From the NCBI RefSeq assembly GCF_000195755.1, contig NC_002937.3, forward strand, positions 3,060,001 to 3,092,000: a stretch of 32,000 nt of DNA, written 5' to 3'. Under the pieces are notes generated by a model. The model was not told the origin of the DNA, made no database searches, and was given only the letters and a program-made list of their open reading frames with translations. The translations under genes were made by a program, and so were the position numbers. Below, in pieces: positions 1-32,000 of the stretch; positions within the stretch are counted from its first letter, which is position 1; every line of letters starts with the position of its first letter. The stretch is from Nitratidesulfovibrio vulgaris str. Hildenborough. Its GTDB lineage: Bacteria > Desulfobacterota > Desulfovibrionia > Desulfovibrionales > Desulfovibrionaceae.

Positions 1-106
1 CAGGAACGCGAAACGGGATATCCAGCCACGAGAAGGCGCGCCCCCGATGGAACGCGGGCAATCGGCACACACTCCCAGACAGACCTGAACCCTTTGAAGG
101 CCCGCC

Positions 107-1669
107 ATGAACATCCCGCTGGACAGAAGCCTCAGCCTACCTCTCTATGCACAGGTCGCCGCCTTCATTCGCGCGCAGATAGAACGCGGTGCGCTCGAAC
201 CGGGCATGAGGCTGCCTTCCATACGCCGCCTCTCACAAGACCTCGGCGTAAACCGCGTGACCATCGAGACGGCCTACGGTGAACTTGAGGCCGATGGCCT
301 CGTGACCGCACGCGGGGGCAGCGGAACGTTCGTGCTTCCGCCCTTTCCCGCATGTGCCCTGCCCTCTCTCGACGGTAGGGCGGTCCCCGCCGCCCCCCCC
401 GCTGCGACAGGCAGGAAAAGGGGCACGGCGTCTTCGGCTTCTGATGCCGCCACCGTCGAACTTCCGCGCTGGCAGCAGGCCCTTTGCGACAGACGACCCG
501 ACCTGTCCTGCGACCTGATGATTCCCTTGCAGGTTCCCGGTCCCGATGAAGGCCCCATCGCCCTCGCCAGCGGCAACAGCGACGCACGCCTCTTCCCCCT
601 CGCCTCGTTCAGACGCACTCTGCGCACCGTTCTCGCCCGCGACGGCATCAAGGCCCTTGAGTATGAAGACCCGGCGGGCTACGCGCCCTTGCGGCGCACC
701 ATCGCGCGCATCCTCGCCGACCAGGGTGTTCCGGCGACACCCGACACGGTGCTCGTCACAGCAGGCTCACAGCAGGCACTCCATCTTGTGGCGCAGGTCG
801 TCCTGAAACCGGGAGACCCCGTGTATGTCGAAACGCCATCCTACGCCGACGGCATGGCGCTCTTCCGCACACTGGGGTTACGCATCGTACCCGTCTTCAC
901 AGACAGCGAAGGCATGTCCGCCGAGGGACTGCGCGAAGCCATCGCCCGCCACGGACACGGGCTCGTCTTCACCATGCCCAATTTCCAGAACCCCACGGGC
1001 ATCTGCATGAGCGGCCAGCGCAGACGACGGATTGCGGCCATCGCCGTGGCGCACGGTGTTCCAATCCTCGAAGACGACTATGTGGGTGACATCAGATACG
1101 AAGGGTATTCACAGCCTTCGCTACACAGCCTCACTCCGCCCGGACACACCTTTTACGCAGGGACGTTCTCCAAGATGCTGGTCCCCGGCCTTCGCATGGG
1201 GTACCTCGTGGCCGAAGGGCCGGTGCTGCGGATGCTGGCACGGGTGAAACGCATGTACGACCTCTCCACCTCCAGCGTCGTACAGCGCACACTGGAACGC
1301 TTCGTCGACCTCGGCAGCTACCGTGCCCACCTCACCCGCGCGTGCCGTATCTACAAGGTGCGTCGTGATGCCCTTCTCGACAGCGCAGTGCGCCACCTGC
1401 CGGACGATGTGACCATCGCCCCCGTGCGGGGCGGGTTGTTCGCATGGATGACGCTGCCGGAGGGGGTCGGTGCCACTGTGCTGGCCCACGAAGCGGCGCG
1501 GCATGGCGTGACCGTGACTCCGGGTACCCCCTTCTTCGCAGAAGGGCTGGAAGGTGAACGACACCTGCGCATCAACTTCACCCAGCACGACCCCGAGATT
1601 CTCGAAGAGGGAATGCGCCGCCTTGCACGCGCCATCGCCCGCTGCCGCAAGGGAAAGCACTGTGCCTGA
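107..1669 (+). CDS. MocR-subfamily GntR transcriptional regulator (winged-HTH fused to a PLP-dependent aminotransferase-fold domain)
   Basis: 520-aa ORF. The N-terminus (LPSIRRLSQDLGVNRVTIETAYGELEADGLV) is a GntR-type HTH. The C-terminal ~350 aa carries fold-type-I aminotransferase signatures (NFQNPTG; TFSKMLVPGLRMGY with the PLP lysine). GAAGG lies 7 nt upstream of the ATG. A long Pro/Ala/Ser-rich linker joins the two domains. Confidence 0.85.
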   Translation: MNIPLDRSLSLPLYAQVAAFIRAQIERGALEPGMRLPSIRRLSQDLGVNRVTIETAYGELEADGLVTARGGSGTFVLPPFPACALPSLDGRAVPAAPPAATGRKRGTASSASDAATVELPRWQQALCDRRPDLSCDLMIPLQVPGPDEGPIALASGNSDARLFPLASFRRTLRTVLARDGIKALEYEDPAGYAPLRRTIARILADQGVPATPDTVLVTAGSQQALHLVAQVVLKPGDPVYVETPSYADGMALFRTLGLRIVPVFTDSEGMSAEGLREAIARHGHGLVFTMPNFQNPTGICMSGQRRRRIAAIAVAHGVPILEDDYVGDIRYEGYSQPSLHSLTPPGHTFYAGTFSKMLVPGLRMGYLVAEGPVLRMLARVKRMYDLSTSSVVQRTLERFVDLGSYRAHLTRACRIYKVRRDALLDSAVRHLPDDVTIAPVRGGLFAWMTLPEGVGATVLAHEAARHGVTVTPGTPFFAEGLEGERHLRINFTQHDPEILEEGMRRLARAIARCRKGKHCA

Positions 1670-1711
1670 CGCCGGATATCGGATAAAAATCCGAAAAGTG
1701 ACGTTGGCACA

Positions 1712-1740
1712 TTGACAAGCGTGCCGACTCTCTATACAAC
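1712..1740 (+). promoter_or_regulatory. Candidate sigma-70-type promoter for the tRNA-Gln/tRNA-Glu unit
   Basis: Perfect -35 hexamer TTGACA at 1712-1717. It is followed by TATACA (15-nt spacer) or TACAAC (17-nt spacer). An A-rich stretch (ggataaaaatccgaaaag) lies upstream, and the mature tRNA 5' end is ~15 nt downstream. Confidence 0.5.
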
Positions 1741-1753
1741 GGCTCCTCGCTGA

Positions 1754-1828
1754 TGGGCTGTCGTTCAATTGGCAGGACGACGGATTCTGGCTCCGTTAAT
1801 CTAGGTTCGAGTCCTAGCAGCCCAGCCA
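1754..1828 (+). tRNA. tRNA-Gln (anticodon CTG), CCA encoded
   Basis: Hand-folded cloverleaf. Acceptor stem TGGGCTG/CAGCCCA, D stem GTTC/GGAC, anticodon stem ACGGA/TCCGT with loop TTCTGGC, T stem CTAGG/CCTAG with loop TTCGAGT, discriminator G plus CCA. 75 nt. Confidence 0.9.
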
Positions 1829-1845
1829 AGCACCCCCCTTATTGC

Positions 1846-1923
1846 GTCCCTATCGTCTAGCCCGGCCCAGGACAACGGCCTTTCACGCCGTCGACAGGGG
1901 TTCAAATCCCCTTGGGGACGCCA
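1846..1923 (+). tRNA. tRNA-Glu (anticodon TTC), CCA encoded
   Basis: Acceptor stem GTCCCTA/TGGGGAC (one G-U pair), D stem GTCT/GGAC, anticodon stem ACGGC/GCCGT with loop CTTTCAC, T stem AGGGG/CCCCT with loop TTCAAAT, discriminator G plus CCA. 78 nt. Overall close to the canonical bacterial tRNA-Glu sequence. Confidence 0.9.
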
Positions 1924-1933
1924 CTGAAGTCAT

Positions 1934-1969
1934 GCCCTCATGTTCCCACATGAGGGCTTTTCCTTTTCT
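1934..1969 (+). terminator. Rho-independent terminator after the tRNA pair
   Basis: 9-bp stem GCCCTCATG (1934-1942) / CATGAGGGC (1949-1957), 6-nt loop, followed directly by TTTTCCTTTTCT. Confidence 0.8.
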
Positions 1970-1992
1970 GCGCGACGCATAGCTTCTAGAGA

Positions 1993-1998
1993 TATAAT
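1993..1998 (+). promoter_or_regulatory. Possible -10 box for the GGDEF gene
   Basis: Perfect TATAAT hexamer 65 nt upstream of the ATG at 2063. No convincing -35 element at 17 nt spacing. Confidence 0.3.
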
Positions 1999-2062
1999 GC
2001 GTTGTCCGGGCAAGGCCTCCGTGTCATACTGCATGGTTACCACGCCTCCATAAGGAGCCGCC

Positions 2063-3742
2063 ATGCAGCACCAGCCCCCTGCCCCCCCTCCACGGCACGC
2101 TCTCGACGCGCTTGTGGATGTCACCACGCGCCGCCCCCGACTGTCGCGGCTGCTTTCGCTCGTCGCCGTACTGGTGCTCGGTGCCGCCTGTATCGTGGTG
2201 TTCTCCATATATGCCCGCACGATGGATGAAATCCGCAGGGACCACAGACACATCGCGGAACGGCACGCCCGCGAGGTCGAATACTTCATGGAGTCACGTC
2301 TTGATACGGCCCAGGCCATCGCCGACATGGGCAGCAGCCTCCTGAACGAAGGTAGCCCCCCCCTGCCCTGGGTCGCCGATGCCCTTGCCCCCGTCCCCGA
2401 ACGTTACGGCTATGCGCTGAATCATGACAGCGCACCGCCGTTCACAGCCGGAAGCTCACTCACGGGACTCGGCCCTGTGCCCCTGACGCATGATACCCTG
2501 CGAGAGATGACCATGTCGCTACGGCTGCTCATCCTCTTGCGCGAGGTCTTCCAGCGCGACAACACCACCCCGTGGGTCTATTACACCTCGGAACGAAGGT
2601 TCATGCTCATTCACCCGGCGGCGCCCCCTTCATCCTTCTTTTTCGAGGACATCGTACTGGAACTGCCCTTTCATACGCTGGCGCGCCCGGACGCCAACCC
2701 GGCACGCGCCCATTATCTTACCCCGCCCTACCTCGATACGGCGGGAAAGGGCTGGATGGTGACAGCCGGTGGCCCCGTCTATGAACGTGACATCTTCAGG
2801 GGCAGCCTGTGCATCGACATCTCGTTGCGGCAACTTCAGGGCATCGCAAGCCACCACCTCAAGCACGATGTACGCATCGTCATCACCACGCCCAAGGGGG
2901 AGTTGCTCGCTGACAGCGCCATGGAAGGCGACATGTCGACGCACGACAGCCTGCTGGCATTGCCGCAGCACCTCTCTCAAGCGATGGCCGACATCAGGTC
3001 GCAACGCGAGGTGGGCGTGATGCATGCCGGGTACACAGTGTTCCATGTCCCGCTGAACGACCTCGGGTGGCATCTGCTCCTTACCATGCCGACACGCAAC
3101 ATCGCCAACGACGCGCTCTTCGCGGCCCTGCCTGTCGGGGGCATCCTCGTACTGCTGGCCGTCAGCATCTGGCTGCTCTACATCCTTGCCGTGGCCTTGC
3201 GCACGAATCGTGAACTCTCCATCCGTGACAGTCTCACCGGGCTGCACAACAGGCGCTTCTTCGACGAGGTGCTGGCCATGGAACTGGCACGGGCGGCACG
3301 GGGGGAACGGGGATTCGGGCTGCTCATCGTGGATGTCGACCGCTTCAAGGAGTTCAACGACACCTACGGACACGCCGAAGGCGACCTCGCCTTGCAACAT
3401 CTGGCGCGCGTTCTCGTGTCATCTTCGCGCGAACTTGTGGACATGGCGTACCGTCTTGGCGGCGAGGAATTCGCCATCATCGCCCATGTGGACGACGCGC
3501 TTCAGCTGGATGACGTGGCACGCCGGGTATGCGCAGAGTTGCGAAGCCTTTCGCTGCCCCACACCGCAAGTCGAAGCGGTATCCTTTCGGTCTCCATCGG
3601 CGGGGCCATGCTACAGTCGGGCGAGGTCTCCACGGCGGACACACTCTACCGCAGGGCCGACACGGCACTCTACCGCGCCAAACAGGCCGGACGTGACACG
3701 CACTGGATAGACGGGCTTACACACCCCGCCCCTTCACTCTGA
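2063..3742 (+). CDS. Membrane-anchored diguanylate cyclase (periplasmic sensor domain between two TM helices, C-terminal GGDEF domain)
   Basis: 559 aa with AAGGAG 6 nt upstream of the ATG. TM helix LSLVAVLVLGAACIVVFSIY, a ~300-aa extracytoplasmic region, and a second TM helix LPVGGILVLLAVSIWLLYILAVAL. The GGDEF domain follows (RDSLTGLHNRR, DVDRFKEFNDTYGHAEGD, active-site GGEEF, YRAKQAGRD). Confidence 0.9.
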   Translation: MQHQPPAPPPRHALDALVDVTTRRPRLSRLLSLVAVLVLGAACIVVFSIYARTMDEIRRDHRHIAERHAREVEYFMESRLDTAQAIADMGSSLLNEGSPPLPWVADALAPVPERYGYALNHDSAPPFTAGSSLTGLGPVPLTHDTLREMTMSLRLLILLREVFQRDNTTPWVYYTSERRFMLIHPAAPPSSFFFEDIVLELPFHTLARPDANPARAHYLTPPYLDTAGKGWMVTAGGPVYERDIFRGSLCIDISLRQLQGIASHHLKHDVRIVITTPKGELLADSAMEGDMSTHDSLLALPQHLSQAMADIRSQREVGVMHAGYTVFHVPLNDLGWHLLLTMPTRNIANDALFAALPVGGILVLLAVSIWLLYILAVALRTNRELSIRDSLTGLHNRRFFDEVLAMELARAARGERGFGLLIVDVDRFKEFNDTYGHAEGDLALQHLARVLVSSSRELVDMAYRLGGEEFAIIAHVDDALQLDDVARRVCAELRSLSLPHTASRSGILSVSIGGAMLQSGEVSTADTLYRRADTALYRAKQAGRDTHWIDGLTHPAPSL

Positions 3743-3853
3743 CACGCTACAGAAGCTGGACCGCGCTGCAACCCGACAAGCCGCGACGCCCCAGACGCAA
3801 GCGGACATGCCGACCCGTTATGGCGACTCAGGTATGACCGCCTGCCATGACGA

Positions 3854-3879
3854 CCAGTCACGGCGGCCAGTCACGGCGG
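3854..3879. repeat. Perfect tandem duplication of a 13-mer (CCAGTCACGGCGG x2)
   Basis: Unit 1 is 3854-3866 and unit 2 is 3867-3879, identical. They sit in non-coding DNA flanked by a looser repeat (GGTATGACCG...CATGAC). Confidence 0.9.
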
Positions 3880-4020
3880 CCCGGTATGACCGGATGTTTC
3901 ATGACACTGGCAGGATGACACCGCCATTCCGGCCTCCCCGCCACTAGCCCCCAGGAGAGACGGCGAAGAAACCGGCAACACGGTCTTTCATGGCCCGCGC
4001 GACACTGAAGGGGAAGCACC

Positions 4021-4060
4021 ATGCAAGAGGGGCGGCAATCTTTTGCCGCCCCTCTTGCAT
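4021..4060. terminator. Perfect 18-bp inverted repeat in the convergent spacer (candidate bidirectional terminator or structured element)
   Basis: ATGCAAGAGGGGCGGCAA (4021-4038), loop TCTT, TTGCCGCCCCTCTTGCAT (4043-4060), exact reverse complements. No clean T-tract on either side. Confidence 0.5.
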
Positions 4061-4102
4061 GGTCGCCACAACACGACAAACAACCAACTAATATATATGA
4101 CA

Positions 4103-4130
4103 TTCATGCCACGACTTTTTCGGGCATGAA
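4103..4130 (-). terminator. Candidate terminator hairpin just downstream of the sigma-54 activator gene
   Basis: TTCATGCC (4103-4110) / GGCATGAA (4123-4130), 8-bp stem, about 32 nt past the stop codon at 4162. On the minus strand it is followed by an A/T-rich run (tgtcatatatattag). Confidence 0.4.
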
Positions 4131-4161
4131 CTCAACGGGCCGACTTCATGTCGTGTGCGTT

Positions 4162-5199
4162 TCAGAATCGCAACGCATACTCCGCAAACTTGTAGCGCAG
4201 GGTACGCGGGCTCACTCCCAGCAGGCGGGCCGCCTCGCCCTTGTTGCCGCCAGTGGCGCGCATGGCCTTGAGGATGACGCGCACCTCGGCCTCTCGTCTG
4301 GCCCGGTCGAGGCTCAGGTCTTCCGGCACCTCGTGGGGCACCCCCACCTCCACCGCAGCGGCTGAACGCAACTCAAGCGGCAGATGTTCAGGCCCGAGAA
4401 CGCCTTCCGGCGCGAGCAACGCGATGCGTTCCACAAGATTCTTGAGCTCGCGCACGTTCCCCGGCCACTGGTACGCCGCCAGCGCCTGTTCCGTCTCCGG
4501 GGCGAAACGGACACCGGGCCGATGGTACTTGTCGCCATAATGGGTCAGGAAATGCCGTGCCAGCGGCACGACCTCCTCCTTGCGGGCACGCAAGGGCGGA
4601 AGGACCACGGGAATGACATTGAGCCTGTAGAAGAGGTCGGCCCTGAACTGCCCCTGCCCCACCATCTCCTGCAAATCACGGTTCGAGGCGGCGACGATAC
4701 GCGCCTGAAACGGGATGTCACGCTGCCCGCCGATGCGCCTGAAACGCTTCTCTTCCAGCACCCGCAGGAAATCCGCCTGATTGGCACCGGGTATCTCGCC
4801 CACTTCGTCAAGGAAGAGCGTCCCCTCCGAAGCGAGCTCGAAACATCCCTGACTCATTCTGTGCGCCCCGGTGAACGCCCCCTGCTCATGGCCGAAGAAC
4901 TTGTCGGCGAAGAGCTCACCCTCGTGGACTCCGCAATTGACTGCCACAAAAGGCTTTTTGGCTCGAATGCCCATATCGTGGATGAGACGGGCGAAGAGTT
5001 CCTTGCCCGTTCCCGTCTCACCATGAATGAGCACTGGCGCATCGGAGGAGGCGACTTGCGACGCAAGCACCCGCAACCTTTGCATGACGCCTGACAGAAG
5101 CAGGAAGTCCGTTCCGTTCTGAAGCGTTTCGCGCTGGGGCGATACCGTCCCCTCAATGGGAAGAGAATTGCCGCTATGCGGTAATTTTTTGCCGCTCAT
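4162..5199 (-). CDS. Sigma-54-dependent transcriptional activator (bEBP) with no N-terminal sensory or receiver domain (AAA+ plus Fis-type HTH only)
   Basis: 345 aa. Walker A GETGTGKE, canonical sigma-54 contact loop GAFTGA, Walker B LFLDEVG, WPGNVRELKN, C-terminal HTH GNKGEAARLLGVSPRTLRYK. Only ~30 residues precede the AAA+ core. Confidence 0.9.
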   Translation of the reverse strand: MSGKKLPHSGNSLPIEGTVSPQRETLQNGTDFLLLSGVMQRLRVLASQVASSDAPVLIHGETGTGKELFARLIHDMGIRAKKPFVAVNCGVHEGELFADKFFGHEQGAFTGAHRMSQGCFELASEGTLFLDEVGEIPGANQADFLRVLEEKRFRRIGGQRDIPFQARIVAASNRDLQEMVGQGQFRADLFYRLNVIPVVLPPLRARKEEVVPLARHFLTHYGDKYHRPGVRFAPETEQALAAYQWPGNVRELKNLVERIALLAPEGVLGPEHLPLELRSAAAVEVGVPHEVPEDLSLDRARREAEVRVILKAMRATGGNKGEAARLLGVSPRTLRYKFAEYALRF

Positions 5200-5245
5200 G
5201 GAGTCTTGATAGCTTGTAATCCGTGGAACGGCAAGCGCTCACCGC

Positions 5246-5261
5246 TGGCACGGAACTTGTT
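5246..5261 (+). promoter_or_regulatory. Candidate sigma-54 (-24/-12) promoter for the TauE-like permease operon
   Basis: TGGCACGgaacTTGT matches the TGGCACG-N4-TTGC consensus at 10 of 11 defined positions (the final C is a T). It lies 47 nt from the divergent activator ATG and 185 nt upstream of the permease ATG. Confidence 0.55.
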
Positions 5262-5445
5262 ATACATGTCACAAGTCCACGACAAAAAGCATTGCACAAC
5301 TCGCAACCATGCTTTTTTACGGACTTCTATCGCTACAATGCGGCAGACCAGTCCACGGAGAAGAAATAACCGGAGGAATGGGAACCGCGTCACCGTGTTG
5401 GTTGTTTCATTTGTGTTTCAATGTTTCAAAAGAGGACAACACCGT

Positions 5446-6444
5446 ATGAAAACCCGCAACGCGACGAGGCTCCTCTGCCTGCTCACCTGCGTAGCCCTGG
5501 CCGGGGTGGCCCTGCTTCTCATGGCCATGCCCGCGACAGCCACCAGTGCCGCACAAGACGTGGCCCAGTCGGTCACCCAGTCCGCAGCGGCCCTACCCGG
5601 CAACCATCCGTGGTGGTTCTGGCCCACCACACTGCTGTTCTTCTGTTTCATTCTCGGCATCATCGCCGTTCTCGCCGGTGTGGGCGGCGGCGTGCTCTTC
5701 GTTCCGCTGGTCAGCGGCTTCTTCCCCTTCCACCTCGACTTCGTCCGCGGCGCGGGTCTTCTGGTGGCCCTCGCCGGTGCCCTCGCCGCCGGCCCGGGCC
5801 TTCTCAAGCGCAACCTCGCCAGTCTCCGCCTCGCACTTCCGGTGGCCCTCATCGCCTCCAGCTGCGCCATCGTGGGCGCCATGCTGGGCCTCGCCCTGCC
5901 CACCAACATCGTGCAGATATTCCTCGGTGCCACCATCCTCTTCATCGCGTGCCTGCTCCTGTTCTCCAAGAACTCGGTACGCCCCGAAGTGAAACAGCAG
6001 GACGCCATCGGCCTCGCCCTCGGCCTTCAGGGCGCCTTCATCGAACCCACCACCGGTGAGACCGTGGAATGGAAGACCCACCGCACGCTTCCCGGTCTGC
6101 TGCTGTTCATCATCATCGGCATCATGGCGGGCATGTTCGGCCTTGGCGCAGGCTGGGCCAACGTTCCGGTGCTCAACCTGCTGATGGGCGTTCCGCTGAA
6201 GGTCGCCGTGGGAACCTCCAAGTTCCTGCTCTCCATCACCGACACCTCGGCAGCGTGGGTCTACCTGAATCAGGGCTGTGTCATCCCGCTGATGGCCATT
6301 CCCTCGATCGTCGGCCTGATGCTCGGTTCAGTGGTCGGCGTGCGTCTGCTCGCCGTGGCCAAGCCCAAGTTCATCCGCTACATGGTCATCGGCGTTCTGA
6401 TATTCGCCGGAGCCAAAGCCCTGCTCAAGGGCCTCGGCATCTAA
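5446..6444 (+). CDS. TauE/SafE (TSUP, DUF81) family anion/sulfite-type exporter permease
   Basis: The track ORF starts at 5206, but that extension covers the promoter. The in-frame ATG at 5446 has AGAGGA 9 nt upstream. 332 aa, polytopic, with the family signature LAGVGGGVLFVPLV near the N-terminus and a second glycine-rich half (GMFGLGAGWANVPVL). Confidence 0.8.
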   Translation: MKTRNATRLLCLLTCVALAGVALLLMAMPATATSAAQDVAQSVTQSAAALPGNHPWWFWPTTLLFFCFILGIIAVLAGVGGGVLFVPLVSGFFPFHLDFVRGAGLLVALAGALAAGPGLLKRNLASLRLALPVALIASSCAIVGAMLGLALPTNIVQIFLGATILFIACLLLFSKNSVRPEVKQQDAIGLALGLQGAFIEPTTGETVEWKTHRTLPGLLLFIIIGIMAGMFGLGAGWANVPVLNLLMGVPLKVAVGTSKFLLSITDTSAAWVYLNQGCVIPLMAIPSIVGLMLGSVVGVRLLAVAKPKFIRYMVIGVLIFAGAKALLKGLGI

Positions 6445-6456
6445 GGAGGTCGCACA

Positions 6457-6873
6457 ATGTCGCTTTCCACCAAGGCTTCTCCGGCGCAGCTGCGCTACGC
6501 CAACATGCTCTTCTACGGCTGCTGGTCTTCGCTGGCACTCATGGTCATCACCTACGTGCTGTATGTCAGTGGCATCATCACCCCCCACGTGCCACTCGAG
6601 CAGGTCACACAGCTGTGGGGACAGCGCGTGGACGTCTACCTCGCACAGGGCAACATCCCCACAGGCTGGGGCTGGCTCGCGCTCATCGGGCAGGGCGACT
6701 TCATGAACTTCATCGGCATCGTGCTGCTGGCGGGCATGACCATCATCTGCTACGTGCCGCTGGTCTTCGCCTTCATCCGCAGCAAGGAGCCCATCATGTT
6801 CTGGGTGGCCGTTGGCGAAATCGTCGTGCTGTGCGTGGCGGCATCGGGCATCTTCGGTTCCGGCGGACACTAG
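6457..6873 (+). CDS. Small integral membrane protein, possibly the DUF1634-type partner of TauE-family permeases
   Basis: 138 aa. AAGGAGG 7 nt upstream. 12 nt after the permease stop. Hydrophobic helices (CWSSLALMVITYVLYVSGI, FIGIVLLAGMTIICYVPLVFAF, FWVAVGEIVVLCVAASGIFG). The family assignment comes from memory of typical gene pairing, not from motifs. Confidence 0.7.
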   Translation: MSLSTKASPAQLRYANMLFYGCWSSLALMVITYVLYVSGIITPHVPLEQVTQLWGQRVDVYLAQGNIPTGWGWLALIGQGDFMNFIGIVLLAGMTIICYVPLVFAFIRSKEPIMFWVAVGEIVVLCVAASGIFGSGGH

Positions 6874-6904
6874 GCAACCTGTAGGCAACGCCGTATGGTG
6901 TGTC

Positions 6905-6928
6905 GTGCGGGGGCGTTAGCCGCCGCAC
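6905..6928 (+). other. GC-rich hairpin between the permease operon and the PAS activator gene
   Basis: GTGCGGGGGC (6905-6914), loop GTTA, GCCGCCGCAC (6919-6928): 10-bp stem with one mismatch. No T-tract. Its presence argues for the 6958 start of the next gene rather than 6895. Confidence 0.5.
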
Positions 6929-6957
6929 ACACGACACCCCAAAGGCGGTACAGCGTG

Positions 6958-8382
6958 ATGAAGCAAGCATCCCTGCCAGCAGGTGCCCGGATAGCCGGGC
7001 TCGTCGGGCGCGAACTCGCGCTCGGCCCGGTCTTCGACGCCATCCCCACCGGGTTGGCGGTGCTCGATGCCGACCTGCGCATATGCCTGATGAACCGCGC
7101 CCTTGAGACCATGACGGGGTTCACCACCGCCGAGGTGGCGGGCATCCCCTGCCGGCATGTCCTTCGGGCCAGCGTATGCCTGCACCGCTGCCCTACCCGC
7201 ACCGCTGTCTGCGATGCCACCGGCGGCAACGCGCCATGCCATGCACAAGAAGGCGACCTGCTCAACCGCCATCGCCGCCGCATTCCCGTGCGCCTGACCC
7301 TCGCCCCTCTCCATGATGCGCAGGGGCAGCTGTGCGGCTGGCTGCATACCGCCGAAGACCTTTCGCTCGTCCGTGAGCTTGAAGAACGGTGCAGCAAGGG
7401 GCAGGCATCCGGGCCACTGGTGGGGCGCAGCGTGGTGATGGAGGAACTCTTCCGTACCGTGCAGGCCCTTGCCCAGACCGAGACCCCCGTGCTCATCACG
7501 GGCGAGACGGGCACAGGCAAGGACGCCGTGGCCGAGACCATCCACAAGGCATCACCGCGCGGTCGCGAACCGTTCGTCAAGGCCAGCCTGTCATCCCTTC
7601 CCGATTTTCTGGTGGAGTCCGAACTGTTCGGCCACCGCAAGGGCGCGTTCCCCGGGGCCGAAGAGGACAAGCCCGGCCGTTTCAGGATGGCACAGGGCGG
7701 TACGTTGTGCCTGTCCGAGTTGGGCGACCTGCCCCCCGCCATGCAGGGACGGCTCGTGACGTTCCTCGACGAGGGACTGGTCTGGCCCGTGGGCGCCACA
7801 GACCCCGTCAGGTGCGACGTGCGCCTGCTCGTTGCCAGCAACCTCGACCTGGAGGCCATGGTCGCTTCCGGAAGGCTGCGCGAAGACCTCTACAGCAGAC
7901 TGGCAGCCGTGCGCATCCACCTGCCCCCGCTACGCGAACGGGGCGAAGACCTCGAGTTCCTGCTCAGCCACTACCTTGCCCATTTCGCCGCCAGATTGCG
8001 CAAGACCATACACGGGTTCTCCGGCAAATCTCTGCGCGTGCTGCTTGCCTACGGCTTTCCGGGCAACGTGCGTGAGCTCAAGAACATCGTCGAGTACGCC
8101 GCGACCCTGTGTACGGGCGAGGTCGTCATGCCCTCGCACCTGCCGGCCTACCTCTTCCACACGCGTCCGGCAGCCGCACCCCCGCGTGCCATCGAACGCG
8201 ACACCCCCAAGGGTGCCGCCGAAGACGAGGCATCAGCCCGCAGCAGCGTCGTCGACCTCGAACGCCGTCTCATCGTGGACGCACTGGCACGCGCCGGAAA
8301 CCGCAAGGGCGAGGCCGCCCGCATCCTCGGCTGGGGCAGAAGCACCCTGTGGCGCAAGATGAAACAGTTCGGACTGGAGTGA
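6958..8382 (+). CDS. Sigma-54-dependent transcriptional activator with an N-terminal PAS domain (PAS-AAA+-HTH)
   Basis: PAS-like N-terminus (FDAIPTGLAVLDADLRICLMNRALETMTGFTTAEVAGIPC). AAA+ core (GETGTGKD, LCLSELGDL, FPGNVRELKN). C-terminal HTH (GNRKGEAARILGWGRSTLWRKM). The sigma-54 contact loop reads GAFPGA instead of GAFTGA. The start could alternatively be 6895 (21 extra codons). Confidence 0.85.
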   Translation: MKQASLPAGARIAGLVGRELALGPVFDAIPTGLAVLDADLRICLMNRALETMTGFTTAEVAGIPCRHVLRASVCLHRCPTRTAVCDATGGNAPCHAQEGDLLNRHRRRIPVRLTLAPLHDAQGQLCGWLHTAEDLSLVRELEERCSKGQASGPLVGRSVVMEELFRTVQALAQTETPVLITGETGTGKDAVAETIHKASPRGREPFVKASLSSLPDFLVESELFGHRKGAFPGAEEDKPGRFRMAQGGTLCLSELGDLPPAMQGRLVTFLDEGLVWPVGATDPVRCDVRLLVASNLDLEAMVASGRLREDLYSRLAAVRIHLPPLRERGEDLEFLLSHYLAHFAARLRKTIHGFSGKSLRVLLAYGFPGNVRELKNIVEYAATLCTGEVVMPSHLPAYLFHTRPAAAPPRAIERDTPKGAAEDEASARSSVVDLERRLIVDALARAGNRKGEAARILGWGRSTLWRKMKQFGLE

Positions 8383-8385
8383 CCC

Positions 8386-8733
8386 ATGCCCGCGACACTG
8401 CTCATCCCCCTCTACCGCGACGAGGTCGCACCACGCTTCGACCTCGCCGGTGAAGTGCTGCTCGTGACCCTCGACGCCGAAGGGACCGAGACGGAACGCT
8501 CCAGCGTCGTGCTTGCCCATGCCTCTTCCGAGGACATCTGCCGCATGGCACTGGAAGAGAAGGTCCGCACCGTCATATGCAGCGGCATTGACGAGGAATT
8601 CTGGCAGTACCTGCGCTGGAAGCGTATTGAGGTCATCGACAACGTCATCGGCCCGGTCGAGGAGGCGTTGCGACGTCATGCGGCCGGAATGCTCCGTTCA
8701 GGCGACATCCTCTTCCACAGGGAGGGGGCATGA
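8386..8733 (+). CDS. Small NifX/NifB-C-terminal/NafY-fold protein (dinitrogenase FeMo-cofactor-binding-like domain family)
   Basis: 115 aa. Starts 3 nt after the activator stop. The pattern VAPRFDLAGEVLLVTLD ... VRTVICSGIDEEFWQYLRWKRIEVIDNVIGPVEEAL resembles the family pattern (V-x-P-H-F-G ... V-D-V-V-I-x-G-x-I-G ... G-I-x-V ... EAL). The call rests on similarity by eye only. Confidence 0.6.
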   Translation: MPATLLIPLYRDEVAPRFDLAGEVLLVTLDAEGTETERSSVVLAHASSEDICRMALEEKVRTVICSGIDEEFWQYLRWKRIEVIDNVIGPVEEALRRHAAGMLRSGDILFHREGA

Positions 8734-10463
8734 AGAACCCGCTAGGCACCATGCTCTCGCGTCTGCGCTCGGTGTTCGACGTTCCGGATGAGATCGCGCC
8801 GGAACGCTACCGCATGCTGCGGCGCAAGATAACGCTGCTCATGACGGCGGTGTCGGTTCTGCCGCTGCTCATCCTCACCGCCGTAAGCTACCACCAGTAC
8901 CAGAGCACCCTCACCCGCGAAATCGTCACCCCCGTGCGGGCGCTGGTGAACAAGACCCGCCACTCGTTCGAACTGTTCCTTGCCGAACGGTCGTCCACCG
9001 TGAGCCTTCTCGCCAAGACCTATTCCATGGCGGAACTTTCCGACGAGAAGAACCTCAACCGCATCTTCCTCGCGCTCAAGGGCGAGTTCCCCGGCTTCGT
9101 CGACCTCGGGGTCATCGACGGCAGGGGCGTGCAGGTGGGCTATGTCGGGCCGTACGACGTACGGGGGAAGAACTACTCCGAGGCGGACTGGTACAACCGC
9201 ACCCGCGTGAAGGGTGTCTACATCAGCGACGTGTTCATGGGTTTCAGGCGCTTTCCGCACATCGCCATCGCCGTGCAGCGCATGAACCCCGACGGCAGTT
9301 CGTGGATGCTTCGCGCCACCATCGAGACCACGCAGTTCGACAGGCTCATCGCCTCCATGGGGCTCGACCCGGAGAGTGACGCCTTCCTCATCAACACCGC
9401 CGGAGTACTCCAGACCAACTCGCGCTTCTACGGCAATGTGCTCGACGTGATGCCCATGCCGGTGCCCCACCTGAGCTACGAGCCCTCGATCATCGACACG
9501 GAAGATCCCGAGGGCAGGCAGATTTTCCTCTCTTCAGCCTTTCTGCAGAATGCCGACTTCGCCATCGTGGCGGTCAAGCCCAAGACCGAGATCCTGCGCC
9601 CGTGGACATCGCTGCGCAGCGACCTTCTGATTTTCGTCGCCTTCAGTGTCGCCCTCATCATCTCAGCGGCCTTCGGCTTCACCGACATGCTCGTACGACG
9701 CATGCGCGACAGCGACGAACGGCGCATCGCCGCCTTCGTGCAGATAGAGCACACCCAGAAACTCTCCTCCATCGGCAGGCTGGCGGCGGGCGTCGCCCAC
9801 GAAATCAACAACCCCCTCGCCATCATCAACGAAAAGGCGGGCCTTGCGGCAGACCTCATCGCGCTTTCGCAGGACTTTCCGCAGAAAGAACGCTTCTCGG
9901 CCATCGTCGAGGCCATCTCGCGTTCTGTCGACCGTTGCCGGTCCATCACGCACAGGCTTCTCGGCTTCTCGCGCCGCATGGACGCCACCTACGAGCAACT
10001 CGACGTCAACGGCATCCTCAAAGAGACCATGAGCTTCCTGGAACAGGAGGCCGTGCACCGTTCCATCACCATCGGCACCAGTCTCGACGCGGGGCTGCCA
10101 CGCATCACCTCCGACAGGGGGCAGTTGCAGCAGGTCTTCCTCAACATCATCAACAACGCCTTCGCCGCAGTGCAGGACGGTGGTTCCGTGACGCTCACCA
10201 CGTTCGCAGCGGACGGCGGCATGGTGGGCGTCTCGATACAGGACAACGGAAAGGGCATGTCTGAAGAAGTGCAGCGGCACATCTTCGAACCGTTCTTCAC
10301 CACCAAGAAGACGGCGGGGACGGGCCTAGGCATGTTCATCACCTACGGCATCATCAAGCGACTGGGCGGAGAGATCGGCATCAACAGCAGGGAGGGCGTT
10401 GGCACCACCGTCACCGTCTACCTGCCGCAGGACGCGCCCGCACCGCAATCGCTGGAGAACTAG
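8730..10463 (+). CDS. Sensor histidine kinase with a periplasmic Cache-like domain (TM-sensor-TM-HisKA-HATPase)
   Basis: 577 aa. The ATG overlaps the preceding stop (ATGA at 8730-8733). TM helices LLMTAVSVLPLLILTAVSY and LLIFVAFSVALIISAAFGF flank a ~250-aa extracytoplasmic region. H-box AAGVAHEINNPLAII, N-box FLNIINNAFAA, G-boxes IQDNGKGM and GTGLGM. Confidence 0.9.
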   Translation: MKNPLGTMLSRLRSVFDVPDEIAPERYRMLRRKITLLMTAVSVLPLLILTAVSYHQYQSTLTREIVTPVRALVNKTRHSFELFLAERSSTVSLLAKTYSMAELSDEKNLNRIFLALKGEFPGFVDLGVIDGRGVQVGYVGPYDVRGKNYSEADWYNRTRVKGVYISDVFMGFRRFPHIAIAVQRMNPDGSSWMLRATIETTQFDRLIASMGLDPESDAFLINTAGVLQTNSRFYGNVLDVMPMPVPHLSYEPSIIDTEDPEGRQIFLSSAFLQNADFAIVAVKPKTEILRPWTSLRSDLLIFVAFSVALIISAAFGFTDMLVRRMRDSDERRIAAFVQIEHTQKLSSIGRLAAGVAHEINNPLAIINEKAGLAADLIALSQDFPQKERFSAIVEAISRSVDRCRSITHRLLGFSRRMDATYEQLDVNGILKETMSFLEQEAVHRSITIGTSLDAGLPRITSDRGQLQQVFLNIINNAFAAVQDGGSVTLTTFAADGGMVGVSIQDNGKGMSEEVQRHIFEPFFTTKKTAGTGLGMFITYGIIKRLGGEIGINSREGVGTTVTVYLPQDAPAPQSLEN

Positions 10464-10466
10464 CCC

Positions 10467-10853
10467 ATGCAGGATCTGAAGGTCTTACTCGTCGACGACG
10501 AAGAGGAGTTCGTCACCACCCTTTCCGAACGTCTGGCACTGCGGGGCCTTGCCACACGTGTGGCCATGGACGGCGAACAGGCGTTGCGCGAAGTGCAGAA
10601 CGACCCTCCCCATGTGGTGGTGCTCGACCTCATGATGCCGGGCATCAAGGGTACCGAGACGCTACGCCGCATCAAGGCGATGCATCCGGGCGTGCAGGTC
10701 ATCCTGCTCACCGGGCACGGCAGCACACGCGACGGTATCGAAGGCATGCGCCTCGGGGCCTTCGACTACCTCACCAAACCCCTGCGGCTTGAAGACCTGC
10801 TGGAGAAGCTGCGCGAGGCCGGAGCACTGGCCCGCACGGCCATGGGAGCCTGA
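10467..10853 (+). CDS. Stand-alone response-regulator receiver (CheY-like, no output domain)
   Basis: 128 aa, starting 3 nt after the kinase stop. LLVDDEEEF, phospho-acceptor context VVVLDLMMPG, LTGHGS, conserved LTKP. Confidence 0.9.
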   Translation: MQDLKVLLVDDEEEFVTTLSERLALRGLATRVAMDGEQALREVQNDPPHVVVLDLMMPGIKGTETLRRIKAMHPGVQVILLTGHGSTRDGIEGMRLGAFDYLTKPLRLEDLLEKLREAGALARTAMGA

Positions 10854-10854
10854 C

Positions 10855-11514
10855 ATGCGCGAGAACGCCTGTGTGGGATGTCTCACCGCATCCGCATCGC
10901 ACGAACTGCAGAACGCCCTCGCGGTCATCCGCGAATCTGCCGGCCTGATGCAAGACCTCATCGCCCTTGGCGGAGAGAACATCCCCCGGCGTGAGCGCAT
11001 CGTCGAACTGCTCTCTCTCATCCAGCAGCAGGTGGCGCGCGGCGGCGAGTTGGCGGGGGGGCTCAACACCCTTGGTCACGCATGGGAAGAGGATGACGGC
11101 GACCTCGCCCGCATCCTCGAAGAGTTCGTCATCCTTGCCGGGCGCATGGGCAGGATGCGTTCCGTCACCGTGGGACTGGCACCGGGCGAAAGCGGCTTGC
11201 GCGCGCCGAGTGCGGGGCTTGCCTTGCGAGTGCTGCTGTTCGACCTTTTGCAGACCTGCCTTGAAGAGGCTCCCGGTTGCGCGCTCACCTTCGCCCCGGC
11301 AAGGCGCGACGGCATTCCCGGAATACATCTGCGAGTAGGACTGGCACGTTGCGACGCGACTACAGACGTACTGCGCCGACTCGACGCGCAACTTGCCCGT
11401 CTCGGAGCCCGTAAGGAGCCCGACAACGGGCACGGAACGCCCGCAAGGGACGAACCGGACGGAGTGTTGTACTATTTCACGGCCTGTCCCTCTGCAACAG
11501 GGCACAGGGCATAG
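10855..11514 (+). CDS. Soluble histidine-kinase-like protein with an intact H-box but a degenerate ATP-binding domain (pseudo-kinase or phosphotransfer candidate)
   Basis: In-frame ATG 1 nt after the receiver stop; the track ORF start at 10789 overlaps the receiver gene. 219 aa. H-box SASHELQNALAVIRESAGL (His codon at 10900-10902). The region where the N-box is expected reads LLFDLLQTCLEE, with no Asn. No DxGxG or GxGxG motifs were found. Confidence 0.7.
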   Translation: MRENACVGCLTASASHELQNALAVIRESAGLMQDLIALGGENIPRRERIVELLSLIQQQVARGGELAGGLNTLGHAWEEDDGDLARILEEFVILAGRMGRMRSVTVGLAPGESGLRAPSAGLALRVLLFDLLQTCLEEAPGCALTFAPARRDGIPGIHLRVGLARCDATTDVLRRLDAQLARLGARKEPDNGHGTPARDEPDGVLYYFTACPSATGHRA

Positions 11515-11633
11515 CGGTTTTTGCTTCCGTGCGACGCCGGTTTCATATATGATACGTACATGACTGCTCATCTGAAACAATTGAAACATACCGTGACAGT
11601 ACATTGCCACATATGTTTCGGAGGAGATCAGAA

Positions 11634-11933
11634 ATGAAACGTATCCGCGAAGCACTGGAACGCAGTTTTGCCGGGGCGGCCTTCGCCGAAGCCGGTGCCC
11701 ACGACGAGGCCCTTGCCATGGCAGGTATCACCCCGCTGGTGGGATGTGCCACAAGCGTGGAGGACATGTTCGCAGCCGTCGCTTTCGCCGAAGCCGGTTG
11801 CCGTGAAGAAGCCCTTGAGGTTCTCGGTTGTGTGAGGCCCGTACGCCGGGTCATCCATTCCGACTTCCTCAGCAGCGTGGGACTTGGCGAAGTGCCCGTG
11901 TGGTACGGCCTTGCCCCGGCCATGACGAATTAG
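11634..11933 (+). CDS. Hypothetical small protein with an internal duplicated FAEAG-x3-EAL motif
   Basis: 99 aa. GGAGGAG 6-7 nt upstream of the ATG at 11634 (the track ORF starts at 11604). The two motif copies are encoded by an exact 15-nt DNA repeat TTCGCCGAAGCCGGT at 11682-11696 and 11784-11798. No recognisable family. Confidence 0.6.
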   Translation: MKRIREALERSFAGAAFAEAGAHDEALAMAGITPLVGCATSVEDMFAAVAFAEAGCREEALEVLGCVRPVRRVIHSDFLSSVGLGEVPVWYGLAPAMTN

Positions 11934-12131
11934 GCAACGCGAAGCGCCGCAAGGTCTTCCGTCGCGCTGCCTGCACGACGCCACGCCGCAGAGATGCGTG
12001 GCACAACGCCGCGCCCCCGCACACAGGAGGCAGGGGCGCGCGGAAGACCGCATACGATCACCACGCCGGGCGACCGGCCCGGCGACGGCGCAACCGCTTG
12101 CCGATAACCGAATGAGCCAAGGAGAGCAGTC

Positions 12132-12587
12132 ATGAAGGGTATCAAGGTCATGCTCGTGGACGACGAGGAAAGCTTCGTCCGTACACTTGCCGAACGTATG
12201 CAGATGCGCGACGCGGGTACCAAGGTCGCCCTCACCGGCGAAGAGGCACTGCAACTCGTCTCCACCGGCGAAGTGCCCGACGTCATGGTGCTCGACCTGC
12301 GCATGCCCGGCGTGGACGGCATGGAAGTGCTGCGCCGCGTGAAGAAGGACTACCCCAAGGTGCAGGTCATCGTCCTCACCGGCCATGGCACGGAGAAGGA
12401 CGAAGAGGAGGCCCGCAGGCTTGGCGCCTTCGAATATCACAAGAAGCCCGTGGATATCGACATCCTCGTCCGCGACATCCGCCGGGCCTTCCGCGAGACC
12501 CTCGAAGACACCATGGTGGCCGCCACCCTTGCACAGGCTGGCGACTACGAGGGGGCCAAGCAGATTCTCGACGAAAGCGACAAGTAG
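12132..12587 (+). CDS. Response-regulator receiver with a short C-terminal tail (no DNA-binding or enzymatic output)
   Basis: 151 aa. AAGGAGAG 5 nt upstream. MLVDDEESF, VMVLDLRMPG, LTGHGT, HKKP. The ~30-aa tail contains LAQAGDYEGAKQIL. Confidence 0.9.
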   Translation: MKGIKVMLVDDEESFVRTLAERMQMRDAGTKVALTGEEALQLVSTGEVPDVMVLDLRMPGVDGMEVLRRVKKDYPKVQVIVLTGHGTEKDEEEARRLGAFEYHKKPVDIDILVRDIRRAFRETLEDTMVAATLAQAGDYEGAKQILDESDK

Positions 12588-12600
12588 CCCAGTACGGGCC

Positions 12601-13725
12601 ATGCGGGTTCTTCTCGTCGACGACGAAGAGGCGTTCGTCAACCTGTTGGCGGAACGCCTCGAGACACGGGGCATCACGGTGCTTGTCGCCCATGATGTGG
12701 CCTCGGCACTCGACCTGCTGGCGGCACATCCTGTCGATGTGGCGGTGCTGGATGTCTGCATGCCCGGACGCGACGGTCTCGACCTGTTGCGGGTCATGCG
12801 GGAACGCCACCCTCTCGTGGAGGCGCTCATGCTGACCGGCTCGTCGGATGTCCGCAACGCCGTCGAGGGAATGCGACTCGGGGCCTGCAACTACCTGCTC
12901 AAACCCGTCGACATCGAAGAGTTGCTCCGTGAACTGCGTCTCGCCCATGAACGCAAGATACGCCGCGAAGAGAGCGCCCGCATGATCGAGGCGGGCAAGC
13001 TCGCCTCGATGGGCCGCATGGCGGAAGGCGTGGCGCACGAGATCAACAACCCCGTCAATATCATCGCCAACGCTGCGGGCTGGATCGAAGACCTGCTCGA
13101 AGAGCCGGACATCGCATCCGGCCCGCACGTGGCGGAGATGCGCCGCACGCTCGCCAAGATCAAACAGCAGGGCGTGCGTGTGCGCGAAATCACCCGCAAA
13201 CTGCTCTGCTTCGGACGCGGTCTCGACCCCCGACCGCAACCTGTGGCCTGTGCCACGCTACTGCGCGAGACACTGCAACTCGTCGCCAGCCGCTGTGAGG
13301 CCCTTGCCGTGGACGTGGTGGTAGACCTGCCCGAAGGGCTGCCCGAGATCATGGCCCCGCCCGTGGAATTGCGGCAGGTCTTCCTGCATGTGATCGAGAA
13401 CGCGCTGGATGCCATGGAAGAGAACGGCGGCACGCTCACGGTCAGACTCAGGCTCATGCACGGGCAGGACGAAGAGCACGACGCCTTGCACGTGGCCATC
13501 ACCGACACGGGACACGGCATCGCACCGGCCCTGTTGCCGCGCGTCTTCGACCCCTTCTTCTCGACCCGCAGCGTCGGCAGGGGCATGGGCCTCGGACTTT
13601 CGGTGAGTTACGGCGTGGTACGTGCCCTTGGCGGTGACATCAACCTCACCAGCGACCCCGGACGCACGGTCTGTTCCATTCGCCTGCCGCTGACCGCGAA
13701 ACCGCCCTGCGCCCGCGAGGCGTGA
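12601..13725 (+). CDS. Cytoplasmic hybrid receiver-histidine kinase (REC-HisKA-HATPase)
   Basis: In-frame ATG at 12601, 13 nt after the preceding stop; the track start at 12385 overlaps the upstream gene. 374 aa. REC domain (LLVDDEEAF, VAVLDVCMPG, LLKP). H-box AEGVAHEINNPVNII, N-box HVIENALDA, G-boxes ITDTGHGI and GMGLGL. No TM segments. Confidence 0.85.
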   Translation: MRVLLVDDEEAFVNLLAERLETRGITVLVAHDVASALDLLAAHPVDVAVLDVCMPGRDGLDLLRVMRERHPLVEALMLTGSSDVRNAVEGMRLGACNYLLKPVDIEELLRELRLAHERKIRREESARMIEAGKLASMGRMAEGVAHEINNPVNIIANAAGWIEDLLEEPDIASGPHVAEMRRTLAKIKQQGVRVREITRKLLCFGRGLDPRPQPVACATLLRETLQLVASRCEALAVDVVVDLPEGLPEIMAPPVELRQVFLHVIENALDAMEENGGTLTVRLRLMHGQDEEHDALHVAITDTGHGIAPALLPRVFDPFFSTRSVGRGMGLGLSVSYGVVRALGGDINLTSDPGRTVCSIRLPLTAKPPCAREA

Positions 13726-13820
13726 AGACCCGCGGGACCAGCCGCCCCGAATCTCCCCATCCCGCGCTGTCGTGGCCGCTGTATCCGGCGACGTATCGAA
13801 GCGTGTCCTGTGCCCCCGTG

Positions 13821-15017
13821 CTACGCGAAGCGACCGTGACCATTGTTGCCCGCCCATGAAGGCAGCAGCACCGAGACGCGTGCGCCACGTCCGAAACCGG
13901 CATCCACCTCGATGTCCCAACCGCACTCGCCAGCGATGCGCCGGGCGATGCACAGCCCCATGCCCACCCCGTCAGCCTTGCGCGAGAAGAAGGGGTCGAA
14001 GATGAATGCCATGTCTTCGGGGGCGATGCCGGGGCCATTGTCCGCCACCTCGACCCGGCACAGTCCTCCTACGCACAGCAGCCTGCATGAGACCTCACCG
14101 CCGTCTTCCCGCGCGAAGTCCGAGGCATTGGCCAGAATCTCGAAGACAAGACGCTGCAAGAGCGAGGCAGCCCCGTGCACCATGTGCCCGTCCGGCACCT
14201 CGACCTGCCAGTGCAGGGTACGCCCCTGCTGTGCAGCACGCTGCCGCGCCTGTTCGAGGGCTGCCAGCACCGACTCGCCCACGGGCACCACCGTCCGGAT
14301 GGCATGGGGAAGCGAGGCGAAATCGGATACGGCACCGACCATGTGCTCCAGCCTTCGCGACTCTTCGATGATGGTATCAAGATAGCCACGTACCGGGTCT
14401 TCGGCCGGGGCGCGCCGCACAGCAAGACTGGCGAAGCCCCCTATGGTCATCGTGCGGTTGCGCACCTGATGCGCCACCGACATGGCAAGATGCGCCAGCC
14501 TCTCGCGCCCCTCCTCCACAGCGCGCAGGTCGCGGAACGAACGCAACGCAGCCGTCACCGTGGTGTGCAGCCGTTCTGCCGTGAGTTCGGTCTTGTGCCG
14601 GTAATCGTTGATGTCCAGTTCAGCGATGACGCGGTGTTCGGGGGCATGTCCCGGTTGTCCGGTACGCAGCACGATGCGCACGAGGTTGTTGCCTAGTTCC
14701 TCCCGCACCTTGCGCGCCACCTGCAATCCGGCATCGTTGCTTTCCATGACGACATCCAGCAACAGGACGGCGGTATCGGGGTGCCGACGCAGCATGTCCA
14801 GACTCTCGGCACCACTCGTGGCTTCGAGAAGGTGCAGCTTGCGCCCCTCGAATGAAAAATCGGAAAGAACCAGCCGCGTGATGGTCTGCACCTCGGCATC
14901 ATCGTCGGCCACCAGCACGTACCACGGAGTCGCTGCCGCACGGGGAACGTCCTGCCCGGGCTGTTCCTCCTCCGCGAAGAACAGCAGGTCGTCTTTCTCT
15001 TGCCCTGTCTGGGTCAT
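13821..15017 (-). CDS. Cytoplasmic hybrid receiver-histidine kinase, convergent with the cluster
   Basis: The ATG at 15017 is preceded by GGAGGAG; the track start at 15155 adds 46 unsupported codons. 398 aa. REC domain (VLVADDDAEV, VLLLDVVMES, INDYRHKTEL, a signature I associate with the DUF3369/RpfG-type receiver). Atypical H-box MSVAHQVRNRTMTIGGF. ATPase N-box FEILANASDF, G-boxes VADNGPGI and GMGLCI. Confidence 0.8.
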   Translation of the reverse strand: MTQTGQEKDDLLFFAEEEQPGQDVPRAAATPWYVLVADDDAEVQTITRLVLSDFSFEGRKLHLLEATSGAESLDMLRRHPDTAVLLLDVVMESNDAGLQVARKVREELGNNLVRIVLRTGQPGHAPEHRVIAELDINDYRHKTELTAERLHTTVTAALRSFRDLRAVEEGRERLAHLAMSVAHQVRNRTMTIGGFASLAVRRAPAEDPVRGYLDTIIEESRRLEHMVGAVSDFASLPHAIRTVVPVGESVLAALEQARQRAAQQGRTLHWQVEVPDGHMVHGAASLLQRLVFEILANASDFAREDGGEVSCRLLCVGGLCRVEVADNGPGIAPEDMAFIFDPFFSRKADGVGMGLCIARRIAGECGWDIEVDAGFGRGARVSVLLPSWAGNNGHGRFA

Positions 15018-15154
15018 CACTCCTCCACGGATACGGCACGGGATGCCTTCGGAGAATAGACCCATAGTACCCCAAGTACATGCCAACGCAACCCTGCGAG
15101 AGGAACCATCGGGCCGGAAAGGCGTCCGGCACCATGCCATCTTCCCGTCAGGCA

Positions 15155-15207
15155 TGGAGAAAGAAAGAGGGGAGCCTCACGCACAGGGGGGGTGGCGTGA
15201 GGCTCCC
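15155..15207 (-). terminator. Rho-independent terminator of acs
   Basis: Perfect 13-bp stem GGGAGCCTCACGC (15170-15182) / GCGTGAGGCTCCC (15195-15207), 12-nt loop. On the minus strand it is followed by CTCTTTCTTTCTCC. It lies about 60 nt downstream of the acs stop. Confidence 0.75.
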
Positions 15208-15265
15208 GGCACAGGGGGAATGGGTGCGGCACCTGTCGGGCAGCCGCGTATCGTCTGTTTGTCGG

Positions 15266-17251
15266 CTACCTTCCGGTAAGTTGCAGGCGACCTTCAATGA
15301 GGTCGGAGACGACCCCGGGGTCGGCGAGAGTAGAAGTGTCCCCGAACTCGCTGGTGGCCCCGGCGGCGATCTTGCGCAGGATGCGCCGCATGATCTTGCC
15401 GCTACGCGTCTTGGGGAGCCCCTCTGCGAACTGGAGCACATCGGGCGTGGCGATGGGGCCTATCTCCTTGCGCACCCATGCGCGCAGCTCGGCGCGGAGC
15501 TCCTCGGTCTCTTCCGCATCGGCGCCGAGAGTCACGTAGGCGTAGATGGCCTCACCCTTCACGGCGTGTGGCATGCCCACGACGGCGGCTTCCGCGACGC
15601 TGGGATGGGCGACCAGCGCAGACTCGACCTCGGCCGTGCCCATGCGGTGTCCCGAGACGTTGATGACGTCGTCGAGGCGGCCCATGATCCAGAAATAGCC
15701 GTCCGTATCGGTGCGTGCGCCATCGCCGGACTCGTACATGCCGGGAAAGCGTTCGAAGTATGTCGAGCGGTACCGTTCGGGCGAGCCGAAGATGCCGCGC
15801 AACATGCCCGGCCACGGCTTGCGGATGACAAGATGCCCGCCTTCGTTGGGCCCTGCGGGGCTGCCGTCGGGCCGGACGATGGCGGCATCGACGCCGGGCA
15901 GCGGCTGCGTTGCCGAACCGGGCTTGAGGGTGGTGGCGTAGGGCAGGCCCGAAATCATGATGCCACCCGTCTCTGTCTGCCACCATGTGTCGACGATGGG
16001 CAGGCGTCCCTTGCCGATGTGGGTATGGTACCACATCCACGCTTCGGGGTTGATGGGTTCGCCCACCGACCCGAGGACACGCAACGACGAAAGGTCGTGC
16101 CGTTCCGTCCAGTCCGTGCCTTCACGCATGAGTGCGCGGACGACGGTGGGGGCGGTGTAGAAGATGTTGACGCGGAACTTCTCGACGATGCGCCAGAAAC
16201 GGTCGGGCGAGGGCCACGAGGGCACACCCTCGAACATCAGCGAGGTCGCCCCGAGGGCCAGCGGGCCGTAGACGATGTAGCTGTGCCCGGTAATCCAGCC
16301 GATGTCGGCGGTGCACCAGTACACGTCGTCGTCCTGCACGTCGAAGACCCACTGCGTGGTGTGCGCGGCATAGGTAAGATAGCCGCCCGTGGTGTGCACC
16401 ACGCCCTTGGGCTTGCCGGTGCTGCCACTGGTGTAGAGGATGAACAGCATGTCCTCCGCATCCATCTCCTCGCAGGGGCGGTCGACGTCGAGGGTGCGGT
16501 CGGCCATGACCTCATGCCACCACAGGTCACGCCCCTCCTCCATGGTCACTTCGAGGCTCCCGCGGTTGACGACGACGACCTTCTCCACGCTGGGACACTG
16601 GCGCACGGCCTCGTCGACGTTCACCTTGAGGGGGATGCGCCGTCCGGCACGCAGCACCGCGTCGGCGGTGACCACGACCTTGGCCTCGCAGTCGTGGATG
16701 CGATTCTGAAGGCTCACAGCCGAGAATCCGGCAAAGACGATGGAATGGACAGCCCCGATGCGCGCGCAGGCGAGCATGGCGACAGCCAGTTCAGGAATCA
16801 TGGGCATGTACAGCGAGACGCGGTCGCCCTTGTGCACGCCCATCTTGCGCAGAACGGCGGCGAAACGGCGCACCTCGTCATACAGCATCTGGTAGGTGAG
16901 CACCCGCACGTCCTCTTCGGGTTCGCCCTGCCAGATGATGGCGGCCTTGTTGCGCCGGTTTCCTGCCACATGCCTGTCGAGGCAGTTGTGGGCCACGTTG
17001 AGCCTTCCGCCCTTGAACCACTCGATGCGCGGTTCGTTCATGTCGGCATCCAGCACGGTATCCCACGGCTTGAACCAGTCGATGAGCTGTGCCGCACGTT
17101 CGCCCCAGAAGCCTTCGGGGTCTTCGGCGGCACGCCGCACAAGCGCCTCTCGCGCGGCTTCGCCGGACACATGTGCCCTGCCCCGGCTGTCAGCGGGAGG
17201 GGCGAAGTGGCGCTTCTCATCCATCATGCTCTCGATACGTTCCTGGCTCAT
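15266..17251 (-). CDS. acs: Acetyl-CoA synthetase (AMP-forming)
   Basis: ATG at 17251 with GGAGG 5 nt upstream; the track start at 17491 adds 80 codons with no support. 661 aa. Typical Acs N-terminus ([32 protein letters not shown]), AMP-binding motif [12 protein letters not shown]-terminal [18 protein letters not shown]. Confidence 0.95.
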
Positions 17252-17475
17252 CGTGGCCTCCGGCGTTGCTTCTTGTGTGGGCGGAAGGGGTTCGACCCTG
17301 ATGTACACCGCCACGCGGGGCGTGCGAAGGCCCGGAGGCGCCGTTTTCGGTGAGCGGTCGTCCGGGGCCGGTGAAATTGACTTTTTACGCCGCCCCGTGA
17401 CAAAACGACACGTGAACGGTTGCCGGTCGGCCCTCACCGCCCTCGAAGGCGGCCCCGCCGACGAGAGGAGGCACA

Positions 17476-20172
17476 GTGAGCCATTCCCCACTCGAACAGA
17501 TGTTCAAGCCCACATCGGTGGTGGTGGTCGGTGCCACCGCCGACGAGAACACCCCCGGTAACCGCATCATGCGCAACCTGCTGGCGGGGACGTTCCTCGG
17601 CCCGGTGCTGCCCGTGAACGACACGGGCGAAGCCGTGGCGGGCATGCCCGGTCATACGGCCATCGACACCCTTCCCCTCACCCCCGACCTCGCCATCATC
17701 TGCTCCCCGCCGGAGAGTGTGGCAGAGCACATCGCCGAACTCGGCAAACGCGGCACACGTGCCGTGGTCGTCCTCAGTCAGGGCTTCTACCGCTATGACG
17801 GCGAACGGCGCGAGGTGCAGCGCAACGCGGTGCTTCAGGCCGCACGCCGCCACGGGGTGCGGGTGCTCGGTCCCAACTGCCTCGGCTTCGTCTCCCCGGC
17901 TGTGGGAATCAATGCCAGCCTCATGCCGCGCAAGGCGCTACCGGGCAAGGTGGCCTTCGTCTCGCAGTCCGACTCGCTGTTCAGCACCGTCCTCGACTGG
18001 GCCACGTCCAAGAAGATAGGCTTCTCGCACTGCATCGCCCTTGGCGACCGCTACGACATCCATTTCCACGACATCCTCGACTACCTGAACAGCGACGTGA
18101 ACACGCGCGCCGTGCTGCTCTATCTTGAGACCATCGACAAGGCACGACGCTTCATGTCGGCTGCCCGTGCGCTGGCCCGCAACAAGCCCGTACTCGTGGT
18201 CAAGTCGGGCCGTTCGGCCGAGGGCGCTGCGGCAGCAGCGGCCCACTCGGGCATGCCCCTCGGTGCCGACGACGTGTACGACGCCGCCTTCCGGCGCGCT
18301 GGCATGTTGCGCGTGGCCGACATCGACACCCTGTTCAACGCGGTGGAGGCGCTGGCGCTGGCCCGCCCCCTGAAAGGCGAACGACTCGCCATCCTCACCA
18401 ACGGCGGCAGCCCCGGCTTCATCGCCACCGACGCCCTCATCCGCGGCGGGGGGACGCTGGCCGACCTTTCCGACGCCACATGCCAGCTTCTGGACGACAG
18501 CCTCGGCCGTGACTGGTCGTACTGGAATCCGCTCGTGATGCGCAGTTCCGCCGGAGGTGAACTCTACGCCCGGGCGCTCAACCACCTTCTCGAAGACCGG
18601 GGCGTGGACGCCGTGCTTGCCATGCATGTGCCCTCGTACGCCGTTCCCAGCGAAGAGGTGGCTGAAGCCGTGACCAAGGTGGCCCGGCGCTCCAAGAAGG
18701 TCGTACTCACAAGCTGGCTTGGCATCGACGACGCCGAGGCGGCCCGCAGGCATTTCACGGCACAGGGCGTGCCCACCTTCTTCACCCCCGACAGCGCGGT
18801 GCGCGCCTTCCTCAATCTGGTGGAGTTCAGGCGCAACCAGGACCTGCTCATGGAGACGCCCCCCTCGCTGCCCGACGACTTCATGCCCGACGCACTGGCG
18901 GCACGGCGGGTGGTCAACGACGCGCTGGAGGCCAAACGGCAGATTCTCGACCCCGCCGAGGCACGTGCCGTGCTCGAGGCCTACGGCATCCCCGTGGCGG
19001 AGGCCCTGCATGTGCGTGAACCGCGAGAGGTGGTCGAAGCTGCGGTGAGACTCGGCTACCCGGTCGCCATCAAGGTCGAATCCCCCGACGTGGCAAGGCG
19101 CTCGGTGGTGGGGGGTGTGGCCCTCGACGTGAAGACCGACGAAGAGGCGCTCGATGCCGCCCTCGTCACGGCGGAACGGGTCTGCGCGCAGGTTCCCGGT
19201 GCCCGCATGACGGGCTTCACCGTACAGCGCATGTGCCACATCGGTGCGGGAAGCGAACTTGCCGTCGAGACCGCCACCGACCCTGTCTTCGGCCCGGTGA
19301 TACGCTTCGGGCAGGGGGGTGCAGCCAGCGAGACATACCCGGACAGGGCCACGGGGCTGCCACCGCTGAACCTCGGACTCGCACAGGAACTCATGTCGCG
19401 CACCCGTGCCGGACGCACCCTGCGCCCTGCCGAGACCGGCGCGGTGAAGCTGCTTCTGGTGAAGGTCTCGCAGCTCATCATCGACATCCCGGAAATCTTC
19501 GAACTGGAGATAGACCCGCTCTTCGCCGACGACGACGGCATCGTGGCGCTGGACGCCCACATCCGCATCGCATGGACGACGCGCTCGGGCACAGACCAGC
19601 TCGCCATTCGCCCCTACCCGCGCGAACTCGAGGAACATGCCCACCTGCGTGACGGGCGAGAGGTGCTGCTGCGCCCCATCCGCCCCGAAGACGAACCTGA
19701 CCACTGGGCCTTCGTCGAGCATCTCTCGGCCGAGGACAAGCGGTTCCGCTTCTTCGGCAACGTGGCCCAGCTGCCCCGTAGCGAAATGGTGAAGCTCACG
19801 CAGATAGACTACGACCGCGAGATGGCCTTCATCGCCCGCGGCCCCGGTGAAGACGGCGCCACCACCACCCTTGGCGTGGTGCGCGCCATGGCCTCGCCCG
19901 ACAACAGCGAGGCGGAGTTCGCCGTGGCGGTACGGTCAGACCTCAAGCGGCAGGGCCTTGGCCGTATGCTGATGGAGAAGATCATCCGCTACTGCCGCAC
20001 CCGTGGGACACGGCGCATCGTGGGTGCGGCACTCGGCGACAACAAGGCCATGGCGGAACTGGCGCGCGCCGTGGGGTTCGTGGTCAGCAAGAACTACGAC
20101 GAAGACACGTGGCAACTCGACCTGCCCCTTGCAGACCCGCAGGACAAGTCGCCCGACGACGCTCGAAGCTGA
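17476..20172 (+). CDS. pat: Pat/YfiQ-type protein lysine acetyltransferase (NDP-forming acyl-CoA-synthetase-like N-terminal region fused to a C-terminal GNAT domain)
   Basis: 898 aa. GTG start with GAGGAGG 5 nt upstream. CoA-binding start [17 protein letters not shown], ligase-CoA and ATP-grasp-like middle region. The C-terminal ~190 aa are GNAT ([38 protein letters not shown]). Confidence 0.85.
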
Positions 20173-20513
20173 ACGGGCCTTGTCCCGCCCGTGCAGTGAT
20201 GAAGACGGGAACCGGGCCGGACATGACGGGCAGGCCGACAACAGTCTGAAGGAGTGGCTTCCCGGGTGATGCTCACCTGCCGGCCTCCCGGCTGACAGCC
20301 TCAGGCTCATCGGACATGCTGCCTGCGCGCCTCGCAACGGCTACAGGCCTTGCTGTCTGCCGGTTCCGTGTCAGCAGGCCTCGCTACCTGCCAGCATCGG
20401 GCCAGAAGGTCTCTCTTCTGACGGTCTTGCGTGGTGAACGTTTTCACCACCTCCCCGTCTTCCGGACGGCACGTGCACTGCTTCAGAGGCCTTGCCCTTC
20501 AGCAACGCTCTTC

Positions 20514-21353
20514 TCACGCCTCGTGCGTCGACGCCTCCCACACCCTGACACGCGACCGCTCTTCAGACGTCAGCCAGTCCAGCCACTCTTCACGCAACAC
20601 GCCGTAATGGTTGATACGCAGGTCGCGCCACAGCGCCTGCCCGGTATCCCACGGCTTTGGGCCGTGGAAGTGGATGATGTGCCCCTCCGCCAATGCCGCC
20701 TGCCTGTAGGGAGGGCAGTTCCAGCGGGGGTCCAGTTTGGTGATGCGCTTGCCGAAGAAGTAGTTGAGCAACGACTGGTCGAGGTTGCCGATGCGCTGCA
20801 CATTCCCCGCACAGAAGGCGAGGAAGTTGTGGACATGGTCATGCCGCCTCAACCGTTCAAGATTGAAGAGCACCACGCCGCTGCTGTACGTCCAGATGGG
20901 AAAGGGCAACGGCACCACATAGCGCCTGCCGCGCCACATGTAGTCGAGTTCGGCGTGGTCATGGAAGAACGGGGCGGTGTCTTCGCGCGCCATGCCCATG
21001 TAGGGCGGACGCAGCGCGAGAAGGTCGTCCAGCGGGCGTCGGAAGAGCACATCACTGTCACAGTAGAGCACATGCGACTCGGCGGCGAGTTCAGGGACGA
21101 GCGCCAGTTCGAGCTTGAGAAAACAGCCGATGCACCGGTGGAATGCCGCCGGGATGGTGGTCGCGTCCAGTACCGGGCGATAGCGGGCAAGCAGCACACC
21201 TTCCTCTCGGACAGCATCCATGACGCCTGTGTCGTCACCAGCGTAGACGCACACGCATGTGATGTCGGGGTGCAGCAGGCGCAGAGACCGCACCGCAACG
21301 CGGAGCATGAGCAGATAGCGGGGGTTGTCGTCGATGCAGAATACGACCTTCAT
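20514..21353 (-). CDS. Family-8 glycosyltransferase (LPS/glycogenin-type retaining GT)
   Basis: In-frame ATG at 21353 (GAAGGAAAG upstream); the track starts 24 codons earlier at a GTG. 279 aa. MKVVFCIDDNPRYLLMLRVAVRSL, the CDSDVLF DxD motif, and IIHFHGPKPW, all typical of GT8. Confidence 0.75.
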   Translation of the reverse strand: MKVVFCIDDNPRYLLMLRVAVRSLRLLHPDITCVCVYAGDDTGVMDAVREEGVLLARYRPVLDATTIPAAFHRCIGCFLKLELALVPELAAESHVLYCDSDVLFRRPLDDLLALRPPYMGMAREDTAPFFHDHAELDYMWRGRRYVVPLPFPIWTYSSGVVLFNLERLRRHDHVHNFLAFCAGNVQRIGNLDQSLLNYFFGKRITKLDPRWNCPPYRQAALAEGHIIHFHGPKPWDTGQALWRDLRINHYGVLREEWLDWLTSEERSRVRVWEASTHEA

Positions 21354-21578
21354 GGTCGGGGCTTTCCTTCGACTGTGCTTGAGTGACAGGTCGTAGCCGC
21401 AACAGGGCCTTTGGGCACCGCACACGCCGGGGAATCACGACGACGCAACAGACAACGCCAGATGCACAGCAGATTGTATGTTGTTCAGATGCCCGGTCGA
21501 CACATAAGGCGCACGCCGGAATGCGATGGTCGACGGCAAACGCCCCATCAACGATGGCGCCATGATCGAAGGTCTTTC

Positions 21579-22178
21579 CTACGTCAAATCATCGCGGCAC
21601 ACCAGTGCCGACGGCAAAGGCGGTTCCGTCCGACGCAAAAGTCGCACCCAGACCTCGCCCGTGCCGGAATGGAAGAAGAGCTTGCGCCCCCGGTCGCCGA
21701 GAATATGCTCCGACTGCGGTTCGATGCCGAAGCGTTGCAACGTGGCGCGCGCCACCTCGACGTTGCGCCCCCCCACGTCCACGATGCACCGCAGGCGCTG
21801 CTTCTCTTCGGGGTTCATGGTGAACGCCCCGCCAAAGAGCTTCACGACGAGATCGTTCGCGGCAATGCCCCGGCGGGCGAATTGCCCCAGCAGTGTTTCG
21901 ATGGCGGCGTCCACGTACTTGCATGGAGTGCGCGCACCGTCTGCCGCACCAAGCACGGTGGGAAGCATGGCGTGAAAGATGCCACCCGTCTCCGTCGACG
22001 GATGATGGAACGTCACCGAGACACATGACCCCAGTACCGTTGCGATGAGCGCCGGACGTGCGGCAAGAATCCCCTCACCGATGCGAAGATGCAGGTGCCT
22101 GAGGTCGAGGTCCATCAATTCGGCGGGCATGCCCGCCACGGACCTTCTGTTCGTCTTGGCCCGGACTGCGTCTCGCAT
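21579..22178 (-). CDS. cheD: CheD-family chemoreceptor glutamine deamidase homologue
   Basis: 199 aa. Family signature IATVLGSCVSVTF ... GGIFHAMLP (catalytic Thr/Cys/His context) and VKLFGGA. The start is uncertain: 22178, or the ATG at 22130. It lies 33 nt downstream of ihfB on the same strand. Confidence 0.8.
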   Translation of the reverse strand: MRDAVRAKTNRRSVAGMPAELMDLDLRHLHLRIGEGILAARPALIATVLGSCVSVTFHHPSTETGGIFHAMLPTVLGAADGARTPCKYVDAAIETLLGQFARRGIAANDLVVKLFGGAFTMNPEEKQRLRCIVDVGGRNVEVARATLQRFGIEPQSEHILGDRGRKLFFHSGTGEVWVRLLRRTEPPLPSALVCRDDLT

Positions 22179-22211
22179 GGGTGTGGGTGCGACGCCTTGC
22201 CTCCCTGTCGC

Positions 22212-22487
22212 CTAGGGATTGATGATTTCCTTGAGTTCCTTCCCGGCACGGAACACGGGGAGTCGCTTGGGCGGAACCTCGACGTTATCGCCCGTCTTGG
22301 GGTTGCGGCCCTTATAGCCCCTGTAGCCCTTGACCTTGAACGACCCGAAACCGCGAATCTCGACACGGTCGCCCTGCAGCAGTGCGTCGCGCACCGAGTC
22401 GAAGAAGAGGTTGACAATCACGCTCGATTCCTCGGCGGGAATCTCATGGTTCTCCGCAAGCATCTTGACGAGTTCGCTCTTGTTCAC
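22212..22487 (-). CDS. ihfB: Integration host factor beta subunit (HU/IHF family DNA-bending protein)
   Basis: GTG start at 22487 with GGAGGT 6 nt upstream gives MNKSELVKML..., 91 aa; the track TTG start at 22529 adds 14 atypical residues. RVEIRGFGSF and GRNPKTGDNVEV...PVFRAGKELK match the IHF-beta pattern. Confidence 0.85.
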   Translation of the reverse strand: MNKSELVKMLAENHEIPAEESSVIVNLFFDSVRDALLQGDRVEIRGFGSFKVKGYRGYKGRNPKTGDNVEVPPKRLPVFRAGKELKEIINP

Positions 22488-22528
22488 CGTGATACCTCCG
22501 TATGGCGTGGCCCAGGCTAGGTAGGACA

Positions 22529-22552
22529 ATTACTTCATCCTATTGAAGTAAT
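22529..22552. promoter_or_regulatory. Perfect AT-rich palindrome upstream of ihfB (candidate operator or leader hairpin)
   Basis: ATTACTTCA (22529-22537), 6-nt spacer, TGAAGTAAT (22544-22552). It lies 42-65 nt upstream of the ihfB GTG in an otherwise GC-rich genome. Confidence 0.4.
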
Positions 22553-22752
22553 ACCGTGAGAGGAACGTCATGACAAGAGGGTGGCGTGAAAAGCCTCTGG
22601 TCGTCGATACGGTCGACAACCCCCGTCAAGGGGAACGTTCATGGCCCCGGACGTAAGCGGCAGAATGCCGCACCTTTTGCCCGGCCCCCCCGCCGCCACG
22701 CCGATGGTGGCGCAAAAAACGTCACGCGGGCCATTGCACCTCTCCATTGAGC

Positions 22753-23793
22753 CTACTTCACTCGGGGTAGCGGGGACACCCCGCCAGCAGGCGGACGGAA
22801 CCCGTCCCCTCCCTTTGCATCGCGACTCGACGACCCGCCCCTGAACCGCACGCCCTCCAGCCTGCCGTCCGTCCCGAGGCGTGCCAGCAACAGGAAAGCC
22901 GTCCCCGTCCCGCGTCCAAGCCGTTCACGCAGGAAGGGCACCAGCGTGGTGAAGCGCAGGTCGCGAAAGGCCACCAGCGAACCATCGGGCGAAGCCGTCT
23001 CCTGCGTGAGGAACATCGCGAACCATCCATAGACCCGGAAGAGTTCGTCCTGTTCCTCGAGGCGATTCCACAAACCGGGGTTGGCCTTGGCATATGTCTC
23101 GAAGGCAGGCGGGGCGTCGTCGAACAGGGTAAGCCGTGCCATGCGCCAGCTGTCGCCCGCGTCATGCACCAGCTTCCAGTAGTACGGGGTGAATCCGTCG
23201 GGGATGACGTGCACCACGGCGGGTCGCCCCTCGCTGGCGAGACGCTGCGACCACACGCCTTCAAGTGCCTTCGCCGTCCCGACGTTGGCGAGGGGGTAGG
23301 CGAACATCCACAGCACGGCGGCGACGGCGAGCCCGCGCCGACCCCACATGGCCGCCCCGGCAACAGCCGCCAGAAGCGGCAGGGTCAGCAGCGGGTCGAT
23401 GATGTACACCCCGGGCAACGCCGCCCTCCAGTCGGAGAAGGGCTGCAATATCTGGGTTCCGTAGGTGGTGATGGCATCAAGCCATATATGGACGAGGACG
23501 AGGGCGTACGAGACTCCCCACACCTTGGCGAATCCCCACCCCTGCGGTGCACGGCGCAACGGCAGGGCAAAGAGCAACGCCAGCAACAGGGCAAGCAACG
23601 CCCCCCCTGCGAAGGAATGGGTGATACCCCGGTGGATGGTGAGGTAGTCGATGGCGGAGGAACCGAAGAAGATGTCCACGTCGGGCGAAGCGGCCGCAAC
23701 CATGCCGAAGGGCAAGGCCCAAGCTGTGCGGGGCCTTTCACGCAAGGCGTACATGGCTACTGCGCCGCTGGCTACGTGGGTTATCGGGTCCAT
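22753..23793 (-). CDS. Membrane-bound metal-dependent hydrolase (DUF457, YdjM/YbcI/YfhP-like) with a C-terminal soluble extension
   Basis: 346 aa. GAGGAGG 8 nt upstream. N-terminus MDPITHVASGAV...SPDVDIF...HRGITHS is the family signature. Several TM helices are followed by a ~170-aa non-hydrophobic domain. Confidence 0.75.
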   Translation of the reverse strand: MDPITHVASGAVAMYALRERPRTAWALPFGMVAAASPDVDIFFGSSAIDYLTIHRGITHSFAGGALLALLLALLFALPLRRAPQGWGFAKVWGVSYALVLVHIWLDAITTYGTQILQPFSDWRAALPGVYIIDPLLTLPLLAAVAGAAMWGRRGLAVAAVLWMFAYPLANVGTAKALEGVWSQRLASEGRPAVVHVIPDGFTPYYWKLVHDAGDSWRMARLTLFDDAPPAFETYAKANPGLWNRLEEQDELFRVYGWFAMFLTQETASPDGSLVAFRDLRFTTLVPFLRERLGRGTGTAFLLLARLGTDGRLEGVRFRGGSSSRDAKGGDGFRPPAGGVSPLPRVK

Positions 23794-24006
23794 GGCTGAT
23801 TCCTCCTCACAACCATATCACCACTGCCAGCGCACTCGGCAAGGGGGCAATCCCCGATGCGCGCAAGAACGCCCGGGGGCTCACCACGGACCTGCGTGAA
23901 CCCCCTGAGAATGCAGGACCGTCCAGTCGCCTGCCACAGCCCCGACCATGCCTCCCGCCTCCGGAAACCGCCTGCGGTAGAGGTCTACGGAAGGCCCCGA
24001 ACATGC

Positions 24007-25119
24007 TCACACATGGTTGCGCAGCTTGAGTTCGACCGGATGCGGGTTGAGGTAGAACTGGCCTGCCAGATACTTCTCGCCATACTTGCGGACATAGTGA
24101 TTGAGCAGTGTCACGGGAACCACCAGCGGCACGAGGGCGCGGCGATAGAGGTCTATCTGTTCCAGCATCTCCTGCTTCTCGTCGGGGGTCAGTTGCTTGC
24201 GGAAATACCCCATGATGTGCTGCAGCACGTTGACGTGCTTGGCGGGGGTCGCGCGAAGCCGCAGACCTTCCATGAGCAGGCGCTGGTAAGCCTCGCGCAG
24301 TTCGTCACGGGGATAGGTCGCCGCCTGTGCCACCAGCTTTCCCATGGTGCGATAGTGCTGCGGCGAATGGGCCAGCATGAGGAGTTTGTGCCGGGTATGG
24401 AAGGCCACAAGCCCGCCCGTGTCGAGTCCGTCGTCGAGAAGCTGACGCCAGCGACGCATGACGAAGAGACGTTCGATGAAGTTCTCGCGCAGGTCGGGGT
24501 CGTTGAGCCTGCCCTCCTCCTCCACCGGCAGCAGCGGGAAACGCTCGATGAAAGCACGCGCGAACATGCCCACGCCCTTCTGCACAGGCACGCCGCCGCT
24601 CTTGCCCGTGGCGGGGTCGAATTCGGGGTAGACCTTCACGCGCTCCATGCCGCTGGACGGTGACGCGCGCTTGAAGATGTAGCCGCACAGCCCCTCGCCT
24701 TCGAGTTCGGCCACGCGGCGCTCCGCCCACGCCCTCATCCTGTCCGTCCAGTCCTCGCCATGCTTCACGGTGACAAGGCGCGGCGCGGAAGGGTCGCCCA
24801 CGAGGCGCAGCGCCTCGCGCGGGATACCCATGCCGCACTCCACCTCGGGACAGACGGGCACGAAATCGAGGTAGGCTCCAAGCACGTTGACCACCCACGG
24901 GTCGAACTTGTGTCCGCCATCGAACCGCACCGGATTGCCCAGCAGGCACGAGCTTATCCCGATGCGGATGCGCCCGCCGGGCAGATGCGCCGCATCGGGC
25001 AGATTCGCGGTGGAGGGGGCAGGCTCGCCGCCTCCCTTCGCGGCGGTCTCGAGACGGGGCTGACGGTTCGCGTCGTCGATGCCAGCGGGGTGACAGTCGT
25101 CACAACGGTTTGAACTCAT
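24007..25119 (-). CDS. YbgA-like protein (DUF523 fused to DUF1722)
   Basis: 370 aa. GAGGAGG upstream. IGISSCLLGNPVRFDGGHK and CPEVECGMGIPRE are DUF523-like. The C-terminal half (HTRHKLLMLAHSPQHYRTMG, HIMGYFRKQLTPDEKQEMLE) is YbgA/DUF1722-like. A ~50-aa N-terminal extension precedes these domains. Confidence 0.75.
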   Translation of the reverse strand: MSSNRCDDCHPAGIDDANRQPRLETAAKGGGEPAPSTANLPDAAHLPGGRIRIGISSCLLGNPVRFDGGHKFDPWVVNVLGAYLDFVPVCPEVECGMGIPREALRLVGDPSAPRLVTVKHGEDWTDRMRAWAERRVAELEGEGLCGYIFKRASPSSGMERVKVYPEFDPATGKSGGVPVQKGVGMFARAFIERFPLLPVEEEGRLNDPDLRENFIERLFVMRRWRQLLDDGLDTGGLVAFHTRHKLLMLAHSPQHYRTMGKLVAQAATYPRDELREAYQRLLMEGLRLRATPAKHVNVLQHIMGYFRKQLTPDEKQEMLEQIDLYRRALVPLVVPVTLLNHYVRKYGEKYLAGQFYLNPHPVELKLRNHV

Positions 25120-25456
25120 GGTTGCCTCCTCTTCGTCGGTGCTTACCTGTATGCTTCACGCCGGGACGACCTCACTGCCTACGCGGGTACTCCGCCTGTG
25201 CCAGCTTGCCACCGTTGCCAGCATGCTGACCGGCTGGCTGGACGCCCTGCATCACCTTGTGGCAGAAGGCAGGGCTTCCGCCCCGTAGCGGTGGAGGACA
25301 GACTTCCAGTCACATGGCCCCGTCGTGCAGCGGAAGAGGGCCGGACCGAGTCCCGTCCCCGGGCTTCCGCCCGGAATCTGCCACACACGACTAGCCACAC
25401 TGGAACAGGCCCCTGTCCCTTTCGCCCGTTCCGGACACTTCAGGAGACCATACGCC

Positions 25457-26089
25457 ATGACACAGCATCCAGCCAGCCCCGCGCGGGCAGTACTCTACGA
25501 TTTCAGCGGCGTACTCGCCGAAGAGGGGTTCATTTCGGGCCTGCGGGCCATCGCCGCGGAAAACGGCCTCGACCCGCAAGCCTTCGTGCGCGCCGCCACG
25601 GATGTCTGCTACACATCCGGCTACGCCGACGGGCTTGCCCCGGCATCCGCCTTCTGGCAGGGCGTGCGCCAAGTCACGGGCATCACCCACGACGACGCCA
25701 CCCTTCAGGAGGCCGTGCTTTCGCGCTTCGTCATCCGGCCGGACATGTTCGCCGACGTGGACGCCTTGCGCGAACAGGGCCTCACCGTGGCCCTCGTCTC
25801 CGACCATACCGACTGGCTTGAGACCCTCGACGACCGCCATGGCGTCTTCCACCACTTCGACCACGCCTTCTCGTCATTCCGTGAGAAACGCAACAAGCGC
25901 ACCGGAGAACTCTTCGACCGTGCCCTCGACGTGCTCGGACTCGCCCCGGAACAGACCATGTTCTTCGACGACAACGCAGGGAACGTCGAGCGCGCCATCC
26001 TGCGAGGCATCGACGCCCGCCTGTTCACCGACAAGCCGGCCTACCGCGCCGACCTCGCCTCGCGGCTGCCGCACCTCCGCATGCCCTGA
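25457..26089 (+). CDS. HAD-superfamily hydrolase (subfamily IA-like)
   Basis: In-frame ATG at 25457 with AGGAG 10 nt upstream (the track start is 25325). 210 aa. Motif I reads LYDFSGVL (D-x-S rather than D-x-D), motif II is VALVSD, motif IV is FFDDNAGNV. Confidence 0.7.
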
Positions 26090-26198
26090 CCGGCGACAAC
26101 CGGCCCGGTGGCCAGTGCCCCCGTTGCCAACGGGCTACGTTTTGCCTACAGTGCCCCATCACGAAACGACGACCGGCGGGCCGTTCCCGCGGAGCATC

Positions 26199-26852
26199 AT
26201 GCGAAACCCCTCCATCAGCATCACCCCCGAAGGCCTACCCGCCATCGGTCTTTGCACCCTCGCAACCCTCACCTTCGCGCTCATCGGCTGCTGGGTGATG
26301 GCTGTCATCTTTCTGCTGCTCACGTGGTTCTGCTGCCACTTCTTCCGCGACCCTGAACGCGTCACGCCCACAGGGGCAGGTCTCGCGGTCAGCCCCGCGG
26401 ACGGCCGGGTCATCCGCGTCGAACCGGTCACCGACCCCATCACGGGTGAGAAGCGCACCTGCGTGTGCATCTTCATGAACGTGTTCAACGTCCATGTGAA
26501 CCGCATGCCCGTGGCGGGCACCATCCGCAACATCGTCTATCATCCCGGCAAGTTCTTCAACGCCGCGTGGGACAAGGCTGCCACCGACAACGAACGGTGC
26601 GACTACCTCATCGAGGATGCCGAAGGCGGCAAGTGGACCATGGTGCAGATAGCCGGACTCATCGCGCGGCGCATCGTCTGCCGCGTGGACGAGGGCGACA
26701 CGCTGACCCGCGGCGAACGCTATGGCATGATACGCTTCGGTTCGCGGGTTGACCTTTACCTGCCGGACGGCTATTGTCCGACCGTGTCCGTCGGGGAACA
26801 TGTCTTCGCGGGGCAGACCATCGTCGCCCGCAAGTCCCCTGAAGGGGCCTAG
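26199..26852 (+). CDS. psd: Phosphatidylserine decarboxylase proenzyme (short, membrane-anchored type)
   Basis: ATG at 26199 with GGAG upstream (the track ORF begins far upstream at 25602). 217 aa. N-terminal TM helices, [15 protein letters not shown], and the self-cleavage site context [13 protein letters not shown]. Confidence 0.85.
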
Positions 26853-26914
26853 CCCGCGCAGCAGGGCACGGCGCAACGCACCATTCCGGTGTGCGCCATA
26901 CAGGAACCAAGGCA

Positions 26915-27664
26915 ATGGAACAGAAGACCGGACCAGTACATAAGGGAGTCTACATCCTCCCCAACCTCTTCACCACGGCGAGCCTCTTCTCGGGCTTTCT
27001 GGGGCTGTTGTGGGCTGCGTCCGGTGAATACGAAGCCTGTGCCATGGCCATCCTGTTCAGCGCCCTCATGGACGGTCTCGACGGCAAGGTGGCGCGTCTC
27101 ACCAACACCGCCAGCGAATTCGGCGTACAGTACGACTCGCTGTGCGACCTCGTCGCCTTCGGTGTGGCCCCCGCCTTCCTCGTCTGGAACTGGCAGCTCA
27201 AGCAATTCGGCCGCCTCGGCATCGCCGTGGCCTTTCTGCTCGCCGTGTGCGGTGCGCTTCGACTGGCGCGCTTCAACATCTCCACGGCTGTCACGTCCAA
27301 GAAGTTCTTCACGGGGCTGCCCATCCCCGCCGCAGGCTGCACGCTTGCCGCGATGGTGTTCTTCCAGCCCTACGTCCCCGAACAGCTGATGCACGCCTTC
27401 CCGGCGTTCACACTCGGCGTCACGTTCGTGCTCTCCTTCCTCATGGTGAGCCGTGTACGCTATGCCTCCTTCAAGGAATACGGGCTGATCAAGGCCCACC
27501 CGTTCAGCTCGATGGTCACCGCCATCCTGTTGTTCGTCCTTGTCTCCTCTGAACCCAAGCTCTTGGGGTTCATGGTGTTTGCGGGTTACCTGATTTCGGG
27601 CCCCGTATACACCTTCATCATTCTTCCGCGTCGCTCCCACAAGCTACTACGCAGCCTAGCATAG
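26915..27664 (+). CDS. pssA: CDP-diacylglycerol--serine O-phosphatidyltransferase
   Basis: 249 aa starting at MEQKTG. CDP-alcohol phosphatidyltransferase motif DGLDGKVARLTNTASEFGVQYDSLCD (D-G-x2-A-R-x8-G-x3-D-x3-D). Polytopic. It follows psd directly. Confidence 0.9.
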   Translation: MEQKTGPVHKGVYILPNLFTTASLFSGFLGLLWAASGEYEACAMAILFSALMDGLDGKVARLTNTASEFGVQYDSLCDLVAFGVAPAFLVWNWQLKQFGRLGIAVAFLLAVCGALRLARFNISTAVTSKKFFTGLPIPAAGCTLAAMVFFQPYVPEQLMHAFPAFTLGVTFVLSFLMVSRVRYASFKEYGLIKAHPFSSMVTAILLFVLVSSEPKLLGFMVFAGYLISGPVYTFIILPRRSHKLLRSLA

Positions 27665-27840
27665 GTTGACGTAGCCGGCGCCCCCGTACTCAACCGTCTC
27701 AGGAACGCGAGCCGTTCCGGGCGGGCGTGTACCCCCCAGCAAAGATATCTCAGGCGTCCGTCCGGCCGGCCCGCATACGTGCAACCAGCGGCAGACACCA
27801 GACGACCTGTCATGTCGCGCAAGGCCAGAGGAGCATCATC

Positions 27841-29370
27841 ATGGCGGAACGTATCCGTATCTTCGACACTACCCTGCGTGACGGCGAGCAGTCTCCCGGC
27901 GCGACCATGAACATCAAGGAAAAGCTGCGCCTCGCCCACCAGTTGCAGACACTGGGCGTGGACATCATCGAGGCAGGTTTTCCCGCCGCCAGCCCCGGCG
28001 ACTTCGAGTCGGTCCGTGCCATCGCCAAGACCGTGAAGGGCATGACCGTGGCAGGCCTCTGCCGCGCCCTCCCCGCCGACATCGACAGGGCGTGGGACGC
28101 CGTGTGCGTCGCCGAATCGCCGCGCCTGCACACCTTCCTCGCCACGTCGCCGGTGCACATGCAGTACAAGCTGCGCAAGACCCCCGACGAAGTGGTGCGC
28201 ATGGTCGACGCCGCCGTGCGCCATGCCGCAGGGCACACCTCCAACGTGGAATTCTCCGCCGAAGACGCCTCGCGTTCGGACAGGGACTTCCTCGTGCGGG
28301 TGTTCACCACGGCCATCGAAGCAGGTGCCACCACCATCAACATCCCCGACACCGTGGGCTATGCCCAGCCCGAGGAGTTCGGCGCACTGGTTCGCTATGT
28401 CATCGAGAACACGCCCAATGCGCACAAGGCCGTGTTCAGCGTGCATTGCCACAACGACCTCGGCCTCGGGGTTGCCAACACCCTTGCGGCCCTGCGCGCA
28501 GGCGCACGGCAGGCAGAGGTGACCATATCCGGCATCGGCGAACGTGCGGGCAACGCGGCCCTCGAAGAACTGGTCATGGCCCTGCGCACCCGGCACGACT
28601 ACTTCGGCCTCGACACGGGCATCGTCACCGAACAACTCTACCCGACCTGCCGCCTGCTCTCCATGATCATCGGTCAGCCCATTCCGGCCAACAAGGCCAT
28701 CGTGGGCGCCAACGCCTTCGCGCACGAGTCCGGCATCCATCAGGACGGCATGCTCAAGCACCGCGAGACCTACGAGATCATGACCCCCGAATCCATCGGG
28801 CGCACCCGCACCGAACTGGTGCTCGGCAAGCACTCCGGGCGCAACGCGGTGAAGAACAAGCTCGAGGAACTGGGCTACCGCCTTGAAGAGGACCAGCTCA
28901 ACACCGTGTTCGACGCCGTCAAGCAACTGGCCGACAAGAAGAAGCAGATTCACGACGAGGACGTCGAGGCACTGGTGCTTGAAGAGGTGTACCGCATCCC
29001 CGACCGCTACCGGCTGGTGAACCTCAGCGTACAATGTTCGGACACCGGCATGCCGCCCACGGCTGCCGTCGTCATGGAAGTGGACGGCGAGACCATGCGC
29101 CACGCCGGTTTCGGGGCAGGCCCCATCGACGCCGTGTTCAACGCCATCGCCCATATCGTGGGCCGTACACCGCAGCTTGAACGCTACTCGGTGACGGCGA
29201 TTACCGGAGGTACCGACGCACAGGGCGAAGTGACCGTGCGGGTGCGCGAGAACGGCGGCACGGCCGTCGGACGCGGCAGCCACCCGGACATCATCATCGC
29301 CAGTGCGCGCGCCTACCTCAACGCACTCAACAGACTGGTCAAGAAGGAAGAAGAGAAGGAGGGCATCTAG
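27841..29370 (+). CDS. leuA: 2-isopropylmalate synthase
   Basis: ATG at 27841 with GAGGAG 7 nt upstream. 509 aa. IFDTTLRDGEQSPG, HCHNDLGLGVANTLAAL, and a C-terminal LeuA dimerisation/regulatory domain. Confidence 0.95.
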   Translation: MAERIRIFDTTLRDGEQSPGATMNIKEKLRLAHQLQTLGVDIIEAGFPAASPGDFESVRAIAKTVKGMTVAGLCRALPADIDRAWDAVCVAESPRLHTFLATSPVHMQYKLRKTPDEVVRMVDAAVRHAAGHTSNVEFSAEDASRSDRDFLVRVFTTAIEAGATTINIPDTVGYAQPEEFGALVRYVIENTPNAHKAVFSVHCHNDLGLGVANTLAALRAGARQAEVTISGIGERAGNAALEELVMALRTRHDYFGLDTGIVTEQLYPTCRLLSMIIGQPIPANKAIVGANAFAHESGIHQDGMLKHRETYEIMTPESIGRTRTELVLGKHSGRNAVKNKLEELGYRLEEDQLNTVFDAVKQLADKKKQIHDEDVEALVLEEVYRIPDRYRLVNLSVQCSDTGMPPTAAVVMEVDGETMRHAGFGAGPIDAVFNAIAHIVGRTPQLERYSVTAITGGTDAQGEVTVRVRENGGTAVGRGSHPDIIIASARAYLNALNRLVKKEEEKEGI

Positions 29371-29371
29371 G

Positions 29372-30631
29372 ATGGCTCACACGCTTGCACAGAAGATACT
29401 GCAAAGGCACACCGACGAAGCCATCACCGATGCCGGGCAGATCGTACGCTGCCGCGTCTCGATGGTGCTGGCCAACGACATCACGGCCCCGCTGGCCATC
29501 AAATCCTTCCGGGCCATGGGTGCGAAGCGCGTCTTCGACAAGGACCGCGTGGCACTGGTCATGGACCACTTCACCCCGCAGAAGGACATCGAGGCGGCAC
29601 AGCAGGTGAAGCTCACCCGCGAATTCGCCCGCGAGATGGGCGTGACCCACTACTACGAAGGCGGCGACTGCGGCGTGGAACACGCGCTCTTGCCTGAACT
29701 CGGTCTCGTGGGGCCGGGCGACGTGGTGGTGGGGGCCGACAGCCACACCTGCACCTACGGCGGCCTCGGGGCGTTCGCCACGGGTCTCGGTTCCACCGAC
29801 GTGGCAGGTGCCATGGCCCTCGGCGAGACGTGGTTCAAGGTGCCGCCCACCATCCGTGCCACCTTCACGGGCACGCTGCCCGCCTATGTGGGAGCCAAGG
29901 ACCTCATCCTCACGCTCATCGGTGCCATCGGCGTCGACGGTGCGCTGTACCGCGCACTGGAGTTCGACGGTGCGGCCATCGAAGCCCTCGACGTGGAAGG
30001 TCGCATGACCATGGCGAACATGGCCATCGAAGCTGGCGGCAAGGCCGGACTCTTCGCCGCCGACGCCAAGACGCTCACGTACTGCACCACCGCCGGACGC
30101 ACGGGTGATACGGCGTTCAGCGCCGACGCCGGGGCGGTGTACGAGCGCGAACTCTCCTTCGACGTGACGGGCATGACCCCGGTGGTCGCCTGCCCGCACC
30201 TGCCCGACAACGTGAAGCCCGTCTCCGAGGTGAAGGACGTGACCGTGCAGCAGGTGGTCATCGGGTCGTGCACCAACGGGCGCATCGGCGACCTGCGCGA
30301 AGCGGCTGCCGTCCTGCGCGGGCGCAAGGTGTCGCGTGACGTGCGCTGCATCGTCCTGCCCGCCACCCCCGGCATCTGGCGTCAGGCACTGCGCGAGGGA
30401 CTCATCGAGACCTTCATGGAAGCGGGCTGCATCGTCGGCCCCGCCACCTGCGGCCCCTGCCTTGGCGGACACATGGGCATCCTCGCCGACGGCGAGCGCG
30501 CCATCGCCACCACCAACCGCAACTTCAAGGGGCGCATGGGCAGTCTCGAGTCGGAGGTCTACCTCTCCGGGCCTGCCACGGCTGCCGCCTCCGCCGTCAC
30601 CGGCGTCATCACCGACCCCTCAACCCTCTAG
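29372..30631 (+). CDS. leuC: 3-isopropylmalate dehydratase large subunit (~420-aa type)
   Basis: ATG 1 nt after the leuA stop, AAGGAGGG upstream. 419 aa. Aconitase-family motifs [26 protein letters not shown] (Fe-S cysteines). Confidence 0.95.
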
Positions 30632-30648
30632 CCGACGAAGGAACGACC

Positions 30649-31152
30649 ATGCGTTACGCAGGAACGGCCCACAAGGTGGGCGACCATATCGATACCGACG
30701 CCATCATCCCGGCGCGCTTCCTCGTCACCACCGATGCGCAGAAGCTCGGCGAGAACTGCATGGAGGGGCTCGAACACGGCTGGGTGGCGCGCGTGAAATC
30801 CGGCGACATCATGGTGGGCGGCCGCAACTTCGGGTGCGGTTCGTCGCGCGAACACGCCCCCATCGCCATCCTCGGTGCGGGAATGCCCGTAGTGGTGGCG
30901 CACAGCTTCGCACGCATCTTCTACCGCAACGGCTTCAACATGGGCCTGCTGCTGCTTGAGGTGGGCGACGATGTCGACAAGATAGCGGACGGTGACGACA
31001 TCGAGGTCGATGCCGCATCGGGCGTCATCACCAATCGCACCACGGGTGCCACCATCACCTGCGCACCCGTGCCGCAATCCATGCGCGAATTGCTGGATAC
31101 GGGCGGGCTCGTGCCTTACGTCCGCGCACGCCTCGAAAGGGAGAACGGCTAG
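30649..31152 (+). CDS. leuD: 3-isopropylmalate dehydratase small subunit
   Basis: 167 aa. [37 protein letters not shown]. Confidence 0.95.
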
Positions 31153-31154
31153 CG

Positions 31155-32000
31155 ATGCGTACCAGCCTCGAATGCCTTCCCTGCATGATGCGGCAGGCGC
31201 TGCGCGTGTTGCACCTTGCCGTGCCCGACACCATGCCCGCCGATGCGGAGGCACCGGACACGTCCGGGCAGCCCGCCGCGCCCCTGCGGGCCGAGGGGCC
31301 GTGTACCCCCTGCACTGAAGCGGAACGCACCGGAACAGGCGCTGCGGCAGCATCCCCCTGTACAACAAGCACGGCACGCGCCGCACACGCGCGGCGCGAG
31401 GCCATCGCCAAGCGCTTCATGGAACGGGTGTCGCGTCTCGACTTCGCCGAATCGCCCCCCGGAGTGCTGCGCCATCTCTACGGCATGGTGCGCGAGGAGA
31501 CCGGCGTGGCCGACCCCTACGCCGTCGAGAAAGCTGCGGCCAATGCACGGGCACTGGAACTTCTTCCAGGGCTGCGTGAACGGGTGCGTAAGGCGGAAGA
31601 CCCGCTTCTCACGGCACTGCATCTCTCGGTCATCGGCAACTACCTCGATGCCGGAACGGGTATCGAGTTCGACTGGGAAGGTGCGCTTGAACGCGAACAG
31701 TCCCGGGACCTTGCAGCGGGCGGCACATACGCCCGCTTCAGCCAGAAAGTGCGGCAGGGTGCCGGTGTCGTCGTTGTCGGCGACAACTGCGGCGAAATCG
31801 CGCTCGACACGCTGCTGGTCTCTGAACTTCTGCGGAAGGGCTGCAACGTGACCTACGCCGTACGCGACGTGCCCGTACTCAACGACGCCACGCTTGAGGA
31901 TGCCGACGCGGTGGGCATGACAGCCCTGTGCCGCGTGGTCTCTTCAGGGTGCGACGCCCCCGGCACTGTCGCCGACCGCTGTTCGCCAGCCTTTCTCACG
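31155..32000 (+). CDS. DUF89 (ARMT1-like damage-control phosphatase family) protein, 3'-truncated by the window end
   Basis: Not in the ORF track because no stop is reached. My own translation from the ATG at 31155 (2 nt after the leuD stop) is open for 282 codons to the window end. N-terminal ECLPCMMRQALR and later GDNCGEIALDTLLV are the DUF89 signatures I recognise. A ~55-aa Ala/Pro/Thr-rich insertion follows the N-terminal helix. Confidence 0.65.
   Translation, partial: MRTSLECLPCMMRQALRVLHLAVPDTMPADAEAPDTSGQPAAPLRAEGPCTPCTEAERTGTGAAAASPCTTSTARAAHARREAIAKRFMERVSRLDFAESPPGVLRHLYGMVREETGVADPYAVEKAAANARALELLPGLRERVRKAEDPLLTALHLSVIGNYLDAGTGIEFDWEGALEREQSRDLAAGGTYARFSQKVRQGAGVVVVGDNCGEIALDTLLVSELLRKGCNVTYAVRDVPVLNDATLEDADAVGMTALCRVVSSGCDAPGTVADRCSPAFLT

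Follow-up and report, generated by a model that had tools for sequence, protein, structure and literature searches.

A conserved signalling and transport gene unit of sulfate-reducing bacteria that may be built around a multi-step phosphorelay

Introduction

The phosphorelays nearest to the gene cluster described here are Spo0F-Spo0B-Spo0A of Bacillus, CckA-ChpT-CtrA/CpdR of Caulobacter and Pak-SdrG-PhyT-PhyR of Sphingomonas. Spo0B is a kinase-like histidine phosphotransferase. In these relays a stand-alone or intermediate receiver passes phosphate to a dimeric kinase-like protein, as with the kinase-like histidine phosphotransferases ChpT (PMC3433190) and PhyT (PMC5898713), and such proteins consist of a DHp hairpin bearing a conserved histidine and an alpha/beta domain that resembles CA but is unable to use ATP. 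Of the two receivers that ChpT serves, one is a single-domain REC. In the RedCDEF system of Myxococcus xanthus, a membrane kinase, a non-autophosphorylating kinase-like protein and receiver-only regulators likewise occur together with no output domain. RedE does not autophosphorylate; it takes phosphate from RedD and dephosphorylates RedF (PMC2755868).

Desulfovibrio vulgaris Hildenborough has in OrpR a sigma-54 activator of PAS-AAA+-HTH architecture with a C-x8-C-x3-C motif in its PAS domain, and the orp operons also encode Nitro_FeMo-Co-fold proteins. The cysteines C52, C61 and C65 of OrpR bind a redox-sensitive [4Fe-4S] cluster, and ChIP-seq placed a minor OrpR peak between DVU2956 and DVU2958, with DVU2958 expression unchanged on OrpR deletion (PMC8359166). 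The locus analysed here has been described by Kazakov et al. 2015, with the same genes, as the DVU2956 regulon, listed as DVU2957-DVU2964 under 'transmembrane transport' (PMC4641369). That description does not include a relay architecture, a pseudo-kinase, a hairpin motif, the wider conservation of the locus or an explanation for the orphan DVU2960. The window, meaning the whole 32,000-nucleotide stretch of DNA that we analysed, matches the region DVU2956-DVU2968 of this organism.

Results

Nine open reading frames make up the signalling cluster, with the coordinates and junctions given in an earlier note on the DNA, and a Pfam search backed every domain call. On the plus strand, the gene for a PAS-type activator (PAS-EBP, 6958-8382) is followed after 3 nt by a NifX-like gene (8386-8733), which shares a 4-nt ATGA overlap with the gene for a dCache histidine kinase (8730-10463). 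Three nucleotides separate the latter from REC1 (10467-10853), the stop codon of which is 1 nt from the start of the gene for an H-box-only kinase-like protein, or pseudo-kinase (10855-11514). A 119-nt AT-rich gap then precedes the gene for a 99-residue protein (11634-11933), and a 198-nt gap lies between this gene and REC2, a receiver with a tail (12132-12587), from which 13 nt lead to a REC-HK hybrid (REC3-HK, 12601-13725). These two gaps suggest that the plus-strand run comprises more than one transcription unit. A further REC-HK with a DUF3369-type receiver (13821-15017) converges on the run from the minus strand. Response_reg was found in four proteins, which bears out the claim of four receivers without a fused output domain. 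Pfam detected no Hpt domain in any of the cluster products, again as claimed, although the H-box-only protein is an obvious candidate equivalent that the claim had passed over.

We took the pseudo-kinase as anchor and compared 75 loci. Eight of the nine genes are conserved together and in the same order in Desulfovibrionaceae, Desulfobacterales, Desulfomonilaceae, Syntrophobacteraceae and Nitrospirota-type MAGs, and the order HK-REC-psHK-(rep)-REC+tail-REC was found repeatedly across orders. The same gene order in 75 loci from several orders places the arrangement far beyond chance. The loci are phylogenetically related, so that counts and P values exaggerate their independence; L011 and L012, for instance, are identical. 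Protein identities of 26-60% among the loci argue against one recently transferred element. The cluster is a genuine conserved signalling unit of several orders of sulfate-reducing bacteria, and the co-conservation on which the claim of the earlier note depends holds for all but the convergent REC-HK. This gene occurs only in strains of its own species (L001-L006), and its only matches of comparable coverage in other loci (23-30% identity) are other kinase genes; it is an unrelated neighbour outside the conserved unit. Conservation of acs and Pat was limited to the genus.

The H-box-only protein represents a conserved family of about 220 residues that has a kinase-core fold and an invariant H-E-x-x-N motif but lacks ATP-binding boxes. 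Its sole Pfam match is a sub-threshold HisKA (E 1.8e-4). His16 (HELQN) lies in a DHp hairpin that is followed by a small alpha/beta CA-like domain, and the AF2 model (pLDDT 83.8) contains two long helices and a five-stranded alpha/beta domain with three helices. H[ED]xxN is kept in 74 of the 75 orthologues, across orders; GxGxG was found in none of the 75 and DxGxG in only two, as a stray match, and in a profile alignment to ZraS the N-box and G1 positions are substituted. Foldseek matches of the model were histidine-kinase cores, headed by the kinase region of RetS as complexed with the GacS DHp (7n0e_B, E 1.3e-7), with DivL (4q20) also listed. However, the rank of RetS is not diagnostic because ordinary kinases score in the same order and TM values are low (0.32-0.45). 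Across loci, the alpha1 docking helix, LAIIxExAGLMxDL, is near-identical in this protein and the Cache kinase, with a proline at H+5 in the true kinase only, and the gene is either 1 nt from that of REC1, as in the window, or overlaps it in other loci. The protein is a recent paralogue of the adjoining HisKA kinase. Its sequence has no detectable relation to that of ChpT or Spo0B, its best PDB profile matches being true kinases, and given the paralogy to its neighbour the resemblance to ChpT and Spo0B is convergent. By analogy with Spo0B, ChpT and PhyT, whose anatomy it shares, the H-box-only protein is most likely a stand-in for the missing Hpt.

The Cache kinase is a membrane sensor with dCache_1, a HisKA domain with the H-box HEINNP and a complete HATPase_c, and in 65 of the 67 loci with enough flank an orthologue precedes the pseudo-kinase. 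Its core is nearest to the AtoS/ZraS types, below cut-off. REC1 (Response_reg 4.2e-29) stands alone with a complete phospho-acceptor pocket, and DD/D/T/K are kept in 61-65 of 65 orthologues. REC2 (Response_reg 3.6e-24) carries one copy of a hairpin motif (MVAATLAQAGDYEGAKQILDE) in its C-terminal tail; the window protein has its acceptor residues intact, as do 26 of the 38 sequences in the REC2 group, and the remaining 12, which lack them, are probably extra, degenerate receivers caught by the grouping. The acceptor residues of REC3 are kept in nearly all orthologues, and in the window all three receivers have the acceptor Asp, the acidic pair, Thr and Lys, as well as very similar alpha1 helices. 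REC3 is fused here to a complete HisKA/HATPase_c kinase core, the DHp docking residues of which are unlike those of the Cache kinase and pseudo-kinase. Its position is occupied by a REC-HK in 8 of 31 assignable loci and by a stand-alone REC in 23; L021 and L058 have single-domain RECs there, and non-Desulfovibrionaceae loci have a stand-alone REC. Since REC3 here would feed a second kinase that has no target in the cluster, part of the output would lie elsewhere. No receiver scored as high as the cut-off for a named NCBIfam regulator, and there are no chemotaxis genes around the cluster, in agreement with the view that the stand-alone receivers are not known regulators.

The 99-residue protein contains two FAAxAFAEAGE-x3-A helix-turn-helix repeats and a C-terminal FLxSVGLGxVxVxYG motif, and its AF2 model has two hairpins (pTM 0.37). 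The AFAEAGE hairpin motif is common to this protein and the REC2 tail, where it is kept in most orthologues across orders; the tail is a conserved motif and not junk. The 143 homologues of the 99-residue protein are all small and nameless, with no Pfam domain, and the family has 513 representatives at E<=1e-3, some relatives being fused to IS630-like HTH proteins. We propose this uncharacterised family as a candidate output adaptor.

The PAS-EBP, putatively DVU2960, has a PAS-AAA+-HTH architecture (Sigma54_activat 8.9e-55, PAS_4, HTH_8). Its cysteines C65, C74 and C78 (C-x8-C-x3-C) are kept in 31-34 of 34 orthologues, with the same spacing as the OrpR triad (PMC8359166). The sigma-54 contact loop is degenerate here (GAFPGA), in contrast to the GAFTGA of 19 non-Desulfovibrionaceae orthologues, and the whole family has an odd Walker B with T/S/A-E in place of D-E, so that activity is in doubt even in members with GAFTGA. 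After the pseudo-kinase, about 17 of the 19 loci with an intact loop have a sigma-54 promoter with a score of 10 or more out of 11, versus none of 16 with a degenerate one (background, 1.8% of windows at this score); no such promoter follows the pseudo-kinase in this genome. In all 13 assessable loci that have a DVU2956-like activator, the PAS-EBP loop is degenerate, and DVU2960 showed no DNA binding in EMSA with the DVU2957 upstream region (PMC4641369). The NifX-fold protein (115 residues; Nitro_FeMo-Co, PF02579, 29.1 bits against a cut-off of 26.3) has MJ0327 (2qtd) and TM1290 (1rdu) as its nearest solved relatives. Its gene is present in all 35 loci that have the PAS-EBP, and both are missing from 26 loci that retain the Cache kinase. 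Thus, although the overlap with the kinase gene is real, the NifX-fold protein is the companion of the PAS activator and not, as the overlap had been taken to indicate, of the kinase.

The nine-gene cluster does not cover the whole of the unit, which also takes in, just upstream, a TauE/TSUP transporter with its DUF1634 partner and, in divergent orientation, a second sigma-54 activator. This activator (4162..5199, minus strand; putatively DVU2956) has no N-terminal sensor domain (Sigma54_activat 7.2e-62, AAA_lid_14, HTH_8), an intact GAFTGA and a canonical Walker B (LFLDEVG), and divergent DVU2956-like orthologues occur in 14 Desulfovibrionaceae-type loci. DVU2956 binds upstream of DVU2957 by EMSA (PMC4641369), and the PAS activator is not the only transcription factor present, contrary to what the earlier note had stated. 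A sigma-54-type promoter, TGGCACGGAACTTGTT (5246..5261, plus strand), lies upstream of the transporter gene with one mismatch to TGGCAC-N5-TTGCW. It is the only site in the window that scores at least 10 of 11, a sigma-54 promoter upstream of this gene was already predicted (PMC4641369), and related Desulfovibrionaceae loci have equivalent sites ahead of TauE. The transporter (5446..6444, plus strand; TauE 4.1e-36) is putatively DVU2958, which Marietou 2018 (PMC5840216) places in TSUP clade B as a candidate for sulfate transport in sulfate reducers, sulfate being a phylogenetic guess. TauE was found in 29 of the 75 loci, upstream or downstream of the relay genes, and in 19 of the 35 loci with full 9-kb flanks. 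The next gene (6457..6873, plus strand) encodes a 138-residue membrane protein with no Pfam match at E<=0.1; it is taken as a DUF1634-like TSUP partner from its co-occurrence with TauE (28 of 29 loci) and the NCBI name of its homologues, 'DUF1634 domain-containing protein'. When look-ups were anchored on DUF1634, relay genes adjoined TauE/DUF1634 in two of three cases, and one pair had no relay nearby. In other lineages, DASS and CBS genes lie beside the relay in about 23-24 loci. The recurrence of TSUP/DUF1634, and elsewhere DASS/CBS, next to the relay genes makes control of anion transport a likely output and the TSUP/TauE transporter a likely candidate target, where the earlier note had seen no encoded output.

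Discussion

We suggest that sulfate-reducing Thermodesulfobacteriota have a conserved unit for signalling and transport, of which the cluster is the regulatory half, and that the core of the cluster is a multi-step phosphorelay, a reading to which we give a probability of about 50%. A multi-step or branched relay, as the earlier note had it, is still the best reading. In such a relay, the periplasmic dCache kinase would autophosphorylate and pass phosphate to REC1, from which it would move to the conserved histidine of the H-box-only protein, which would replace an Hpt, and then to REC2 with its hairpin tail and to REC3, here with its second kinase core. This branch would recall the two receivers served by ChpT. 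A point of difference from the Spo0B, ChpT and PhyT relays is that the terminal receivers have no DNA-binding domain. The direction of transfer is an inference. The 99-residue protein, with its two copies of the REC2 tail motif, and REC2 itself would probably form the output interface, with the likely output being control of transport of an anion, possibly sulfate or another sulfur oxyanion.

The PAS-EBP, with its OrpR-type cysteine triad, and the NifX-fold protein would form a second module with a redox or cofactor input. Unlike OrpR, the PAS-EBP has GAFPGA, no identified regulon and no binding in EMSA, and its [4Fe-4S] cluster is putative. In most lineages, a PAS activator with GAFTGA could act at the sigma-54 promoter ahead of the rep-REC2-REC3(-transporter) genes, whereas in this genome and other Desulfovibrionaceae that promoter has been lost, the loop reads GAFPGA, and the sensor-less DVU2956-type activator would drive the operon from the promoter before the transporter.

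The H-box-only protein might instead mainly take phosphate away from one receiver, as a phosphatase or as an acceptor, with its access controlled through phosphorylation by a second receiver, so that, by a four-component logic like that of RedCDEF, the level of one stand-alone REC would be set with no forward relay. The Asn at H+4 of H-E-x-x-N is the HisKA phosphatase signature. The motif is invariant in 74 of 75 orthologues, and its His, H+1 Glu and H+4 Asn also fit a dedicated phosphatase such as RedE, a point against the relay. In addition, a membrane HK, an ATP-incapable HK-like protein and REC-only regulators with no output domains parallel RedC/RedE/RedD/RedF, and a docking face in common with the kinase would suit a phosphatase that shares its substrate with the kinase. 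However, the cluster has no equivalent of RedD, a dual receiver, and RedE retains a HATPase-type region; the Red system in turn has no PAS-EBP/NifX module, hairpin-motif protein or transporter linkage. The three phospho-competent receivers, their similar alpha1 helices and the order REC-psHK-REC-REC fit forward transfer equally well. We hold RedCDEF-like logic to be less likely than the relay, and because phosphotransferases such as PhyT are bifunctional (PMC5898713) it may belong to the same mechanism as the relay.

It is more doubtful that the protein is a pseudokinase of the RetS or DivL type, one that never carries phosphate and tunes the Cache kinase or the REC-HK either by pairing in a DHp heterodimer or through contact with a phosphorylated receiver. 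A DHp so closely paralogous to that of the neighbouring kinase could allow heterodimers and both RetS and DivL were among the Foldseek matches, but the leading rank of RetS has little meaning where ordinary kinases score alike, and pure binding would have no need of the His, H+1 acid and H+4 Asn found in nearly all orthologues. DivL carries a Tyr at the position of the H-box His. Least credible is an accidental juxtaposition of independent two-component pairs and unrelated small genes. Such an origin would suit the species-restricted convergent REC-HK, the genus-restricted acs and Pat and the gaps that split the plus-strand run, but for the core we reject it: dozens of loci, spread over different orders, have the eight genes in this same order, a motif links the 99-residue protein to the REC2 tail, and the kinase and pseudo-kinase have a docking helix in common.

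The correlation of loop decay in the PAS activator with loss of the promoter and an extra activator is new here. The cluster as a whole represents a largely undescribed form of a familiar signalling scheme.

Gene organization and published context of the locus

The signalling genes start on the plus strand with a PAS/Sigma54_activat/HTH_8 protein (the PAS activator, 6958-8382; Pfam Sigma54_activat 8.9e-55, HTH_8 6.6e-15), followed on the same strand by a Nitro_FeMo-Co-fold protein (NifX-like, 8386-8733), a dCache/HisKA/HATPase_c kinase (the Cache kinase, 8730-10463), a receiver (REC1, 10467-10853), an H-box-only protein with a weak HisKA match alone (the pseudo-kinase, 10855-11514), a 99-aa protein with no family match (11634-11933), a tailed receiver (REC2, 12132-12587) and a REC-HisKA-HATPase_c hybrid whose receiver we call REC3 (12601-13725). 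A second hybrid of the same composition converges on these genes from the minus strand (13821-15017). An earlier note had described these nine open reading frames and their junctions, and when we rechecked the coordinates all were exact; its domain assignments were each matched by Pfam, and the absence of an Hpt domain that it reported was borne out, with no match to PF01627 in the nine products or the flanking genes. Its frame had, however, omitted what lies directly upstream: on the minus strand a divergent, sensor-less sigma-54 activator (4162-5199), then the sigma-54-type promoter TGGCACGGAACTTGTT (5246-5261), a TauE/TSUP transporter (5446-6444; Pfam PF01925, TauE 4.1e-36) and a 138-aa membrane protein (6457-6873). 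NCBIfam scans gave no family that reached its cut-off for any product. Consensus scans for sigma-70 promoters and terminators returned counts no higher than the shuffled expectation, with no plus-strand terminator 3’ of 11514, and an Rfam scan found no match in the two intergenic gaps that flank the 99-aa gene and elsewhere only two tRNAs.

The tRNA genes (1754-1825 and 1846-1920) lie between genes for a MocR-type GntR/aminotransferase regulator (107-1669) and a dCache-GGDEF diguanylate cyclase (2063-3742), neither of which adjoins the relay genes outside the species. On the other side, an AMP-forming acetyl-CoA synthetase gene (acs, 15266-17251, minus strand) is divergent to one for an ADP-forming ACS-like/GNAT protein with Pat-type acetyltransferase architecture (17476-20172, plus strand). 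Acetyl-CoA synthetase and a Pat-type acetyltransferase form a known kind of enzyme-regulator pairing, and conservation of these two genes is limited to the genus.

The Cache kinase sequence is found unchanged on many public contigs, where the genes also stand in the same order, and over the cluster their DNA matches that of the window at 99.5-99.97% identity. Because GAFPGA in the PAS activator and an upstream activator lacking its N-terminal domain correspond to the description of DVU2960 and DVU2956 of Desulfovibrio vulgaris Hildenborough by Kazakov et al. 2015, we infer that the locus is DVU2956-DVU2968. In that work an EMSA showed that the fragment upstream of DVU2957 is shifted by DVU2956 and not by DVU2960; DVU2957-DVU2964 were listed as the regulon of DVU2956, DVU2960 remained without an assigned regulon, and the same T-to-P change in the GAFTGA loop was noted to inactivate NifA (PMC4641369). 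OrpR ChIP-seq detected a minor peak between DVU2956 and DVU2958, with expression unaffected (PMC8359166). The transporter DVU2958 groups within a TSUP clade that is highly conserved in sulfate reducers, and a role in sulfate transport has been suggested for it (PMC5840216); a review links DVU2956 to biofilm dispersal (PMC8586430). The locus has thus far been annotated, and its control by sigma-54 has been published. Our literature search found no paper on the relay architecture or its two unnamed families, on the pairing of the NifX-like protein with the PAS activator, on a coupled decay of activator loop and promoter, or on the link to transporters across sulfate reducers. The cluster is a variation on the phosphorelay theme and not a novel kind of system.

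A conserved core gene order

We aligned the pseudo-kinase family and then sought relatives in one genome per species. A word-index homologue search for this protein did not reach beyond the genus, and the wider family was gathered by a degenerate-pattern genome scan. All window proteins were mapped onto the 80 loci returned, 75 of which contain the pseudo-kinase ORF; the survey is anchored on this protein, its loci are related by descent, and two of them are identical copies in one genome. The taxa include Nitratidesulfovibrio, Humidesulfovibrio, Desulfobacterales, Desulfomonilaceae, Syntrophobacteraceae, Syntrophaceae and Nitrospirota-type MAGs, and their proteins share between 26% and 85% identity. 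Among the 67 loci (of 75) with enough flank, 65 have the Cache kinase upstream of the pseudo-kinase, and in 65 of the 75 a receiver lies directly 5’ of the pseudo-kinase. The 99-aa gene (at least 33 loci) follows on the downstream side, then a tailed receiver and one more receiver. The nine-gene cluster proposed earlier is in this respect partly upheld: the core order recurs, but the convergent hybrid kinase is absent outside the species. An accidental juxtaposition of independent genes is excluded for the core, whose order recurs among the 75 pseudo-kinase loci.

The loci fall into three recurrent architectures. Type A runs PAS activator, NifX-like protein, kinase, receiver, pseudo-kinase, sigma-54 promoter, 99-aa protein, receiver with tail and receiver, often with CBS, DASS and TauE/DUF1634 genes next in line, and type B is the same without the PAS activator and NifX-like protein. 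Type C, found in Desulfovibrionaceae and including the window, has a divergent sensor-less activator, sigma-54 promoter, TauE, DUF1634, PAS activator and NifX-like protein, followed by kinase, receiver, pseudo-kinase, 99-aa protein, receiver with tail and the receiver-kinase hybrid. The chromosome of Nitratidesulfovibrio sp. HK-II carries the whole cluster on two 20,660-bp stretches (3704989-3725648 and 765886-786545) that are 100% identical; a large region may have been duplicated very recently, or the assembly may be at fault.

An H-box-only protein derived from a histidine kinase

Orthologues of the pseudo-kinase are about 208-270 aa long. The phospho-acceptor H-box, HELQN at His16 in the window, is kept as H-[ED]-x-x-N in 74/75 of them, whereas the ATP-site motifs are gone: GxGxG occurs in 0/75 and a stray DxGxG match in 2/75. 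Pfam detects no HATPase_c domain in the window protein, which lacks the ATP-binding CA domain of a canonical histidine kinase, and in a profile alignment to ZraS other residues stand at the N-box Asn and in the G1 box. An AlphaFold model (AF2, pLDDT 83.8) has helices at 2-42 and 46-76 and then a five-stranded alpha/beta domain with three helices. Foldseek matched this model in the PDB to histidine-kinase cores only (RetS, CpxA, HK853, ZraS and DivL), a comparison in which TM-scores are low owing to domain orientation and which does not distinguish phosphotransferase, phosphatase and inhibitor roles.

The predicted structure, a DHp hairpin with a conserved His and a CA-like alpha/beta domain without an ATP site, matches the anatomy of Spo0B, ChpT (PMC3433190) and PhyT (PMC5898713). 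At the level of sequence, however, no homology to ChpT or Spo0B was found: neither appeared in the PDB profile search, whose matches were ZraS, FixL chimeras, CckA and ThkA-type kinases, or in the Foldseek top 50. The helix below the His reads HExKNVLAIIKESAGLMEDL and in every locus is almost equal to that of the adjacent true kinase, HEINNPLAIINEKAGLMKDL; a Pro at H+5 is found in the true kinase only, and the corresponding helix of the hybrid kinase differs from both. The DHp face below the His selects the receiver partner, so kinase and pseudo-kinase should dock the same receivers. Sequence comparison indicates that the pseudo-kinase arose independently of Spo0B, ChpT and PhyT, by duplication of the neighbouring kinase.

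Our best estimate, to which we give a probability of about one half, is a relay in which phosphate would pass from the Cache kinase to REC1, from there to the His-only protein acting as a transferase, and on to REC2 and REC3. The RedCDEF system (PMC2755868), in which one operon encodes a kinase, a kinase-like protein that does not autophosphorylate and regulators made of receivers alone, is similar by domain architecture; it differs in that RedD is a dual receiver, whereas by Pfam the receivers of the window are all single domains or REC-HK fusions. The H-box-only protein could instead be a phosphatase like RedE (PMC2755868), which the same residues would fit; we consider this less likely than the relay. 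The two roles may coexist, as they do in PhyT. A binding role of the RetS/DivL type would leave the invariant His unexplained and is improbable. 

Receivers and the hairpin motif

REC1, REC2 and REC3 of the window all keep the acidic pair, acceptor Asp, Thr and Lys. Among orthologues, these residues are present in nearly all members of the REC1 and REC3 groups and in 26/38 of the REC2 group, of which the other twelve are probably extra, degenerate receivers. Many type-A loci have such a degenerate receiver-like gene between the 99-aa gene and REC2, for example at 11232-11753 of locus L058 (Response_reg 7.6e-14), with equivalents in Desulfobacterales; it is absent from the window, and the twelve acceptor-less sequences may correspond to this gene. 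The alpha1 helices of the window receivers closely resemble one another (EEFVTTLSERL, ESFVRTLAERM and EAFVNLLAERL), and in domains trimmed by HMM before comparison, REC3 of the hybrid kinase shows the same mean identity, 0.44, to the REC1 group and to the REC3 group. In loci outside Desulfovibrionaceae, the third receiver is not fused to a kinase but stands alone. The nearest NCBIfam models are NtrC/AtoC-type receiver domains, below cut-off; for REC1 and REC2 the best listed matches are AtoC/NtrC/CpxR-type receivers, far under cut-off, with no CheY model among the matches listed. We rejected a CheY-type chemotaxis role because che genes are absent, Pfam finding no chemotaxis domain among the large ORFs of the window.

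By alignment, the 99-aa protein contains the helix-turn-helix unit 'FAAxAFAEAGE-x3-A' twice and carries a 'FLxSVGLxGVxVxYG' motif at its C-terminus. The hairpin recurs once more, as 'MVAATFAEAGEFxTAxxIxD', in the tail of REC2, where it is kept across orders. The 99-aa family, which has neither a Pfam model nor a name, has 513 representatives in a library of 1.84 billion proteins. Predicted alone, the window protein forms two hairpins and no compact fold (pTM 0.37).

Roughly one in ten of the best representatives is a fusion of 480-505 aa, with an N-terminus that matches IS630 transposases in their DNA-binding half only, and in two Desulfomonile-type loci such a fusion stands at the position of the 99-aa gene (L030 10777-12224; L017 2979-4052). 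In these proteins (e.g., P0321, P0333, P0340, P0352 and P0360) the 'AFAEAGE' domain lies at the C-terminus, and the N-terminal match covers the HTH half of IS630-family transposases, the DDE half having diverged. The fusion looks like a domesticated transposase serving as a regulator. Such fusions, also at the position of the 99-aa gene, give a hint that the hairpin motif may link the relay to an effector protein, DNA-binding or of another kind.

Probable decay of the PAS activator and its promoter

The PAS activator and NifX-like genes occur together in 35 loci, the activator never alone, and both are absent from 26 loci that retain the relay. From this joint presence and joint absence we conclude that the NifX-like protein belongs with the activator and not with the kinase; we had considered it as a co-sensor of the kinase and rejected this because its distribution follows the PAS activator. 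The NifX-like protein scores 29.1 bits with PF02579 (gathering score 26.3), and its profile matches include MJ0327 (2qtd, 3.7e-6) and TM1290 (1rdu). Three cysteines of the PAS domain, C65, C74 and C78, are kept in 34, 31 and 31 of 34 orthologues; their C-x8-C-x3-C spacing equals that of C52, C61 and C65, the [4Fe-4S] ligands of OrpR (PMC8359166). For the periplasmic dCache region of the kinase, a PDB sequence search yielded no usable relative and so no clue to a ligand.

The activator retains its AAA+ Sigma54_activat domain and C-terminal HTH_8 (Pfam), but its sigma-54 contact loop reads GAFPGA in place of GAFTGA. Nineteen orthologues outside Desulfovibrionaceae have GAFTGA; Nitratidesulfovibrio has GAFPGA, and in Humidesulfovibrio-like genomes the loop is deleted. 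It is degenerate in 13/13 assessable loci with a DVU2956-like activator. About 17/19 of the loci with an intact GAFTGA have a sigma-54 promoter scoring at least 10/11 between the pseudo-kinase and the 99-aa/REC2 genes, compared to 0/16 of those with a degenerate loop and a background of 1.8% of random 360-nt windows. In the window no such promoter precedes the 99-aa gene or REC2, the best site (8/11) being at background level, and the other Desulfovibrionaceae loci likewise have no site of at least 10/11 after the pseudo-kinase. Three Desulfosalsimonas-like MAGs (L052, L053 and L062) show a parallel decay of the loop (GAFPGA, DAFPGA and GAFAGA), of two of the three PAS cysteines and of the promoter's -24 GG. 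Throughout the PAS-activator family, GAFTGA-intact members included, Walker B reads 'L[T/S/A]EIGD' and not the canonical 'LDEIG' (residues about 247-258), and its ATPase chemistry may, to judge from these residues, be unusual.

In the simplest reading, the ancestral PAS activator would have driven an operon of the 99-aa protein, REC2, REC3 and possibly the transporter; in Desulfovibrionaceae the transporter would have shifted to the front under a new activator, and DVU2960 would have lost its activating function while remaining conserved as a gene. This would explain the orphan status of DVU2960, since the ancestral promoter was lost and the loop decayed exactly in the lineages that gained a second activator.

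Transporters as a likely output

The TauE gene and the small membrane protein occur together in 28/29 loci, upstream of the relay in type C and downstream in types A and B. DASS-family transporters are present in about 23 loci, 7 of them close to that of L058 (at least 68% identity) and 16 distant (22-25%), and CBS proteins in about 24. The 138-aa membrane protein has no Pfam match at E<=0.1, and several of its homologues are named DUF1634 by NCBI; with this protein as an independent anchor, the relay was present in two of three contexts and absent in one. Two loci, L058 (15820-18364) and L033, have a PP2C phosphatase gene between DASS and TauE, together with one that fuses a Ser/Thr kinase to an FGE-sulfatase domain. 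Because TauE/DUF1634, DASS and CBS genes are recurrent neighbours, we propose that control of anion transport is a likely output of the relay, with sulfate a plausible substrate of the transporter. Sulfate reducers alternate between high- and low-affinity sulfate uptake, for which transporters and regulators are not established (PMC5840216).

A joint reading, more speculative still and rather unlikely to hold in full, is that the locus is the long-postulated regulator of dissimilatory sulfate (or sulfur-oxyanion) uptake. A phosphorelay started by the dCache domain would end in stand-alone receivers that act via the 'AFAEAGE' helix-turn-helix hairpin, which had not been recognised before. It is present in the REC2 tail and doubled in the 99-aa protein; where some lineages have it in a fusion, an IS630 transposase, domesticated and DDE-dead, would be the DNA-binding output. 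The relay would set the expression or gating of TSUP clade-B/DUF1634 and DASS transporters, and the PAS activator, as a putative Fe-S protein, with its NifX-fold partner would supply a redox or metal-cluster input.

The locus ties a conserved sensory relay to the best-conserved candidate transporter, and offers a concrete gene set in a genetically tractable model organism. It also brings to light two unnamed families, a His-only protein of kinase origin and a putative adaptor with the hairpin motif, and both extend the catalogue of two-component wiring without classical output domains.

Follow-up and report, generated by a model that had tools for sequence, protein, structure and literature searches.

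To our knowledge, dimeric phosphotransferases derived from histidine kinases are known from just a few systems (Spo0B, ChpT and PhyT), each of which was found by genetics. Spo0B has no HisKA-type H-E-x-x-N box, in which it differs from DVU2964, the protein described here. Two further proteins with a kinase fold are relevant: DivL of Caulobacter, a receiver-binding module rather than a kinase, in which Tyr replaces the phospho-His and the CA domain is kept, and RetS of Pseudomonas aeruginosa, a large hybrid sensor protein with more domains beyond its kinase region. In ChpT, the Bergerat fold is atypical, with the ATP lid replaced, and the protein does not autophosphorylate (PMC3433190). Both Spo0B and PhyT are degenerated kinases serving as phosphotransferases; PhyT, which has a degenerated ATPase domain, passes phosphate from SdrG to PhyR and is also a negative regulator or phosphatase (PMC5898713). 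The CA domain of RetS does not bind ATP (PMC8498467).

In this study, we analyzed DVU2964 of Nitratidesulfovibrio (Desulfovibrio) vulgaris Hildenborough, which is encoded in a stretch of 32,000 nucleotides (the window). In the literature this protein is named just as an operon component, and searches for earlier accounts of such a kinase-dead family returned nothing relevant. Analogues such as ChpT, Spo0B and PhyT are known already, and what is new is a conserved family with a fixed gene cassette.

ChpT (CckA-ChpT-CtrA/CpdR pathway of Caulobacter and Brucella; HPTransfase, PF10090) resembles DVU2964 in being soluble and ~220 aa long, in bearing its phospho-His on a DHp-type helical hairpin at the N-terminus and in having lost the ATP lid from its C-terminal Bergerat-like domain. 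The predicted structure of DVU2964 has this same layout, namely a DHp hairpin with a His followed by a CA-like domain without a usable ATP pocket. ChpT shuttles phosphate between receiver domains, including single-domain ones, and DVU2964 would do likewise. Homology to ChpT or Spo0B was nevertheless rejected: PF10090 matched neither DVU2964 nor 27 diverse relatives in the Pfam scan, PDB profile searches returned no ChpT or Spo0B chain at E<=10, and neither protein was among the top 50 Foldseek matches of the whole chain or the C-terminal domain. Since neither was recovered by sequence or by these fold matches, the likeness appears to be one of architecture. Moreover, the proline kink of the ChpT H-box (Pro38) contrasts with Ala or Val at His+5 in the DVU2964 family, and ChpT occurs in Alphaproteobacteria with different partners, whereas the DVU2964 family occurs mostly in Thermodesulfobacteriota.

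The other systems compare in different respects. The position of the DVU2964 gene recalls the place of Spo0B in its pathway, after the single-domain receiver Spo0F and before a terminal receiver (PMC3433190, PMC5898713), although the terminal receivers of the DVU2964 cassette, unlike that of the Spo0B system, lack a DNA-binding domain. PhyT/PhyP of the alphaproteobacterial general stress response follows the same logic as proposed here, but it is an HRxxN-type (HisKA_2/HWE) protein that is anchored in the membrane and has a periplasmic domain. Neither the HRxxN box nor the membrane anchor of PhyP (PMC5898713) was found in DVU2964, which is soluble and of the HisKA H-E-x-x-N class (H-E-L-Q-N; no TM segment). 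In addition, the kinases that feed SdrG are scattered in the genome, whereas the putative partners of DVU2964 all lie in one cassette. The RetS kinase region is the top whole-chain fold match of DVU2964 (7n0e_B, E 3.1e-7) and ranks second for the C-terminal domain. RetS acts on GacS via DHp contacts, while DVU2964 consists of nothing but a DHp-CA core, in which the His is invariant, and always lies next to receivers. DivL was also among the fold matches (4q20); in contrast to it, the DVU2964 family keeps the His and has lost the ATP site.

Identity and domain anatomy of DVU2964

An earlier note on this DNA, made from the sequence alone, had described a frame of 219 aa beginning 1 nt past a receiver gene. 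Its coordinates and frame are correct, and the product is identical to GenBank AAS97435.1 (Table 1). The ATG at 10855 is preceded by a GGGAG Shine-Dalgarno sequence 7-11 nt upstream, the TAG stop lies at 11512-11514, and a single base (10854) separates the start from the TGA of the REC1 gene (10851-10853). An alternative TTG start at 10789 (241 aa) was rejected; the extension would overlap the receiver gene and is unlike the N-terminal extensions of homologues, and the ATG is preferred because of the Shine-Dalgarno sequence and the match to the deposited protein. The GC3 of the gene (0.73) is slightly below that of its neighbours. A promoter and terminator scan of the + strand in the 120-nt AT-rich gap 3' of DVU2964 gave nothing above shuffled expectation.

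Table 1. Features of the DVU2964 locus, with positions counted in the window.
Feature	Position	Strand	Evidence
TSUP/TauE permease DVU2958 and 138-aa membrane protein	5446..6873	+	own-HMM synteny
PAS-sigma54 EBP DVU2960 (GAFPGA variant) and NifX/Nitro_FeMo-Co-like 115-aa protein, just upstream of the kinase	6895..8733	+	Pfam
dCache sensor histidine kinase DVU2962, intact HisKA and HATPase_c	8730..10463	+	Pfam
REC1 (DVU2963), single-domain receiver, 128 aa	10467..10853	+	Pfam Response_reg 4.2e-29
DVU2964, predicted stand-alone kinase-dead histidine kinase, 219 aa, DHp and lid-less CA-like domain	10855..11514	+	ORF, Pfam, AF2
DHp helical hairpin, DVU2964 residues 1-77 (helices 2-42 and 46-76)	10855..11085	+	AF2 secondary structure
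DVU2964 residues 78-219, predicted alpha/beta domain of CA origin; ATP lid and N, G1, F and G2 boxes absent	11086..11511	+	AF2, Foldseek, hhalign
DVU2965 (s97), conserved 99-aa protein with two AFAEAG-type motifs	11634..11933	+	alignment of 4 orthologues
REC2 (DVU2966), single-domain receiver, C-terminal tail VAATLAQAGD	12132..12587	+	Pfam Response_reg 3.6e-24, alignments
DVU2967, REC3 fused to HisKA-HATPase_c	12601..13725	+	Pfam, locus comparison

The H-box of DVU2964 is intact and of the HisKA type (H16-E-L-Q-N20); it lies in SASHELQNALAVIRESAGL at residues 13-31, with the His16 codon at 10900-10902. HisKA is the sole Pfam match of the protein (E 1.4e-4; 22.2 bits, under the gathering score of 26.9) and was also matched by 26 of the 27 diverse relatives in the Pfam scan, and the family profile matched PDB kinases at E 3.6e-10. 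Judging from these scores, the resemblance is more than chance, and together with the predicted helical hairpin and an invariant His16 they uphold the good DHp H-box claimed earlier. The 27 relatives, which share 24-60% identity, are invariant at H16, N20, E27, G30, L31, D34, Q59, R62, L70, N71 and H75 and nearly so at E17. Conservation is strongest on helix alpha1 from His to His+18; in kinase-receiver complexes (HK853-RR468), the receiver docks on this part of alpha1, below the His. The docking residues on alpha1 are nearly the same in DVU2964 and the kinase DVU2962. As the earlier note had also claimed, no TM or sensor segment was found in the sequence or in the AF2 whole-chain model (pLDDT 84.7), in which the DHp hairpin starts at residue 2. 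Hpt (PF01627) matched neither DVU2964 nor the 27 relatives in Pfam; the fold predicted by AF2, a two-helix hairpin followed by an alpha/beta domain, is unlike the single-chain four-helix bundle of HPt.

Absence of the N, G1 and G2 boxes had been read by eye in the earlier note, and several searches agree with it. The HATPase_c HMM, which had been suggested as a check, gave no match at E<=1 in DVU2964 and none at E<=0.1 in the 27 relatives. An hhalign alignment of DVU2964 with DVU2962 (probability 99.3, E 5e-20, 155 columns) ends just before the G1 box, and it places the Mg-binding Asn of the kinase at Gln133 of DVU2964, a position that varies (Q, R, S or D) across the family; LLFDLLQTCLEE is present at residues 127-138. 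Regular expressions for the N-box, DxGxG and GxGxG were matched by 2, 6 and 4 of 86 family members, respectively, in comparison with 82/82 of the adjacent kinases for each motif. By hand alignment, ~18 residues are missing between the beta-hairpin and the next helix (27 residues in DVU2962 and ~9 in DVU2964), where kinases normally have the ATP lid along with the G1, F and G2 boxes. In the AF2 model, helix 170-182 comes straight after the strand pair 143-162.

Structure prediction, the other check suggested for an ATP lid or pocket, adds a refinement to the earlier description: the model suggests that a CA-derived alpha/beta fold remains and that just the lid and the nucleotide motifs are lost. 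The C-terminal domain was modelled with pLDDT 84.9 and pTM 0.81, and its Foldseek matches are the kinase CA domains of VanS, RetS, HK853, ThkA and DivL at TM 0.5-0.6. Because the ATP lid and the Mg-binding Asn are missing, it is a reasonable inference, drawn in the earlier note as well, that DVU2964 is unable to autophosphorylate.

A conserved family in a fixed gene cassette

Searches with the family profile at a cut-off of E<=1e-30 yielded 168 protein clusters, almost all of ~220 aa (205-235 aa). Each of the 146 representative sequences retrieved keeps H-[ED]-x-x-N. At least 449 genome loci contain a DVU2964 relative; most belong to Thermodesulfobacteriota, and the family spans several orders and a second phylum. 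Members are currently labelled 'sensor histidine kinase' or 'hypothetical protein' in databases and can be recognized by a diagnostic signature consisting of a length of ~220 aa, T-H-E-x-x-N-V-L-A-I-I-K-E-S-A-G-L, L-N-x-x-A-H and no ATP boxes. These comparisons place DVU2964 in a large, conserved and unnamed family whose gene cassette is fixed; it is no isolated product of decay. The near-constant length over 168 clusters and the presence of at least 449 loci indicate that the family is old and under purifying selection.

The closest solved relatives in PDB profile searches are ZraS/FixL/ThkA-like HisKA kinases, from which the family appears to descend, and the closest relative within the window is the neighbouring Cache kinase DVU2962. 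Origin from the soluble ~320-aa kinase of paralogous cassettes was considered but not supported: that kinase shares only 22% identity with its own genome's pseudo-kinase, and the Cache kinase is at least as close. In two such paralogous cassettes (L002 and L021) the order is Cache kinase, REC, soluble ~320-aa kinase, REC. Redox or metal sensing via C6, C135 and C211 was discarded; these residues are nearly invariant in close relatives and not conserved in the wider family.

Gene order was examined in a synteny set of 86 loci using our own HMMs for gene detection. A receiver gene lies directly upstream of the DVU2964 relative in all 81 loci with a detected upstream gene (median spacing, 22 nt), and the median distance from the kinase stop to REC1 is 2 nt. 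The dCache kinase is present in 77/86 loci, and 1-4 further single-domain receivers, usually 2-3, follow downstream in 75/86. The TauE/TSUP transporter was found in 49 loci, the small membrane protein in 45, the pair of DVU2960-type EBP and NifX-like protein in 30, and the s97 gene directly after the DVU2964 relative in 35 of the 86; no Pfam family was found for DVU2965. DVU2962, which keeps H-E-x-x-N (HEINN), is the only complete kinase conserved in the cassette, and the counterpart of the DVU2967 receiver is a stand-alone ~142-aa protein in most other genomes. The 3-4 cassette receivers keep the active-site Asp, Thr and Lys in alignments and are 45-52% identical to each other, and in REC1 to REC4 beta4 is of the LTGHG type and beta5 carries an aromatic residue. 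The FATGUY motif, which is found in several intermediary receivers and whose own significance is unsettled, is absent from REC1 to REC4 in the alignments.

In D. vulgaris, operon DVU2957-2964(-2967) is driven by the EBP DVU2956, and DVU2960, which has a GAFPGA motif, does not bind the DVU2957 upstream region (PMC4641369). DVU2958 belongs to TSUP clade B, a permease group proposed as possible sulfate transporters in sulfate reducers (PMC5840216). The DVU2958 permease and the 138-aa membrane protein, at the head of this sigma54-dependent operon, are likely the regulated cargo.

Proposed phosphotransfer and competing explanations

By analogy with ChpT, Spo0B and PhyT, DVU2964 may be a dimeric, kinase-derived histidine phosphotransferase, possibly also acting as a phosphatase, and we give this reading about an even chance. 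The earlier note had named a phosphotransfer module, a dedicated phosphatase and a heterodimerising inhibitor as candidate roles, and our evidence is compatible with these same three. We infer the partners, the direction of phosphate flow and the output as follows. DVU2964 would be an ATP-independent phosphotransfer protein, probably a homodimer formed through the DHp hairpin; having lost the ATP lid, the Mg-binding Asn and the glycine boxes, it would be unable to use ATP to load His16. The dCache kinase DVU2962 would autophosphorylate and transfer the phosphate to REC1, which would pass it to His16 of DVU2964; DVU2964 would hand it on to DVU2966 and to the DVU2967 receiver, both encoded downstream (stand-alone REC2 and REC3 elsewhere). 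DVU2964 may also drain the receivers once input stops, as PhyT does, since the H-E-x-x-N needed for HisKA phosphatase chemistry is also kept. The relay would thereby tune the sigma54-dependent operon encoding the TSUP/TauE permease. The comparative data favour roles that use phospho-His chemistry, because hundreds of diverged relatives keep His, Glu (H+1) and Asn (H+4) with few or no exceptions and the order kinase-receiver-X-receiver-receiver is locked. This order can be seen as the gene-order image of the KinA-Spo0F-Spo0B-Spo0A and Pak-SdrG-PhyT-PhyR pathways, and a single conserved complete kinase beside 3-4 intact receivers fits a relay or hub. Against a relay, the terminal receivers have no output domain and the receivers lack the FATGUY motif, a marker of doubtful meaning. 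Moreover, DVU2962 might itself phosphorylate every receiver, leaving no need for a relay, given that the two DHp domains are close paralogues with nearly the same docking residues and that the receivers are so similar to each other.

An intact His within H-E-x-x-N would be equally expected of a phosphatase. If DVU2964 were a dedicated receiver phosphatase, it would form no stable phospho-His; instead, His16, Glu17 and Asn20 would position water and dephosphorylate REC1, REC2 or REC3, resetting or sharpening the output of the Cache kinase. We regard this as unlikely, though it deserves serious weight. The HisKA phosphatase motif H-E/D-x-x-N/T is invariant in the family, and such activity resides in the DHp domain with no need of an ATP lid, as the EnvZ DHp alone is active; several of these activities tolerate loss of the His, yet the His is invariant in every family sequence examined. 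The near-identical docking faces of kinase and pseudo-kinase would also fit opposite actions on the same receivers, and the first description of PhyP/PhyT was of a negative regulator that resembles a phosphatase and has a degenerate ATPase domain (PMC5898713). However, DVU2962 itself should by its sequence already be bifunctional, because HEINN is kept, and a phosphatase alone would leave 3-4 receivers alongside one kinase unexplained. It is rather improbable that DVU2964 instead serves as a partner of the Cache kinase, forming DHp heterodimers or higher complexes with DVU2962 (or DVU2967) and being phosphorylated in trans as part of a split kinase, or blocking autophosphorylation as RetS does to GacS. 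Such a partnership would agree with the likeness of the two DHp domains (34% identity over 107 residues, E 2e-11, in addition to the hhalign result), with the 1-3 nt spacing of the kinase, REC1 and pseudo-kinase genes, which suggests co-assembly, and with the top fold match, a RetS kinase region complexed with the GacS DHp; RetS works without ATP binding via DHp-DHp contacts (PMC8498467). Nevertheless, a pure inhibitor would not need the invariant His, Glu and Asn, the invariant alpha1 stretch is the receiver-docking face and not the dimer core, and in three Gemmatimonadota loci (L027, L058 and L068) a REC-REC gene lies between the kinase and the DVU2964 relative.

Two further explanations are much weaker. 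That DVU2964 has kept autokinase activity through a hidden or atypical nucleotide site missed by motif and HMM searches is very improbable: a CA-type fold is retained according to AF2 and Foldseek, but the residues normally bearing the boxes and the lid are missing, the Mg-binding position is variable and 0/27 members score on HATPase_c. The idea of a functionless, decaying remnant of a duplicated kinase could draw on the likeness to the adjoining kinase and on the slightly low GC3. It is hardly credible, being effectively refuted by the conservation data, including the number of clusters, constant length, invariant motifs, fixed synteny and spread over several orders and a second phylum.

Implications for two-component signalling

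Extending the phosphotransfer reading, we tentatively propose, while considering it more doubtful than probable, that DVU2964 is the founding member of an unrecognized, phylum-wide family of kinase-derived histidine phosphotransferases that arose independently of ChpT, Spo0B and PhyT. Its members would be the hub of a fixed multi-component phosphorelay, together with a dCache kinase, a 97-aa accessory protein and 3-4 single-domain receivers. The target of this relay in sulfate reducers and syntrophs would be a TSUP clade-B permease under sigma54 control, a candidate sulfate/sulfite transporter.

If the phosphotransferase reading is true, it adds a large family that is easily recognized by sequence. 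Because of their present database labels, DVU2964-type proteins may be wrongly counted as kinases when two-component systems of sulfate reducers and syntrophs are surveyed or their wiring is predicted. The relay hypothesis is directly testable, since the cassette order is fixed and D. vulgaris Hildenborough is a genetically tractable host, and the link to a TSUP clade-B permease, a possible sulfate transporter (PMC5840216), offers a physiological handle. Even if DVU2964 is just a phosphatase or an inhibitor, it would still be a clean natural case of a kinase paralogue repurposed as a negative element.

Conserved H-box and lost ATP-binding boxes

The ORF reading places the ATG of DVU2964 1 base past the TGA that ends the receiver gene before it, with a GGGAG Shine-Dalgarno sequence upstream. 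Its product is identical to AAS97435.1 and is labelled 'sensor histidine kinase / Histidine kinase A domain protein' in the N. vulgaris record. The locus name was assigned from gene order together with a study of the sigma54 regulome (PMC4641369), the only paper found to name DVU2964, where it appears as an operon member.

Features of the DVU2964 neighbourhood, in window coordinates
Feature	Position	Strand	Description
DVU2956	4162-5199	-	divergent enhancer-binding protein (EBP)
DVU2958 and membrane protein	5446-6873	+	TSUP/TauE permease; 138-aa membrane protein
DVU2960	6895-8382	+	PAS-sigma54 EBP
NifX-like protein	8386-8733	+	Nitro_FeMo-Co-like, 115 aa
DVU2962	8730-10463	+	dCache-HisKA-HATPase_c kinase (Cache kinase)
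DVU2963	10467-10853	+	receiver
DVU2964	10855-11514	+	pseudo-kinase under study, 219 aa
DVU2965	11634-11933	+	99 aa, without Pfam family
DVU2966	12132-12587	+	receiver
DVU2967	12601-13725	+	receiver-HisKA-HATPase_c hybrid
Convergent hybrid kinase	13821-15155	-	receiver-HisKA-HATPase_c, 444 aa

An earlier note had described this product as a kinase-like protein that keeps the phospho-accepting His and lacks ATP-binding boxes. Both strings that it quoted were found (residues 13-31 and 127-138), and the observation is right: the H-box is present, and Pfam, profile alignment and an AlphaFold2 model show the loss of the ATP boxes. The HATPase_c comparison and structure prediction proposed there agree with it. 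The sole Pfam match is HisKA (E 1.4e-4; 22.2 bits, under the 26.9-bit gathering score); the scan, taken out to E<=1, gave no family of the HATPase_c kind, and an NCBIfam scan gave no match; all three neighbouring kinases have HATPase_c in Pfam (1e-19 to 7e-24). The profile of DVU2964 relatives aligned with that of the Cache kinase and its orthologues (probability 99.3, E 5e-20, 155 columns) over the entire DHp domain and the first half of the catalytic (CA) domain, including the N-box helix and next beta-hairpin, and the alignment ended exactly at the kinase G1 box (SIQDNGKGM). The Asn residues of the kinase NxxxNA align to F129 and Q133, the latter position being variable among relatives. In a hand alignment beyond the profile end, DVU2964 RLGA pairs with kinase RLGG, and about 27 kinase residues (G1, F, G2 and ATP lid) are reduced to about 9.

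The AlphaFold2 model, built with 23 homologues, is confident (pLDDT 84.7). It begins with long helices 2-42 and 46-76; in the alpha/beta domain behind them, strand pair 143-162 leads straight into helix 170-182. Modelled alone (pLDDT 84.9, pTM 0.81), the C-terminal domain resembles kinase CA domains at TM 0.5-0.6, including those of VanS, RetS, HK853, ThkA, QseC and DivL; the full-length model resembles kinase DHp-CA cores, its best match being the ATP-blind RetS kinase region. The earlier note can thus be refined: a CA-derived fold persists, minus the nucleotide machinery. Lacking both the lid and the Mg-binding Asn, DVU2964 is predicted to be unable to use ATP.

Relatives of DVU2964

A word-indexed search found only 23 relatives, and an exhaustive profile search returned 5554 proteins with E<=0.001; tightening to E<=1e-30 leaves 168 cluster representatives, and almost every one among the matches listed is 205-235 aa long. 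The 146 representative sequences retrieved (median 220 aa) all contain H[ED]xxN; E-[STA]-x-G-L occurs in 116, L-N-x-x-[AG]-H in 119 and an N-box-like string in only 2. Across a 27-member alignment (24-60% identity with DVU2964), H16, N20, L22, E27, G30, L31, D34, Q59, R62, L70, N71, H75 and R97 are invariant and E17 nearly so, R97 being the only invariant residue outside DHp. Neither HATPase_c nor HPTransfase matched any of 27 diverse members. DHp helix 2 ends with an L-N-x-x-A-H motif standing where parent kinases have L-L-x-F-S-R; N71 and H75 in it (~11065-11079) are family-specific invariants and, judged by helix register, should lie level with His16.

Scanning one genome per GTDB species yielded at least 449 confirmed loci, the best 80 of which belong to Desulfovibrionales, Syntrophobacterales, Desulfomonilales, Desulfobacterales, Desulfarculia and a few Gemmatimonadota. 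Pfam and NCBIfam hold no model specific to the family. The nearest solved relatives by sequence are true kinases of ZraS, FixL, ThkA and CckA type (E 3.6e-10 downwards), among which ChpT and Spo0B were not detected; within the window, the nearest relative is the Cache kinase. DVU2964 looks to have degenerated independently from a HisKA kinase of the ZraS/FixL/ThkA kind.

A second kinase-dead paralogue type, a 549-563-aa dCache-linked membrane protein, was observed in Desulfomonilaceae metagenome-assembled genomes (MAGs; loci L019:3724-5370 and L020:3679-5367). Its HisKA match is good (E 7.6e-11) and its CA degenerate (HATPase_c 21 bits, under the 26.4-bit cut-off), with FDILDES in place of the N-box and no DxGxG. 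On one side of its gene lies an intact pair of Cache kinase and receiver, on the other a second receiver directly 5' of the stand-alone pseudo-kinase.

Gene cassette and its surroundings

HMMs built from the window genes were searched against all ORFs of 86 loci. A receiver gene lies directly 5' of the pseudo-kinase in 81/81 loci with an upstream match (the remaining 5/86 have none), with a median of 22 nt from receiver stop to start of the family profile. The dCache kinase is present in 77/86 loci, mostly directly before that receiver (median 2 nt), and 75/86 have 1-4 more single-domain receivers downstream, most commonly two. The acidic pair, phospho-Asp, Thr and Lys are kept in all receiver classes; the third receiver, fused to a kinase core in DVU2967, is stand-alone in most genomes. 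For N. liaohensis and for two lineages from metagenomes, independently called genes with precomputed Pfam bear out the synteny. In Gemmatimonadota MAGs (L027, L058, L068) the order is pseudo-kinase, REC-REC tandem protein, dCache kinase, REC, REC; the same components in another order indicate a partnership independent of Desulfovibrio gene order.

Directly 3' of the pseudo-kinase, at least 35/86 loci encode a conserved protein of ~97-99 aa, which is DVU2965 in the window and has homologues at, for instance, L001:8942-9229, L002:8801-9091 and L005:8774-9067. DVU2965 carries two copies of (F/V)A-x-x-AFAEAG-x-x-(D/E)EAL, and the C-terminal tail of DVU2966 has a similar motif, VAATLAQAGDYEGA; the two proteins may have a docking helix in common, or one may mimic it. 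The convergent hybrid kinase directly past the cassette has a weak receiver match (27.5 bits, under cut-off) and a faint DUF3369 match; its position is taken by a DUF3313 gene in N. liaohensis (L001) and a DUF554 gene in the L005 MAG.

About half of the loci have the TauE permease (49/86) and its small membrane partner (45/86) 5' or 3' of the signalling cassette. The PAS-EBP/NifX-like pair, found in 30/86, lies directly 5' of the Cache kinase, an arrangement suggestive of an input linked to a cofactor or a metal. DVU2960 has GAFPGA where GAFTGA is expected, and no binding of it to the DVU2957 upstream region was seen by EMSA (PMC4641369). Operon DVU2957-DVU2964 (DVU2957-DVU2967 in the methods) is under a sigma54 promoter activated by DVU2956, which has no N-terminal sensory or receiver domain (PMC4641369); one output-less receiver might therefore act on DVU2956 in trans.

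Possible roles of the pseudo-kinase

In HK853-RR468 complexes, kinases dock receivers through the alpha1 stretch from His to His+18. This stretch, the His, the nearly invariant Glu (H+1) and the Asn (H+4) are conserved in the family, which argues that DVU2964 would still perform phosphoryl chemistry with receivers. A kinase-REC-X-REC-REC layout with a single conserved complete kinase is how a His-Asp-His-Asp relay would look at the level of the genome, and the architecture of DVU2964 is that of ChpT, Spo0B and PhyT. Our preferred reading, at even odds, is therefore a dimeric phosphotransferase of kinase origin that may be bifunctional. The main rival, a dedicated phosphatase, is possible though on the unlikely side: H-E-x-x-N is the motif that marks HisKA phosphatase activity, the receivers are closely paralogous to one another, and the docking faces of kinase and pseudo-kinase are almost identical (HEINNPLAIINEKAGL vs HELQNALAVIRESAGL), so that the Cache kinase may reach every receiver without a relay.

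With 34% DHp identity to the Cache kinase and RetS as a fold match, DVU2964 could also be a physical partner of that kinase, acting either as a split kinase phosphorylated in trans or as an inhibitor in the manner of RetS; we consider this rather improbable, and the invariant catalytic residues weaken the version with inhibition alone. A cryptic ATP site is very improbable given an alignment that stops before G1 and HATPase_c on 0/27 members, and a decaying remnant is scarcely credible for a family with 168 clusters, invariant residues and kept synteny.

As for the phosphotransferase reading, the Bergerat fold of ChpT is atypical, its lid being replaced; ChpT does not autophosphorylate and bound no nucleotide in crystals (PMC3433190), and PhyT passes phosphate from the single-domain receiver SdrG to PhyR and acts negatively too (PMC5898713). 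By analogy, DVU2964 would be a protein of this kind in function, as it is in architecture; neither sequence nor top-ranked fold places DVU2964 in the ChpT, Spo0B or PhyT families. The concept of a kinase-derived phosphotransferase is already known, and the DVU2964 family itself appears not to have been previously described, our literature search having turned up no account of one like it. It is large and clearly delimited, and its members are mis-annotated as kinases. It is embedded in a fixed, unusual multi-receiver cassette in a tractable model organism, and the cassette adjoins DVU2958, a permease of TSUP clade B, for which a role in sulfate transport by sulfate reducers has been considered (PMC5840216).
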